In this document: piece after piece, positions 1 to 64,000 of the stretch
Layout: every line of letters begins with the position of its first letter
How positions within the stretch are numbered: the first letter of the stretch is position 1
Source of the DNA: Bryobacterales bacterium
GTDB taxonomy: Bacteria; Acidobacteriota; Terriglobia; Bryobacterales; UBA6623
Direction of reading: 5' to 3'
Length of the DNA: 64,000 bases
NCBI GenBank assembly: GCA_963422375.2
Contig: OY729428.2
Coordinates: 2,752,001 to 2,816,000 of the forward strand
Made by a program: the position numbers and the translations under genes
The notes under the pieces: model-generated
Told to the model about the DNA's origin: nothing
Database searches by the model: none
Seen by the model: only the letters and a program-made list of their open reading frames with translations

Positions 1-909
1 CTCGTCGAGGTAGTCCAGCAACCGCCCCATGTTCTCGTCGATCGAGTAGACGCACTGCAGGTAGCGCCGCATGTAGATCCGGTACTGGGCCGCGCGCAGG
101 ACGCTCCCCTCCAGCCCGGCGAGGTCCCGTTCCCACGCTGCAATCTCGTCCGGCCGGTATCGCACCCGGCGCAGGAACCAGCTCCACTCGGGCACGCCGT
201 ACGACGTGTGGCGGTGCCCGATCCTCTCGACGGTCTCGCGCAAGGCGATCCTGCTCGAGACGTCCTCGTGCAGCGTCGGCGGCTCGGGAATCGCCCCGGA
301 GAAGAGACCGGCATGCTCGCGCTTCGGCACGAACACGTCGTGAGGCGCCTTGTGGTGGTACATGAGGAAGAACGGCCGGTCCTCGGGGCGGCCGTCCAAG
401 AATCGGAGCGCCTGATCCGTGATGACGTCTGTCACGTAGCCCTCGTGTCTCCGGCTCTCGGGCCATGCGCCCGTGTAGCGCAGGTCCGGGTCGTAATAGA
501 GGCCCTGTCCCGGCAGGACCGCGTATTCGTCGAAGCCGGTCGGCTCGCTCTTCAAATGCCATTTCCCGATCATTCCGGTGTAGTAGCCCGCAGCCCGGAG
601 ATACTTGGCCAGAGTCGGCTGGGAACCGTCGAAGGTGTCGAGCAGCGTCAGGACTCCGTTCTTGTGGCTGTGCTTGCCCGTCAGCACTACCGCCCTGCTC
701 GGCGTGCAAATCGAATTGGTCACGAAGGCTGCGTCGAAGCGCGCGCCCTCGCGCGCAAGGCGATCAAGATTGGGCGTGGAGATGAGATCCCCGCCGTAGG
801 CGCTCAGCGCAGGCACGGCGTGGTCGTCGCTCATGACGAAGATGATGTTGGGAGCCGCCCCTGCGAGGACCGGCGCTAGGAGCAGAGCGATCGTTCGAAC
901 TGGCACCAT
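1..909 (-). CDS. Sulfatase (Cys-type), runs off the left edge of the window
   Basis: Not in the ORF track; read manually on the minus strand: MVPVRTIALLLAPVLAGAAPNIIFVMSDDH...TPNLDRLAREGARF..AFVTNSICTPSRA..LTGKHSH (CxPxR motif, signal peptide). TAGAAT sits 7 nt upstream of ATG 909; alternative ATG at 915. Confidence 0.9.
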   Translation of the reverse strand, partial: MVPVRTIALLLAPVLAGAAPNIIFVMSDDHAVPALSAYGGDLISTPNLDRLAREGARFDAAFVTNSICTPSRAVVLTGKHSHKNGVLTLLDTFDGSQPTLAKYLRAAGYYTGMIGKWHLKSEPTGFDEYAVLPGQGLYYDPDLRYTGAWPESRRHEGYVTDVITDQALRFLDGRPEDRPFFLMYHHKAPHDVFVPKREHAGLFSGAIPEPPTLHEDVSSRIALRETVERIGHRHTSYGVPEWSWFLRRVRYRPDEIAAWERDLAGLEGSVLRAAQYRIYMRRYLQCVYSIDENMGRLLDYLDE

Positions 910-958
910 GGGCATGATTCTAGCGATGCGGCGTGGTAGCCGCCGCGGCGAGGCAGCG

Positions 959-3136
959 CTAGGAAAGCCCGATGCGGACGACCGTCACCGAATGCCTCGG
1001 CAGGTCGAGAGCGAAGCTCGGCCCGGGAATCCTGATGCTCGCCTCGCGACCGGCGATCCGGCCCGGCTCGGCGAAGGTGTTGGCCGTCTCGAGGTCCGGC
1101 GCTGTGATGACTACGACGGTCGCCGTCGCGTCCAGTTCCCCGGCGAGGTTCTCCAAGTCGATTTCGGCACGAATCGAACGCACGGCGGACACGTTCACGG
1201 CCTTGATGTAGAGTTCCGATCCGGAATCGTTCGTCGAGACCGACACGTCGAGGGCGGGCACCTCCTGGCCGAGCGAGGGGTGGCCGGGGTCGAGCGACAG
1301 TTCGCACTGCACGTCCGCCCTGACGCGCCAGTCGCCGCGGAAGCGGCTGTAGGCCTCGACCACCGAGTACGTGGCCGTGGTGAACACGTCGTGCCGGCTG
1401 GCCTGGATGACCCCGCCGGGCCATCCGTTCACGAGATCCGAGACGGCGCTCATCCGAATCAGGTCGCCCTGCCTTTCGAATACGTTCATCAGGCGGGCAC
1501 CGTAGAGAGCCGACTCCATCGTGTGCTGCCGCGGAATGCCGAAGGTCGTGTTCCATTCGTTGAGCGCCACCCCGATATCGCGCCCGGGCACGGTTTCCGC
1601 GATCATTTGGCGAATGCGCCGGTAGAGCCCCTCGTACCAGAGGGGCCTCGCCATCAGAGCCGCGTAGCCGGGCGGGTCTTCCGGTTTCGGGCGGTAGTGG
1701 TGGATTGCCAGCAGGTCGATCTGGCTGCCGATCGCCTCCAGCACCGTGCGGTTCCACTCGGGCTCCTCGTCTCCGACCGCGATGATCTTGATCGACGGGT
1801 CCGCCTCCTTCATGGCCCGGATGTACCGTTGCGCATTGGCAGCGTAGACCGATGCGTCCGAGTGCCCGCGCACCCAGTCCCCCCAGATCTCGTTGCCGAT
1901 CTCCCAGTACTCCACCCCGAACGGCTCGGCGTGTCCGTCGCGGGCGCGGAGCGCGCCGTAACGGGAGCTCGCGAGGCCGTTGACGTACTCGACCCAGCCA
2001 GCGGCGTCCCCGGCTGTCGCCGGCCGCGAGTGCCGGCGGATGTCCCTGCCCTCAGCGCGCAGACGCGCCGCCTCGCCGACCGTGGCGCCGCGGCCCTCGA
2101 CGTTGACCACGATATTGGGCTCCGCTCCGACGGCGCGACAGAACGCCAAGTACTCGAGCGTGCCGAAGTCCGCGGGCTCGGGGTCGTTGTCCCAGGACAT
2201 GTTGACCCAGAGGGGCCGCTCGTCTCGGGGGCCGACGCCCCATTGCCAGTGGTAGTCCTGCGCCACGTTGCCGCCCGGCCAGCGGATGAACGCGGGGCGC
2301 AGCGCCCGGATCCTCCCGAGCACGTCCGCCCGAACCCCGCCGACCGCGTCTCCGGGCATCAGCGAGACCTGGTCGATCCAAATGACTCCGACGCCCAAGA
2401 CCTTCAGGGCGAAGCGCGCGCGCGGGTCCGATTCGTCCGCGGGCAATTCAAAGTCGTATCGTGTCCAATCGCCGGGTATACCCGAAAGCTCCCGAACCGA
2501 GTAAACCGCTCCGCCCGAGCGATCCTCCTCGAGCGACACGCTGAGCGCGCCGGGGAACGGCCCGCCCGCATCCATGCCCTCCGGGCCGCGAGCGATGCCG
2601 GCGGCCTTGAGCATGACGGATCCCCGGTACGTGACGTTGGCCCGAACCGGAATCCCCGACTGGAACATGCCGTGTCCTCTCTGCTCGGGCAGCGTGTTCA
2701 CCAGGACCTGGGCGCGATTCTCGAACGAGGTCGGGTAGCCCTGCTCCGAAAGGCCGTGCGCCTGGCCGCCCAGCGCGAAGCCATTCGCGTGATTGCGCGT
2801 GTCGGGGTAGCGCTCCCAGTAGTGCGCCGCAGCCGGGGGCGGAGCCGTAGCCTCGAAGCCCCGGTTGACCAGAAGCTCCGCCCACAGGCCGCCCTTGATG
2901 TTCTCGAACATGAATTCGGCGAACTGGCCGTACAGCAATTCGCTGACTGGATTGACTCGCTCGGCCGCGTCGATTCGGATGACAGCGGGCACCGGGGCAT
3001 CGCTCGGATCGGGCGACGGTTCGCTGCAGGCCGGAACACCGGCCATCGCGACCGCGCAAGCCGCCAGGACGGCAAGTCGATCCCAGTGCAGCCCCGCCGG
3101 CCGACCGCGAACCTCCGCACTTGATGGATGCATCAT
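959..3136 (-). CDS. Alpha-L-arabinofuranosidase, GH51-like, exported
   Basis: LYGQFAE, IRWPGGN, YWEIGNEIWG and LNEWN motifs; C-terminal beta-sandwich; lipoprotein-like signal (VPACS). Start codon uncertain. Confidence 0.85.
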   Translation of the reverse strand: MMHPSSAEVRGRPAGLHWDRLAVLAACAVAMAGVPACSEPSPDPSDAPVPAVIRIDAAERVNPVSELLYGQFAEFMFENIKGGLWAELLVNRGFEATAPPPAAAHYWERYPDTRNHANGFALGGQAHGLSEQGYPTSFENRAQVLVNTLPEQRGHGMFQSGIPVRANVTYRGSVMLKAAGIARGPEGMDAGGPFPGALSVSLEEDRSGGAVYSVRELSGIPGDWTRYDFELPADESDPRARFALKVLGVGVIWIDQVSLMPGDAVGGVRADVLGRIRALRPAFIRWPGGNVAQDYHWQWGVGPRDERPLWVNMSWDNDPEPADFGTLEYLAFCRAVGAEPNIVVNVEGRGATVGEAARLRAEGRDIRRHSRPATAGDAAGWVEYVNGLASSRYGALRARDGHAEPFGVEYWEIGNEIWGDWVRGHSDASVYAANAQRYIRAMKEADPSIKIIAVGDEEPEWNRTVLEAIGSQIDLLAIHHYRPKPEDPPGYAALMARPLWYEGLYRRIRQMIAETVPGRDIGVALNEWNTTFGIPRQHTMESALYGARLMNVFERQGDLIRMSAVSDLVNGWPGGVIQASRHDVFTTATYSVVEAYSRFRGDWRVRADVQCELSLDPGHPSLGQEVPALDVSVSTNDSGSELYIKAVNVSAVRSIRAEIDLENLAGELDATATVVVITAPDLETANTFAEPGRIAGREASIRIPGPSFALDLPRHSVTVVRIGLS

Positions 3137-3605
3137 GGGAATCGCCCCTGACCGCCTTGGCCGTGAACCGCCCCGCAGCGGCGGTCCGTCGCGGCCAGAC
3201 GGCGCGCTGGAAGTATCGCCCATCTCCCGAGTTGCATTCAAGGCCGCGGCTGGGTGTGTCAGTTGTTCCCGGCACCGATCCCGTGGTCGTGGCGATGTCT
3301 GCGGCGCCGTCCCGCCGATCCGCCTACCGGACAATCTGGTCCGGCCGCGATCATCGGCTACGAGGAGCGCGACGTTGGCCCGACTGCCCGCTACAGTTGC
3401 GCACAGCTCGCCGCGGGAAGGATCTCGGCCGCGCCAGCTCGGACGGACCAGCGCCTGGAACCCTCGTCCGGCAGCAGCCAAGCGAGCCTCCGAGAGGCAC
3501 CGGGGCGCTACCCCGGCATCGACCTGACCGCCTCACATGCCACCCCTAGCGTGCCTGCGGGACGCGGGCGCGCGCCCGGCGCACCGGACCCCGGCCGCCG
3601 CAGTA

Positions 3606-4925
3606 CTACCGCCGCGGCATCTCGGACCAACGGTCCAGTTCCCCGCGCAGCTCGTCAAGCTGGGCCCGATACGCGCCCCTCCCGGCAAGGTTGCGACTCT
3701 CGAGAGGATCCGCCTCCAAATCGTATAGCTCCTCCGCCGGCCGCGGCAGCGGGTACGGCTGTCTCAGGGTGTCCTCGCCCATGTTCTGCCAGTTGCGGAT
3801 CACCTGGGGCCAGATCAGCGGCTCGTCCCTGGTGTGATTCCGGATCAGCTTGAATCGACGCCCCCGCACCGCCGACAGGTGGTTTCGCTCGTGATGCTCG
3901 GAAAACACGTAGCGCCGTCCGGCCCCCTCGCGTCCTGCGAGGCGCGAGCTGAGATCGAGCCCTTGGCAGGACTCCGGCGCGGAGCCGCCGGCCAGTGCCA
4001 TCAGGGTCGGGGCGATATCCACCGTTGAGGCGAGCCCGAGGTCGACCCGGCCGCTGCCGGAAACTCCCGGGCCGCGCAGGATCAGGCTGGAATGCGTTCC
4101 CCACTCGTAGAGCGAGAACTTGGCGCGATGCAGCGACGGCCCGTGGTCCGTCAAGAAGGCGATCACTGTGCGGTCAGCCTCGCCGCTTCGGTCGAGCGCT
4201 CCGAGCAGCTGGCCGATCTCGTCGTCCATCTTGCTCGTCTCCGAAAGGTACAGCGCGTATTGCTCGCGGACCTGCGGAGTGTCCTTCAGGTAAGGCGGGA
4301 GGCACTCCGCCACCTCTTCGGGCGCGTACTCGAAGCCTTCCTGGCTGCGGAACGGACGGTGCGTGTGCGTCGGACAGAAATACAGGCAGAAGGGCCGGTC
4401 GTGCGGCCGCCCGAGAAACGCAACGGACTCCTCGAGATAGGTATCCCGGCGTGGGAAGCCGTGCTCGAAGCCGTGCGCGAGCGGCCCCGCGGTCGACAAG
4501 TGCCACTTGCGGGCCGCGGCGTTCTCGTAACCCATTTTCCTGAGGCCTTGGGCGAACGTCCAGACGTCTTGCCGCAGCGAGAACCGTTCGGCATCCTCGC
4601 CCTGGACGAGCCGCGTGACGCCCGACACGTGGGGGTACAGCCCGGTCATCACCGCGCCGCGCCCCGGGCTGCATAGAGGGGCGGTCGTGTAGCAATGCGT
4701 GAAGCGCACGCCCTCAAACGCCAACCGGTCGAGATGCGGAGTGCGGACAACCGGATGACCGTAGCACCCTAGGTCGTTCCAGCCGTGATCATCGGCCACG
4801 ATCACGAGGAAGTTCGGCGGTCGTGCCTGCGCACGCGCTAGGGCCGCCGGGAGGCCTGCCATCACGGCTCTCCGAGTGACCGAAGCGTGGAACCGGCCGG
4901 GCCCGCCTTCCGCGTCGCCGGCCAA
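3606..4925 (-). CDS. Sulfatase (N-sulfoglucosamine sulfohydrolase-like)
   Basis: PNFLVIVADDHG, CSPGR, TDHG and EELYDLEADP motifs; TRRAV Tat-like signal. Start uncertain (TTG 4925 or ATG 4862). Confidence 0.88.
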   Translation of the reverse strand: MAGDAEGGPGRFHASVTRRAVMAGLPAALARAQARPPNFLVIVADDHGWNDLGCYGHPVVRTPHLDRLAFEGVRFTHCYTTAPLCSPGRGAVMTGLYPHVSGVTRLVQGEDAERFSLRQDVWTFAQGLRKMGYENAAARKWHLSTAGPLAHGFEHGFPRRDTYLEESVAFLGRPHDRPFCLYFCPTHTHRPFRSQEGFEYAPEEVAECLPPYLKDTPQVREQYALYLSETSKMDDEIGQLLGALDRSGEADRTVIAFLTDHGPSLHRAKFSLYEWGTHSSLILRGPGVSGSGRVDLGLASTVDIAPTLMALAGGSAPESCQGLDLSSRLAGREGAGRRYVFSEHHERNHLSAVRGRRFKLIRNHTRDEPLIWPQVIRNWQNMGEDTLRQPYPLPRPAEELYDLEADPLESRNLAGRGAYRAQLDELRGELDRWSEMPRR

Positions 4926-5129
4926 GCTGTCCCGGCCATCGCCGACTGCATTGAATTCATCGCTCGCCTGCAATCGAACTCTTCCGAAAGGAAATCCTAC
5001 CAGCCTGCCCGTGCAGAACGCAGGCACTGGGTCGGCTCTGGTACAACGTAGAGCGGGCCGAACCTCCGGGGTCGCGAGCGACCGCCAGCGAGGGACGGGC
5101 CCGAGCGCCCTCCTCTCCGAGGCCAAGCC

Positions 5130-6407
5130 ATGCCGTGCAAGCGAATCCCCATCCCTGTCGCGGCCGCCGCGGCGGTCCTCGCCGCAGCGGTCCTCGCGTC
5201 CCCTGCGACACTTCCCGATTCGGCGCTGGCCGGATTCTCAGCGGAGCGCCTGACCCGGATCGACAGGACCATTCAAGGCTACGTCGACCGCGGCCAAGTC
5301 CCCGGGGCCGTGGGCCTCATCGCGCGCGGCGGCAAGATCGTCTACCACAGGAGCTTCGGTTTCCGCGACGTCGAATCCAAGGCCGCCATGGCGAACGACG
5401 CGATCTTTCGCATCGCGTCAATGACCAAGCCCATCGCGTCGGTCGCCGCGATGACGCTGTGGGAAGAGGGCAGATTCCAGCTGCGAGACCCCGTCTCCAG
5501 GTACATGCCGGAGTTCTCCGACATGCAGGTCGCGCTGCCCGTCGCACCCGGGGAGAGCTACCGCGGACCGTACCGAACAGTTGCGGCGTCGCGGCCGATC
5601 ACGATCCAGCACCTGCTGACCCACACCGCCGGCCTCCCTAATCCGTACAGGGGGATCACCCGCGAGATGTACAGCCAACTCCGCTCCAGTCGCAAACCGG
5701 GCGGAACGGTGGCCGACTATGTCAGCGCGCTGTCGAAGCTACCTCTCAACTTCGAGCCGGGGACTCGCTGGGAGTACGGCCCGGCGACCGACGTTCTCGG
5801 CCGGCTGGTCGAGGTCCTCTCGGGAATGACGCTGAACGAATTCCTGAGCGAGCGCATCTTCGAGCCGCTCGGCATGAATGACACTCATTTCTACATCCCG
5901 CGATCCAAGGTCCCGCGCTTCGCGGCGCTCTATCAGCCGGATGACGACGGCAAGATCGAACTGCAGGAAGCGCCGGACGAGAACAGCCGCTGGATCAGGG
6001 AGCCCCACGCGTATTTCAGCGCGGGCGGCGGGCTGGCCTCGACGACGACGGACTACTTCCGCTTCCACCAGATGATGCTCAACGGCGGGGAGCTGGACGG
6101 CGTGCGGATTCTCGGCCCCCGCACCGTGCGGCTAATGACCTCGAACCACACGGCCGATCTGCCAATCTGGCTCCGCGGCCCCGGCTTCGGTTTCGGACTG
6201 GGCTACTCAATCACCGTAGACCAAGGCCTCTCGGCGATGCCGAGCGCGGTCGGCACCTACGGATGGGGCGGCGCCTACTGCACGGTCTTCTGGGTGGATC
6301 CGGCCGACGAAGTGATCGGCATCCTGATGACGCAGGTGCGACCCTACACGCACCTGAACATCCGCCAAGACTTCCAGACGCTCGCGTATCAAGCGCTGGT
6401 CGACTGA
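5130..6407 (+). CDS. Serine hydrolase, beta-lactamase class C/EstB family
   Basis: FRIASMTK (SxxK), HLLTHTAGL, FEPGTRWEYG and YGWGG motifs; signal peptide. Confidence 0.9.
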   Translation: MPCKRIPIPVAAAAAVLAAAVLASPATLPDSALAGFSAERLTRIDRTIQGYVDRGQVPGAVGLIARGGKIVYHRSFGFRDVESKAAMANDAIFRIASMTKPIASVAAMTLWEEGRFQLRDPVSRYMPEFSDMQVALPVAPGESYRGPYRTVAASRPITIQHLLTHTAGLPNPYRGITREMYSQLRSSRKPGGTVADYVSALSKLPLNFEPGTRWEYGPATDVLGRLVEVLSGMTLNEFLSERIFEPLGMNDTHFYIPRSKVPRFAALYQPDDDGKIELQEAPDENSRWIREPHAYFSAGGGLASTTTDYFRFHQMMLNGGELDGVRILGPRTVRLMTSNHTADLPIWLRGPGFGFGLGYSITVDQGLSAMPSAVGTYGWGGAYCTVFWVDPADEVIGILMTQVRPYTHLNIRQDFQTLAYQALVD

Positions 6408-6446
6408 CAGAGCGGCGTCAGCCCGGCGACCGGCCGTCGGACGGCC

Positions 6447-9400
6447 TTACCGGCGACCTACGAAGATCGGCGACGACCAAGCGACTTCGCCCGCCTTCTC
6501 GGGCTCCTCTTCGCTGAAGCTCTGGATCACGCGGAGGTAATAGAAGCTCTCGCTGGGATCGGGCCGCGGCCGGATTCCCGTTTCCGGCCGCTCCCAGTCG
6601 GAGATGGTCACGGTCGGCGCCATGGACGTGTCGCCGAAGTCCGCGTCGCGATACTCGAAATCGAGCTCGCGTCTGCCCTCTCCCCGATACGTGTACACGG
6701 ACCGGTTGTTCTTGATCACCTCGACTTTCAGGATCGGTTCGGTGCCGCGCACGCGAACCGAGAGCACCGGGGCGTCGGCGACCGCCGCAATGGCCCCTTG
6801 GTGGAGGCCGGCCGCGTGGAAATCGAGCGCGATGTTGTCCGTGGAGGCGTAAGTGCGCCGGTTGCGAAACGCGTCGAGCAGGTCCTCCCTAGTTGTCAAA
6901 CGGTCGGGCACGATGAGGTTGGCGTACGAAATGTGCGTCGAGTAGTGGTCGCTCGAGGCGATGAACCCCATGCGGTACCCCACGCCCAAGGCGTTTTGCA
7001 CGAGCCCGCGCTGGTGAGGCGCACGGCCCGCCGAGCCCAGGCCCGGAGCGTCCGGGAGGGCAGCGCGCGGGCCGCCCTGCGTCTCGTACGAGTTCCGGTC
7101 GCCTTGATAGATCTCGGTCACCGGAATCACCTCGTCGTTGCGGCGCTTCCAGTCCGTGCCCATGGTCGTCGCCGACGTGTGCGGGATGCCGATGCCGCCC
7201 GTTCGCTTCAGGTAGGCCCAAAGTTTCGGAGGGTCCGTGTCGAGCAGCTCGGGTCTCTCGCGCACGTGCAGCTTCGGCACGCGCAGGCTGAAGACGCCGC
7301 GGCGAGCGTGGAAGATGTTGCGGTGACCCAGCGGAAAGTTCACCGTGCGCTCGTAGCCGTAGAGCGGGGTGAACCGGCCCGGCACGTGGAAGAGGTCGGC
7401 TGATTTCTGGGTCCGCCAGAACTGGAACTCGTTGTCCGAGGTCGGATCCTCCGGTTCGTCGGTGTCGAGCCACTGGCCGTAGTTGTGGTCGCTCACGCCG
7501 AGGAAGTCGAGCTGGGCTGCGTCGAGGGCGTACCTGTAGGCGTCCACAAGAGTGCCGTCGAGGGCCCCGTCCATCGATGTTTCGGTATGGCGATGCAGGT
7601 CGCCCCGGACCACCTTCCAAGTCGTCCCTCCGAGGCTGATCCTGTGGCTTCGGATTCTCCGCAGGTCGGCTTCCTCGCTCGCGTGCGTCGGCTCGTACGC
7701 AGGCGCGGCGGACGCCCGGAAGGGCTCGAGATCGGCCCGTCCGCGCTCGCCGCGCACGTGGCGGCCCTCGATTCGAAGGACGGACACGTCGTGGTGCTTC
7801 GGCAGGCCAACCGGCATGCGGCGACCGTCGCCCACGACGGCTGCGACCAGCGAGCCGCCTGCGGCGGGCGCAGCGGCAACCAGGGTGTCCTGCCTGCCCG
7901 TGCTGCCTGTCAGCAGCACGGGCGAGATCCACTCCCCGCCGGCCCACGTGGTGGCGTAGAGGTCGAAGAAATGACCGCCATGGCGACCTGCAGCCCGCCA
8001 CTGGTGGCGGAGCAGGACCCAGACGCCGCCGTCACCGTCCAGCACCAGGCGAGGGTTCTGAAACAGCTGCGGGTTGACGAAGTCCGGCACCGTAGCGTAA
8101 GGGGACTGCGCAGGTTGGAGCCACTCGCCGCCTTCGAGCACGGCGAGGCGCGGCTTTCTCGGCCCGCGGGGATCGTAGAGACGCGAGCCGTCCTTCAGAT
8201 TGATTTCGTGCCGAGGATTCGCATACCCGAAGTCCTTGCCCCAGTTGACGGAACCCTCCTCCCACGCGACCCACACGCGGCCGTCGCGGTCGACCTCGAC
8301 GTCGGCCCTCATCTCGGCGAACGGCGTCGCGGACACTTCGACAATCGGGCCCTCGCCAGTCGAGGTGACGCTGCGCAGCAGAAGGTCGAAACCGTTCTCC
8401 CTGTAGCTGTCCCATGCGACCCAAGCCCTGCCGGCAGCGTCGGCCGCCACCGCCGGCTCCCAGTCGTCTTCGGGCGAGCCGGTCAGGTTCACTTCGGGGC
8501 CCCAAGAAGAGCCCTCGAAGCGGCGCAGCAGAATGTCGCTCTGGGGCCGGCCGCCGTCCGGCGAGTCGCGGAAGCCGGCCCATACGAGGTGCAGGGTGCC
8601 GTCCGCGCCCGTGGCGAGGTCGTGGAATGCATCGGGCCTGGGATCGGCTGTCAGACGGACCGGCTCCGACGCACTGCCGTCGCCGAGCTTCCGGGCGTAG
8701 AGGTCGAAGTTCCCCGAGCCGAGCTCCTTCTGCACCGAGTACACGCACCAGACCTGCCCGGAGGCGTCCTCGCCCAACTTGACGCGGAAGTGGTCCCCGC
8801 CGGGGCTCACGGCGCCGGGCTCGGACCAATTCCTGCCATCCGGACTGCGTGCAACCATGATCCGGTCCTCGCCGCTGAGATACGGGCCGTCGCGACGCAC
8901 GGTCGTGAACGCGACCCACGCGAGCCAGTACTCCCCGTCTCTTGTTCGCAGGACCGCCGGATCGCCGTCCTCGGTATTGGGCGAAGACACTACCTGCGGA
9001 TACGGCACGCGATCAATCATCACGGCCCGTCCGTACGAGGACGGCCGGTAGGACTCGCCATAAGAAAGGTCCGACGGCGTGAACTCGGTCTCGCCGCGCC
9101 GGAGAAACAACTTGAACGGAACGCTCTCCGGACTGTTGATGGCAAGCACGACGCCGGGTGCAGCGACGTCACCCCCGACCGAGCGGGTCTGGATGTCCCA
9201 TCGCGCGGGCGGTCTCAGCACGTCCTCGTCGTGGAGATGCCATCCGAGGATGGCCCGCAGCGTCGACTTGTCTTCGACTCCGCCGTTCCAGACCTGACCG
9301 TGAGTGCGTCTCTCCGTGGAGAACGTGACCCTGAAGGCGGAGTCGGCTATCGCAGGAGGGACCAGAGCCACAATCAGCACCAGTGCGCCCACGGAGCGGA

Positions 9401-9500
9401 ACGCTACTGAATGTCGCCGTCGATCCTGCCCAGGCGATTTCCGCGGGATCGCACCGCTCCGTGTCGATCGCTGGATAAGCATCATCGGCGAGCACGTCAT
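6447..9500 (-). CDS. Large exported protein: beta-propeller-like repeats plus C-terminal PHP-type (CehA/McbA- or DUF3604-like) metallohydrolase domain
   Basis: Repeated D.xG.WVAW blades; GDLHRHT, VSDHN, GHRN, IPHT and ASSDH metal-binding motifs; C-terminal YYLRV..AWSSPIFV. Confidence 0.7.
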   Translation of the reverse strand: MTCSPMMLIQRSTRSGAIPRKSPGQDRRRHSVAFRSVGALVLIVALVPPAIADSAFRVTFSTERRTHGQVWNGGVEDKSTLRAILGWHLHDEDVLRPPARWDIQTRSVGGDVAAPGVVLAINSPESVPFKLFLRRGETEFTPSDLSYGESYRPSSYGRAVMIDRVPYPQVVSSPNTEDGDPAVLRTRDGEYWLAWVAFTTVRRDGPYLSGEDRIMVARSPDGRNWSEPGAVSPGGDHFRVKLGEDASGQVWCVYSVQKELGSGNFDLYARKLGDGSASEPVRLTADPRPDAFHDLATGADGTLHLVWAGFRDSPDGGRPQSDILLRRFEGSSWGPEVNLTGSPEDDWEPAVAADAAGRAWVAWDSYRENGFDLLLRSVTSTGEGPIVEVSATPFAEMRADVEVDRDGRVWVAWEEGSVNWGKDFGYANPRHEINLKDGSRLYDPRGPRKPRLAVLEGGEWLQPAQSPYATVPDFVNPQLFQNPRLVLDGDGGVWVLLRHQWRAAGRHGGHFFDLYATTWAGGEWISPVLLTGSTGRQDTLVAAAPAAGGSLVAAVVGDGRRMPVGLPKHHDVSVLRIEGRHVRGERGRADLEPFRASAAPAYEPTHASEEADLRRIRSHRISLGGTTWKVVRGDLHRHTETSMDGALDGTLVDAYRYALDAAQLDFLGVSDHNYGQWLDTDEPEDPTSDNEFQFWRTQKSADLFHVPGRFTPLYGYERTVNFPLGHRNIFHARRGVFSLRVPKLHVRERPELLDTDPPKLWAYLKRTGGIGIPHTSATTMGTDWKRRNDEVIPVTEIYQGDRNSYETQGGPRAALPDAPGLGSAGRAPHQRGLVQNALGVGYRMGFIASSDHYSTHISYANLIVPDRLTTREDLLDAFRNRRTYASTDNIALDFHAAGLHQGAIAAVADAPVLSVRVRGTEPILKVEVIKNNRSVYTYRGEGRRELDFEYRDADFGDTSMAPTVTISDWERPETGIRPRPDPSESFYYLRVIQSFSEEEPEKAGEVAWSSPIFVGRR

Positions 9501-10657
9501 CGACCATGATTCTGGCACGTGCGGCAGCAATCCGGTTATTCAATGCCATATTGGCTTGGCGCGTGGACTGGTTCCGGACTGAGCCATCCCGGGGGCGTCC
9601 CGCTTGCGACCTGGCAGGTACGAGACATCCAACGGACGCGAAGAAGGACACCAGCTGCAAGCGGCCTCGCCCCGACGTTCGCCCAGGCCGTGGCACGTCC
9701 ATGGATACGGTGCGGGCTCCAGTCGCCAGGACCCGACTCAAACCTGCGACAGGACCAATGAGACGTTGTGAAGTGAAAATCTTCGGTCGGTTCGGGACTT
9801 GCCCCGCCCTATGGACGACGGAACGTCAGTGACTGGGTCAGGGCGCACGTGTTTGCCCAACTCAACTGCGAAGGGAGACGCCCAACAGGCCAAGCCCCGT
9901 GCTACCGAGAATGTCCACGGCAGGTGATGGAGTGACCGCCTCCTCCCGAGACACCATCCGTCTCCGAGTCGGTCATGCCTTTACAACTGCTGCGAGGTAA
10001 ATCTGACTGTGAACCATCGCAACCGACTGAGACATCGCCACGAACCTCCCACGGTCGTCTCATTCGAACCCTCGCATGCATTCCGTCCGCGAGAATTCAA
10101 GCTGGACAAGGAGTTGACAGAGGCCATCCCAGAAAAAGCAATTGGACAGCTTCGTTGGAAGCAATCTCAGCACTTCGAACTGAACGATACGGGCGTACAG
10201 TAGATTCGGCCAATGCCCGTCTGCTCCACACGACGCGGTCAGCGCCCGATTGACTTCGATCTCCAAGATGGGCGACATTCGAAATAAGACATTGCATCGA
10301 CCTACCGAAGACGAATCTCTAGATGAGACAAGAGATTCCGATGAGGTGCCTGTGCAGCCATAGCAATTCTAGTCAAGATGTCTAAGCACTCGGCGACACC
10401 CTCCGTGGCCGTACTGTCGATCGAGAGGTGGTGGACGTCAGCAAGGTCAAGCGCGAGCAGGACCTAGGAGCATGAGGAGGCCGTTGCTGGCTATGGTCCC
10501 GATGCGGCGACCCCGTACATGATCGGCATATCTGATGGGCGAGGGTAGCGATCCGGTCTACACTGATCTGATATTGGTCCGATACCTGATTTGATCAAGC
10601 GGCTAGACGGCGATAGATATCAACAAGAACTACGCACGATGAATAGCCCACTTGCCG

Positions 10658-11386
10658 CTACGTGGTGCGCCACGCTCGAAGCCTCGATAGACTGCCACGG
10701 TCAACTAGAAGAACGCCTTTCCGGCGTGCGATCCGCACGGCCTCGCGCGTGAATCCGACCGCATTTGTTACAACGATGGGCCTCGTGTCACCCACAATAT
10801 TGTAGCTGGAAATCGAGCGCAACACTTCCTTGATGGCGTCGCCTCTGCACTTGGCACCACTCTGCTGCGTGTGCTTGCACTGCACAATGATAGTGTGCGT
10901 CTCGTCGGTGACCCGTAGCGTCACCAAGCCGTCTGCGCCCCGGTCATGGCTGCGAGGCGTGTGTTGCACGTCGTAACCAGCCTTGCCTAGTTGCTCGAGC
11001 ACCCACTTCTCGAAGGCTGTCGGTTCAAGGAGATCAAAATCATCCGAGAACTCCGAAGCGTCCCGTACCTCACGGCGTGGCTCTGTCAAAGTGCTGCGAT
11101 AGAGATCTCTGACGTCCCCATCCGAAGCGGACGCCGGTGCCAACACGCGACGATTCATTTCCCGCTTCCGATTCATCAAACTGTGGAGTCTCAAGTCGAA
11201 GCAGTTCTCGCCGAAGACGGGGTGCCGTGCGAGTGGCAGATAGACGTGAACGGTGCGGCGCTGCCCAATCCGGAATACTCGATCAGTGCATTGGTCCTCG
11301 ACTGCCGGATTCCACCACCGGGAAAGGTGAATCACATGATTCACAGCTGTTAGAGTAAGGCCAACTCCGCCCGCGCACGGCGACAT
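10658..11386 (-). pseudogene. N-terminally truncated SNF2 helicase C-terminus fused to an Mrr-like endonuclease (Zorya ZorD-like remnant)
   Basis: Starts abruptly at SPxAGGVGLTLT..NHVIHLSRWWNPAVEDQCTDRVFRIGQ (SNF2 motifs V-VI), then FEKWV..DRGADG..IIVQCKH (Mrr D..QxK). SNF2 ATPase N-terminal half is absent. Confidence 0.75.
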
Positions 11387-11872
11387 ATACCCACCGTCGT
11401 CCGCTGATGCCGGACCGCCAGCGACGCTTCGTTCCAGAAAGCAGTTGCAGCCGGTTGGTCATCATCCAAGACCAGCAGGTGGATCGCAAGTCAAGCCGAT
11501 GCTGCGACCAGCATCGAATGCTCGCAGCGTGCGGGCGTCCTTGTGCCGGTTGAGTCCTCGAACACTCCCTCGAGGAAGTCAAACGATGACATCTAGCCCG
11601 CGATGGGCTGATTGGCTTGCGAGCAATTTTCCCGGGACCTGCCTATCTGCTGGCTGGGAGCCCAACGTGTCGACTCGTGCTTCAGCCCACGGTACGATCT
11701 CCTCGTGGCGATAAAAACCATACCTTGGCACTTGCGAGAATCTCTGACCGAACCGCGGGCTGACTCGGTAATTCAGGTGCCACCCTTCCTTGACATCTCG
11801 ATAGAGAAATGAGAATATATAGGAAACAAACTTCTTGATTCCGACGAATCTGCGGAACACGAGGAGGCAATC

Positions 11873-14287
11873 ATGGTTTTAGGGACAAGCCTCCCCTTTC
11901 TAGACGGGCCCGACCCGTCGCCAGCGACGCGAAGTGGCTCCGCGCTGATCGGGTCGCGCGACAACTCGCTGCAGGGTGTGATCGGGCGATTCCAAGAGCT
12001 GGCAGCGCGCCCGTCGTCGCCCGTGGCAGCGATCCACAGGCGTGCAGCCCAAGCAGCCCGCTACTCCGACCTTCCAGCAACCGTCGACGAGCGCCTGCGC
12101 AAGGCCCTCGCAGCGCGAGGGATCGAGAGACTCTACGTGCATCAGGCCGCGGCGTGGGATCGCATCGCCGACGGAATGAACGTGGTGGTTGTCACCCCGA
12201 CGGCCAGCGGCAAGACGCTCTGCTACAACCTGCCCGTCCTGAACGCGGTCGCCGACGACCCGTCGGCTTGCGCCCTGTATCTCTTCCCCACCAAGGCCCT
12301 GGCGGTGGACCAGCTGCAGGAATTCGACGCGCTGGGCGACGCGCTCGGCCCGGACGTCCGGGCGTACACCTACGACGGAGACACTCCGAGCGACGCCCGG
12401 AGGGCGATCCGCCGACGCGCCAACGTCGTTCTCAGCAACCCGGACATGCTGCACGCCGGAGTCCTACCGCATCACACGCGCTGGGCCCGGTTCTTCGAGA
12501 ACCTGCGATTCGTCGTCATCGACGAGCTGCACGCCTACCGCGGAGTGTTCGGGAGCCACCTGGCGAACGTGCTCCGACGCCTCAAGCGCATCGCCAAGTT
12601 CTATGGCTCCGAGCCCCGCTTCGTGTGTTCCTCCGCCACGATCGCCAATCCCAGGGAGCTCGCCGTAGCCCTGGCTGAGGAGGAATTCTCCCTGGTCAAC
12701 GACAACGGAGCTCCTAGCGGAGAGCGGTTCTTCGTTCTCTACAACCCTCCGGTCGTCAACGAGCAGCTCGGCATCCGCCGCAGCTACATCAACGAGGCAC
12801 GCCGCGTGGCGAGGATGTTCCTCGAGCGGGGGCGCCAGACGCTCGTTTTCGCTAACAACCGCCTAGCCACCGAAGTGCTGACGCGATACCTCAAGCACGA
12901 TGTCGGCAGCCCCGTCGGCGGGCCGCCACCGGTGCGCGGATACAGGGGCGGTTTCCTTCCGCTCGAGAGGCGCGAGATCGAACGGCAGCTGCGCTCCGGG
13001 GAGATTCTGGCAGTCGTCTCCACGAACGCCCTCGAGCTCGGCATCGACATCGGATCCCTCGACGCCGTCGTCCTGGCCGGCTACCCGGGCTCGATCGCCT
13101 CGACATGGCAGCGCGCGGGCCGTGCGGGGCGTCGCAACGAGCCCTCGGTAAGCGTGCTCGTCGCCTCGTCGGCCCCGCTCGACCAGTATGTCGTGGAGCA
13201 TCCCGAATATTTCTTCGAATCGTCGCCGGAGCACGCGAACGTCAATCCGGACAATCTCGAGATCCTGCTGAGCCACCTCAAGTGCGCCGCCTTCGAGCTT
13301 CCTGTTCAGGACGGCGAAAGCTTCGGCCCGCACGACACGACCGAACTGTGCCGCTTCCTCGAGGAGACCGGGGTCCTGCACCACGCGGGAGACGCCTGGC
13401 ACTGGACCTCCGAGGCCTATCCTGCCGACGCCATCAGCTTGCGGAAGGTTTCCAGCGACAACTTTGTCGTCGTCGATGCCAGCGCCGGTGCGCGAGTGAT
13501 CGGGGAAGTGGCGTTCCCCTCGGCGCTCTCGACCCTTCACGAGAAGGCGATCTACATTCACGACGGCTCGCTCTATCACGTGGAGAGATTCGAGTACGAG
13601 GACCGCAAGGCCTATGTCCGGCGGGTCGAGTGTGGCTACTTCACGGACGCGATCGAGCATTCCCGGGTCGAGCCTCTCGAAGAATTCGGCGAAGGCGAAC
13701 TGGGCCCGGCGAGGACGACTCACGGCGAAGTCCGGATCACGCGAAGGGTAGTCGGTTTCAAGAAGATCCGCTTCCACACGAACGAGAACGTAGGCGACGG
13801 CAAGCTGTCGATGCCGGAGCAGGAGATGCACACCACAGCATTCTGGCTCCGCTTCCCGATGGAGTACCTCGATTCCCTGCCCCACTCGACCGACGAGAAG
13901 CGGGACGGCCTAGTCGGGCTGGGCAACGTGCTGCGGACCGTCGCCTCCGTGACGCTGATGTGCGATCCCCGCGACCTCGGCTTGTCCACTCTGCACGCCA
14001 GGGACGATGCCGACGACCGTCTGAATCCGGAGATCTTCCTCTACGACAACTATCCGGGCGGCGTCGGCCAGAGCGAGCCGCTCTTCCGGTTACGGCGGAT
14101 GATCGGCAGGAGGGTGCGCGACCTGCTTCACGACTGCCCCTGCAAATCCGGCTGCCCCGGCTGCGTAGGCGCTCCCGGCGAAGTGGGCGCGCGCGCCAAG
14201 GAGGTGGCGCGTCTTCTGGCCCGCTCCCTGACGGGATCCTCGCAGTTCAAGGAAGACGCCTTGGATCCCCGCTCGGAGCGCTCATGA
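11873..14287 (+). CDS. mrfA: DEAD/DEAH-box helicase with DUF1998 (MrfA/YprA/Hrq1 family)
   Basis: LYVHQ, TPTASGKT, DELH, SATIAN, TNALELGIDIG and QRAGRAGR motifs; C-terminal CPCKSGCPGC. True start may be slightly downstream. Confidence 0.9.
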   Translation: MVLGTSLPFLDGPDPSPATRSGSALIGSRDNSLQGVIGRFQELAARPSSPVAAIHRRAAQAARYSDLPATVDERLRKALAARGIERLYVHQAAAWDRIADGMNVVVVTPTASGKTLCYNLPVLNAVADDPSACALYLFPTKALAVDQLQEFDALGDALGPDVRAYTYDGDTPSDARRAIRRRANVVLSNPDMLHAGVLPHHTRWARFFENLRFVVIDELHAYRGVFGSHLANVLRRLKRIAKFYGSEPRFVCSSATIANPRELAVALAEEEFSLVNDNGAPSGERFFVLYNPPVVNEQLGIRRSYINEARRVARMFLERGRQTLVFANNRLATEVLTRYLKHDVGSPVGGPPPVRGYRGGFLPLERREIERQLRSGEILAVVSTNALELGIDIGSLDAVVLAGYPGSIASTWQRAGRAGRRNEPSVSVLVASSAPLDQYVVEHPEYFFESSPEHANVNPDNLEILLSHLKCAAFELPVQDGESFGPHDTTELCRFLEETGVLHHAGDAWHWTSEAYPADAISLRKVSSDNFVVVDASAGARVIGEVAFPSALSTLHEKAIYIHDGSLYHVERFEYEDRKAYVRRVECGYFTDAIEHSRVEPLEEFGEGELGPARTTHGEVRITRRVVGFKKIRFHTNENVGDGKLSMPEQEMHTTAFWLRFPMEYLDSLPHSTDEKRDGLVGLGNVLRTVASVTLMCDPRDLGLSTLHARDDADDRLNPEIFLYDNYPGGVGQSEPLFRLRRMIGRRVRDLLHDCPCKSGCPGCVGAPGEVGARAKEVARLLARSLTGSSQFKEDALDPRSERS

Positions 14288-15582
14288 CCGGCATTTCGCT
14301 CCGCGACCTCGAGAGACTCCGGCGACGGATCAACTCTCCCGCGCAACAAGCGCGGGGGACGCCCCGCGGACCGGACGGCGGCCCCTTCGGCTCGAGCCGG
14401 AACACCAGTACCGGGCAATTCGGGCTTGAAGGGCGCGAGCAGCGCAATTCCAAGGGGCGCTTCCTAGTGCAGGAACGCGTGTTCGAGGACAGCGCCAAGC
14501 ACGGCCGGTTCCCGATGGCGAGCCTCCAGACGAGCCCGGCCAGCGGACTCCGGGACATCTCTTCCGGCGGGATCGGCCCGATCGATCCCCGGCGCTGGGC
14601 ATACCTCGACACGGAGGCAACCGGCCTGGCCGGAGGCACGGGCACCTGCGCTTTCCTTGTCGGCGTCGGCGCGGTCGAGCCCGGGGCCTTCCGCGTCAGG
14701 CTCTTCCTGATGCGGGACTACGACGAGGAGCCGGCGATGCTCGAGGCGCTCGCGGACCACCTCTCCCGGTTCGACGCGCTGATCACCTACAACGGCAAGG
14801 CCTTCGACAGCCCGCTGCTCGAGACTCGCTTCCTGATGAACCGCCAGCGCAACCCTCTGGAGCGGCTGCAGCACGTGGACATCCTGCATCCGGCCCGCCG
14901 GATCTGGCGGGAGCGGATGCCGAACTGCCAGCTGGGCACGCTGGAAGCCGAGATCCTCGGCTACGAACGCAGCGGCGACATCCCGGGAGCGCTGATCCCC
15001 CAGCGCTTTTTCGACTTCCTGCGCAGCAAGCGAGGCTCGCTGCTGGCACCGATCATGCGGCACAACGTCATCGACATCGTGTCGCTGGCGTGCCTCGGCT
15101 CGGTAGTGATGCAAGCCTTCGCCGCGCCGGAGAGGGCGCCGCTGCGCCACGGCCAAGACCTGCTCGGGCTGGCCCGCTGGCTGCGCGACTCGGGCGAGCG
15201 GCCGCGGGCCCTGCAGCTCTACCGCAAGGCCGTTCGGTCCGGCCTGCGGGGCTACGGCCTGTTCGCAGCCATCTGGGAATCGGCCGGCCTCGAGCGCCGG
15301 GCAGGCAATCGGGCCGGGCAGGTGAAGCTGCTGCGCGAGCTCTCCGGATGCGACAACCCCTTCCGGGCCCGGGCGCTCGTCGAGCTGGCCAAGCACTACG
15401 AGCACCGGGAAAAGGACTGCGATCACGCCCTCCAGCTGACCCGCAGCGCCAGTCGGCTCGACCCATCCGACGCCCTGGACCACCGCGAGGGCCGGCTCGT
15501 TCGCAAAATCGGCGCGCGCGAATCAGCGGATGGCGGCCCTCCCCGCGACAAGGGCGCGTTCGATCTGCACTTTCTCCCTTAG
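14284..15582 (+). CDS. mrfB: RNase H-like exonuclease with TPR-like tail (MrfB/YprB family)
   Basis: ATGA overlap with the helicase stop; YLDTEATGL, TYNGKAFD, HVDILH and HNVIDIVSL DEDD motifs. Confidence 0.85.
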   Translation: MTGISLRDLERLRRRINSPAQQARGTPRGPDGGPFGSSRNTSTGQFGLEGREQRNSKGRFLVQERVFEDSAKHGRFPMASLQTSPASGLRDISSGGIGPIDPRRWAYLDTEATGLAGGTGTCAFLVGVGAVEPGAFRVRLFLMRDYDEEPAMLEALADHLSRFDALITYNGKAFDSPLLETRFLMNRQRNPLERLQHVDILHPARRIWRERMPNCQLGTLEAEILGYERSGDIPGALIPQRFFDFLRSKRGSLLAPIMRHNVIDIVSLACLGSVVMQAFAAPERAPLRHGQDLLGLARWLRDSGERPRALQLYRKAVRSGLRGYGLFAAIWESAGLERRAGNRAGQVKLLRELSGCDNPFRARALVELAKHYEHREKDCDHALQLTRSASRLDPSDALDHREGRLVRKIGARESADGGPPRDKGAFDLHFLP

Positions 15583-17283
15583 AAGTTCCGCCAGTTCCCG
15601 GGCGTTGCCCGCCTTCTCGGCGTCGGAGATGCGCCGGCGCACGGCGCGATGCCGATCCTCATCGACCTGCCGCCGCAGGGCGCCCAGCGCCTCGCGGCCC
15701 TCCCGGATCGAAGGTACCGGCCGGTCCCGGTCGAGGACCAAGCGGGCGAGCCGGTCGCGGTCGTTGGCCTCGAGCCTGCCTTCGATCGCGGTGTACTGGA
15801 AGTCCCCTCCCGCACCCGCCGCCTGCATGGCAGCCAAGATCTGGCGGCTCGCCAGCCCGTCCGCGGAAACCTCGACGGCGGCGGGGAGCAGCTCGGCGCG
15901 GGCCTCGCGGTCGTTTACAAGCAAGACCAGCAAGAGACGCTCGCTCGGCGACAGGCCGTCCTCGACCTGGGCCGGCTCGGCGCCGGGCCGCCGACGCTGG
16001 TTCGACCCCTTGCGCAGGCGGTCCAAGGCCACGCCCTGCTCCAAACCGAGATGCTCTGCGAGTTCGCTGACGGTTGTGGCGCGCTGGATCTCGTCCGGCA
16101 GGAGCAGCACAGACTGCAGCAGGCGCTCGAAGGCCGAGGCCCGTCCCTCGGACGTGTCGAGGTCAAACTGCGTGCGCGAGCGGTCCAGCAGCCAGTAGAA
16201 GTAGCGCGGGGCCCGTTCGACCTGCTCCTGATAGGCCTCGCCCCCTCGCGCCTTGCAGAACTCGTCCGGATCCATGCCGCCCGGCAGCTCCAGGACGCGC
16301 ACGTTCATCCCGTCGCGCAGCAGGAGCTCGACCGAGCGCTCGGCCGCGGCCTGCCCGGCACGGTCGGAATCGAAGTTGACCACGACCGTGTCGCAGTGCC
16401 TCCGGATCAGCCCGATCTGGGTGGCGGTGAGAGCCGTGCCGCAGGTCGCCACCGCATTGCGGACGCCGGCCCGCCAGACACCGATCACGTCCATGTAGCC
16501 CTCGACCAGCACGGCCATCTTCTGCTGGCGGATCGGCACCCTCGCCCGGTGGAGGTTGAACAGGACGGCGTTCTTGCGGTAGATGGGCGTTTCGGGGGAG
16601 TTCAGGTACTTCGGCTGCTTGTCGGCCTGCCGGACCCGCCCGCCGTAACCGATCAGCCGGCCCGCGTCGGAGTGGATGGGGAACATCAGCCGGTCGCGAA
16701 ACCGGTCGTACACGGAGCGGTCCCTCTCGGACTCGCCCACCAGGCCGGACTCCAGCACCTGCCCCCGCTTGAAGCCCCGGCCGCGGATGTGCCCGAGGAG
16801 CGCGTTCCCGCCGGGGGCGTAACCCAGGCCGAACTCCTCGATTTGCTCGGCTGCCAGGCCGCGGGCGCGGAGATACGCCAGCGCCTCGGCCCCGGCCTTG
16901 GAGCGCAGCTGAGCCTGGTAGTACTTCTGCGCGATCTCGTGGAGCCGGAACAGCGCGTCCCGCTTGCGAGCGGCGGCGTCCGCCCCGGGCCCCTTGCCCG
17001 ACCGCGGCATCTTCTTGCCCTGCTGCTCGGCGAGCGACTTCAGGGCCTCGAAGAACGTCAGGCCCTGCATCTCCATCAGGAAGCTGAAGACATCGCCGCT
17101 CTTGCCACAGCCAAAGCACTTGTAGAACTGCAGGCCGCCGTGGACCGAGAAGGACGGCGTCTTCTCGGCATGGAATGGGCAGAGGCCCGTGTGGCGGTCA
17201 CCGCCCTGGCGTCGCAGGCGCACATGCAGGCCCACTACCGACACGATGTCGGCCGCGGCCTTGACTTCCTGCGCGAAGTCCAT
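15523..17283 (-). CDS. dnaG: DNA primase
   Basis: CPFH..KTPSF..CFGC zinc finger, DRFRDRLMFPI, KYLNSPET, VEGYMDV and FDSDRAG (TOPRIM). Confidence 0.97.
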   Translation of the reverse strand: MDFAQEVKAAADIVSVVGLHVRLRRQGGDRHTGLCPFHAEKTPSFSVHGGLQFYKCFGCGKSGDVFSFLMEMQGLTFFEALKSLAEQQGKKMPRSGKGPGADAAARKRDALFRLHEIAQKYYQAQLRSKAGAEALAYLRARGLAAEQIEEFGLGYAPGGNALLGHIRGRGFKRGQVLESGLVGESERDRSVYDRFRDRLMFPIHSDAGRLIGYGGRVRQADKQPKYLNSPETPIYRKNAVLFNLHRARVPIRQQKMAVLVEGYMDVIGVWRAGVRNAVATCGTALTATQIGLIRRHCDTVVVNFDSDRAGQAAAERSVELLLRDGMNVRVLELPGGMDPDEFCKARGGEAYQEQVERAPRYFYWLLDRSRTQFDLDTSEGRASAFERLLQSVLLLPDEIQRATTVSELAEHLGLEQGVALDRLRKGSNQRRRPGAEPAQVEDGLSPSERLLLVLLVNDREARAELLPAAVEVSADGLASRQILAAMQAAGAGGDFQYTAIEGRLEANDRDRLARLVLDRDRPVPSIREGREALGALRRQVDEDRHRAVRRRISDAEKAGNARELAELLREKVQIERALVAGRAAIR

Positions 17284-17319
17284 GCGAAGCCGCTCCCGCC
17301 CTCCGCCGCGGGAGGGCGC

Positions 17320-17982
17320 CTAGTCCAGCACTTTGATCCGGATGTTCCTGTACTTCACCACGCTGCCGGGATCGTGGCCCTGCAAGGCGATCGTGCCGGC
17401 ATCCAGCTTGCGCTCGGGAAAGTCCATGCCCCTGCCGTTGGCCAGCGGGCGGACTCCGTCCCAGTCGCCGGGCTGCACCCAGTTGGTGACCAGGTCGCCG
17501 TCGACATAGACCTTGACGCTGTTGCCCCGCACCACGATGTGCTCCGTGAACCAGACGTCGTCCTTCACCGGCGGGACGAGGTTGTCCGAAACGCCGTACA
17601 GGCCGCCGGTCTTGCGCGGGTCCCTGGCAAACGTGTTGTTCACCTGAACCTCGAAGCCCTTGAGCGGCCAGCCCTTCTCTTGGTAGGCGGTGTGGAAGTA
17701 GATGCCCCCGTTGGAGTTGTTGCCGGCCATCACGTCGACCTTCAGCTCGAAGTCGCGGAACGACCCGCCGTTCAGCTCGCCCGCGTAGAACAGATGCGCC
17801 CGCGGCCCGTTGGCCACGATCGAGCCGTCCTCGATCTGGAAGCTGGACGGGTTCTCCTTGCTCAGCTGCCAGCCGTCGAACGTCTTGCCGTCCCAAATCT
17901 CGACCCAGCCCGGTTCGGCGGCCGCGAGGGGAGCCGCTGCCAGCAGGACGACGAACGGCAGCGAGATAGTCAGTCTTGCCAC
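17320..17982 (-). CDS. DUF1080 (3-keto-disaccharide hydrolase-like) exported protein
   Basis: WDGKTFDGW, NSNGGIYF, FEVQV, TGGLYG and GTIALQGHDP..VKYRNIRIK; signal peptide. Confidence 0.88.
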   Translation of the reverse strand: MARLTISLPFVVLLAAAPLAAAEPGWVEIWDGKTFDGWQLSKENPSSFQIEDGSIVANGPRAHLFYAGELNGGSFRDFELKVDVMAGNNSNGGIYFHTAYQEKGWPLKGFEVQVNNTFARDPRKTGGLYGVSDNLVPPVKDDVWFTEHIVVRGNSVKVYVDGDLVTNWVQPGDWDGVRPLANGRGMDFPERKLDAGTIALQGHDPGSVVKYRNIRIKVLD

Positions 17983-18050
17983 GCAGTTATTGTACAGGAC
18001 GTCCCTAGCGGCCCGCCGCCCGTCGCGGCGCCGAGACGGGCCGCTTCAGT

Positions 18051-20975
18051 TCAGGCCCCGGCGAACGCCTTGTTGAAGATCGCCCGCACCGAGCCCATGG
18101 TATTGCGGACCAGATCGGGCAGGGGCTGCGCCATCGTCTCGGGAGGGAGCCAGCGGGCCATCAGCTCCGCCAGGAGCTGCCGCTGCCATTCGGTGGGCGG
18201 GAGGGCATGCGCGGACGCCCCCTTGCTCACGCGCCCGCCGTGGTCCAGCGAGCGGAAGACCCGGGTGGCCGCGAGCAGGGCGTCAAGGTCCGCCTCGAAT
18301 GCGGGATGGGTCTTGCGGATGATCTCGATCCGCTGCGGGGTATTGAGGGACTCGTAGAAGGATTCCGCATGCAGCAGGCGCCAGTACAGCAGCACGAAGT
18401 CGATGTCGTAGTAGCCGCCGGGCCCCGAGCGCAGCGGCTTGGACTCCCCCTGCTCCGCCTCGAGCCGGTCGCGCATCCGCACTAGCAGCGCGGCCAGGTC
18501 GTCCCGGTGCGCGAAGTGGCGCCAGAGCACCTCCTGCAACCGCGCCAGGAACGCCTTGCCGGCGTCCGTGTCCCCGGCGATGGTGCGGGCCTTCATGTAG
18601 GTGAGCGCCTCCCACGATTCGGCCTCGCCGGAAAAGTACGCCAGGAAGCGCCCCTCGGTCTGCACCAGGTCGCCGTCCCGTCCAAGCGGCCGCAAGCGCG
18701 GGTCGATGGTGAACATCTGCCCGTCGGCGCTGTAGCTGCTCACGATGCCGATGACGCGCTTCGCCACGTCCGTCCAGAACTGGGCGCGCCCGCTCTCGCT
18801 GTCGGGAATCACGAACACGAGGTCGGCATCGGATCCCAGGTCGAACTCCCGCATCCCCAAACGACCGAGGGCGATGATCCGCAGCGCACTGAAAGGATCG
18901 ACTTCCTCGCCGGCGTCGGCGGCCACCTCCCGGACGGCCAGCACATGGGCCGCGCGGAGGATCCACTCGGCCAGGTCGCTCGAGGCGGACAGCGTCGCGA
19001 ACACGTCCTCGCCCCGGCAGATGCTGCGGGTCTGGATCGCCAGCATGCGGTGGCGGAAGAATCGTCGCAGCCCGGACACCGCCTCGTGCGGAGCCGCGCC
19101 GGGCTCGAGCAGGAGCTCGATCCCGGGATGCATCGAGCGCGGCCCGCCGTTCGCCGCCGACGCCTCCGCTGCCCGACCGGCGGGAGCCGCGATCACGCCC
19201 ACGTCCCCGGGGAACTGGAGCAGGTAGCTGGCGAAGTACGAGCTGTATTCCATCAGCTCGCCGATATCGGGAATCAGTTCCGGCTTCTCGGACAGCTCCT
19301 TCAGCACCTCGGGCATGACCACGATGCGACCGAGGAACTGCGCCAGCGCCCGGTTGCCCCAGCGCAACAGCAACGTGTCGAACTCGTCCGCCAGCGCCTC
19401 GGAGTGCCGGCGGATCTGCGGCAGATGCGCGCGCCAGACCGACGACGCCACCGGCACGACGCTCGCGCCCTCGTCCGGCGAGCCCGGCGCGACAGCAACG
19501 GCGGCCGGCTCGGGACGCTGGCTGCGAATGACCCGGTGGTAGATCTCGCTCACCGCCTTGCGGCGCTCCTGGATCTGCGCTAGGAAGACCTGCGCGGCGT
19601 CCGCTCTAGGGCGGACGCCCATCTGGATCGCCAGGCGGCGCATGGCGTCGTCCCCGCGCGGCAGCTCGTGCGTCTGGCGGTTCTCCGCGAGCTGCAGCAG
19701 GTGCTCTATCTTGCGCATGTAGGTGTAGGCGTTGAACAGCCTGCCGTAGTCCCGGGGGGCGAGATACCCCCTCTCCTTGAGCCGATGCAGGGCGTACATC
19801 GTGCCGCCGCTCCGCAGGAATCTGCCCTGCCCGCCGTACAGGCGCTGCAGGCACTGCACGAGAAACTCGACGTCGCGGATCCCTCCCGGATCGAGCTTCA
19901 CGTCGAGCGCCTTGCCGCGGTTGCGGCGCTGCTTCTGCATGCGGTCGCGCGTCTCGGAGATCTTCTCGATCTGCGAGAAGTCCGTGGTGGTGCGGTAGAT
20001 CTGCGGCGTGATCGTCTCGAGAAACTTGCGCCCCAGGCGCACGTCGCCCGCGACAGGCCGGGCCTTGAGGAGCATTTGCAGCTCCCAGTCCCGAGCGCGG
20101 TTGAAGTAGTAGTGGACGGCGGACGAGAGCGGAATGACCAGCTCGCCAGCGCTCCCCTCGGGCCGCAGGCGCAGGTCCACGCGATAGATAAAGCCGTCCG
20201 GAGTGGTGCTCGACAGCAGGTTGGTCAGCCTGAGAGCGAGCTGGCGAGTGAAGTCCTGATTCGACGTCACCACCGGGCCAGCGGTCTCGCCGTTCCCGGT
20301 GTGGATATACACCAAGTCGATGTCGGAGCTGTAATTGAGCTCGCTGCCGCCGAGCTTGCCCATGGCGAAAACCACGAAGTTGCAGAGGATCTGCCCCGAT
20401 TCCACCTCGCACAGCGGCCTGCCGAAGCGATGCACCAGCTGCTGGCGGATGTGGTCGTGCGCACCTTGGATCGTGACGTCAGCCAAGTTCGACAGTTCGA
20501 GCGCGATGTCCGCCAGCGGGGCCACTCTGAGCAGGTCGCGCATCGCGATGCGCAGCATGTGCTTGCGCTTGAACCTGGCGAGCGCCGGCGCCACCTCGGC
20601 GTCGGTCGCCCGCGCCGCGAACGAGCCTAGGTCGGAACGCAGTTCGCCCGTCGGGATGGTCCGCTCGAGGTTCTCCGGGTCGAGTACCCAGGCGAGCAGT
20701 CGGGGACTCGAGAGCAGGACGTTGGAGAGGTAGCGGCTGTTGCCGAACACGGTCAGGAGGGCGTCGATCGCCCTGCCCGCGAAATCGGCCGGCCGAGGTT
20801 CCCACGGCAGCTGGCGATAGAAATCGACGAGGCGCTGGAGAGCGGCGAGCGGATCAGGGAGCGCAGCGAGGAGCGGGGGCACTTTGTCCGCCGCCGTGGC
20901 CGGCACCCTCTGCCGGAGCGTGTCGAGCAGCGAAGCGATGCGCGCCTCGGTTCGAGCATCCATTTGGTAGGTCAT
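18051..20975 (-). CDS. glnE: Glutamine synthetase adenylyltransferase/adenylyl-removing enzyme
   Basis: Two nucleotidyltransferase domains: MGKLGGSELNYSSDIDL...RVDLRLRPEG and LGRLGMREFDLGSDADL...IDPRLRPLG; also GGIRDVEF. Confidence 0.92.
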   Translation of the reverse strand: MTYQMDARTEARIASLLDTLRQRVPATAADKVPPLLAALPDPLAALQRLVDFYRQLPWEPRPADFAGRAIDALLTVFGNSRYLSNVLLSSPRLLAWVLDPENLERTIPTGELRSDLGSFAARATDAEVAPALARFKRKHMLRIAMRDLLRVAPLADIALELSNLADVTIQGAHDHIRQQLVHRFGRPLCEVESGQILCNFVVFAMGKLGGSELNYSSDIDLVYIHTGNGETAGPVVTSNQDFTRQLALRLTNLLSSTTPDGFIYRVDLRLRPEGSAGELVIPLSSAVHYYFNRARDWELQMLLKARPVAGDVRLGRKFLETITPQIYRTTTDFSQIEKISETRDRMQKQRRNRGKALDVKLDPGGIRDVEFLVQCLQRLYGGQGRFLRSGGTMYALHRLKERGYLAPRDYGRLFNAYTYMRKIEHLLQLAENRQTHELPRGDDAMRRLAIQMGVRPRADAAQVFLAQIQERRKAVSEIYHRVIRSQRPEPAAVAVAPGSPDEGASVVPVASSVWRAHLPQIRRHSEALADEFDTLLLRWGNRALAQFLGRIVVMPEVLKELSEKPELIPDIGELMEYSSYFASYLLQFPGDVGVIAAPAGRAAEASAANGGPRSMHPGIELLLEPGAAPHEAVSGLRRFFRHRMLAIQTRSICRGEDVFATLSASSDLAEWILRAAHVLAVREVAADAGEEVDPFSALRIIALGRLGMREFDLGSDADLVFVIPDSESGRAQFWTDVAKRVIGIVSSYSADGQMFTIDPRLRPLGRDGDLVQTEGRFLAYFSGEAESWEALTYMKARTIAGDTDAGKAFLARLQEVLWRHFAHRDDLAALLVRMRDRLEAEQGESKPLRSGPGGYYDIDFVLLYWRLLHAESFYESLNTPQRIEIIRKTHPAFEADLDALLAATRVFRSLDHGGRVSKGASAHALPPTEWQRQLLAELMARWLPPETMAQPLPDLVRNTMGSVRAIFNKAFAGA

Positions 20976-21030
20976 ACGCCCCAAGACGCCAAGTTATCGT
21001 ATCCGAGGCCCGCGTCGGAGCGGGGCCGTC

Positions 21031-21882
21031 GTGAGAGAATACAGCTCGGACGGCCGAGGCCCCGAACCGACTGTGATCACGCGACGAGCGTTCTGCGCGA
21101 TAAGCGCGACGGCGGCGGTCAGCGCCGAGACGAGGGCCGAGACGAGGCAGGAGCGGGCGCGACGGCTGGTGCGAGAGGCACTCGATGCCGTCGGCGGGCA
21201 GCAATTCCTCGACATTCAGACGCAGGTTCGCGCCGGGCGGGCGTATTCGTTCTACAACCGCCAGGTCCGGGGCCAGGCCCGGATCACGATTTACGACCGC
21301 TTCGACCCGATGGATCCGGGCGCCGACGGCACCTGGCTGCCGCTGAGGCGCCGCGAGGTCTACACCGAGAAGGGCGACTATTACGCCCTCTTCCTGAACG
21401 GCGACGGATTCGAGGTGACCTACAGGGGCGCCGTGCCGCAGCCCGAGGATTATATGGAGCGATACCGGCTCTCGAGCCGCCGCGACATCTTCTTCTTCAT
21501 GCGCTACCGCATGGACGAGGATGGGCTGTACTACTACTACAAGGGCACGGAGATCATCGACAACGTGCCGACGGACGCCTTGGACATCGTCGATGCGGAA
21601 GGCGAAGCGATCTCTGTGAACTTGCGGCAGTCCGACGGCCTGCCTGTCCAGCAGCGATACCTGCGACGGGATCCCAAGACCCGCATCCCGTTCGAGGAGA
21701 AATCCGTTTTCGGGCGCTACCGCCCGGTCGGCGAGACGCTGCTGCCGTGGATCGTGCGACGGGAGCGCGACGACGAGCGCGTTTTCGAGCTGTACGCCCA
21801 GAGCTACCAGATCGACCAGCCGCTTTCCGACGACCTGTTCCAGCTGCCGAAGGATCTTCCGCTGCTGCCCCCCAATCCGTAG
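21031..21882 (+). CDS. Conserved hypothetical exported protein (LolA-like beta-rich fold possible)
   Basis: Codon usage typical of the real genes; TRRAF Tat-like signal; ALDAVGG motif; start probably GTG near 21073. Confidence 0.6.
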   Translation: MREYSSDGRGPEPTVITRRAFCAISATAAVSAETRAETRQERARRLVREALDAVGGQQFLDIQTQVRAGRAYSFYNRQVRGQARITIYDRFDPMDPGADGTWLPLRRREVYTEKGDYYALFLNGDGFEVTYRGAVPQPEDYMERYRLSSRRDIFFFMRYRMDEDGLYYYYKGTEIIDNVPTDALDIVDAEGEAISVNLRQSDGLPVQQRYLRRDPKTRIPFEEKSVFGRYRPVGETLLPWIVRRERDDERVFELYAQSYQIDQPLSDDLFQLPKDLPLLPPNP

Positions 21883-21972
21883 CGCGCTGCCGTCCCCGAT
21901 CCACCTCGCGGACCGTCGCCGGCCCTCGGACCGCGGCCCCTCGCGCACGCGCCGACGACTGGGAAGAACAGG

Positions 21973-22578
21973 CTAGCCGCCCCGATTCAGCCAGCGGGTG
22001 CTGAGCCGGCTCGTGACAACGAACAGGATGACGAAGGCGATGCAAGCGAGGAGCGCGAGATGGAGGTTGGCGGCAGCCAGATCCAGCGCCCCCTCGCCGA
22101 ATCGGGCGCCAAGATACACGACACCGAAGTAGCGGATGACGCGAGAGAATGCGATCGCCGCGCAAAACGAGGCCAAGGGCATTTGGAAGATGCCGGCCGC
22201 CAGGACCACCGGCTTCATGGGAAGGGGCAGCGGCACCATGGCGACCGGGATCAGCAGACCCGCACCCCAGCGCCCCACCAGCCGGCTCAGGTGCTCGATG
22301 CCCTCGGGAGACAGCCGCTTGCGCAGCATCGCTTGTCCCGTTCTTCTCGCCAGCACATAGAGCGTCGCGCTGCCGATCACGGATCCCGCGACAGCCAGCC
22401 CGGCAGCGAGGTAGGCGACGTCCGGGCGCGTGAGCGCCTGAGCCAGCAGCAGGGCATCGACGCCCTGCGGCATCGGGACCATCGCGCTGTCGGCTAGGGC
22501 GATGAGGAACACGCCCGTCGGCCCGAGAAACGCGGCCGCGCCCGCGACCCACTCCGCTAGCTGCCGAATCCAGGACAA
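21973..22578 (-). CDS. DedA/YqaA (VTT domain) membrane protein
   Basis: ALADS..PMP..DALL, GSVIGS..LY and PLPMKPVVLAAG..FSRVIRY motifs. Confidence 0.85.
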   Translation of the reverse strand: MSWIRQLAEWVAGAAAFLGPTGVFLIALADSAMVPMPQGVDALLLAQALTRPDVAYLAAGLAVAGSVIGSATLYVLARRTGQAMLRKRLSPEGIEHLSRLVGRWGAGLLIPVAMVPLPLPMKPVVLAAGIFQMPLASFCAAIAFSRVIRYFGVVYLGARFGEGALDLAAANLHLALLACIAFVILFVVTSRLSTRWLNRGG

Positions 22579-23064
22579 GAGCGCCGCGCAACCCTATTGT
22601 GGCGCAGGGAGGGGCCGACGCGCCCGCGCTGGCCTCGCCGCTCTCGCACGGCCAACGAAATACTGCGCGTCCCTATCCTCGCCACCGGACCGCCACCCCT
22701 GCGGGCAGCCAAGGCTGGAGCCAGCCAACCCGTCCCGAGGCAGCAGTGGTTCACAGCGCTGCGTGCAGTAGCGGGCGATCTGGGCGAGTCTTGCAGCGCA
22801 CTCCGCCTACGTCGAGCGGGCGTTTCGGCAATCGGCGCATTGGAATCGCTCCCGACTACCGGCGGCACCCCTTGGAATCATCGGTCAAGCCCTTCATCCG
22901 AACATTGAGCGCACACGCTACGCGGCGCTTCGCGGGTAGAGTAAATCTTGGAATAGAAGCCGCAGCGACTCGAACATGGGCAATGCATGCGAATGGGCAC
23001 TCCGCCGGAATCGCCCTAGCGCCTCGCTGTCTCGAATCCGCGGCGAATCGGAAGGTGACCGGTC

Positions 23065-24617
23065 GTGATCGAGGAACGTCCGAGCAAGGTCTGGAGCAGG
23101 TTGCAGGGCAAGAAGCCTCACATGCCGCATTTCTTGAATTCGGCCCGACTCAAAGGGATTCGATGCATCGAGGATCTTCGAATCGGATTCGAATATCCCG
23201 TCACGGTAATTGCCGGGGGTAATGCAACCGGAAAATCGACGGTGATTTTTGTGGTAGCGAGCGCCTACAGGGTTCCGAGTTCAGGCGTCCTAGACTTCGT
23301 TCCGTCCACGCTCTTTCCCGAATACCGACCGAGTGCCGGGAGACGTCAAGATCGGCGACAGGGTGTGGTACTGGAGTTCCAATATCGCACTCCAATTGGC
23401 GACCAATCCATGCAGTGGAAACGCACTTCCACATGGAATCGCAGCTATCTAGGGCGCAAGGGAGCCAGCCAACCGGAACGACCAGTGTACCTCAGGCCAT
23501 TGAATAACACGAGCAATCCGTCGGAAGCTCGCGAAGTGCTTGGCATGAACCGGCTTAAGTCGGCTCCAGAGGAGGCTCCGCTCACACCACTTCAGATCGA
23601 GTTCGCCCAGAACATGCTGCCGTTCCGATATTCCGAGGTCACGCAGCTTTCCGGGGGCAGCAGGAGGATTCTGCTTGCCGCGCAGCAATCCGGTCCCGCA
23701 TACTCCGAGCTGCACATGGCGGCTGGCGAGCGAGCAGTCCTGCGCCTTGCCCAAGCGATCGTGCAGGCCAAGGGCGTCCTGCTTCTGATCGACGAAGTGG
23801 AGGCGGGACTCCATCCGAGAGTCCAGCATCTCCTGATGCTGCATCTGCAGCAATTGGCATTGCGCCACTCGCTCCAAGTCATCGTCACATCCCATAGCCC
23901 GGTAGTCCTTGACTCCGTACCGCGTCACGCGAGGGTCTTTCTGGAGCGTGACGAGGCGGGGCGCGTTACGACGACCAAAGCCTACAGGGACGTTGTCCAA
24001 GACGCGCTGTACGGGCGGTTTCGCAACTTCCTGCACATTCTATGCGAAGACGAAGCCGCCGAGGCAATCCTCCGGGGGGCATGGACGCCATGGTGCCCGG
24101 CACCAAGACATTCAGGGAGTCAATCCGCATTAGTCGAAACACCGGAGCAGGCGAATTCCCGTCCCAAGCGGCCGCACTCCGCAAGTTCGGTCGGATCCGT
24201 GACTTCGTCTTCGTCCTTGACGGCGACAAGGCCAACGACGAGAGGCCTGTGCGGCGAATCCAAGATGCGGCCGGTTTCACGGTTCCAGTGTTCTTCCTTC
24301 CAAGCGGCAAGGCCCCGGAAGACTGGACCTGGACAAGGCTGCGCGACCGTCGGAAAGGAGTCCTTGCGGAGCTAGGATCCGATTCCAAAGATCTATCCCT
24401 GCGGATGGACCGAATCGACTCTCTCTACGCGGTGGCGGCAGGCAAGCCTGGAGAGGTCGCCAAGTCGAAACTCCGAACGCTCGCCGAGGAGTTCCAGCGG
24501 ACGGCGCCCGAGATCTGCCGCGCCGTCGCCCGCGACAAGGTACGACGGCCGAGCAGCGAATTCCAGCCCTTCGTCGCGAACATGGCGGATGCACTTCAGA
24601 ACTGGCGGGCCAACTAA
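23065..24617 (+). pseudogene. ABC/AAA-type ATPase with C-terminal TOPRIM-like domain (OLD/Gabija-GajA-like architecture), frameshifted at a G6 run
   Basis: GGNATGKS Walker A, HMAAGE signature, LLLIDEVEAGLHP Walker B, TSHS H-loop, LCEDEAA. The domain continues in ORF 24042..24617 (FVLDGD). The frame break is at GGGGGG 24074-24079. Confidence 0.75.
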
Positions 24618-24816
24618 CGGCCCGTGGGCACGGTCCGTCCGACCGGTTCGGCGACGAGTGGAATCTCCGGCTGCGAATTCACTCTGCGACGGTCGCCGGG
24701 CAGGGTCTCGCGTCCGAGCGGGACTGCAGTCCGTTCCGCCGCTCCCGCTAGAAACGCAGCGACCGTAGCCCCTCGTTACATCCGGGCTATTGCCAACGAA
24801 CCGTCAAGATCATCCT

Positions 24817-27783
24817 CTACGCACCGCCCTCGAGCGTCGAGAGGAATTCCAGCAAGTCGACCAGCTCCTGCGTCGTCATGGCGCTGGCCAAGTCTTCGGG
24901 CATGATCGACAGGCTGCCCTGGCGCCGCTCCAGGATGTCGGACGGCGACAGGCGGAGCTCGTCCGCCGCCTCCGTGCGGACGACCAGCCGGTCCGGCGAG
25001 TCCTCGACCAGGATCCCGGTGACCAGGCCGTGGCTGGCCGTGTCGAGGATCCACGACACGTACTCGGGGGCGATGCCGGCGCTGGGATGCAGGATCGCGT
25101 TCAGCATGCCCTCCTTGCCGTACTTGGACGCGATGGCCGCCAGGCTCGGTCCCACGAGTTCCTCGCCGGCCACCAGAGAATGGCACTTGGCGCAGTTTCC
25201 GCCAGTCTTGCGGTGGTAGGCGGCGCGGCCCCGCTCGGCGCTGCCGACACCTTCGACAATCTCCCGGACGCGCACCAGCGGGCGCTCGTTCCTGCTCTTC
25301 GGGACCGGCAGCAGGCTTGCGGCCCGAGATCGGATCTGGGGGTCCCGCGCTCGGTGAACGATGCTCGCGGCGACGGCGCGCATCTCCGCCGGGAGCTCCC
25401 GCGACTCCTCCATGTCAAGGATCAGCCTCTGGCCGGACGGGCGCCTGCCAAGGGTGCGGAGCGACGCGCTGCGGACTTCGTTGGGAGCGTCCGACAGGAT
25501 GGCCGCCCGGAGCGTGGATTCGAGGTCGTCGGGGTTCGCGGCCGCGAGGCCGTCCACGGCGGCGAGACGCAGGGCCGCAGGCCCCTCGGACAGCTGCCTG
25601 CGCAGCATGTCGGCCGATCCGGGCCCGCGGGTCGCTCCCAGCGCGCGGATAGCCGTCGCCCGCTCGGCCTCGTCGGCCGACTCGTCCGCCGCGAAGCGCT
25701 GGAGCTGGGCCGCCATCGATGGGTCGGCCAGCAGCGAGGCGAGTTCCAGCCCCGCCGGGCGCGTCGCGGGATCGTCAAGCGCCGCTCCCACGGCCGCCAG
25801 CACGCGCGCATGCCGCCGGTGGTCACTCCACTCGCTGAAGAGCTGCTTGCCGAGGAAGTACAGCGCGCGCCGACGCAGCTCCGGCGGGCTGGAGCCGTCC
25901 GAGGCAATCGACGCGACCGCAAGGGCAACCGGTTCTCCAGGCAGCCATCCGAGGGCGTCGAGCGCCTCGACGCGCCGGTCGGCCGGGACCGCGGGGTCCC
26001 CGGCCACGCTCGTCAGATACCGCCGGGAAGCCGGGGCCTGCAGGACCCGATAGAGGTCGGAAGTCTTGGGGTCCCAAGCCGGGCGCTGCGATCGCAGCGC
26101 CCTGAACAGCGCATCTTCCGCTCCCCGGGCGGCAATTCCCAGAGCCGCGAGATACCAGCGGTCGGCGCCGTCGTAGCCGGAGGCCAGCCGCAGCCACGTA
26201 GCGAGCCGCTCGCCCGCGGGCAGTGCCCGCAGCATGACTGCCGCTTCGCGGCGAACCTGCGGGTCCGGATCCTCCGCGAGTTCCGCGACCCGGTCGGCGA
26301 GACCGAGGCCGTGCAGCCGCGCGACGCGGAGCGCCAGGATCCGGAAGCGCGGGTCGTCCGACTCGAACGCCTCGCCCAGCGCGGAGCGGCCTTCCGCGCC
26401 TAGCCCCGCCAGCATCCAGAGCGAGCGTGCCCGAGTCGTCTCCGCGCCGTCCCGCCATGCGCCCAGGAGGATTCGCAGGCGCTCGCCCTCCGTCCGCAGG
26501 GCGAGTTCCTGGTAGCCGCGATAGCGCGTGGCTTGGTTCGGCGACGAGAAAGCCGCGACCAAGCCCTCGTCGCTCTCGAGGTCCAGCGCCGGCGCGACGA
26601 AGCGATGGCTGATCGGCGCCAGCCGGAATATCCTGCCGCGCTCGATGTCGCGCATGTCGTGCCCGCCGACCACCGGATCCTGCCAGTCGGCGACGAATAC
26701 CGATCCGTCCGGAGCCACGGCGATGTCGCTCGGGCGAAAGACCGGATCGGTGCTGACCACGGTGTTCTCCGCGTCCAGCGAGTATCCCGCTCCGTCCGGG
26801 CGGACGCGGAACGTCTGGACGAGACGCTTGCCCGGCTCGGCATGGAGGAGCTGGTTGCGGTACTTCGGCGGCAGCAGGCTCCCCTCGTAAACGACGAGGC
26901 CGGTCGGGGAGCCCGGACCGGTGCGGGCCACGTAGGGGACCGTGCCGGGCCTCTCCTCGTGGAAGTGCGTGCCTTTGTCCTCCCGCCACCTGCGGCCGCC
27001 CGGGCCCCAGTAGCCGAAGTCGGCGCCCTCCATCACGTAGAGCAGGCGCGTCCACTGGTTGCCGTCGTCGTCGTTGTCCGTCTGCCAGATCGAGCCGAAG
27101 GAGTCGAGCGCGATCTCGTACGGATTCCGCGCGTTGTGGGCGAGCACGCGGAAGTCCGTGCCGTCCGGGTTCATCGATTGCACCGTCGCCGCGTAGTAGG
27201 GGCCGTCCCTGCCGCTGCGAAAGGACCTGCCGGACCGGTCGGTCGTGTCGAATCCCTGATCGCCCGAATTGAAGTAGTACCGGCCGTCGTGCCCGAAGAG
27301 GACGACATGGAGCCCGTGGTCGTGGTCGATGCCGCGCCACCCTGTAAGCAGCGTCTCTTTCGAGACGATCCGGTCGTCCTCGTCCTTCGTGTACACGATC
27401 AAGTCCGGCGACTGGGACACCACGACCTTGCTCCCCAGCACGGAAATGCCGAGGGGCGCCAGCATACCGGGATGCTGGTCGAATACCTTGCGCGAATCCG
27501 CCCGGCCGTCGCCGTCGGTGTCCGCGAGGATCACGATGCGGTCGCCCGACTCGTCGTTCCAGGGCTTGCGCCTCAGGTCGCTGCGATAGTTGACGGACTC
27601 GACGAACCAGACGCGACCGCGCTCGTCGATGTCGAAATTGGTCGGGTTCACCAGCAGCGGCTCGCTGGCCCAGACCGTCATCTCGAGACCCGGCGCGACC
27701 TCGAATTGCTCGCCGGCCTGCGGAGGCGATACGCTGCAACCGGTCGCGAGCGCGGCCGCGGCGACCGCTAGGAAGGACCTCAT
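24817..27783 (-). CDS. PVC-type membrane-bound dehydrogenase-like lipoprotein with HEAT repeats and CxxCH heme c domain
   Basis: Lipobox LATGC; EPLLVNPT..DERGRVW, DTDGDGRAD, RNPYE..DNDDDG, FRPSD..PDG..FVADW; C-terminal CAKCH..GPSL..SIMPE. Confidence 0.88.
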   Translation of the reverse strand: MRSFLAVAAAALATGCSVSPPQAGEQFEVAPGLEMTVWASEPLLVNPTNFDIDERGRVWFVESVNYRSDLRRKPWNDESGDRIVILADTDGDGRADSRKVFDQHPGMLAPLGISVLGSKVVVSQSPDLIVYTKDEDDRIVSKETLLTGWRGIDHDHGLHVVLFGHDGRYYFNSGDQGFDTTDRSGRSFRSGRDGPYYAATVQSMNPDGTDFRVLAHNARNPYEIALDSFGSIWQTDNDDDGNQWTRLLYVMEGADFGYWGPGGRRWREDKGTHFHEERPGTVPYVARTGPGSPTGLVVYEGSLLPPKYRNQLLHAEPGKRLVQTFRVRPDGAGYSLDAENTVVSTDPVFRPSDIAVAPDGSVFVADWQDPVVGGHDMRDIERGRIFRLAPISHRFVAPALDLESDEGLVAAFSSPNQATRYRGYQELALRTEGERLRILLGAWRDGAETTRARSLWMLAGLGAEGRSALGEAFESDDPRFRILALRVARLHGLGLADRVAELAEDPDPQVRREAAVMLRALPAGERLATWLRLASGYDGADRWYLAALGIAARGAEDALFRALRSQRPAWDPKTSDLYRVLQAPASRRYLTSVAGDPAVPADRRVEALDALGWLPGEPVALAVASIASDGSSPPELRRRALYFLGKQLFSEWSDHRRHARVLAAVGAALDDPATRPAGLELASLLADPSMAAQLQRFAADESADEAERATAIRALGATRGPGSADMLRRQLSEGPAALRLAAVDGLAAANPDDLESTLRAAILSDAPNEVRSASLRTLGRRPSGQRLILDMEESRELPAEMRAVAASIVHRARDPQIRSRAASLLPVPKSRNERPLVRVREIVEGVGSAERGRAAYHRKTGGNCAKCHSLVAGEELVGPSLAAIASKYGKEGMLNAILHPSAGIAPEYVSWILDTASHGLVTGILVEDSPDRLVVRTEAADELRLSPSDILERRQGSLSIMPEDLASAMTTQELVDLLEFLSTLEGGA

Positions 27784-27941
27784 CGCCTCGATTCTACCGA
27801 GGATGCCCGAGCGGGCGCTCGGCGTGGGCGCGGTCCGGAAGAACGAACTGCCCGCGCCGCGAGATGGGCCCTATTTCGCCGCGCAGGGACCTGCATTCCG
27901 GGTGCCGGAGCTTGGCTCGCCTCTATATAATGTCAAGCGGA

Positions 27942-30900
27942 ATGCATGGTCGTCTTTATCCGATCCCAGCCCTAACGTTCGCCTGCGCCCTCCTGGTCGG
28001 CGCCCCGCTCCCTGCCGCAGTCAACTTCCAGTCGGACGTGCGCCCGCTGCTCGCGGACAAATGCTTCCAGTGCCACGGTCCCGACGCCGCGACGCGCATC
28101 GCGGATCTGCGCCTAGACCGCAAGGAAGGCCTGCTGGGGCATCGGCCGGCCGGCGCCCCGGTGGTGCCCGGTGATCCCGACTCCAGCCTGCTCTACCAGC
28201 GCATCGTCCACGAGGACGACGCCCTGCGCATGCCGCCGGAGTACTCGCACAAGTCGCTCGACAGCCGGGATATCGACACGCTGCGCGCCTGGATCAAGGA
28301 GGGCGCCGAATGGAGCGGCCACTGGGCATTCGAGATCCCCAAGCGGCCCGAGCTGCCAGCCGCGCAGGAGGAGGGCTGGGCGCGCAACCCGATCGACCGG
28401 TTCGTGCTGGCAAGACTGGAGCGCGAGGGCTTGCGGCCCGCGCCCGAGGCGGACCGGCGGACTCTCGCGCGGCGGGCGGCGCTTGACGTAACGGGCCTGC
28501 CGCCCGCTCCCGCAATCGTGGAGAGATTCATCGCCGACGAGCAGCCGGGGGCCTACCAGCGCTATCTCGACGAGCTGTTCGGCATGAAGTCGTACGGGGA
28601 GAACCGTGCCCGGTATTGGCTGGACGCCGCACGCTACGCCGACACGCACGGCATCCACATCGACAACTACCGCGAGATGTGGCCCTACCGCGACTGGGTC
28701 ATCGACGCCTTCAACCGCAACCTGCCGTTCGACCGGTTCACCGTGGAGCAGGTCGCGGGCGACCTCCTGCCCGAGCCCACCATGGACCAGCTGATCGCCT
28801 CGGGATTCCATCGCTGCAACGCCACCACCAACGAGGGCGGCGTCATTCCCGAAGAGTACGAGGTGATCTACGCCAAGGACCGGGCCGACACCACGGGCAC
28901 GGTCTTTCTAGGACTGACGGTCGGCTGCGCGACCTGCCACGACCACAAGTTCGACCCGATCACGCAGCGCGACTTCTACGCCATGACGGCGTTCTTCCGA
29001 AACACCACCCAGTACGTCATGGACGGCAACATCTCGGACACCCCGCCGTTCATCATCGTGCCCCGCGCCGAGGACCGCGAGGCGTACGACGAGACCCGGA
29101 ATTCCTTGCGGGAGGCACGGGCGGCGCTCGCGGAGGAGGCGGCGGCTCCGGGCGCGGAGTTCGAGAAATGGCTGGCCGACGGCACCTATCGCGAGCTTTC
29201 TAGCCCGTTGGAGTCGGAGAGCGCGCCGCTACGCGTGAGCGCCACCCACCTAGTGCAAGGAGGCGTCGCGCAGGATCTGGCGCTGCCGGAGGGGGTCGCC
29301 GTGTCCGAGGGTCCCGCGGCCAACGTCAAGGCGCTGGAATTCGGCGAGAGCGCCTTCCTAGAGGTGCCTTCATCCGGAATCGACCGGGACAAGCCGTTTT
29401 CGCTGGCGTTCTGGGTGCTCCATCCGAAGGACGCCGGCAGCTACGTGGTCGCCAGCCAGACCGATCCCGCGAACAAGATGCGCGGCTGGGCCGTGACGCT
29501 CGGAGGCCGGCAGATCGTCTTCAAGATGACCGCCGCCAAGGAGGACGAGGCGTCCAGCATCGAGATCCGGCCCAACAACCAGTACCAGCTGGAGCCGGGC
29601 TCCTGGCGGCACGTCACGATCACCTACGACGGTTCGGGCGAGCGAGCCGGCCTGAGCTTCTACTTCAACGGCGAGCGCATGCCGTTCCAGGGAAGCGAGT
29701 ACTTCGCCAAGCTCGAGGGCCCGGCGGGGTCGGACCGCCCCATCCTGCTCGGTCGCGGCTTCTACAAGGACGACGAAGAAGTCAAGCACCGCGGCTTCGG
29801 GGGCGGCGGACTCGCCGACGTGCGGATCTTCGACCGGGAGCTCAGCCTCGAGGAAGCGACCGTGATCGCCAACTGGCCGGCGATCGAGGCCGCGCTGTCC
29901 AAGCCGCCCGCCGAGCTGTCCGACGAGGAGAAGCGCGTCCTAGCGCTGCACTACCTCAACGTGCATGACGAGACCTACCGCTCCAACTTCCTCGCCGCGA
30001 AGCGGGCGGAGCGCGAGATCCGCGAGGTCCGCCGCCGGGGCGCGGTGACGCACGTCATGCAAGAGCGCGAGGGCAGCGCGGCCGAGGCGCACATCCTGTT
30101 CCGCGGCATGTACGACCAGCGGCGGGAGAGCGTCCCCGCCGCCACGCCCGGGTTCCTGCCCTCGGTACCGGCGTCCGGTTCGATGAACCGCATGGATCTG
30201 GCGCGGTGGCTGGTGGACGAGTCCAACCCCCTGACGGCCCGGGTGGCAGTCAACCGCTTCTGGCAGCAGATTTTCGGAACCGGATTGGTCCGAACCAGCG
30301 ACGACTTCGGGGCGCAGGGCGAGCCGCCCTCGCATCCGGCGCTGCTGGACTGGGTGGCGGTGGAGTTCCGTGAATCGGGCTGGGACATCAAGGCCCTGCT
30401 GCGCACTATGCTCTCGTCCGCCACCTACCGGCAGTCATCCGAGGCCGGGGCGGCCAAGCTGGAGCGGGATCCCGAGAACCGGCTGCTGTCGCGCGGCCCG
30501 CGCTTCCGCATGGACGCCGAGATGCTGCGCGACTTCGGGCTCGCGGCCAGCGGCATCCTGGTCGAGAAGATCGGCGGCCCTAGCGTGAAGCCGTACCAGC
30601 CCGACGGCGTCTGGGAAGCGGTGGCCATGCTGGACAGCAACACGCGTTTCTACAAGCGGGACCACGGCGACAGGCTCTACCGCCGCAGCCTGTACACCTT
30701 CTGGAAGCGCGCCGCGCCGCCCGCCTCGATGCAGATCTTCAACGCGCCCACGCGGGAGCACGCCACGGTGCGGCGCGAGCGCACCAACACGCCGCTGCAG
30801 GCCTTGGTGACGATGAACGACACCCAGTTCGTCGAGGCCGCCCGCTTCCTCGCCCAGAAGGCCCTGCGCGAAGCGGAACCGGAGTTCGCCGACCGCCTCG

Positions 30901-31133
30901 GGTTCATCACCGCGCGGCTGCTCTCCCGCCGGTTCGGGGAGAGCGAGCTCCGGGTGGCCCGGGAGAGCTTCGACGGCTTCCTAGGCCACTACCAAGAGGA
31001 CGGCGAGGACGCCGACCGGTTGCTGACCACCGGGGAGTGGCCGGTCGACGAGACGCTGCCCGGCCCGGAACTGGCGGCATGGACGATGATGGCCAACCAG
31101 CTGATGAACCTGGACGAGGCCCTGAACAAGTGA
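27942..31133 (+). CDS. Planctomycete cytochrome c / DUF1549 / LamG-like / DUF1553 protein
   Basis: CFQCHGPD, HWAF, NPIDRF, WLDAARYADT, CATCHDHKFDPI, NPLTARVAVNRFW and RERTNTPLQAL. Confidence 0.9.
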   Translation: MHGRLYPIPALTFACALLVGAPLPAAVNFQSDVRPLLADKCFQCHGPDAATRIADLRLDRKEGLLGHRPAGAPVVPGDPDSSLLYQRIVHEDDALRMPPEYSHKSLDSRDIDTLRAWIKEGAEWSGHWAFEIPKRPELPAAQEEGWARNPIDRFVLARLEREGLRPAPEADRRTLARRAALDVTGLPPAPAIVERFIADEQPGAYQRYLDELFGMKSYGENRARYWLDAARYADTHGIHIDNYREMWPYRDWVIDAFNRNLPFDRFTVEQVAGDLLPEPTMDQLIASGFHRCNATTNEGGVIPEEYEVIYAKDRADTTGTVFLGLTVGCATCHDHKFDPITQRDFYAMTAFFRNTTQYVMDGNISDTPPFIIVPRAEDREAYDETRNSLREARAALAEEAAAPGAEFEKWLADGTYRELSSPLESESAPLRVSATHLVQGGVAQDLALPEGVAVSEGPAANVKALEFGESAFLEVPSSGIDRDKPFSLAFWVLHPKDAGSYVVASQTDPANKMRGWAVTLGGRQIVFKMTAAKEDEASSIEIRPNNQYQLEPGSWRHVTITYDGSGERAGLSFYFNGERMPFQGSEYFAKLEGPAGSDRPILLGRGFYKDDEEVKHRGFGGGGLADVRIFDRELSLEEATVIANWPAIEAALSKPPAELSDEEKRVLALHYLNVHDETYRSNFLAAKRAEREIREVRRRGAVTHVMQEREGSAAEAHILFRGMYDQRRESVPAATPGFLPSVPASGSMNRMDLARWLVDESNPLTARVAVNRFWQQIFGTGLVRTSDDFGAQGEPPSHPALLDWVAVEFRESGWDIKALLRTMLSSATYRQSSEAGAAKLERDPENRLLSRGPRFRMDAEMLRDFGLAASGILVEKIGGPSVKPYQPDGVWEAVAMLDSNTRFYKRDHGDRLYRRSLYTFWKRAAPPASMQIFNAPTREHATVRRERTNTPLQALVTMNDTQFVEAARFLAQKALREAEPEFADRLGFITARLLSRRFGESELRVARESFDGFLGHYQEDGEDADRLLTTGEWPVDETLPGPELAAWTMMANQLMNLDEALNK

Positions 31134-31182
31134 AGCACGGATCGGACGCGTCCCGGGCGATCCGCACAGGGAGGGACACCCA

Positions 31183-32652
31183 ATGAATTCGGTCGAGCAG
31201 CAAGCGATCCGCACCGAGACCCGCAGACAGTTCTTCGCCCGCCAGGCCAAGGGCATCGGAGGCATCGCGCTCGCCAGCCTGATGGCGGACGACGCGCGGG
31301 CGTCCAAGACCGGCAGCGCCGGGCTCGGCGGCCTGGACTACCTGCCGCATTTCGCTCCCACCGCGAAGCGCTGCGTCTACCTCCACATGATGGGCGCGCC
31401 GCCCCAGATGGACCTGCTGGACTACAAGCCGGCCATGCAGGACTGGTACGACAAGGATCTCCCGGAATCGGTGCGCCAGGGCCAGCGGCTGACGACCATG
31501 ACGTCCGGCCAGGCGCGCTTCCCGATCGCCCCGTCCGTGTTCGAGTTCTCGCAGCACGGGCAGAGCGGCGCGTGGTTCTCGGAAATCCTGCCGCTGACGG
31601 CCAGCATGGCGGACGACCTCTGCGTCATCCGCTCGATGAACACGGACGCGATCAACCACGAGCCCGCGATCACGTTCATCCAGACCGGCCGCGAGGTGCC
31701 GGGCCGGCCGTGCATCGGGTCGTGGATCTCGTACGGCCTCGGCAGCCTGAACCGCGACCTTCCGACGTTCGTGGTCATGAACGCCGAGCGCAGCCACCCG
31801 AAGGCCGGGCAGCAGGCGATCTCGGCCAAGCTCTGGAGCTCGGGCTTCCTGTCGCCCGAGTACGCCGGTGTCGGGCTCCGCGCCGGCGCGGACCCGGTGC
31901 TGTACGTCAACAACCCGGACGGCGTGACCCAGAACGTGCGGCGGCGCATGCTGGACGGTCTCGCGCGGCTGAACCAGATGCAGCACGAGCGCATCGGGGA
32001 TCCGGAGACGCTGGCCCGTATCGAGCAGTACGAGATGGCCTTCCGCATGCAGACCTCGGTCCCCGAGATGAGCGACCTCTCTTCCGAGCCCGAGAGCACC
32101 TGGAAGCGCTGGGGCGAGGACGCGCGCGAGCCGGGCAAGTTCCAGAACGCCGCGCTGATGGCGCGACGTCTGATCGAGCGCGACGTGCGCTTCGTGCAGA
32201 TCTACCATCGCGGGTGGGACGTGCATAACAACGCGCCGGAGGTGCTGCCCGCCCAGGCGCGGGACGCCGACCGGGGGGCGTGGGCTCTGGTGCAGGACTT
32301 GAAGGATCGCGGCCTGTTCAACGAGACGCTGGTCATATGGGGCGGCGAGTTCGGCCGCACGATCTACTCCCAAGGAGAGCTCACCCCGACGGACTACGGG
32401 CGCGACCACCATCCGCGCTGCTACAGCCTCTGGATGGCGGGCGGCGGCATCAAGGGCGGCATGGTCTACGGCGAGACGGACGAATTCTCGTACAACATCG
32501 TCAAGGATCCGGTTCCGATCCGGGACTACCAAGCCACACTGCTGCACCTGTTCGGCATCGACCACGAACGCTTCACCTACCGGCACCAAGGCCTGGACGC
32601 CAAGCTCACGGGAGTCGACCCGGCGCACGTGGTCAAGGCGATCCTGGCGTAG
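31183..32652 (+). CDS. DUF1501 family protein (Tat signal)
   Basis: TRRQFF, HFAPTAKR, DLLDYKP, INHEPA, GWDVH, WGGEFGRT and GRDHHP. Confidence 0.92.
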   Translation: MNSVEQQAIRTETRRQFFARQAKGIGGIALASLMADDARASKTGSAGLGGLDYLPHFAPTAKRCVYLHMMGAPPQMDLLDYKPAMQDWYDKDLPESVRQGQRLTTMTSGQARFPIAPSVFEFSQHGQSGAWFSEILPLTASMADDLCVIRSMNTDAINHEPAITFIQTGREVPGRPCIGSWISYGLGSLNRDLPTFVVMNAERSHPKAGQQAISAKLWSSGFLSPEYAGVGLRAGADPVLYVNNPDGVTQNVRRRMLDGLARLNQMQHERIGDPETLARIEQYEMAFRMQTSVPEMSDLSSEPESTWKRWGEDAREPGKFQNAALMARRLIERDVRFVQIYHRGWDVHNNAPEVLPAQARDADRGAWALVQDLKDRGLFNETLVIWGGEFGRTIYSQGELTPTDYGRDHHPRCYSLWMAGGGIKGGMVYGETDEFSYNIVKDPVPIRDYQATLLHLFGIDHERFTYRHQGLDAKLTGVDPAHVVKAILA

Positions 32653-32660
32653 GGAGGCCC

Positions 32661-32666
32661 TATAAT
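32661..32666 (+). promoter_or_regulatory. -10 box (TATAAT) of rnpB
   Basis: Perfect TATAAT with a 7 nt spacer before the P1 5' end of RNase P RNA. Confidence 0.7.
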
Positions 32667-32673
32667 CAAGGCT

Positions 32674-33046
32674 GGGTCGGTCGTCCGGGCAGTCGCGGCG
32701 CCCGCGGGCGCCGAGGAAAGTCCGGTCTCCGCAGGGCAGCGTGCCGGCTAACGGCCGGGCGGCGCATCCGCGAGGAGGCGCCGACGGAAAGTGCCACAGA
32801 AAAGATACCGCCCCGCCACGCGGGGCAAGGGTGAAATGGTGCGGTAAGAGCGCACCGCGTGCCGGGCAACCGGGACGGCAGGGCAAACCCCACGCGGAGC
32901 AAGACCAAATAGGGGGCGAGGCGGCGGCCCGCCGCGACCGAGCCCCGGGTAGGTCGCTAGAGGCGCTTGGCAACAGGCGTTCGAGACGAATGGCTGCCGC
33001 CCGCCCGCGGGCGGGGACAGAAACCGGCTTACAGGGCGGCCGGCCC
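32674..33046 (+). ncRNA. rnpB: RNase P RNA, bacterial class A
   Basis: GAGGAAAGTCC (32713), GGAAAGTGCCACAGAAA, GGGTGAAA..GTGCGGTAAGAGCGCAC, GGCAAACCCC..GGAGCAAG and ACAGAAACCGGCTTAC (33017). The 5' GGGTCGGTCGTCC pairs with the 3' GGGCGGCCGGCCC (P1). Confidence 0.97.
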
Positions 33047-33072
33047 TGCCGCCCGGGCCGCGAGCCCGGCCC

Positions 33073-34158
33073 TCAGCGCCCCGACCGCGGGCGCGGCCGT
33101 TCCGGCTTCGGGCAACAGCCCGGCGGGCAGACGTCGGGCAGCGGAGGCAGGCGCCCCGCGCTGGCGCGAGCCGCCCCGACCGCGAGGCGCTCCCCGATCA
33201 GGTCGCACACGCCGGCCACGAAACGGGGATGTATTCCGACCGTTCCCGCCCGCGCGTACTCCAAGCCGGCTTCCCGCGCCACCTCCGCCGCCTCGACGTC
33301 GAGGTCGAACAGCACCTCGATGTGGTCGGAGAGGAATCCGATCGGCGCGACGCAAACCCGCCGCAGCCCCGTCCGGCCCGCCTCGCGCAGGCTCTCGCAC
33401 ACGTCCGGTGCGAGCCACGGCTGCGCCGGAGGCCCGCTGCGGCTCTGGAACACCAGCTTCCAGCTCGTCGCTCCGGCCAAGTCGCTCGTCAAGCGCGCGG
33501 CTTCGCGAAGCTGCTCGACATAGCGACAGCTGGCGGCCATCGATAGCGGAATGCTGTGCGCGGTGTAAAGCACCGTCGCCTTCGAGCCGTCGCTCCGCCC
33601 GAGGCGCGCCAGAGCCGTTCGGACGCGGTCCGCCATCGCCTCGACGAATCCCGGATGGTTGAAGAACGGGCGGATCTTGTCGACCTCCGGCGCGCCCCCT
33701 CCCAAGGACGCGCGCGCGGCCTCGATGTCGTCCAAGTACTGGCGGCAACCGGAGTACGAGCCGAAGGCCGAGGTGACGAACGCGATCGCTCGACGCACGC
33801 CGTCCCGGGACATCTCGCGCATCGCCGCGGGCAGCAGCGGGTGCCAGTTCCGATTCCCCCAGTAAACCGGAAGGTCCCGGCCCCGGGTGGCCATTTCCGC
33901 GCGCACGGCGCCGATCAGCGCCCGGCACTGACCGTTGATCGGACTCTTGCCGCCGCATCGGTCGTAGTGCCGGGCGACTTCCAGCAGCCTCTCGCGCGAC
34001 ACGGGCCTGCCGCGCACCACGTTCTCCAGGAACGGCATGACGTCCTCGCGCCGCTCCGGCCCTCCGAACGATACGAACAGCACGGCGTCGTAGCCGGCTC
34101 GGCCCGCGAGACCGCCTGGAGTCCCGCCGACGCGACGGACTGCGGCTACGCCTCGCAC
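33073..34158 (-). CDS. hemH: Ferrochelatase (HemH/CpfC type) with C-terminal Cys cluster
   Basis: SFGGPE..DVMPFLENV, HY...GGKSPIN, YWGNRNWHP, TAHSIP, FQSRSG..WLAPD, GFLSDHIEVLFDLD and CPPGCC. Start approximate. Confidence 0.92.
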   Translation of the reverse strand: MRGVAAVRRVGGTPGGLAGRAGYDAVLFVSFGGPERREDVMPFLENVVRGRPVSRERLLEVARHYDRCGGKSPINGQCRALIGAVRAEMATRGRDLPVYWGNRNWHPLLPAAMREMSRDGVRRAIAFVTSAFGSYSGCRQYLDDIEAARASLGGGAPEVDKIRPFFNHPGFVEAMADRVRTALARLGRSDGSKATVLYTAHSIPLSMAASCRYVEQLREAARLTSDLAGATSWKLVFQSRSGPPAQPWLAPDVCESLREAGRTGLRRVCVAPIGFLSDHIEVLFDLDVEAAEVAREAGLEYARAGTVGIHPRFVAGVCDLIGERLAVGAARASAGRLPPLPDVCPPGCCPKPERPRPRSGR

Positions 34159-34679
34159 GACCGCCCCGCCAGATACAGGCCGGCGAATATTTTCGGGTCC
34201 AGCAGGCATCCGGCGCCTTCCCGCTCCCGGAGCCAGTCCCGCACGCCGTGCAGCGGAACTAGGTGAACGGTGATGCTCTCGCCCTCCACGCCTCCCCCCG
34301 CGCCGACCTTCCGCAAGCCTTCCGCTAGTATGAATGACACGATCTCGCTGGTCATGCCGCCCGAGCTCGGCGCGCGGGCCAGCACGCTCATACGCTCGGC
34401 GCGAAAGCCCGTCTCCTCCTCCAACTCGCGGTTGGCGGCATCGCACAGACTCTCGTCCTTGAAGTCCTCCTCGTCTCCCACCAAGCCAGCCGGCAGCTCG
34501 ATCATGGGCGCTTGGACGGGGATTCGATACTGCTCTACCAAGACGATCTCGTCCGCGGTCGTGATCGCCACCAGAACCGCAACATCGCGGACATTCACTC
34601 TCTCGACGTACTCCCATCGCCCGCGCACGACAAACCGCAGGAAGCGCCCTTGGGCAACGATGACGGGCCGGTCGATCAA
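34146..34679 (-). CDS. NUDIX hydrolase (ADP-ribose pyrophosphatase-like)
   Basis: VLVEQYRIP..IELPAGL...ANRELEEETG Nudix box; TTG start overlaps the pncA stop. Confidence 0.9.
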   Translation of the reverse strand: MIDRPVIVAQGRFLRFVVRGRWEYVERVNVRDVAVLVAITTADEIVLVEQYRIPVQAPMIELPAGLVGDEEDFKDESLCDAANRELEEETGFRAERMSVLARAPSSGGMTSEIVSFILAEGLRKVGAGGGVEGESITVHLVPLHGVRDWLREREGAGCLLDPKIFAGLYLAGRSCEA

Positions 34680-35290
34680 GGCAGGCTCCGGTCCGAAACG
34701 ATCGCGACGCCGGCCGAGCGCATCTCGTCCCAAGCCCGCTCTACGTCGCCCGGCTCGAGGTCGATTCCGCGGCAGCCCTCGCAAACGACAAGCGTGCGGA
34801 GGCCTAGCGCAGCCGCGTCGAGCGCGGTGAACTTGACGCAATAGTCCGTGGCGAGGCCCAGCAGGCAAACTTCTTCGATCCCCTTCGACCGCAGATGCTC
34901 GCCCAGACCGGTGGACCGGCGGTGCGCGTTGTCGAAGAAGGCGCTATAGCTGTCGAGCTGGCTGTCCGTCCCCTTCCGGAAGACTGCGTCGATGCGATCG
35001 AGATCCAGGTCCCGATGCAGTGCCGCGCCGCTCGATTCCTGAATGCAATGGTCCGGCCAGAGCACCTGGGGGAGTCCGCGCAATTCGATCGAATCGCCCG
35101 GCTTCCGCCCCGAGTGCTGGGACGCGAAGCTCCCGTGGTCGACAGGGTGCCAGTCCTGCGTCGCGACGACCCAATCGAACCGCTGCGCGAGCCGGTTGGC
35201 GACTTCGACGACCTCGTCGCCGCGCGGGACCGCTAGCGCACCTCCGGGCATGAAGTCGTTCTGCAGGTCGACTAGGATCAGGCAGCTCAT
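34676..35290 (-). CDS. pncA: Nicotinamidase/pyrazinamidase
   Basis: VDLQNDFMPGGAL, TQDWHP..H, WPDHC, KG..DSYSAFFDN and GLATDYCV. Confidence 0.95.
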   Translation of the reverse strand: MSCLILVDLQNDFMPGGALAVPRGDEVVEVANRLAQRFDWVVATQDWHPVDHGSFASQHSGRKPGDSIELRGLPQVLWPDHCIQESSGAALHRDLDLDRIDAVFRKGTDSQLDSYSAFFDNAHRRSTGLGEHLRSKGIEEVCLLGLATDYCVKFTALDAAALGLRTLVVCEGCRGIDLEPGDVERAWDEMRSAGVAIVSDRSLP

Positions 35291-35395
35291 TCTCGGCGAG
35301 GGCGGTGCGGTCCTCCGTTCCGACGCGCCTCCCCAATTATGGGCCGAAGCGCGAGCCGGGGAGCGACGTCCCCGGAGCCGCCCGGCCCACTCCAG

Positions 35396-36304
35396 CTACC
35401 GAGCGGCCTCGAGGTCATACCGCTCCAGGATCCTTCTCATGTACCGTCTGACCCGCGGACCGTGGTCCGGATCCGCCACCGCGAAGGCGATGAATGTCTC
35501 GAAGTAGCTCGGCATGTTGCCGATGTCGAAGCGCTTCTCGTCCGCGCGAAGCCGCAGGCCGCGCACTGCGCCGCCCTCTTCCGCGATCCGCCGGATGGCG
35601 TCGGTGATCTGCACCTCGTCGCGGCGGTCGGGCCCCACGCGCCGAATCATGTCGAAGATCCTCGGCGAGAAGACGTAGCGCCCGGCCACCGCCAGGCGGC
35701 TCGGAGCTTCCGCGGCCGACGGTTTCTCGACCAAGGTGCGGATCGGGAAGGACTCGCCCGCGCCGCCCGGCTCGACGATCCCGTAAAAGCGCACGTGCTC
35801 CGGAGGCACTTCCTCCACCGCGACCACGACGTCGGCTCGGTGCCGGATGAACTCGTCCGCCATGCGCCGGCAAGCGACCGAGTCCTCCCCGAGGCCGATG
35901 ATCGAATCGCCCAAGGCGACGATGAAGGGCTCGCGGCCCGCGAAGGACTCGCCGTGCAGGATGGCATCGCCGAGACCGCGCTGGACGCTCTGCCGCGTGT
36001 AGAGCACGTTGAGGCCCAGCTTCTCGAAGTCCAGCGCGAGCTGGAGGTCCACCCTGCCCGCAATCCGCAGCGACTCCATGAGCGCGGGATCGGGGTCGAA
36101 GTGATTCTCGATCGCCGCCTTGCCGCGCCCTGTCACGAACAGCAGATTCCGGACGCCGCTGCGGGCTAGCTCCTCCGTGACGTATTGCACGATCGGCTTG
36201 CGCGCGACCGGCAGCATTTCCTTGGGCTGCGACTTGGTCGCCGGCAGCAGCCGCGTCCCCAAGCCGGCGACAGGGACCACCGCATTCGGGATCGGACAAT
36301 CCAT
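35396..36304 (-). CDS. galU: UTP--glucose-1-phosphate uridylyltransferase
   Basis: AVVPVAGLGTRLLPATKSQPKEMLP, RQ...GLGDA, VEKP, EVQITDA and RFDIG. Confidence 0.92.
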   Translation of the reverse strand: MDCPIPNAVVPVAGLGTRLLPATKSQPKEMLPVARKPIVQYVTEELARSGVRNLLFVTGRGKAAIENHFDPDPALMESLRIAGRVDLQLALDFEKLGLNVLYTRQSVQRGLGDAILHGESFAGREPFIVALGDSIIGLGEDSVACRRMADEFIRHRADVVVAVEEVPPEHVRFYGIVEPGGAGESFPIRTLVEKPSAAEAPSRLAVAGRYVFSPRIFDMIRRVGPDRRDEVQITDAIRRIAEEGGAVRGLRLRADEKRFDIGNMPSYFETFIAFAVADPDHGPRVRRYMRRILERYDLEAAR

Positions 36305-36329
36305 CAATGCCACGGAATGCAGGAAATCG

Positions 36330-37160
36330 CTAGCTGGGCGCTCCGCCAAACTGGAAATCGTCCAATGTCAAGCTGCGATTCCAGACGTCGATGAACAGGG
36401 TGCGCATGGCGCTGCCCAAGCTCCGGTGCTCGAAGACCAGGGCGGTAATCTTCTGATGGCTGACGACGGGATCGTCCAAGGAAATCATCCCGCTGTGGCT
36501 GTCGAATAGCGCCAGCTTCAAGGGGACGCTCCAGCTCAGCCTCACCTCGGCTCCGGCTTCCTCCAAGAGTTCCAGCTTGTCCTTCCCGTCGGCCCCCCCG
36601 ACTTCGCCGGCGTCGAACATCAGCTTGCAGGACGTGCCCTTGTCCGCGAGGCTCCTGACGATCGGCTCGTGGACCGGGTCCACGGCGTAGGGAGGGCGCG
36701 CGAATTCCAAGTACTCGTTCGATGTCTGGAGCAGCATGTGCCGGTACTCCTCCACGATCTGCCTCGTGTCGGCGATGATGCGCAGGTAATCGAGCGGGCT
36801 GTGCCCGTTGGTCCCGTCCTGATACACGGCCGCCAGGTCGTCGCTGAGCTTCGCTGCCAGCTGCTGGCGGTCCTCCCATTCGCGCAGGAACCGCTCCCGC
36901 CGTCGACTCAGATAGCCTTCCAGCGCGAGCCGCGGCTCGACGGCCGAGAATTGCTTCGTCTTTCCGTGGACAACCCGCACGAAGCCCTTGTCGACCAAGC
37001 CGTTGAGCACGTCGTAGATCTTGGCCCGCGGGATATTCGCCCGGCCCGCGACATCGAGAGCCTTGAAATGGACGTGGCCAATGAGAACCATGTAGGCCTT
37101 CGATTCGTAAGCATTGAGGCCGATGTCGTGGAGCCGTCTCCTGTGAAGTTCCAGTTCCAC
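36330..37160 (-). CDS. TrmB-family transcriptional regulator
   Basis: IGLNAYESKAY..L....A..IPRAKIYDVL..L..KGFV wHTH; C-terminal PLD-like effector domain (LKLALFD). Confidence 0.88.
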   Translation of the reverse strand: MELELHRRRLHDIGLNAYESKAYMVLIGHVHFKALDVAGRANIPRAKIYDVLNGLVDKGFVRVVHGKTKQFSAVEPRLALEGYLSRRRERFLREWEDRQQLAAKLSDDLAAVYQDGTNGHSPLDYLRIIADTRQIVEEYRHMLLQTSNEYLEFARPPYAVDPVHEPIVRSLADKGTSCKLMFDAGEVGGADGKDKLELLEEAGAEVRLSWSVPLKLALFDSHSGMISLDDPVVSHQKITALVFEHRSLGSAMRTLFIDVWNRSLTLDDFQFGGAPS

Positions 37161-37339
37161 CTCCTTGGATTATACCGAGCGACGCGCGCCGGAAGCCGAA
37201 TTCGACCTAGCCGGGTAGACAGAGCGCCAGCGAGCAGGCGTTCCCTGCTCGGTGCCGGCACTGGCAGCGGCGCAGATGGAGGGGCTGGCCCGGATCGACT
37301 CGAACGAGGCCTGGCGGGCCGCTGGCCCGCCCGCGCGCC

Positions 37340-38878
37340 TCAGGCGCGCCCGTTCCCCAGAAAGTTCGCTCCGAGCTCGACGTCCCCCAGCGTCACGCGA
37401 GCGCCCGGACCGATGCCCCGGGCCGAGCCGGGCTCCAGCTTGATCCCGTCCACGCTCGTGCCGTTGAGGCTGCGCAGGTCCTCGACCATCAGCTCGCCGT
37501 CCCGCAGGAAGAGGCGGGCGTGGCGACGCGAGACGCTGTCGACGGCGATGACGTAGTCGGCGTCGGCGGAGGAGCGCCCGATCACCTGCCCGTCCTGCGA
37601 GCGGGCTACAGCGGTGCCGTTGATCTTGAGGCGAACCTCCTGCCCGTCGGGCCCCGTCCCGGAGAGCATCACGTCCGAGAAAGTGGCACTGCTCCGCTCC
37701 AGATCCTCCCGCGCGCTGGCCAGCCTCTGCTCGGACTCGGACCGCTCGCGTCGACGAGCCCTGCGCTGCGAGACGCCGAATGCGATGCCGGCCAGCAGCA
37801 GCACTCCGAGGCCAATGCCAACGATTTGCTGAACGCGCACGACCTCTCCCTGCGCGCGAAGCATTCCCTCGTACCGCTCGCTCTCGGCGCGCCGCTCCTC
37901 CTCGAGCGAGAGCAGCTGCTCTTCGAGCGACGCCTTGGTCCGCGTGAGTCCGTCGATCTCCTTCTGCCTCGCCGCAACTTCCTGACGACGGCTCTCTAAG
38001 GAGTCCTCCAGCCCGCTCTGCCGGGTCTCCAAAGTCTGGATCTCGGCCTGGATCCGCGCCTTTTCCTCCTCGGCCTGCTTCTTGTCATCGCTCGTAGCCT
38101 TTTCCAATTCATTGAGCCGCGCTTCCAAGGCGGTCTTCTCTTCGGTCACCTTCTCCTTTTCGGCCTCGATCGCGGTGCGCTTCTTATGGATCTCGGTTTT
38201 TGCCGCCTCCGCCTCGGCCAGCCTAGAGTTCGCCTCCTCCAGCTCGCCCGCCAGCTGCTCCCCGAGCGGCAGGCAGGCCTCCGTCGCGGCCTTGTACTCG
38301 ACGCCGTTACTGGCTAGGAACTGCTTCACAGCGGGCAGGGAGCCGCTAGACCACAGATTCTTCTCCTGCTGCCTGAAAAAGCCGATTCCGACAAGCTCGT
38401 CGCAGTTGTTCAGCACCGGCGCGGACACTTGGTCCGGTCCGTCGACCAAGGCGTACCGATACGCGGTCCTTCCGTCCGGGAGCTCTTCGACCGACTGCAG
38501 CGCGCCTTCCCGGTGGCTACCGCCGGGACTCGGCACGCGCGCGCTGCGGCCCGCCGTGGGCGCGTCCAAGGCGACGGCCGCGGGCTCGGAAGCGAACCCG
38601 GAGACGGCTAGCAAGGCGAGATCCTGGCGAGCGTCGCCGACCGTCACGGTAGCAATCAGCTGCGCCGACGTATCCGGATCGGTCACCAAGCACTGGTCGC
38701 TGCGTCCGACCAGCCCGTAGCTGGCCAGCAGGACGCCTTCCGCCACGGAAATCGCGATGCCGCTCTCGCCCGCGTTGCGGCCCTTGTTGACCGCGACCGA
38801 ATACACCGTCGCGCCTGCGGCGCCGACGGCCGCCGACAGCGTCGCTGCCAGCGCGACAACATGTCGCATGCCTGTCAT
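37340..38878 (-). CDS. Signal peptide - degenerate trypsin-like domain - coiled coil - TM - FHA domain protein
   Basis: GGGAGG RBS; DLALL and APVLNNCDELVGI trypsin-like elements; long E/K/L heptad region; IVGIGLGVLLLAGIAFGV TM; VIGRS..DSVSRRHA..VEDLRSLNGT FHA. Confidence 0.82.
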   Translation of the reverse strand: MTGMRHVVALAATLSAAVGAAGATVYSVAVNKGRNAGESGIAISVAEGVLLASYGLVGRSDQCLVTDPDTSAQLIATVTVGDARQDLALLAVSGFASEPAAVALDAPTAGRSARVPSPGGSHREGALQSVEELPDGRTAYRYALVDGPDQVSAPVLNNCDELVGIGFFRQQEKNLWSSGSLPAVKQFLASNGVEYKAATEACLPLGEQLAGELEEANSRLAEAEAAKTEIHKKRTAIEAEKEKVTEEKTALEARLNELEKATSDDKKQAEEEKARIQAEIQTLETRQSGLEDSLESRRQEVAARQKEIDGLTRTKASLEEQLLSLEEERRAESERYEGMLRAQGEVVRVQQIVGIGLGVLLLAGIAFGVSQRRARRRERSESEQRLASAREDLERSSATFSDVMLSGTGPDGQEVRLKINGTAVARSQDGQVIGRSSADADYVIAVDSVSRRHARLFLRDGELMVEDLRSLNGTSVDGIKLEPGSARGIGPGARVTLGDVELGANFLGNGRA

Positions 38879-39022
38879 CACGTCAGTCCTCCCTGTCTCC
38901 ATTTTCCGCAGCGCGGGGTTCCCGGCCGCCGGGGCGCGATCGCCGGGCACGCCGGCCTGCCCGGGCCGAATCGACACCGGCCGACGCCGGTGGATGCGGT
39001 CCACCCATACCGGACAGCCTCG

Positions 39023-39799
39023 CTAGCGGCCCGGGGCGACCGCCGGTTCCGGGCCGGTCACCCGGAACGCTATCACCGTAGCGTTGTCCTGGCGGGGGCG
39101 GTCCCGTGCCGCGACCTCCCGCAGAATGCAATCGACCAAGCTTTCGGAGGATGCAGACGCGTCGGCCGAGGCGAGCGCGGCCAGATCCTCGTCCGAGCAG
39201 GTCTCGACGCCGTCGCTTCCTAGGAGCAGGATGTCCCCGCAAGCGAGTTCGAGCGGCACGTGCGGCGCGTCGACCAGCTCGATCTCCCTGCCCAGCACCG
39301 CTTCTGCCAGCTCGGACCGGGAGGCCGCGAGGAGCGCCGCGCCTAGCGATGCGCCTGGCGGCGCGGCGCGCTCGTCCAGCACGCTGCCGACCGAGTGATT
39401 CTTGTTCAGCCGACGCAGCGCGCCTTCCCGGAAGAGCCAGAGCGGGCTGTCCCCCACGCTGACCCAGAGCAGCTCGCCTCGGTTGATCGCGACCGCCACG
39501 ACCGTCGTTCCCATACCGACGCAATCGGGATCGGACTGGATCCGGTCGAAGAGAGCGTAGTTCGCTTCCTGCAGAGCCCCCAAGAGGCGGTCTCTCTGCG
39601 ACAGGCTCGCCCGCTCCAAGTAGGTCCGGCGGAAGCTGTCCACGACCGTGGAACTGGCGACGTCGCCGCTGGCGTGCCCGCCCATCCCGTCCGCCAGGAT
39701 CAAGAGATGGCAGTCGTTCGGCCAAGTCAGGCAGGCGACGCGATCCTGCTGCCGCTCCCGGCGGCCTTGCATTTGTCCCCACGCGATGTCCGCAGGCAC
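39023..39799 (-). CDS. PP2C-family Ser/Thr protein phosphatase
   Basis: GRRERQQD, LADGMGGH..G..AS, GMGTT, VGDSP, LNKNHS, GSDGV and QDNATV. Confidence 0.93.
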   Translation of the reverse strand: MPADIAWGQMQGRRERQQDRVACLTWPNDCHLLILADGMGGHASGDVASSTVVDSFRRTYLERASLSQRDRLLGALQEANYALFDRIQSDPDCVGMGTTVVAVAINRGELLWVSVGDSPLWLFREGALRRLNKNHSVGSVLDERAAPPGASLGAALLAASRSELAEAVLGREIELVDAPHVPLELACGDILLLGSDGVETCSDEDLAALASADASASSESLVDCILREVAARDRPRQDNATVIAFRVTGPEPAVAPGR

Positions 39800-39801
39800 G
39801 G

Positions 39802-40485
39802 CTAGGCGCTCGGCCCCCGCTCGGCCTCGCTCCACATGAATTCGTCGCCGCACAGGGCCACGAAACGCAGCGTGGTCGCGCCCATCGACAGGGAGCAACC
39901 GTTTTCCAGAATCGTGGGCTGGAGCACGGGCTCACCGTTCAGGTACACCAGGTTCACGCCCGATCCCACCTGGAGGTAGTACTTGTTGCCCTTGGGATCG
40001 TACGTAACGCGGGCATGATCCGTACGCGAGATCTCCCTGTCGCCGAAGTCCAGTTGCACTCTTGATTCGTCGCCCCGCCCGATCTTGTTCAAGCCGTTTC
40101 CCAGGGGGACGAAGCAGCCCTGGCCGGGGCCTTCCACGACCACCAGCCACCCTACGACAGGGTCGTCAATGCCCCGCCGACGGGAGGGAGGGAGGGGCTC
40201 GTCGTCTCGGGCGGGTCGCGGGCCTCCCGCGATCCGCGTCCGGGGCTCCTCCGCTTTCGCAGGGGCGACCCGAGGGGCGCTGTCCGCGGTCGGGCGGGTC
40301 ATCGGCCTTGTCGTGGGCTCGTCGTCGTAGAACAGCGGACGCCGCGCGGAGCGCCCCGGGTCGCTCCCGCCGACACCGGAGCCTCTCGGGCCCGGCCCGT
40401 CGCCGAAAATGGACCTCTTCTCGCGCCTGAAGGGGGTGGAAGGCACGTCGACCGGCACCCCGTCCGGGCCGAACTTCTTGGCCAT
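39802..40485 (-). CDS. FHA domain protein with disordered Thr-containing N-terminus
   Basis: GGAAAGGAG RBS before MAKKFG; PVVGWLVVVEGPG.G, NKIGRG, DREISRTDHA and NLVYLNG. Confidence 0.88.
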   Translation of the reverse strand: MAKKFGPDGVPVDVPSTPFRREKRSIFGDGPGPRGSGVGGSDPGRSARRPLFYDDEPTTRPMTRPTADSAPRVAPAKAEEPRTRIAGGPRPARDDEPLPPSRRRGIDDPVVGWLVVVEGPGQGCFVPLGNGLNKIGRGDESRVQLDFGDREISRTDHARVTYDPKGNKYYLQVGSGVNLVYLNGEPVLQPTILENGCSLSMGATTLRFVALCGDEFMWSEAERGPSA

Positions 40486-40499
40486 CGCTCGCTCCTTTC

Positions 40500-41360
40500 C
40501 TAAGGCTCCTCGTAGAGCCGGTTGACTAGGTTGTCGAGGCAGTACTGCCCGGCGCTGTTGAGCGCTGTCTCTTCCTTGCCCTGCGCGATGTGGAGCATGA
40601 ACACCAGTAGCGCGGACATCAGCAGCGCGACGAGCGTCGTGCTGAAGGCTATCCCGAGCTTGCTCGTCATCGCGCCGAACCAAGCCTGAACGGCCGGGGC
40701 GGAGTCGAGATCCGGCAACTCGCCCGCCGCGGACAGAGCCAGCGCGATGCCGACGACTGTCCCGATGAAGCCCAGCGTCGGGATCAGCCATACCAGGTAG
40801 CGCAGCATGTTGTACTTGAGATCGATCTCGTGCTGCATGAGATCGAGGCTGGAATTGAGCAGCCCGTTCGCCTGGTCGACCGAATTGCTGATCTGGAACT
40901 GCTGGACGGTCCGAATGATCAGCCGCTGAAGGCGGTAGAAACGGGCGTCGCTGGCGCTCGTCGCATTCCGGTAGATCGGCACGAGATCCCTCCCGCGCAG
41001 CATGGTGCTGTCGTCTTCCGGGAGCAAGTCCTTGCGCAGCTGGGCGGACTCGCCAATCCCCCGGTGGAAACGGACCCAGAGCTCGCCGAGACCGAAGAAG
41101 AACAGAAGCCACATGAGATTCTGAATGGTTAGCGGATAGCGGCTGCTGGCGCGGTCCAGGAGGAGCGCGGCCATGTCGATCTCGCCCGATCCGGGCGTCG
41201 GCATCCCCAAGGCGAGCGTCAGCAGACTGATCGCCACAACGCCCGCAACCACGGCGGCAGCCGCGACAATCAGGCGATACCGCTGCTCCTCTCCTTCCAG
41301 AGGATTCAATGGTTCCCAAGCTCCTTGCCGGACGGCGCTACGAACTCTCCGGTGCGCCAT
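40500..41360 (-). CDS. MotA/TolQ/ExbB proton channel family protein
   Basis: LIPTLGFIGTVVGI and LGIAFSTTLVALL signature helices; two N-terminal hydrophobic segments. Confidence 0.88.
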   Translation of the reverse strand: MAHRRVRSAVRQGAWEPLNPLEGEEQRYRLIVAAAAVVAGVVAISLLTLALGMPTPGSGEIDMAALLLDRASSRYPLTIQNLMWLLFFFGLGELWVRFHRGIGESAQLRKDLLPEDDSTMLRGRDLVPIYRNATSASDARFYRLQRLIIRTVQQFQISNSVDQANGLLNSSLDLMQHEIDLKYNMLRYLVWLIPTLGFIGTVVGIALALSAAGELPDLDSAPAVQAWFGAMTSKLGIAFSTTLVALLMSALLVFMLHIAQGKEETALNSAGQYCLDNLVNRLYEEP

Positions 41361-41674
41361 GCCTCCTCCGGAGGCTGGTCGCGGGCTGGCGCGCCCGCAG
41401 GCAACCGGAAGCCGTTCCCGACAAGCAGACTGGCCAAGTCGGTCTCGCAGTCGCCGAACCGCACGGCAGCATTCAGATCCACGAAGCCCGCCCGGTGCTC
41501 AATCCACGATCCGTCACGCGATACCATCGTGCCGCGCCGCGATCGCCTGTCCGTGAGGTAGCAGCGGCCGTCCTCCGTCAGAGTCAGTTCCGCATGCAGC
41601 CTGCTGACCGTAGCGTCGGCAACGCGCAGGTCGGCGTTCCGGCTGCGACCGACCATGTACGTTCGAAAGCTCAT
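41306..41674 (-). CDS. Small FHA domain protein
   Basis: VGRS..ADL...TVSRLHAEL...YLTDRRSRRGT; C-terminal RTGE motif. Confidence 0.88.
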   Translation of the reverse strand: MSFRTYMVGRSRNADLRVADATVSRLHAELTLTEDGRCYLTDRRSRRGTMVSRDGSWIEHRAGFVDLNAAVRFGDCETDLASLLVGNGFRLPAGAPARDQPPEEAWRTGEFVAPSGKELGNH

Positions 41675-41966
41675 TCACCGAACCCCGTTCCGTTCCGCCC
41701 GGTGCAAGCCGCCGGACCCCGCCGCTGCGAACGCCGGGCAACGGCGCGGCATCGCGCCGTCGGCCCGCGGACGCGACTCGACTTGAATCGCGGCATGGCC
41801 ACAATGTAGCAGTCTCGACCGGCGTTACCGCAGTGGGCGCATGGCACGGAGCACGTCTCCAAGCCTTGGGATAGACGCGCACCTGGCCCAGCCGGTTTCC
41901 CCGGCCGGGCGGCAGGGCGGGCCGGGCACCGAACCGGCGGAGCGCGCGGCGCGACGGCACCGCTAG

Positions 41967-43923
41967 CCCGCATTATTCACGAATGCGGCGCAGGCCCATG
42001 GTCCGGTTTCCGGACCCTCGATGGCCGCCCAATCTGCTTCCGAAACGCCTGCGGGCGGGGAATGCGGGGCTTGCGGGGCGTCTCGCGAGCGGCCTGCGGG
42101 CCGCGGACACCTCCTCGGCGGCACCCGCCCGGAGGGCAGGCACGGTTTCCCCCGGCGGCGCCCGGCGCCTGCCGACACTCTCCGGATTGACCCGGCCCGG
42201 CGTCATATCGGCACGGCCCCCAAGCCCCGCGCCACCACCACCCGGGCGTCCCGGAACGGTGCCGTCCGCGGCACTCGCAGCACGATCCGCTTCGCCGTGG
42301 CCGCGACCCGCGCTCCCGGCTTCGGCAGGCCGAGGCGCAACCCGTCCGCCCGGCGCTTCCGCAGCGGCGTGTCCCGCGCCTGCCAGCGCAGTTCCTGCAT
42401 GATCACGCAGGCCGCCGCCGCGAGCGGCACGCGGAACCGGTTCGCCGCGAAGCTCGAGCAGCTGGCGCGGTCCATCCGCATCCCGTGCTCGAGCTCCTTG
42501 ACGCGGTTCTCCACGTCCCCGCGCAGGCAGTGGATCCGCTCGCAGAGGCGCTGCGGGCTGCCGCCCGCGTTGGTCACCGCGTAGCGCGGGTTCCACTGCG
42601 GGGCGCGCCCGGGAAACTCGCTCGCGTCCGCCTTGACGATCACCCGCCGCGCCCGCGACCGGCGGCCCGCCCGCTAGACGAACTGCCCGTGCAGCGGGCC
42701 CGGGTTCTTGCCCGCGTCCTCCGCGCCCGGCCGGCCCCCCTGCGTGCCGGCTCCCAGCCGCGCGTACTTCGCCCGCAACTGCTCCAGCCGGGACGGCGGG
42801 TCCCCCGCGGCCGCCGCTGCCCCGCCGGGGTCCGTGCCCGGGGTGCCGCCGGGCGTGCGCCGCGCCTCGACGGCCGCCCGCAACGGGGCCGCGCGCCGCT
42901 CCGGCACCGCGTTCTTCTGCAGGCACGCCACGTACTCCAGGCCCTCGCGCTCGCCATAGGCCGGCAGCTCGTCCCCTTGGAAGCCCGCGTCCAGGCGCAG
43001 GCGCAGCGTCGCCCGCGCGAAGAATTCCCGCAGCAGCGGCAGCAAGCGCTCCAGCAGCGGCAGCAAGCCCTCCGCGGCCGCCGCCGTGCCCGAGCGCAGC
43101 AGCGCCGCCACGAGATGCCGCTCGCGCTCGTCGTCGAAGCGCACCGCGCCCACCAGCGGCAAGTAGCAATGCGTGTCGCAGGAGCCGTTGAACAGCGCCA
43201 GCTGCCGGCCCCCGTGCGTCGGCTCGCAGGCCGGGTCGAAGTCCAGCTCGGCGATCCTCGTCTCGGGGCGCCGGTCGTGCCGGCGCCGCACGACGCAGCG
43301 GGCCGGCACCGCGGACAGCGCGCTCGGCGCGTCCGCGGTGCCGGCGTTCTCGAAGCGCGACAGGGTGGGCCGGGACGGCAGGTCGCGACCCTGCCAGGGG
43401 TCGCGCCCGAGCGGCAGCTTGAACACGGGGTCGCCGCCGAGGCGCCCGGCGTCGTGGCAGTCCTCCTAGCCGCGGGCGAGGCCGTGGATGCGCTGGCGGA
43501 GCATGTCCGCGAGGGAGTGGAGCACCTTGGAGTCCTTGGAGGGCTGGCGCCGGTCGCGCAGGCAGTCGGCGAACGCCGCGGTGAGGCCGGGAGCGCGGTC
43601 GGCGGCCTCGACCGGGACAGCGCCGCCGTCGGAGCTGCTGCGCTCGTGATCGCAGCGGACGGCGACGGGGCGACGGCGCGGATTGCGGAACGGAACGCCT
43701 TGGGAGCCTGCGGATGCGACCATGCATTCATTATAACCTACCGGATGAAAACCATTTCAGCGTATAAACTTGGATCTCGATCGGACCGGGCCGGGGCTGC
43801 CGCCGGGGATCGCAGGGCACTCCTAGGAGTGAGGGAGTGAGGATCGCGCTGGACCGGGGGCCCTCACGGCCCGGGCGGAGGGACCGGACTATGGCCCTCC
43901 GGGCTACTCATGAATTATCCGGG
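41967..43923 (-). mobile_element. IS1380-family insertion sequence (1957 bp) with terminal IRs and CTAG target duplication
   Basis: Left end CCCGCATTATTCACGAA; right end reverse complement CCCGGATAATTCATGAG. CTAG flanks both ends (41963-41966 and 43924-43927). Confidence 0.88.
42203..43723 (-). pseudogene. IS1380 transposase (DDE_Tnp_1_4-like), interrupted by two in-frame TAG codons
   Basis: SSDGG, HSLADMLRQRI, G*ED, PTLSRFEN, LDFD, RLDAGF, RGDVENRVKE and FAANRFR. The three ORF pieces share one frame; TAG at 43466-43468 and 42674-42676. Confidence 0.88.
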
Positions 43924-44087
43924 CTAGCAGTCGACTGCAAGATCGGCTTGGGGCGGGTCGGATTCCTCGCCCGCCAGCGGGGGGAATCGGAGTCCCTCGC
44001 GGTAGCGGGAGGAACCGCCCGATCGCATCAAGGTCGTACTATGTTGTTTCGTCGAGCGTCCGTTCGGCCGCTCGCTGCGCTCGTCGG

Positions 44088-45086
44088 ATGGAAAGAGACG
44101 CCGTGGGCGGGGACAGCGCAGAGTCCGAACGCGCTGGCACTTGCCGAGGCCAGGCCGACACCGAGAAATTGTCAGGCGACATGCACGCATCGCTAATCGC
44201 GGCATCGAACGCCCCGTCCCGCTTCCGTTGGCGGGTCCGGGCAGCGAGGTTGCTGCAGCGGCAGTCGCGCGAGAGGCGCGCAGCCCTGCAGGCGAGCCCT
44301 CCCGCAAGGGGACGGGAAGCCGAGTCGCCTGCGATTCGGCAGTTCCGGGCTCGGGTAACGCAGAGTCCGCCGACGCGGCTCGAGACGAGCGGCGACCGGT
44401 CCTCGAGAGAGCGCACCGAGCCCGCGGGCAGCGATCCGAGAAGTTGCTCCGGATGGTTGGCGGGCCAGCCGGAGAGACACCCGGAGCGCATCGCTGCCGG
44501 CACGCAGCGACCCGAGCGCCGCCGTTCCGGACAGATGCTTGGCTCTGCCTGGGCCTGGCTTGCGCTGTGGGACTGGAACCAGGTCTCGTGGTGGATTCTG
44601 GCCGCGCTCGTGCTGGGCGGTGTCGCTTGCCTGTTAGCCCTGCTGCGCCCCGGGGAGCGACGAGGCCGGCCCTCAGAAGTGCAGGGCGCGCCTCGGCAAC
44701 CCGGCTGGCCGCAGTCCGAAGAGCCCGACGGCCTCGATGCCGGCAGATCGGTGCCCCACCGAATGGGATCGAGATCATCGGTCGGCGCCTTGGTGGCCGA
44801 AGCGCGCTCCAATGCGATCCCATTGGACCCGGCCGTGCTCTCCTCCGCCGAGGGACTAGTTATCGGGCGGGCACGGTCCGTGTGCCACGTTGAGATCTGG
44901 GACGCCCAAGTGTCGCGCCGTCACGCTAGGCTGCGGCTGGTCAACGGCTCTGTCATGATCGAAGATCTCAATTCGACGGCAGGCACGCGAGTCGCCGGAC
45001 GTCGACTCGAGCCGTTCCGACCGGTCGCCCTCCAGCCGGGAGAGCCTGTGCAAATCGGGGACTCCCTGTTTCGCTTCGAAGCTTGA
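44088..45086 (+). CDS. Membrane-anchored FHA domain protein (N-terminus possibly degenerate)
   Basis: WWILAALVLGGVACLLALL TM; LVIGRA..VSRRHA..IEDLNSTAGT FHA resembling the 37340 FHA. Start uncertain. Confidence 0.7.
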   Translation: MERDAVGGDSAESERAGTCRGQADTEKLSGDMHASLIAASNAPSRFRWRVRAARLLQRQSRERRAALQASPPARGREAESPAIRQFRARVTQSPPTRLETSGDRSSRERTEPAGSDPRSCSGWLAGQPERHPERIAAGTQRPERRRSGQMLGSAWAWLALWDWNQVSWWILAALVLGGVACLLALLRPGERRGRPSEVQGAPRQPGWPQSEEPDGLDAGRSVPHRMGSRSSVGALVAEARSNAIPLDPAVLSSAEGLVIGRARSVCHVEIWDAQVSRRHARLRLVNGSVMIEDLNSTAGTRVAGRRLEPFRPVALQPGEPVQIGDSLFRFEA

Positions 45087-45314
45087 CAGCCCGACGGCAA
45101 CCCGGGCGTGCTGGGTACGCAACCGCCGTGCTCGCGCGCAATCACTCCACAGCGCACCGCGAGAGACGAGGGACACGCTCTCATTGGGCGCGACGGCCGG
45201 GCGATGGCCGCCGCACGGGCCGCTACCGGAATCTCTGCGACGAAGCAATCAGCGGGAGCGCCGAATTGCCAGACATTCAGCGCTCCGCACGCGACAACCT
45301 GCGTCAGACCTTGC

Positions 45315-45350
45315 TTCCACCGGGGGATTGGCGAGTCCGCCCAGCTGCGC
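45315..45350 (+). repeat. 36-bp exact inverted copy of motA-like coding sequence 41034-41069
   Basis: TTCCACCGGGGGATTGGCGAGTCCGCCCAGCTGCGC equals the reverse complement of 41034-41069. Confidence 0.93.
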
Positions 45351-45355
45351 CAAGG

Positions 45356-46006
45356 CTACCGGCGAGGCTCCAACGCCACCTCCACCTGTGGAGTGTCCCG
45401 GCGCGAGGCTAGGAGCCTTTGCCCGAAGTCGTCCAGCTTGGCGCTGAGATCCTTGAACCCGTCCGTCATCCGCTCGTCCATGCGGTCCATCCGGGCTGTA
45501 TGGCGCTCGTCCATCCGGTCCATGCTGTCCTCGACGCGATCAATCCGCTCCCCGAAGTGACGAACGTTGTCCTCTAGGCTGCCGACGCCCCGCTCTAGGC
45601 TGCCGACACGGACTTCGACGGCCTCGATGCGGGAGCCTAGGTTCGCTTCCGTCCGATCGATGCGAGCGGTCACCCGCTCTTCGGACGACTCAATTGACGA
45701 GTCGATTCGCTCGACCAGCCGCGCCTCTGACTTCTCGATCTGGGCGAGCAGCTCCGCGAACTGGTCGTTGCGGAGGCTCGAGAACCCGACGTAGAGACCT
45801 CCGGCGGCGACCAGCAGCATGAGCACTTCCCTTCCGCTAGGGGTCATGTGCCACCACTTCCCGCCGTGCGCCGGGCTCGCTACCGAGCCGTCCCTCGCCA
45901 TGCTATCACGTTGCATCATGCGCTGTACCTCCTCAAGTCGCACTGTCTGAGTGTTCGGGCTGTCGAACCCTCCTCCCGATCTGGACGCATGCATAGGATG
46001 CACCAT
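45356..46006 (-). CDS. TM-anchored coiled-coil protein with heptad repeats (DUF1640/CCDC90-like)
   Basis: VLMLLVAAGGLYVGF TM followed by RID/RIE/RMD heptads; 15-bp repeat with 21-bp period at 45572 and 45593. Start uncertain. Confidence 0.6.
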   Translation of the reverse strand: MVHPMHASRSGGGFDSPNTQTVRLEEVQRMMQRDSMARDGSVASPAHGGKWWHMTPSGREVLMLLVAAGGLYVGFSSLRNDQFAELLAQIEKSEARLVERIDSSIESSEERVTARIDRTEANLGSRIEAVEVRVGSLERGVGSLEDNVRHFGERIDRVEDSMDRMDERHTARMDRMDERMTDGFKDLSAKLDDFGQRLLASRRDTPQVEVALEPRR

Positions 46007-46697
46007 CCTATTCGTTTGATATTCTTGTCCTACACGTTTTCAGTCGAACTGTCAAGGATGAACAAGAAGGATCTGTCCCAAGCATCGACTCCGTGCTAGC
46101 GGCCGACCCGCCGGGCCAAGCTCCAGTCGGGACGCTTGCTGTCCGCTCGGTACGACCCGCTGGAGCGCCGCAACCATCCGATGAGCCTTTCGCGCGCGGT
46201 GGCGGCGGCTTGGAACGGGGCGGCGACAACGGCTCAAATCCGGGGCCGGATCGAAGGAAAACGAGCTGTGGCGCCCGACCGCCTAGCGCGGGCGCGGAGC
46301 CATCCGCAATCGCGGCCCCCGCAGCCTGCGGGCCTGCCCGGTCGATCGTGTCATCAACGGCGAGCCAGCAGTCGCTACCGGGGGCGAGCGGCCGCGAGCG
46401 ATGCCGGGCCTCTCGGGACGCCGTTCGCGTCGACTCCGACGGGTTGGACGCGGTCACCCGAATCAAGTGCCGTGATAGCAAGGTTCGCGCCCTCCGACGG
46501 CCCTGCCGGATGCTCCCCTTGTCTAGACTGCCTGCTAGCTCTTGCTTGGCTCCTCAGCCGGACCGAGACCGAGCCTTCCGTCCGGCATTCGGTTCCCGCC
46601 AAGGACCGGAGGCCACGGTGGGAATCGGTCGACTGAGTCCGTCGCCAAGCGCTTGCGGCTGGGCGTGCCGAGGCGACTAGCGGTTGCGGAATCCCGA

Positions 46698-46721
46698 CGG
46701 AAACCCTCGGAAACCCTCGGA
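46698..46721 (+). repeat. 10-bp tandem direct repeat (CGGAAACCCT x2 + CGGA) upstream of the kinase gene
   Basis: Read directly; lies just upstream of TAAACT (46729-46734). Confidence 0.8.
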
Positions 46722-46743
46722 GTTTGGCTAAACTGGCCGCAGA

Positions 46744-48819
46744 GTGCCAGTCCGGTCCGAGTTTCCGAGCGGCCCGGAGAATTCCGATGGCAGCGCCGAG
46801 CGACGCGACGCCCTGAAGCCGGGCACCCGTCTCGAGGGCTACGAGGTCGAAGAGACCATAGGCTCGGGCGGATTCGGGATCGTCTACCGAGCGCGCCACG
46901 AAGCGCTCGCCAGCGTGGTCGCCATCAAGGAGTATATCCCGGCCGAGCTCGCGGTTCGCGAGGGTGACGCGGTGCGCCCGCGCAGCGAGGACTGCACGGG
47001 GCCCTTTGCGGAAGGAATGCGCCGGTTCGAGGACGAGGCTAAGAGACTTGACGAACTCAAGCGCCACCCCGCAATCGTCGGATGCCGGGGGTTCTTCAAG
47101 TCCAACGGCACGGCCTACCTGGTAATGGATTACGTGGACGGCAAGCCCCTGTCGCTACTGCTGCGGGACCGGGAAAAGGCGGGCCAGCCGTTTACGTACG
47201 AGGACTTGCTTGCGGTGATGGAGCCGCTGCTGGATGGCGTGGCGTGGCTGCACGGGGCCGACATGCTGCACCGAGACATCAAGCCCTCCAACATCCTGAT
47301 CCGGCGATCGGACGAGCAGCCGGTACTCATCGACTTCGGCGCCGCCAAGCAAGGCGTGGCCGAGCGGACCAACTCCAGCGCCCCTTTCACCGAGGGATAC
47401 GCAGCGCCGGAGCAGATGGCCGACGGGTGCCTCAGGCCGTGGACCGACATCTACGGGCTGGGGGCCACGATGTGGCGCATGGTCGCCGGCGCGAATGTCG
47501 GCCCCGACGAGGAGCGACCGCGACCGGCGAGCGCCGACAAGAGGCAGTACGCAGTTTTTCGCGGCCAGAGCGACCCGCTCCGCTCGGCTCGCTGGCTCGG
47601 CGCAGGGAAGTTCCCCCCGCACGTCCTGAACGCCATCGACCGATGCATGACCCTCGACGAGTCACGGCGCTGGAGCAACTGTTCCGCCCTCGGGAGGGAA
47701 CTGGCCGGACGCGGAGTGCCGGTCGTCGAGCGCGAACGTCAAGCGCCCCGACCGCCCCCCGTGCGTCCCGACGCGGCATCGGCGGCTAGGGGGCAGATAC
47801 TCGGCAGCGTGCTGAGCATCCTAGCGGCCGGCATCGCTGCCGGGGCCCTGCTGCTGGCGCTCCTTGACCTGACCATCGACCGAGAGCCCGGCGCGTCCGC
47901 TCCCCCGCCCGCATCCTTCCGGATCGAGGCGATCCCTCCCGATGCGAGCGTGGAGTTCGAGGGCGCGGACACTCCGTATCGCGCGGGCATGACACTCGAG
48001 GCCGGCACATACCAAGTCCGGGTGAGCGCGCCCGGGTACGAGCCCGACTCACGCGTGATCGCGCACGGCGAGGGCCCGACCAGCGAGAGAATCGAGCTCA
48101 AGAAAAGGGCCCTTGGCGCGCCCCGCCGGCCATCCCCGCAACAGCCCGCGAAGGGGCCGAAGACCTCCGCCGGGACGGAACGGGAGCCGAACAAGCGGAT
48201 CTACTCGTCCGCCGAGGTGACGCGGGTTCCGCGCGTGCGGCACCAAGTCGATGCCGACTACTCGGATATTGCACGCCGGGCCAGGCACCAAGGCACGGTT
48301 GTCCTGGCTATCGAAATCTGGCAAGACGGCTCCCCGCACAATGTTCGAGTGACTCGGAGCTTGGGCCTGGGCCTCGACGAGAAGGCGATCGAGGCCGTCC
48401 AAGCCTGGCGCTTCGATCCCGCCCTAAAGGACGGCGTCGCGGTGCGCTGCACTGCAGAAGTCGAGGTGAACTTCAGGCTCCCGCCCGCCGGCCCGGCAGG
48501 CGGGCAAGGCGGCGCCCAGACATCCGCGCCGGGACATCCACCGGTCCTCGGGGCCACGCCGCCCGAGCTGCTATCCAAGGTCGAGCCCGCGTACACCGAC
48601 CAGGCGAAGACAGCGCAACTTCAAGGGACGGTGATCCTGGAATTCGAGGTCTGGGAGGACGGGGAGGCGCACAGCATCCGCGTCGCGGAGGGCCTGGGCA
48701 TGGGGCTGGACGAGAACGCGATCGAAGCAGTCGGCCAGTGGAAGTTCGCGCCGGCTACAAAGGACGGCGTACCGGTGAGGGTGGCAGCCAAGGCGATGGT
48801 CAGCTTCCGCCTGCTTTAG
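46744..48819 (+). CDS. Hanks-type Ser/Thr kinase - TM - PEGA-like - two TonB C-terminal domains
   Basis: IGSGGFGIVY, VAIKEY, HRDIKPSN, DFG, YAAPEQ, TDIYGLG; TM; two copies of Y..A....QGTV.L...W.DG.......LG.GLDE.AIEAV..W.F.PA.KDG..V. Confidence 0.9.
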   Translation: MPVRSEFPSGPENSDGSAERRDALKPGTRLEGYEVEETIGSGGFGIVYRARHEALASVVAIKEYIPAELAVREGDAVRPRSEDCTGPFAEGMRRFEDEAKRLDELKRHPAIVGCRGFFKSNGTAYLVMDYVDGKPLSLLLRDREKAGQPFTYEDLLAVMEPLLDGVAWLHGADMLHRDIKPSNILIRRSDEQPVLIDFGAAKQGVAERTNSSAPFTEGYAAPEQMADGCLRPWTDIYGLGATMWRMVAGANVGPDEERPRPASADKRQYAVFRGQSDPLRSARWLGAGKFPPHVLNAIDRCMTLDESRRWSNCSALGRELAGRGVPVVERERQAPRPPPVRPDAASAARGQILGSVLSILAAGIAAGALLLALLDLTIDREPGASAPPPASFRIEAIPPDASVEFEGADTPYRAGMTLEAGTYQVRVSAPGYEPDSRVIAHGEGPTSERIELKKRALGAPRRPSPQQPAKGPKTSAGTEREPNKRIYSSAEVTRVPRVRHQVDADYSDIARRARHQGTVVLAIEIWQDGSPHNVRVTRSLGLGLDEKAIEAVQAWRFDPALKDGVAVRCTAEVEVNFRLPPAGPAGGQGGAQTSAPGHPPVLGATPPELLSKVEPAYTDQAKTAQLQGTVILEFEVWEDGEAHSIRVAEGLGMGLDENAIEAVGQWKFAPATKDGVPVRVAAKAMVSFRLL

Positions 48820-48886
48820 CGGCTCCGCCGCTCGGACGGCCGAAGCAACCGATTCCCGATGAGAGGCGGCCGGCCGAGCTCTCGGA

Positions 48887-49945
48887 TCACTCCGAGGGCT
48901 GGCTGCCCACGCTCGGCGGGAAGTACCCGCGCCGGTGGTAAACCTCCACGTCCGCGCCGGCCAGTCCGAGCTCCACTTGGATCATGCGGAACTGCCGGTC
49001 CGCGAACGGCCGGCTGGGAACGTAGCCTAGGATGTACTGGCTCTGCACGTTGCCGGCCACGTCGATTATGGCCTCGTACAGCGCCTGCAGCTGCGCCGCG
49101 GCGTAGCCGCCCGTACCGACCTCGTACTGGTAGTTTCCGGCGTCCTGGGGCTTGGAGAGATACCCCGCCACGTCCTTGTGAACCTTCTGCATCGGCCGCA
49201 CGACGCGCCCGCCGGTCTCCCGGGCCATCCGGACCAGGTTGGATTCCTCCTCCTGGTGATAGCCCCAGCCAACGGTGCTCACCGCGTAGATCGTGACCTG
49301 ATGCATCTGCGCCGCGTGGACCACTTCGTCGATCGAGCGCTTGCTGGCGTTGTCGTGGCCGTCGCCGATCACGATGATCGCCTTGCGCGGCTCGCTCGCG
49401 CCCTGGTACGGGATCGACACCAGCTTCTCCGTGCAGGCCTGGTAGATCGCGTCGAACATCGCGCTGCCGCCTCCATGCTTGAGGCTCTCCATGCTCTCGG
49501 TAAGGATGACCGGATCGTCGGTGAAGTCCACCAGCTCGTCCACTTCGGTGTGGTAGCCGAGCAGAAAGCCCTTGTTCCTGCCTCCCTCGGGCACGAGCAT
49601 CCACGCTAGATCCCCGATGGAGGACTGGTAGGTCTTGTAGTAGAGGCGCGCCGTGTTGCTGAGATCGATGATGAAGCCGGCATACAGAGGCGGCTTCTTG
49701 TCCTCCTCCACGCTTCGCGTGAAGTAGCGGATCTCTACGAGCTGCCCGTCCTCCCACACGGAGAAGTCGGACTTGGTCAGGTCCACGATGAAGCGGCCCT
49801 CCGAATCGGTGACGGTCACCGGCAGGTTGACGACGTTGACCTCGACGCGGATGGTGCCGTCCTGCTCGGATGCGACCTCCTGAGCCGGCGCCGCGACCGA
49901 GGCGCACAGCAGCGCGACCATGCCGAGACCCGGTCCACCCCTCAT
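48887..49945 (-). CDS. VWA domain protein (acidobacterial VWFA-related)
   Basis: TIRVEVNVVNLPVTVTD..GRFI.DL...DF...EDG, DLSNT, IGDGHDNAS, ETGGR, SQYILGY.P and RRGYF. Confidence 0.9.
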   Translation of the reverse strand: MRGGPGLGMVALLCASVAAPAQEVASEQDGTIRVEVNVVNLPVTVTDSEGRFIVDLTKSDFSVWEDGQLVEIRYFTRSVEEDKKPPLYAGFIIDLSNTARLYYKTYQSSIGDLAWMLVPEGGRNKGFLLGYHTEVDELVDFTDDPVILTESMESLKHGGGSAMFDAIYQACTEKLVSIPYQGASEPRKAIIVIGDGHDNASKRSIDEVVHAAQMHQVTIYAVSTVGWGYHQEEESNLVRMARETGGRVVRPMQKVHKDVAGYLSKPQDAGNYQYEVGTGGYAAAQLQALYEAIIDVAGNVQSQYILGYVPSRPFADRQFRMIQVELGLAGADVEVYHRRGYFPPSVGSQPSE

Positions 49946-50061
49946 GACGCAAACATTCTAACCCACTCGGTCGAGACCCGCCGCCCGTCGGCGGGCAGTC
50001 CCAGTCCGCAGCTCTACCGGGAGCGTTGTACGATGAAGCCTAATTCTCTTGTTTCGGTGCG

Positions 50062-50898
50062 ATGCAGGAATTCCTGGATTGGGCTTCGCCCGGCAGCGAC
50101 GAGTGGTGCCTGGCGCGCCGACTGGCGCCGCACAGGCTGCCGCGCCACATCGCGGTCATCATGGACGGCAACGGGCGCTGGGCCCGCAAGCGCCTGCTGC
50201 CGCGGGCCGCGGGCCATAGGGCGGGCGTCAAGCCGGTGCGGGAGATCATCGAGGCCTGCTGCCGGCTCGGCATCGAGACGCTCACCCTGTACGCATTCTC
50301 GATGGAAAACTGGAAGCGCCCGAGGGCGGAGATCCAGATGCTGTGGGCTCTGCTGCGGCAGTACCTGCGCCAGGAGCTGCCGGAACTCAAGGCCAACGGC
50401 GTGCGCTTCCAGACGATCGGCCGCATCGACGCGCTGCCCAAGGAAGTCTGCGACGACATCGACAACGCGATCGTCGAGACCGCGGCCAATATGGGCATGC
50501 GGCTGAACGTCGCGCTGAACTACAGCGGGCGCGCGGAGATCGTCGACGTGGTGAACGACCTGCTGCGGCAGGCGCACCGGCGCAAGGAGCCGCTGCAGGT
50601 CGACGAGCGCGTCATCGGCGACCTGCTCTACACCGCCGAGATCGGAGATCCGGATCTGCTGATCCGCACCTCGGGCGAGTACCGCGTCAGCAATTTCCTG
50701 CTGTGGCAGATCGCCTACGCCGAGATCTGGGTCACGGATCGGTACTGGCCGGACTTCCGCACCACCGACCTGCTCGAGTCCCTGCTGGCCTACCAGAAGC
50801 GGAACCGCCGGTTCGGCGGCCTGCCCGACCAGCCTCCCGCGCGCGGCCGGGAGGCCGCGCCCGCGACCTGCGGCGAACTTGCGACGGCCCGCAAATGA
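50062..50898 (+). CDS. uppS: Undecaprenyl diphosphate synthase (cis-isoprenyl transferase)
   Basis: HIAVIMDGNGRWA, YAFSMENWKRP, DPDLLIRTSGE.RVSNFLLWQIAYAE and RRFGG. Confidence 0.97.
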   Translation: MQEFLDWASPGSDEWCLARRLAPHRLPRHIAVIMDGNGRWARKRLLPRAAGHRAGVKPVREIIEACCRLGIETLTLYAFSMENWKRPRAEIQMLWALLRQYLRQELPELKANGVRFQTIGRIDALPKEVCDDIDNAIVETAANMGMRLNVALNYSGRAEIVDVVNDLLRQAHRRKEPLQVDERVIGDLLYTAEIGDPDLLIRTSGEYRVSNFLLWQIAYAEIWVTDRYWPDFRTTDLLESLLAYQKRNRRFGGLPDQPPARGREAAPATCGELATARK

Positions 50899-50908
50899 GG
50901 CCGGGCGC

Positions 50909-51685
50909 GTGAAGAGAGTCGTCACTGGCCTCGCGCTGGGGGCCGCGGCCTGGGCCTTCGTCTTCCTCACGCCGAAATGGGCCTTTTACCTGGTCACGGC
51001 GGGGCTGTCCGCCGCGGCGCTGCACGAATTCTTCGGGATCGCGTCCAAGTGCGGGGCCCTGCCGTTCCGGCTTGTCGGGCATGTCGCGGCGGCCATCTGG
51101 CTGCTCCTCCCGGACCTGGACCGCGCCAGCTTCACGCCGTTCCTGGCGATCATGCTGCTCTGCCTCGCGGCCTTCGCGAAGCGTCCGTTCGAGAGCGTCC
51201 TGCCCGCCGCTGCGGCCACGCTGGCCGGAGTCCTGTACGTCGCCGGACCGATGCACTGGGGCATCCGGCTGCACGACTTCTCCCCGCAATGGCTGTTCCT
51301 CGCGATGCTTGTCGTCGCCGTCGGCGACGTCGCCGCGTACGCCATCGGGAAGCGCTTCGGCCGGCGCAAGCTAGCCGCCCACACGAGCCCCGATAAGACC
51401 TGGGAGGGCACCGTCGCGTCGCTCGCGGCCAGCGTCGCCGTCGGCACGTGGTACGCGGTGACCTTCCTCGAGCCGGGCATCGGCGCGGCCGGCGCGGCCG
51501 CCCTGGCGGCGGCGGTCAACGTCGCCGGGCAGGTCGGCGATCTAGTCGAATCGGCCTTGAAGCGCGGGGCCGGCATCAAGGACAGCGGCTCGCTCCTGCC
51601 CGGGCACGGAGGCATCCTCGACCGGATCGACGGACTGCTGCTGGGCATCCCGGTCATGTACGCAGCTGCGCGGATCCTCGCCTGA
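50909..51685 (+). CDS. cdsA: Phosphatidate cytidylyltransferase
   Basis: DVAAY..GKRFG, SPDKTWEG and GDLVESALKR..GIKDSGSLLPGHGGILDRID. Confidence 0.95.
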   Translation: MKRVVTGLALGAAAWAFVFLTPKWAFYLVTAGLSAAALHEFFGIASKCGALPFRLVGHVAAAIWLLLPDLDRASFTPFLAIMLLCLAAFAKRPFESVLPAAAATLAGVLYVAGPMHWGIRLHDFSPQWLFLAMLVVAVGDVAAYAIGKRFGRRKLAAHTSPDKTWEGTVASLAASVAVGTWYAVTFLEPGIGAAGAAALAAAVNVAGQVGDLVESALKRGAGIKDSGSLLPGHGGILDRIDGLLLGIPVMYAAARILA

Positions 51686-51721
51686 GGGGCCGCGGCCCTG
51701 CCGCGCGGCCGCTTGCAGGGG

Positions 51722-53227
51722 CTAGTCCGCGGAAGGGAACAGGGGCGAGTACAGGTTGCCCTCCGGCCGCGGAGCCAGGTTCCCGCCTTTCAGGTAGGGG
51801 GCGCCGCGCTTCTCGAAATGCCGGACCAAGCGGCCGCGCCAGCGTCGCAACTCGCCCTCGCTCGAGGGTTCGCCGCCGAGGTCCCGCGTCTCGCCCGGAT
51901 CGGCCCGCAGATCGAACAGCTGCTGCTGCCCGTCCAGGGCGCGGTAGATGTACTTCCACCGTCCGTCAGTCAGCGCGCTCCAGTTGTTGTCCGGGCTGTA
52001 GCAGATGTTGTGCTCGAGATCGACGAACTCGCGCCAGGGACCGCCCTTGCCCGCGACGGGGTCGAGGAGGCTGCGGCCGTCCACCGATTCGGGCGGCGCG
52101 ATGCCGGCGGCAGCCAGAATGGTCGGCATCACGTCACGCAGCTCGCAGGGCTCGTCCCGGACCTGCCCGCGCTCGGCGGCGACGAGCCCCTCGGGCCAGC
52201 GGACGAGCATCGGAATGCGCGCCGACGCCTCGAACGCGTAGCACTTCCGCCAGTGGTGGTGGTCGCCCAGCATGTCCCCGTGGTCGGAGACGAACACGAT
52301 CAGCGTGTTCTCGTAGAAGCCTCGCCGGCCGAGGGCCTCCAGGATCCGGCCGATCTGGTCATCGATGAAGCGGATCGACCCGTAATAGCCCTGGCGGGAG
52401 TGCCGCACTTGGTCAGCGCCTAGATCGCCGTGCCACAGGCTGGGCCTGTCGCTGCTGCGCGGGCGAAAGCGCTCGGCCCAACGACCCGTCGCCGCGACCG
52501 GGATGTCCGCGTCCTCGAACTCGCGCATGTAGCGCGCGGGCGGGTCGTAGGGACTGTGCGGGCGGGCGAATGACACCTTCAGGAAGAACGGCCGGTCGTC
52601 GGAGTAGGTCTCTAGAAACCGCACGGCCGCGTCGCCGGTCCAAGACGTGGGGTGCAACCGCTCCGGCAGCGCGTACTCGCCCGCCAGGCAATCGTTCCAG
52701 CCGATGCCGGTGGCGTCGGGATCCAGGTTCGGCGCCTCGCTCCAGAACCACGATCGGTAGTCGCTGCGGAAGTCGACCGAAAAGGAACGGCCGGACTCGT
52801 CCAGCAGGACCCGCTCGTAGCCGTGGGCGTTCCGCTGGGGATGGAAGTGGTTCTTGCCGATCGCGCACGTGCTGTAGCCCGCGTCGCCGAGGATGCGCGG
52901 CATCTCGTGCGGGTACTCCCCGGCAACCCGGCCGTAGCCCAGCATGCCGTGGTGCCAAGGCGACTGACCTGTCAGCAGGCATGCCCTGGCAGGGGTGCAG
53001 CTCGGGGTACTGGAGTACGCATGCTGGAAGCGCGCGCCTTCGCTGGCGATCCGGTCGAGGTTCGGGGTCTTGACTGCCGGATGGCCGTCCGCACCGAGAC
53101 AGCCGCCGCGCTGTTGGTCCGTCATGAGGAATAACAGGTTCGGCCGTTCCGGCTTCGCCGCGGCGGGGCGCGCAGCGCCCGCGGCCGCGGCGAGGTGAAG
53201 GAAATGTCTGCGGGGCAGGGCTGGCAT
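51722..53227 (-). CDS. Arylsulfatase/choline-sulfatase-like protein (Tat signal)
   Basis: PRRHFL, PNLLFLMTDQQR, CTPARA, GKNH, RPHSPYDPP and SDHGDMLGDH. Confidence 0.92.
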   Translation of the reverse strand: MPALPRRHFLHLAAAAGAARPAAAKPERPNLLFLMTDQQRGGCLGADGHPAVKTPNLDRIASEGARFQHAYSSTPSCTPARACLLTGQSPWHHGMLGYGRVAGEYPHEMPRILGDAGYSTCAIGKNHFHPQRNAHGYERVLLDESGRSFSVDFRSDYRSWFWSEAPNLDPDATGIGWNDCLAGEYALPERLHPTSWTGDAAVRFLETYSDDRPFFLKVSFARPHSPYDPPARYMREFEDADIPVAATGRWAERFRPRSSDRPSLWHGDLGADQVRHSRQGYYGSIRFIDDQIGRILEALGRRGFYENTLIVFVSDHGDMLGDHHHWRKCYAFEASARIPMLVRWPEGLVAAERGQVRDEPCELRDVMPTILAAAGIAPPESVDGRSLLDPVAGKGGPWREFVDLEHNICYSPDNNWSALTDGRWKYIYRALDGQQQLFDLRADPGETRDLGGEPSSEGELRRWRGRLVRHFEKRGAPYLKGGNLAPRPEGNLYSPLFPSAD

Positions 53228-53417
53228 GGGTCGGATCCTACCAGCGAGCCGCCGGGAGGGCTCGGCGGGCGGGGGGCGGGGGTATGATTGTGCAAGGCTC
53301 GGGCCGGCTGCTGCGAGCTGGTCGCGTCGACGGGCGTCGCCCCGCTCGCAAGTGCCGCATCGCCGGCGAGACTGGACCCGGCGCCCGCAATCCCGCTGCA
53401 TCCTCCGACACGCGCGC

Positions 53418-54944
53418 ATGCCCGAGGGCCTAGAGCAGCAGTACCAGCCGAGGCTGGCCGAGCAACAGGGCGAGGCGGACCCGCCGAGGCTGGCCGAGCA
53501 GCGCGCCCCGCAAGCACAGCCGGAAGAGAATCCGAGCGCCCTCGCCCTCCGCCAGGGCATGCCCTCCAACCTCGAGGCGGAGATGTTCGTGCTCGGCAGC
53601 ATCCTGCTGGACGACTCGAAGTTCTCCCAAGTCGCGACATCCATCGGCGAGGACGACTTCTATATTGAGAAGCACCGTCGCATCTTCTCGTGCATGTACC
53701 GGCTGGCCGAGCGCGGCGAGCGGATCGAGTACCTCACCCTCAGCGACGAGCTCGCCAAGTTCCAGCTCAGGGACAAGGTCGGCGGGGTGGCCTATCTCGC
53801 CTCGCTCACGGTCGGGATGCCCCGGCTCGAGAGCATCGAGAGCTACATACGCATCGTCAAGGGCAAGGCGATCCTGAGGCACCTGATCTACACCGCGCAG
53901 GAGATCGCCTCCAGCTGCCTGAAGGAGGGCCGCGAGGTCGACGCCATCCTGGCCGATGCCGAAACGGCGGTCATGAAGGTCGGCGACCAACTCCTGCGAT
54001 CCGGCCTGGAGAGTCCCGAGGAGACGATCTCCAAGTTCGAGGGCGGCGTCGGGGCGTTCCTCAACCCGGCCAGCCGCCAGCAGGGGCTGCAGAGCCCGTT
54101 CCACAAGCTGAACGAGCTGACGGGGGGCATGCGCGCCGGGCAGCTCATCGTGCTCGCCGGGCGGCCGGCGATGGGGAAGACGGCCCTAGCTCTCAACATC
54201 TCCTCGTTCATCGCCTCCGCCCGCGGAGACGAGGCCGCCCAGGCCGTCGCTGTCTTCTCTCTCGAGATGTCGCGCGAGGCGCTGCTGACCCGCGTGCTGT
54301 GCTCCGAGGCTCAGGTCGACCAGCGCCGCTTCCGCGTCGGCAGCTTGGACAAGGAGGAGAGGGCCAGGGTCGCCAGCGCCATGCAGGGCTTGATGCGTAG
54401 CAAGCTCTTCATCGACGACACGGCGAACCTCAACATCATCGAGCTGGCCGCGAAGTGCCGCCGCCTGCAGTCCACGGAGAATCTCGGCCTCGTGGTCGTC
54501 GACTACATCCAGCTGCTCGGGTCCAAGGGAAGGGTCGAGAACCGCGTGCAGGAGATCGCGACATTCTCCCGCGGACTGAAACTGCTGGCCAAGGATCTGA
54601 ACCTGCCCGTGCTGGCGCTGTCGCAGCTGAGCCGGGCCCCGGAAGATCCGCGCAGAGGCAACCCGCGGCCGCGGCTGAGCGACTTGCGGGACTCCGGGTC
54701 GATCGAGCAGGACGCGGACGTGGTCTGCTTCGTGTTCCGCGAGGAGGTCTACAAGCCGACCGACAAATCGCTGGAGGGCGTGGCAGAACTGATCATCGGC
54801 AAGCAGCGCAACGGCCCGACCGGGGTCGTCAAGCTGGCCTTCTTCAAGCGGTACGCGCAGTTCCAGAACTACGAGATGGATATGGAGGTCGACGAAGGGA
54901 CGCCGACAGACGCCGACTTCGACGAGGAGGAAACGCCCTTCTAG
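53418..54944 (+). CDS. dnaB: Replicative DNA helicase
   Basis: PSNLEAE..VLG, AGRPAMGKT, FSLEMS, VDYIQL, LSQLSR, DLRDSGSIEQDAD and KQRNGPTG. Confidence 0.97.
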   Translation: MPEGLEQQYQPRLAEQQGEADPPRLAEQRAPQAQPEENPSALALRQGMPSNLEAEMFVLGSILLDDSKFSQVATSIGEDDFYIEKHRRIFSCMYRLAERGERIEYLTLSDELAKFQLRDKVGGVAYLASLTVGMPRLESIESYIRIVKGKAILRHLIYTAQEIASSCLKEGREVDAILADAETAVMKVGDQLLRSGLESPEETISKFEGGVGAFLNPASRQQGLQSPFHKLNELTGGMRAGQLIVLAGRPAMGKTALALNISSFIASARGDEAAQAVAVFSLEMSREALLTRVLCSEAQVDQRRFRVGSLDKEERARVASAMQGLMRSKLFIDDTANLNIIELAAKCRRLQSTENLGLVVVDYIQLLGSKGRVENRVQEIATFSRGLKLLAKDLNLPVLALSQLSRAPEDPRRGNPRPRLSDLRDSGSIEQDADVVCFVFREEVYKPTDKSLEGVAELIIGKQRNGPTGVVKLAFFKRYAQFQNYEMDMEVDEGTPTDADFDEEETPF

Positions 54945-55041
54945 CCTCCCAGCGGACGGGCGGACGGCTCGGCCCCGCCGGAACGCCGAACACCGGGCAT
55001 CGGCAACCGAGTCTGGGCTAGACTAGGGCGGGACGGTCGCG

Positions 55042-56880
55042 ATGAATCGCTGGATCTGGCTCGCGGGCGCGATGCTGGCGGCCTTGCCGGCCTTAGGACA
55101 GCCGGGCGACCGGGCACGGCCGGAGGATCATCCGCCCGCGGGCGGCCGGGACCGGACCACCGCGCTGGCGGAACAGACCGAGGCGCTCTCGCCGGGGCGT
55201 CCGGACGAGGCACCGAGCGTGCCTCGCATCAATTTCATCGACGAGCGCATCTTCGGCAAGATGCAGCGCGACGGCGTGCCCCACGCGCCGCTAGCAGACG
55301 ACGCGACCTTCTTCCGGCGCGCGCATCTGGATCTGACCGGGCGGATTCCCGGCGGGGACGAGGCCCGGCGATTCGCGGCGGACGAGGATCCGGACAAGCG
55401 CTCGCGACTGATCGACCGCCTCGTCGGGAGCGTCGACTGGCGCGACCGCTGGACGTACTGGCACCTGGACCTGTGGCGGACCAGCCAGAACCGGGTCGGC
55501 TGGGCGGGCCGGAACCTATTCCACGACTACGTGGCCGACGCGCTGCTGCTGAACCAGCCCTACGACGAGTTCGTGCGCGAGCTGCTCACGTCCGAGGCGC
55601 GCAGCAACTGGTACGTCGGCCCGGCCAGCTACCTGGTCCGCTGGGCAGTGTTCGCCGACAACTGCACCGAGGTCATGCACGAGGACACCGCCGACGAGAT
55701 GACGGTGATGGTCTTCCAACACTTCATGGGCATCAACCTGCAGTGCATCTCGTGCCACGACGGAGCCAATCACCTCGAGCAGGTCAACGCCTGGCTCACC
55801 GAGCGCAAGCGCGAGGAATTCTGGGCGCAGGCAGCCTTCTTCGGAAACACCCGCGTGATGCGGCGCGTCGAACTGCGCAACACCCAGGACGAATACCTGA
55901 TCGACGACAAGGATCCCGAGCGCAACGGCTATTCCCGGGCGGCCCGCAGCACGGTGCGCGTGGCCCGGCAGCGCGAGGGCACGGTCGCTCCGAAGTTCAT
56001 CCTCGGGGGCGAGCCGCCACGTCCCGGCATGCCTCTGCGCCAAGAGCTCGCGCGGATCCTGACAGCCCACCCGCAGTTCGCCCGCGCCACCGTGAACCGC
56101 TTCTGGGCCGCGTTCATGGGGGCGGGCATCGTCGACCCGGTGGACGGCTTCGACTTCCGGCGCATGGATTCCGAGAATCTGGCGGAGAGCTGGGACGTCC
56201 AGCCCACGCACCCGGAACTGCTCGAGGAGCTCGCCCGGGACTTCATCGAGAGCGGCTACGACCTGCAGCACCTGCACAAGCGCATCGTGAATTCGTCGGC
56301 CTACCAGCTGTCCGCGAGCTTTCCGGCGCAGTGGAAGCCCTCGTACGCGCGCTATTTCGCCCGGAAGTTCATGCGGCGGCTGTCGGCGGAGCAGATCTAC
56401 GACGCGATCGTCAAGGCGACCGACCTGCAGAACCCGATCCAGATTCCGCTAACGGACAAGCGGGTGGACTACATGGTGCAGATGCGGGGCCCGGCCGACC
56501 TGCGTCGCACGTCGTCTCTCGACCCCCAGACGAAGCAGGACTTGCAGTTCTTCGCCGAGTCGTTCGGTCAGGCGAATCGAGAATTCAACGAGCCGACTCG
56601 CAAGGGGTCCATAGTCCAAGCCGCGCTGATGATGAATTCCAAGCTCGTCAAGGACAAGGCGAAGGCCGCGAGCGGCAGCTATCTGGCGGGCCTACTCGAA
56701 AGCGGCGCACAGGACACGGAGATGGTGAGAAAGCTCTTCTGGCGGTTCCTGACGCGGGAGCCCGACGAGCGGGAGATGCAGGCGGCGCTGGAGCTCATCG
56801 GCGAGCGCGGCCCCGCGGCGGCCGGCGAGGACCTGCAGTGGATTCTCATGAACAAGGTGGAATTCCTGTTCAACCGCTAG
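55042..56880 (+). CDS. DUF1549/DUF1553 protein (single CxxCH)
   Basis: NFIDERIF, FFRRAHLDLTGRIP, LQCISCHD, VNRFWA, PTHPELL and RRLSAEQIYD. Confidence 0.9.
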   Translation: MNRWIWLAGAMLAALPALGQPGDRARPEDHPPAGGRDRTTALAEQTEALSPGRPDEAPSVPRINFIDERIFGKMQRDGVPHAPLADDATFFRRAHLDLTGRIPGGDEARRFAADEDPDKRSRLIDRLVGSVDWRDRWTYWHLDLWRTSQNRVGWAGRNLFHDYVADALLLNQPYDEFVRELLTSEARSNWYVGPASYLVRWAVFADNCTEVMHEDTADEMTVMVFQHFMGINLQCISCHDGANHLEQVNAWLTERKREEFWAQAAFFGNTRVMRRVELRNTQDEYLIDDKDPERNGYSRAARSTVRVARQREGTVAPKFILGGEPPRPGMPLRQELARILTAHPQFARATVNRFWAAFMGAGIVDPVDGFDFRRMDSENLAESWDVQPTHPELLEELARDFIESGYDLQHLHKRIVNSSAYQLSASFPAQWKPSYARYFARKFMRRLSAEQIYDAIVKATDLQNPIQIPLTDKRVDYMVQMRGPADLRRTSSLDPQTKQDLQFFAESFGQANREFNEPTRKGSIVQAALMMNSKLVKDKAKAASGSYLAGLLESGAQDTEMVRKLFWRFLTREPDEREMQAALELIGERGPAAAGEDLQWILMNKVEFLFNR

Positions 56881-56899
56881 GCGCGGCCCGGAGAGACCC

Positions 56900-58273
56900 A
56901 TGGCGCGATTCGAAGACCATTTCCTGACCCGGCGCGAGGTGCTGCGGTTGGGCTCCGTCGCGATGACCGGCTACCACTTCCTGCCGCTCGTCCAGCCGCG
57001 GGCCAAGGCGGGCGGCCGGGCAGCCCCGGAGGGCAGGGCCAAGTTCTGCATCTTCGTGATGCTCGAGGGCGGGCAGTCGCACGTGGATTCGTGGGACTTC
57101 AAGGAAGGCCCTTGGACGCCGCCGGACTTCGCGGCGGAAACGGTCGCGGGAGTCGGCCAATGGCCAATGGGGCTGTATCCGGAACTGGCGAAACGTCGCG
57201 AGAAGTACTCGCTGCTGCGCTCGATGTCCACTTGGGAGAGCCAGCACGGTCGGGGGCAGTACTACATGCAAACCGGCCACCAGCACAACCCGGCGCTCTC
57301 CCCCGAGCTGCCTGCCGTGGGATCGGTGGTGGCCTACGAGTACGCCTCCCGCCGCCGGGAGACCGATTTCCTCCCCCCCTTCGTGGGCTTCAATACGTTT
57401 CCCCAAGTCGGGCTGGTCGGGTCCGGCTTCCTGCCCGCCACCTATACGCCGTTTCACGTCAACACGTCCTCCGACATCTCCGTGCTGGCACCCCGCTCCG
57501 AGGAGCTGGCGGACTTCGGGCGGCGCTGGGAGCTCCTCCGCAAGTTCGACGGACCGGCGAGGTCCGCCGCCGCACTCGAAAAGAAGGCCTTCCGGGACTT
57601 CCACAACCACTACGAAGGGGCCGTCGAGATCATGTCGGCACCTGGGAGCGCGGAGATATTCAGCATTAGCGACGAAGAACGCTCACGATACGGTGGCAAT
57701 CCGGTCGGCGACTCGTTCGTGCTGGCGCGCAACCTGGTGGTTGCGGACGCCGGGACGCACTTCATCTTCCTGACCCATGAGGACTGGGACCATCACGGCT
57801 CGATCTACAAGCGGGAGAACTTCTACAAGCGGTCCCACGATCTGGACACGGCCCTCAGCCAGCTGCTCGACGACCTCGGCGCCGCGAAGCGAGACGACGG
57901 GACGTCCGTTCTCGACGAGACCCTGGTCGTCTGCGCGGGCGAGTTCGGCCGCACCCCGGGGGAGCTGACGAACATCGCCGGGCGCGACCACTACCAGTAC
58001 GCGTTCACGGGGCTTTTCGCCGGCGGCGGGGTCCGGCCGGGCCAAGTGCTGGGAGCGACCGACGAACGGGGCGCGGAGATTGTCGACTTCGGATGGGCCG
58101 GCAACCGGCCGGTCTACCCGGAGGACCTCGTGACCACGATCTACTCGGCGATGGGCATCGACTGGACCAAGACGATCGAGGAGACGCCTTCGGGCCGGGC
58201 GTACCACTACATCGAGATCTTCTCTCCGACGAAAATGCTGGCGAATCGCGTGGTGCGAGAGCTCTTCGCCTGA
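56900..58273 (+). CDS. DUF1501 family protein (Tat signal)
   Basis: TRREVL, EGGQSHVDSWDFK, WDHH, GEFGRTP, GRDHY and AGGGV. Confidence 0.92.
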   Translation: MARFEDHFLTRREVLRLGSVAMTGYHFLPLVQPRAKAGGRAAPEGRAKFCIFVMLEGGQSHVDSWDFKEGPWTPPDFAAETVAGVGQWPMGLYPELAKRREKYSLLRSMSTWESQHGRGQYYMQTGHQHNPALSPELPAVGSVVAYEYASRRRETDFLPPFVGFNTFPQVGLVGSGFLPATYTPFHVNTSSDISVLAPRSEELADFGRRWELLRKFDGPARSAAALEKKAFRDFHNHYEGAVEIMSAPGSAEIFSISDEERSRYGGNPVGDSFVLARNLVVADAGTHFIFLTHEDWDHHGSIYKRENFYKRSHDLDTALSQLLDDLGAAKRDDGTSVLDETLVVCAGEFGRTPGELTNIAGRDHYQYAFTGLFAGGGVRPGQVLGATDERGAEIVDFGWAGNRPVYPEDLVTTIYSAMGIDWTKTIEETPSGRAYHYIEIFSPTKMLANRVVRELFA

Positions 58274-58347
58274 GATCGCACGGCAGGCAGAGCGGCGCGC
58301 GTCGGCCCGCAGATTTCCCGGACCCGATAGCACCGGGCAGATGCGAA

Positions 58348-59049
58348 ATGCTTGGCGGCGCGATCAGTAGAGTCCGCACGGCGCGGCTCGCGCGGCGGAT
58401 GCGCCGGGACTGGGACCGCCGGGCCAGGCTGAACGCGATGCACTTCGTCAATACGGGCCAAGCGGACTGGGACAAGGACTCGTTCTTCAAGACAGGCGAG
58501 GAGAACGTCCGCGACCAGATCCTGAGCGACTTGGAATGCGTGTGCCAAGGGCGCGACCCTCGATCAATGCGGGTACTGGAAATCGGTTGCGGCGTTGGCC
58601 GGATGACGCGGGCGCTGGCCTCCCACTTCGGCGAAGTTCATGGCGTCGACGTGAGCGAGGAGATGGTCCGGCTGGCCAAGGAGCATCTTTCTTCGACCCC
58701 GAACGCGCACGTCCACCTCAATTCCGGGACGGATCTTAGGGTGCTCGATCCGCTGCGATTCGATTTCGCCTTCTCGTTCATCGTCTTTCAGCACATTCCG
58801 AGCCGGGCCGTGATCGACGGCTACATCGGAGAAGTGGGGCGCGTCCTGCGCCCCGGCTCCATGTTCAAGTTCCAAGTGCAGGGATACCGAGGAGAGGCCC
58901 TGCGGGAGTCTTCACGCAACACATGGCTGGGCGCGAGCGTCTCAGAGAGGAATGCCGACGCGATGGCAAGGCGTCACGGATTCGAACTCGTGCAAAGTGT
59001 CGGGGCGGGCACACAGTATTACTGGCTGTGGTACCGCAAGTCGAAATAG
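58348..59049 (+). CDS. Class I SAM-dependent methyltransferase
   Basis: VLEIGCGVGR, GVDVSEEM, FDFAFSFIVFQHIP and RVLRPG. Confidence 0.9.
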   Translation: MLGGAISRVRTARLARRMRRDWDRRARLNAMHFVNTGQADWDKDSFFKTGEENVRDQILSDLECVCQGRDPRSMRVLEIGCGVGRMTRALASHFGEVHGVDVSEEMVRLAKEHLSSTPNAHVHLNSGTDLRVLDPLRFDFAFSFIVFQHIPSRAVIDGYIGEVGRVLRPGSMFKFQVQGYRGEALRESSRNTWLGASVSERNADAMARRHGFELVQSVGAGTQYYWLWYRKSK

Positions 59050-59344
59050 TCGACGGTCGTGGCGGCAGGAACGTTTTGGCGTCTCGGTAAACCCCGAGTT
59101 TGCCTTCCATAATTCTCTCTGAACTTTGTAGTTATCTTTTTCTAGGTCTCGAGATTGGCTAGCAACCCGTCTCCGGAGCCAGATGTGTGTGCAGCCAAAG
59201 CATGGATCGCGTGCAGATCTGTATGAATTCTTGAACGCTCACTGCGAGCGCAGCATGGGGTCCACTTTGTCGACGGGCTGCTAGCCTGTGATTTCAACTT
59301 TTCTGTTCCATAGTAATGACTACTTTATATCTCCAATTGAAGAT

Positions 59345-59440
59345 CTATTTGCTCTTTAGCACAAGAACTAAGCTGATCGAAAGACTCAGAATCAGCCCTA
59401 TGTCTCGCACTAAAGAGAGTAACGCGTTCATGATGCTCAT
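59345..59440 (-). CDS. Putative small hydrophobic membrane peptide (28-31 aa), or the N-terminus of a decayed gene
   Basis: Below the ORF-track cutoff: (MSI)MNALLSLVRDIGLILSLSISLVLVLKSK*, preceded by GAAAGGAGG. Confidence 0.4.
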   Translation of the reverse strand: MSIMNALLSLVRDIGLILSLSISLVLVLKSK

Positions 59441-60375
59441 GCCTCCTTTCTGTCAGAACTTCCTGCAGCTCCCCCTCGTTCGTGCATATCGGCGCGGACC
59501 GGGCCTTGATCGATGCGGGGCGTAATCCGGAACTGCGAGAACTCACTGACTGCTGTTGAAATCCCCCCACGTCTTCAGGGTAACATCTGCCCGGAACTGA
59601 CGCAAGCACGAATCCATCTGCGGAAGACAGCGTTCTCCCCGGAATGAGCCGAAACGGCTCGCCGTTTCGGTGGAGTCCGGACGGCTCCCCCAGCAACCGG
59701 AGGAATAGCTCCACGATACGCTCCGGAGGTGATCTCGGCGCCACCGTCATGCATATCGGCTCCCCGACCTCAGACTACCCGGGGGCCGGGCGCGGGCGGG
59801 CACAGTGCCTCGCAGCAGTCCAGCCTCAACGAGGGCACGGAATCCGATTCAGCTTCCTCGCCACTCGCCTTGCGCAGAGGGCGGTGGAGTCCACCTACCA
59901 AGGCCTGCGGTGCCTGCCACACTGCTCCTCTGCCGGGCCGATTTGCCACGAGGCCGCCGCAAGGATGGCCGGAAGACCTTGGAGCAGCTATAGCACCTTC
60001 AGCTCGTTGCCGGCCAATCTCTCCCAGTGTCGAATCCGGGTGCGCTACCGCTCTGACCGAGCAGCGCAAGCGGCAATTGGGCACGTGTCGCCCCTGGCCG
60101 AAAGGCCAGTCCCGGCCGACCGCTCGCGGACCGGGGAGCCAGCGGGCTTGGCCCAACCAAGCTGCTGAGACGGACCGGCCTGGCCATGGACAGTGCAATG
60201 CCTGCTCAAGTCCGAGCGAGCCCCAGGGCGATCCGTGACGGCGGGCGAAGTGGCTAGAGAGTTCACCTCCCGATCCTTATCCGGCCCCCTCCCCGGAACT
60301 CCGGACCGCCCGGGGTCATTGGCCCATCAGAACGGGGGAACACAGCCACGGACGTCGTCAGGCTGGTAGGATAGC

Positions 60376-60405
60376 AATGCACCGGATCCAAATGCACCGG
60401 ATCCA
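60376..60405 (+). repeat. 15-bp tandem duplication AATGCACCGGATCCA x2
   Basis: Read directly; about 165 bp upstream of the second kinase gene. Confidence 0.85.
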
Positions 60406-60570
60406 GCCGACAGCTAGGCGGAGCAAGTGAGGCGGAGGCAAGCTTCCGTCCGGACGCAGTTCGCGAGGTGAGCAGCGAGTAGGAGCCGGGCTGTGGGGGT
60501 GCTCGCCGACCGCAACTCGCTTCCACGCCTAGGAATGTGTCGGTCGCGTGCCGGATCGGTAGGAGAGGCC

Positions 60571-62751
60571 ATGGCAGCGGTCATTGACGACGATTCGCGT
60601 ACCGCACTACCGGCGGGCACGGTGCTCCATGGCGCGTATGAAGTGCGGTCCCAGATCGATCACGGCGGATTCGGAATCGTCTACAGCGCGCTGCACCGGG
60701 AACTGAGACTGCCGGTAGCAATTAAGGAGTACTTCCCCGTCGATCTGTCCGTGCGCGAGGAGGGCACGGTGCATCCTCGGAGCAGGGCCCGCGGGGACGA
60801 CTTCAACGATGGGCTTGATCGCTTCCTAGGTGAGGCGCAAAGTCTGACGAAGTTCAGAGACCTTCCCAACATCGTCTCTTGCAGCGACTTCTTCCGCGAG
60901 AATGGCACGGCCTACATCGTGATGGATTTCGAGGACGGCATGTCTCTCCGGGATTTGCTCGAGATGAGGGAAGACCAAGGCCGACCGTTCGGCGAGGACG
61001 ACCTGCTAGCTGTGATCATGCCGGTGTTGCGAGGGCTGAAGAAGGTCCACGACGCGGGAGTGCTGCACCGGGACATCAAACCGAGCAACATCCTGATTCG
61101 TAAGGAGGCGAATCGCGAGGAGGACCGGCCGGTACTGATCGACTTCGGCGCGGCTAAGCAGAAGACGGCGGGGATGTCGCGGTCTTACGCGCCTTACACG
61201 AACGGCTACGCGGCGATTGAGCAGGTGGCAGGCGGGGCGCTGGGGCCTTGGACGGACATCTACGCGGTCGGGGCGGTGATGTGGCGGATGGTGGCCGGAG
61301 CCAGGGCGGACTCCGTCTCGAGGGTCCCGGCGAAGGTGGAGGCGCGGCTGGCTGCATTCTTGCGGGGTGACCCGGACCCGCTGCCGTCAGCGCAAGAGTT
61401 GGGGGACGGAAGGTACTCGAAGGGGCTTCTGAAAACAATCGACCGCTGCCTAGATCTGCGCGAGGAGAACCGAGTGCAGGATTGCGACGAGCTAGCGCGA
61501 CTTCTCCAGCCAGAGGAGCCTGCCGGCGAGGATCTCGCGCCTGTGACCGCCAAGCCGTCGCGGTCGGTCACGCGTCAGGCGTGGATCATGGCATTGGTGG
61601 CTGTCGGAGTGGCTGGAGTCACGCTGGCCTTGGCACTCGGAGTGGGAATAGGCGGCGGTCCGGGGCCGGACCCGACCCTGCCGCCTGGTGGTGACCAGAG
61701 CCAAGAGGTAGAGGCGGCGGAGGGTGACGGCGTGACGGGCCAGATCGGAACAGACAGCGGCTCGGGGGCAGACAATGGAGAGAGGGTCTCGGCAGCTACC
61801 GGGGCCCTTACGGGAAGGGAGACCGTTCGCCCAGCAGAGTCATTCGGAGAACAGAATCCGCCCGTCGCAGGCCTCCATCCTCCACGACCCAAAGGAACGA
61901 AGCCCGGAGCCGTGGCGGAGCGAGGCCCCGGGACGGATGCCGGAACCAGCGATCCGCCGATTATTACTGGCCCGGGACTTGGCAGGGAGCGGAGTGTCGG
62001 CAGCGACGACTCCCCAGCGGACGCTTCGGCGGAGTCGCTTGCGGCTTCCGAAGGAGTGCGGCGGGAACTGACGAACAGCATCGGCATGGAATTCGTTCTG
62101 GTCCCGGAAGGCAGTTTCCGTATGGGCTCCCCGCAATCCGAGGCAGATCGAGAAGAAGACGAAGGCCCGGTGCATGAAGTCACGATCAGCCAGCCCTTCT
62201 ACTTGGGGAAGCACGAAGTGACGCAAGGGCAATGGAAGGCATTGATGAGCGGAAACCCGTCTGCATTTGACAGATGCGGGGACAGCTGCCCGGTTGAGAA
62301 TGTCTCGTGGAATGATGCTAGCGAGTTCATCCGAGAGTTGAACAAGAGGGAAGGAGGCGAGCGATACCGCCTGCCAACGGAAGCGGAATGGGAGTACGCA
62401 GCCCGGGCTGGCGCAGACGCTCCGCCCTTTCTGGAACCGCTCAAGATCACAGCTTGGTATGACGGGACCAGCGAAATGAAAACGCATCCTGTGGGCCACA
62501 AGAATGCCAATGCCTTCGGTCTGCACGACATGCTAGGCAACGTGTGGGAGTGGGTGTCGGACCGGTACGGAGATTATTCAAACCGTGCCGCAACCGATCC
62601 TCAAGGTCCCGGCACGGGCTCGCAGCGGGCCTATCGGGGCGGCGGATGGTATCTCGGCCCAGAGTACTGCCGGCCGGCGAGCCGGCGAGGGAGCAGCCCC
62701 GGCGCTCGTCGCGGAAACCTAGGCTTCCGAGTGCTGAGGACTGCGCAGTAG
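60571..62751 (+). CDS. Hanks-type Ser/Thr kinase - TM - linker - SUMF1/FGE-sulfatase (C-lectin fold) domain
   Basis: AGGAGA RBS; HGGFGIVY, VAIKEY, HRDIKPSN, DFG; TM; NSIGMEFV, HEVTQGQW, YRLPTEAEWEYAARAG, GLHDMLGNVWEW, RGGGW and GFRV. Confidence 0.92.
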   Translation: MAAVIDDDSRTALPAGTVLHGAYEVRSQIDHGGFGIVYSALHRELRLPVAIKEYFPVDLSVREEGTVHPRSRARGDDFNDGLDRFLGEAQSLTKFRDLPNIVSCSDFFRENGTAYIVMDFEDGMSLRDLLEMREDQGRPFGEDDLLAVIMPVLRGLKKVHDAGVLHRDIKPSNILIRKEANREEDRPVLIDFGAAKQKTAGMSRSYAPYTNGYAAIEQVAGGALGPWTDIYAVGAVMWRMVAGARADSVSRVPAKVEARLAAFLRGDPDPLPSAQELGDGRYSKGLLKTIDRCLDLREENRVQDCDELARLLQPEEPAGEDLAPVTAKPSRSVTRQAWIMALVAVGVAGVTLALALGVGIGGGPGPDPTLPPGGDQSQEVEAAEGDGVTGQIGTDSGSGADNGERVSAATGALTGRETVRPAESFGEQNPPVAGLHPPRPKGTKPGAVAERGPGTDAGTSDPPIITGPGLGRERSVGSDDSPADASAESLAASEGVRRELTNSIGMEFVLVPEGSFRMGSPQSEADREEDEGPVHEVTISQPFYLGKHEVTQGQWKALMSGNPSAFDRCGDSCPVENVSWNDASEFIRELNKREGGERYRLPTEAEWEYAARAGADAPPFLEPLKITAWYDGTSEMKTHPVGHKNANAFGLHDMLGNVWEWVSDRYGDYSNRAATDPQGPGTGSQRAYRGGGWYLGPEYCRPASRRGSSPGARRGNLGFRVLRTAQ

Positions 62752-63403
62752 CCGTTTGACCGTACCCCCTTGCCTTGGCGAGGCTCTAGGGAATCGGCGT
62801 CGCCGGGAGACGCACCACCGCTTGCCGTCGGGGACAGCGCCGTGGCTCCCGCTGCCTCTGCGGAGGACGTCGGGCACCTGCTCATCGAAGGCTCACACGG
62901 AAACATCCGACGACCACTGTGTCGTTCGCGCCGGTCGAGCGTGCTTGGGCACTCCCCGGCCGCCCCCCGCCAAGCCGACTTGACTGAGGACGATGACTCA
63001 GCGCGGCCTAGGCTGGTGCCTAGGACAAGACTCCCTGATTCCGGCCGGAGTGGCGCGAATCGAGCAAATCCTTGGAATATACGATATATATTCGTAATAT
63101 CACGGTAGGATACACCGTATGTCTTGCCGATCTCTGCGATTCCTGAAGAATCCTCGCAAGCCGCACGAATATCCTTCATCGAAGATATCTACGAGTCCCG
63201 GCATTTCAGGCCGAATGAGCGGGAATCCGGAATTCTTCGGCCCGTAGCGTTGCAGGCACCCAAGGACGCGCACCGGATAATGCGGTCCGTTACGGTCAAT
63301 ACTTGGGGGAAAACTAGAACAATACTAGGCTAACTCAAATTCAATAAGCGAATCCGCCCTGTTGCCTGCCCCAAGGTGGGTGAGTCTTGTCACAAGCACT
63401 CGA

Positions 63404-64000
63404 CTAGCGCACTGGTCTCAGGACGCGGAAGCCTAGGTCGCTGCCCCTCCCGTCGGGGCTTACCTTGTGGCGGTATGCGGACCGGCAGGCCCGCGGATCG
63501 TTGCGCCAGCTGCCACCCCGAAGCACGCGGGCGGAGCCCGAGTTCGGCCCTTTTGGGTCCGTCATGCCAAAACTCGGATAGTCACCATACCAGTCATGGA
63601 CCCACTCCCAAACGTTCCCGTGCAGGTCGTGCAATCCGAAGCCGTTCCCCGTGAACGATCCAACCGGGGCCGAATGCGGGAAATCATCGCGGCAGGCCGC
63701 GACCCTCCGCCACGAGTAGCGGTCTTTGGCGGCCTGATCCGCCACGTTTGCATGCTCGCACAATCGTGCGTAGCCCGGGTCGTCGCCATATGAAAACCTG
63801 TTCGTCGAACCTGCCCTAACCAAGTATTCCCACTCCGCCTCGGTTGGGAGACGATACTCCTCTCCCGTCTTACCGCTCAACCACCGCACGTATGCCTGGG
63901 CGTCGTCCCAGCTCACGCAGACCGCCGGGTGTCGCGAGGTCTGGGGAAAACCCGGATTCTCCCAGTCGAGACCCGGGCGCAACCCGAACCTCCCGTTCAC
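63404..64000 (-). CDS. SUMF1/FGE-sulfatase domain protein, C-terminal part only (5' end beyond the window)
   Basis: HPAVCVSWDDA, YRLPTEAEWEY, GLHDLHGNVWEW, RVLRGGSW and LGFRVL. Confidence 0.9.
   Translation of the reverse strand: MNGRFGLRPGLDWENPGFPQTSRHPAVCVSWDDAQAYVRWLSGKTGEEYRLPTEAEWEYLVRAGSTNRFSYGDDPGYARLCEHANVADQAAKDRYSWRRVAACRDDFPHSAPVGSFTGNGFGLHDLHGNVWEWVHDWYGDYPSFGMTDPKGPNSGSARVLRGGSWRNDPRACRSAYRHKVSPDGRGSDLGFRVLRPVR

Follow-up and report, generated by a model that had tools for sequence, protein, structure and literature searches.

A conserved kinase-, phosphatase- and FHA-linked gene cluster, split in a Bryobacterales genome, as a candidate phosphorylation-switched ion-driven motor

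We analyzed a 64,000-nt stretch of a Bryobacterales genome (hereafter the window), which contains one half, with the channel, of a conserved gene cluster. We favor, at about even probability, a reading in which the two halves together build a phosphorylation-switched, ion-driven inner-membrane motor. The gene content, domains, folds, pore threonines, vWA anchor aspartate and co-inheritance of the families involved were established directly.

Five genes of the cluster lie on the minus strand of the window. The first encodes a membrane-tethered pseudo-trypsin-FHA protein (37340-39004, probable start near 38881; Pfam FHA E 1e-13, TM scan) that combines a signal-like N-terminus, a catalytically dead trypsin-like head, a coiled-coil stalk, a TM segment (residues 394-412) and a cytoplasmic FHA domain with canonical G-R, S-x-x-H and N-G. 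The initial annotation had already read the head as a dead trypsin, and this holds: two homologues match Trypsin_2, weakly, and in a regular-expression tally of the family the His motif occurs in 19/91 members and the Ser motif in 20/91, while the window protein has neither. Next are a soluble PP2C/PPM phosphatase with its metal-binding Asp motifs (39023-39898, probable start near 39799; Pfam E 2e-10, NCBIfam Stp1 E 3e-33) and FHA2, with a disordered N-terminal tail and a C-terminal FHA domain (39802-40485; Pfam FHA E 7e-9). The run is completed by a TolQ/ExbB/MotA-type channel subunit of 286 aa (40500-41360; Pfam MotA_ExbB, PF01618, above cut-off, E 3e-8), whose probable TTG start at 41309 overlaps the stop of FHA1, and by FHA1 itself, a small soluble FHA protein (41306-41674; Pfam FHA E 5e-11) from a family in which the Asn of the N-G motif is mostly absent.

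On the plus strand we found a TM-FHA protein (44088-45086, likely start 44535; Pfam FHA E 4e-16; in-frame GC3 0.72-0.80) and a receptor Ser/Thr kinase (46744-48819) with an intact kinase domain, a TM helix without His (residues 356-374), PEGA and two TonB_C domains. The FHA domain of the former is nearest to the tails of M4-peptidase-TM-FHA proteins (about 52-53% identity), and it is possibly a truncated paralogue of them. A second kinase of the same subfamily (60493-62751, plus strand) carries an FGE-sulfatase-like head. All ORFs named in the initial annotation are therefore present with their named domains (Pfam), but the two gene groups are not directly adjacent: a degenerate IS1380-type element (41963-43927; Pfam DDE_Tnp_1_4, CTAG at both flanks) and a TM-coiled-coil ORF (45356-46006) intervene. 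The element, which had been overlooked together with the likely partner of the channel, has 23 genome matches of at least 1 kb and coincides with a read-depth spike; it lies outside the system and interrupts the divergent promoter region.

We compared the window with 80 related loci and counted homologues up to 10 kb away from the channel gene in the 68 with full flanks, excluding 12 of the 80 with less than 5 kb downstream or less than 3 kb upstream. The vWA, FHA2 and kinase families are each present in 67 of these 68 loci, followed by trypsin-FHA (65), PP2C (61), FHA1 (40), PP2C-propeptide (33) and M4-FHA (29), the last three being absent from many loci. Across all 80 loci the counts are 74 for vWA, 77 for FHA2, 75 for the kinase, 73 for trypsin-FHA and 70 for PP2C. 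Among 41 genomes, drawn from the same database as the loci, overlapping with them and likewise kin, the channel, vWA and FHA2 all occur in the same eight and in none of the other 33, and the kinase subfamily occurs in 8/8 carriers (2-35 copies) versus 1/33 others. Co-occurrence is far above chance, and the module is inherited as one unit across six phyla. The proposal in the initial annotation that writer, eraser, readers and channel form one module thus stands as regards their co-inheritance, although the set in the window is incomplete, with the vWA gene missing. Cultured carriers include Alteromonas, Aliiglaciecola (A. lipolytica), Pseudidiomarina and Alishewanella, and the cluster also occurs on a plasmid of Rhizobium leguminosarum; a plasmid search returned three records and a search of a phage collection no match. 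Searches of the open-access literature yielded no account of the cluster with its kinase wiring, and no named system matched in PADLOC or NCBIfam, which supports the initial annotation on this point.

The AF2 model of the channel (pLDDT 86.5) retrieved TolQ/ExbB in the top Foldseek rows (E 4e-3 to 1e-2, prob 1.00). Its superposition on ExbB gave a VIA Z of 11.4 (rmsd 3.9, 207 residues aligned), which is lower than the Z 13 under which helical bundles call for caution, and ZorA (Z 10.3-10.6, rmsd 3.4-4.4) is tied with ExbB and TolQ among the nearest folds. When the channel profile was searched against the sequences of solved structures, there were 0 matches. Thr195, Thr201, Thr241 and Thr242 are invariant (80/80) and would face the pore lumen. 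The channel's own candidate phospho-site, Thr119, is Thr in only 40/80 and Ser in 16/80, a point against the motor reading favored here.

The likely second motor subunit is a TPH-vWA protein. Its gene follows the trypsin-FHA gene in relatives and is missing at that place in the window; contigs of runs X3 and X4 span 35500-40830 with 0 differences, so the junction lacking it is not mis-assembled. The gene is instead present, intact and in single copy, 712 kb from the channel operon (G000:C2:3505509-3506675), where it adjoins a second kinase-TonB gene, a PP2C-propeptide fusion and an M4 protease-FHA gene. In 7/7 relatives the channel and vWA genes are 2-15 kb apart (G015 carries both modules at a spacing of 15 kb), and in at least 10 loci, as well as on a Rhizobium plasmid, the vWA gene directly follows the channel gene in an exbB-exbD-like arrangement. 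The protein is TM-tethered (TM scan) and combines a vWA fold with an Asp-bearing anchor helix that has no SHLS His. The anchor Asp35 is invariant in 39/39 aligned sequences and its motif is present in 75/77 ORFs, while DxS/TxS was matched by regular expression in 55/79; the anchor helix has no significant match to ExbD profiles (E 0.019, 0.15). No exbD, tolR or motB family recurs among the clustered ORFs of the 80 loci, part of which were searched with Pfam. The three ExbD genes of this genome adjoin other ExbB genes, and two other ExbD-less MotA-like genes (L003, L005) have small partner genes of their own. A neighboring vWA gene of the Acidobacterial type (48887-49945, TIGR03436) was rejected as a partner: no anchor helix was found, it scores E 0.09 against the family profile and it has no homologue in the 80 loci.

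In the motor that we propose, five channel subunits would very probably surround two vWA anchor helices, as in ExbB5-ExbD2, and ion flow would turn or pull a periplasmic coiled-coil stalk capped by a vWA head that binds metal through a MIDAS site; here, the two subunits would come from separate transcription units. Input would probably arrive through single-pass receptor kinases with varied periplasmic heads, which would phosphorylate acidic-x-x-Thr sites, chiefly in the FHA2 tail, and PP2C would reset them. This genome encodes seven kinases of the subfamily, six intact and one broken, and kinase heads are interchangeable (FGE-like, TonB_C, Sel1, WD40, ankyrin and others). The FHA2 tail carries acidic-x-x-Thr motifs in repeats (EPTT, EPRT), and across 60 such tails Glu is enriched 4.7-fold and Asp 2.3-fold at position -3 of Thr, an enrichment that was sought in 81 kinase juxtamembrane linkers and is absent there. 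FHA2 is likely both a kinase substrate and an adaptor.

For the output we are more tentative, and hold the following at slightly below even: the phosphorylated tail might recruit the FHA tails of the pseudo-trypsin, M4 protease and TM-FHA proteins to the motor, bringing force and local proteolysis to the site in the periplasm at which the signal originated. Since M4-FHA is missing from many loci, M4 proteolysis is excluded as the universal output. A molecular ruler in which the vWA stalk (19 to 180 residues) is matched to the trypsin-FHA stalk was rejected: an initial, stricter parse of 18 loci yielded rho 0.50, but a fuller parse of 53 loci abolished the correlation (rho -0.04, n=53; contrasts r -0.01), and stalk lengths that do not covary lend no support to the two heads meeting. 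The job of the system would be envelope surveillance and response, following the logic of PpkA/PppA/Fha1 with a motor and proteases, not a T6SS, as output. The fullest version of this reading is speculative, and we consider it doubtful: a stand-alone surveillance machine in which a diversifying, genome-wide kinase repertoire of up to 35 copies with swappable heads would feed, through an acidic-x-x-Thr/FHA code, a single rotary 5:2 motor whose vWA grip is integrin-like and which mechanically activates or aims tethered periplasmic proteases. No earlier member of the MotA/ExbB/TolQ family would then have been gated by phosphorylation, and the motor would be robust enough for its subunits to assemble in trans although their genes lie 712 kb apart.

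The flow of information could also run the other way, with the motor as sensor: its vWA head would grip a ligand in the wall or outer membrane, and load or loss of the ion gradient would be relayed from there to the kinases and FHA proteins, in the manner proposed for ZorAB and its effectors. In favor of this, the channel has ZorA as one of its closest folds, and the loci conserve no cytoplasmic effector besides phospho-proteins. We nevertheless regard this reading as unlikely, because the kinases own diverse periplasmic heads and reach up to 35 copies against one motor, a pattern of many inputs and one output; in addition, the channel has no ZorA-like tail and matches the PADLOC ZorA2 model only partially (E 8e-4).

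A kinase-regulated machine for adhesion or surface contact, serving attachment or slow surface movement, is suggested by the Agl-Glt motor of Myxococcus, which includes the TolQ-like AglR, the FHA-TM-TonB_C protein GltG and the vWA adhesin CglB. The cluster has this domain vocabulary (channel, vWA, FHA, TonB_C) in common with it, and flagellin was not found in this genome; gliding has also been raised for the first vWA family in PMC12204202. Against these points, the 80 loci share no recurrent family of outer-membrane barrels or lipoproteins, the GltG model scores 18 versus a cut-off of 650 and the shorter vWA stalks could hardly reach the outer membrane. Thus, such a machine appears quite improbable.

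The split raises the question of whether the system is a decaying relic here, its operon broken by rearrangement and insertion and its halves no longer cooperating. Beyond the 712 kb and the insertion element in the promoter region, this would explain the one broken kinase, the fairly long terminal branches and an inverted, near-exact copy of about 40 nt (45315-45357, plus strand) of a segment from within the channel gene (41027-41069). This copy is a rearrangement scar and not a conserved element, as none occurs in the 80 related loci; both copies coincide with contig breaks in runs X3 and X4. However, all eight core frames are open, catalytic and pore residues are kept, six intact subfamily kinases are retained and the same sequence is found, identical, in other samples. 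Identity to relatives (63-72% for the channel, 46-60% for vWA) equals that among the relatives, and we assign decay a low probability. Single-gene trees gave weak support for a two-copy origin of the halves. In concatenated trees the halves fall in different clades (AU p 0.001 and 0.049, in post hoc tests of groups named after the trees were seen), and phylogeny therefore leans towards a possible mixed origin for the channel and vWA subunits of this genome, but L007, a locus in one piece, changes its position between trees as well.

The initial annotation had coupled the channel to the TonB domains of the kinase, such that contact with an outer-membrane transporter would be turned into phosphorylation as the channel energizes these domains in the way that ExbB energizes TonB. 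Both halves in this genome do adjoin a kinase with two TonB_C domains, but TonB_C is present on just 1/140 kinases of the related loci (some ORFs being cut at locus ends), S-x3-H, the TonB/TolA docking motif, is in 0/94 kinase TM helices and FGE-like heads replace TonB_C on 4/7 paralogues here. Tandem TonB_C also tips M56/BlaR1-type receptors (PF05569), which indicates that it acts as a plug-in sensor. TonB_C is thus a swappable kinase head and not part of a Ton system, and the energizing reading, now very improbable, is largely refuted. An orphan threonine-phosphorylation locus serving a T6SS elsewhere in the genome, which the kinase/PP2C/FHA triad and the resemblance of FGE-like heads to TagR (PMC13713981) might suggest, is ruled out for the genomes searched and within the reach of the searches, since neither VipB nor Hcp was found in this 96%-complete genome, VipB was not found in 5/5 carrier relatives and the TagH model scores 28 bits versus a cut-off of 120.

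A published study of 2025 had already proposed the pairing of channel and vWA: PMC12204202 (Mol Biol Evol 2025, msaf138; Fig. 4c-d) predicts putative 5:2 motors of TolQ-like and transpore-helix vWA (TPH-vWA) proteins, the latter being its second vWA family, and reports AF3 models of such a pair in its section 8. Our cluster agrees with these in its TolQ-like channel without exbD, tolR or motB, its conserved pore Thr and its tethered vWA, whose anchor helix bears an Asp and which has no SHLS motif. What sets it apart is its linkage to kinases, PP2C, FHA proteins and tethered proteases; the main text of PMC12204202 contains neither "kinase" nor "phosphatase", and its sole "fha" is FhaC. In addition, the subunits are split here, whereas vWA lies near the channel in 67/68 full loci, and the heterologous vWA pairs that predominate in PMC12204202 are rare (two vWA genes in 5/74 loci) and absent from this genome, which has one copy. 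The T6SS pathway of PpkA/PppA/Fha1 and TagQ/TagR (PMC13713981) likewise combines a kinase of the single-pass type with PP2C and FHA readers, has an FGE-like input domain in the periplasm and responds to envelope events; in our cluster there is no T6SS, the FGE-like domain is kinase-fused, the kinases are many and varied, and they are linked to an ion channel that comes with vWA and proteases. The Deinococcus operon DRA0331-0334 also unites vWA, kinase, FHA and PP2C, in a context of DNA-damage signaling and with no MotA-like channel mentioned in the accessible portion of the preprint (bioRxiv 10.64898/2026.01.23.701218). The Ton and Tol systems (ExbB-ExbD-TonB, TolQ-TolR-TolA) have the channel fold, Thr ring and Asp-helix partner in common with the cluster, which in turn lacks both the periplasmic domain of ExbD/TolR and a transducer with the His, and bears TonB_C on kinases. 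Zorya ZorAB is similarly a repurposed 5:2 motor of similar fold, possibly with a surveillance role, but the cluster has no long ZorA tail and its loci no nuclease or helicase effectors; where ZorB carries an OmpA-like domain, vWA stands here. The TerY-P triad consists of vWA, PP2C and kinase, and no TerY-P model is among the PADLOC matches listed for 12 proteins (for the kinases, the best 25).

5:2 ion-driven motors power flagella, TonB-dependent uptake, Tol and Zorya, and to our knowledge none is switched by Ser/Thr phosphorylation. A channel that looks like an "orphan" in a single window may have its partner far away, which calls for caution in reading such cases; in the split genome described here, the channel and vWA genes are retained together even without linkage. 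The cluster is therefore a concrete candidate for a phosphorylation-switched 5:2 motor, found in six phyla that include cultured carriers, with Asp35 of vWA, the four pore threonines and the threonines of the FHA2 tail as residues open to test.

The minus-strand run reported in the initial annotation is real and tightly packed, comprising an FHA protein (FHA1, 41306-41674), a TolQ/ExbB/MotA-type protein (the channel, 40500-41360), a second FHA protein (FHA2, 39802-40485), a PP2C (39023-39898) and a protein combining a catalytically dead trypsin-like head, coiled coil, TM helix and cytoplasmic FHA domain (trypsin-FHA, 37340-39004). The plus-strand TM-FHA (44088-45086) and kinase-TM-PEGA-2xTonB_C (46744-48819) genes are likewise as described there. 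The two groups are separated by a degenerate IS1380-type element (41963-43927), absent from that annotation, with 23 genomic matches of at least 1 kb. The element has CTAG flanks and at least 23 copies genome-wide, all 87-96% identical; the window copy is interrupted by stops and frameshifts. Other features include a near-exact inverted repeat of a ~40-nt piece of the channel gene (41027-41069) at 45315-45357, which terminates at the stop codon of a coiled-coil ORF; it is real in other samples and absent from 80 related loci. That single-copy ORF (45356-46006, minus strand; one TM helix, heptad repeats, apolipoprotein-like Pfam matches under cut-off) has no homologue in related loci. An RNase P RNA candidate, judged by eye from ORF translations, lies in the 32741-33070 region between sulfatase-like and ferrochelatase-like genes. 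The closest named loci are in Bryobacterales genomes.

The neighborhood of channel homologues was described from 80 loci in six phyla, the best of 471 confirmed sites in genome_contigs; their ORFs were clustered, and gene content was counted over the 68 loci with full flanks. FHA2, a kinase and a membrane-anchored vWA protein each accompany the channel in 67 of 68, trypsin-FHA in 65 and PP2C in 61, so the proposed co-occurrence of kinase, PP2C and FHA genes with the channel holds. FHA1 (40/68), a PP2C-TM-propeptide fusion (33/68) and an M4-peptidase-TM-FHA protein (29/68) are also found. vWA is lacking from one locus only, L022; this is a reduced extra copy in a record that carries a full one as well (L051). 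The most frequent order is FHA1, channel, FHA2, PP2C, trypsin-FHA, vWA, kinase, with vWA directly after the channel in at least 10 loci. A divergent clade (L056, L059, L068-L077, L080, L081, L084, L085) has two tandem trypsin-like genes, often with a His motif in one and a Ser motif in the other by regex, some with both. At L086:9634-13468, a PP2C-TM protein fused to an FTP propeptide precedes a thermolysin-type protease with a TM-FHA tail; propeptide and protease thus reside on separate membrane proteins.

In the window, no vWA gene follows trypsin-FHA, and contigs from two other samples confirm this junction; a neighboring vWA gene belongs to the Acidobacterial family TIGR03436. The genome's sole copy of the cluster's vWA gene lies 712 kb away (contig C2:3505509-3506675), heading a unit of vWA, PP2C-TM-propeptide and M4-TM-FHA that is divergent from a second kinase-2xTonB_C gene. 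Channel, vWA and FHA2 all occur in the same 8 of 41 genomes, and none of the three in the other 33; in seven relatives channel and vWA are 2-15 kb apart. One relative (G015) has both modules 15 kb apart, and in three loci (L006, L013, L014) a kinase lies between trypsin-FHA and vWA. The break is therefore seen repeatedly at this position, and the vWA unit probably had a promoter of its own before it was relocated. Identity of both halves to relatives equals that among relatives; post hoc, sequence trees lean toward different affinities for the two.

The channel subfamily is conserved (1845 matches among 8000 candidates, the best 120 at 55-77% identity). With its AlphaFold2 model (pLDDT 86.5), Foldseek ranked TolQ and ExbB first, albeit at E above 0.001, and with VIA-align ExbB, ZorA and TolQ scored Z 10-11 and were among its highest-ranked natural chains. 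Thr195, Thr201, Thr241 and Thr242 are unchanged in 80/80 homologues. In the vWA protein, a short basic N-terminus leads into a TM helix, then a coiled-coil stalk and finally the vWA head; the helix carries an Asp identical in all 39 sequences aligned. Such a motor pair is already predicted in print: in AF3 models, “TPH-vWA” (transpore-helix vWA) proteins substitute for TolR/ExbD in a TolQ-like pentamer (PMC12204202), a study whose main text makes no mention of kinases or phosphatases. Elsewhere in the source genome are two more MotA/ExbB-like genes (L003, C2:3430173-3430820; L005, C1:667543-668539). Behind each comes a small gene encoding an Asp-helix partner that Pfam ExbD misses, and one of the two MotA/ExbB-like genes precedes a long cobaltochelatase-like gene (judged by eye). 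On an Anabaena cylindrica plasmid (L100:8782-11361), a distant channel homologue (31% identity) lacks the kinase cluster and has a type III-B CRISPR cmr operon on one side and a viperin gene on the other.

A T6SS accessory locus is very unlikely: VipB and Hcp were not found in the source genome, nor VipB in five carrier relatives. Flagellin was not found in the source genome either, and PADLOC and NCBIfam gave no system-level match. The nearest working logic is that of the T6SS pathway in which an FGE-domain protein activates PpkA, which then phosphorylates Fha1 upon membrane damage (PMC13713981). The initial annotation had the channel energizing the kinase TonB domains, which the window kinase does carry; TonB_C was found on only 1 of 140 locus kinases, and an S-x3-H motif in 0/94 kinase TM helices. 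The kinase subfamily (E up to 1e-60) tracks carriers, with 2 to 35 copies in each of 8/8 carrier genomes and a single copy in 1/33 others. Thus, the kinase is part of the system, with its TonB domains one sensor choice among several rather than an energized TonB. In a hand-picked sample of the 140 kinases, FGE-sulfatase-like heads are commonest, alongside Sel1, WD40, ankyrin, MORN, RDD, TonB_C, and beta-helix plus peptidoglycan-binding domains; the seven subfamily kinases of the source genome comprise four FGE-like heads, two TonB_C pairs and one broken copy. The 35-copy genome has arrays with many FGE-like heads (L096-L098, G017:C5:1793001-1918000) that look like an expanding receptor repertoire. 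Just beyond the window, a subfamily kinase has as its neighbor a protein with a caspase domain (Peptidase_C14) and an FGE-like portion (L092:1-1446).

FHA2 tails are variable apart from repeated acidic-x-x-Thr motifs (EPPT 24, DAPT 18, EPKT 13, EPRT 12; 60 parsable of 78 tails), with Glu 4.7-fold and Asp 2.3-fold enriched at position -3 of Thr. A regex derived from these same tails gave 129 matches versus 9 in shuffles; no such enrichment was found in kinase linkers. A cytoplasmic channel loop has a site resembling the motif, with Thr or Ser in 56/80. The canonical Arg, Ser, His and Asn are mostly retained in FHA2 and trypsin-FHA, and the Asn is mostly missing from FHA1 and M4-FHA. The tail motifs are likely a phospho-code.

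We favor a reading in which kinases supply the input and the motor is the output. Receptor kinases would phosphorylate the FHA2 tail, FHA tails would bring two tethered proteins, the pseudo-trypsin and the M4 protease, together at a motor of composition channel5-vWA2, ion flow would enable the vWA head to act on a periplasmic ligand, and PP2C would reset the system. Co-inheritance and conserved residues make the motor pairing highly probable; its phospho-wiring, less supported, is fairly likely, and the output is a tentative guess. Against this reading, the vWA anchor helix gave no significant profile match to ExbD, no covariation of stalk lengths was found, and the M4 protease is optional. 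In the open-access literature we found no account that connects the pair with kinases, proteases and FHA proteins. What is new here is a 712-kb split with co-occurrence kept, the acidic-x-x-Thr motif of FHA2 tails, the demotion of TonB_C to a putative sensor option, and a genome-wide kinase repertoire linked to the motor.
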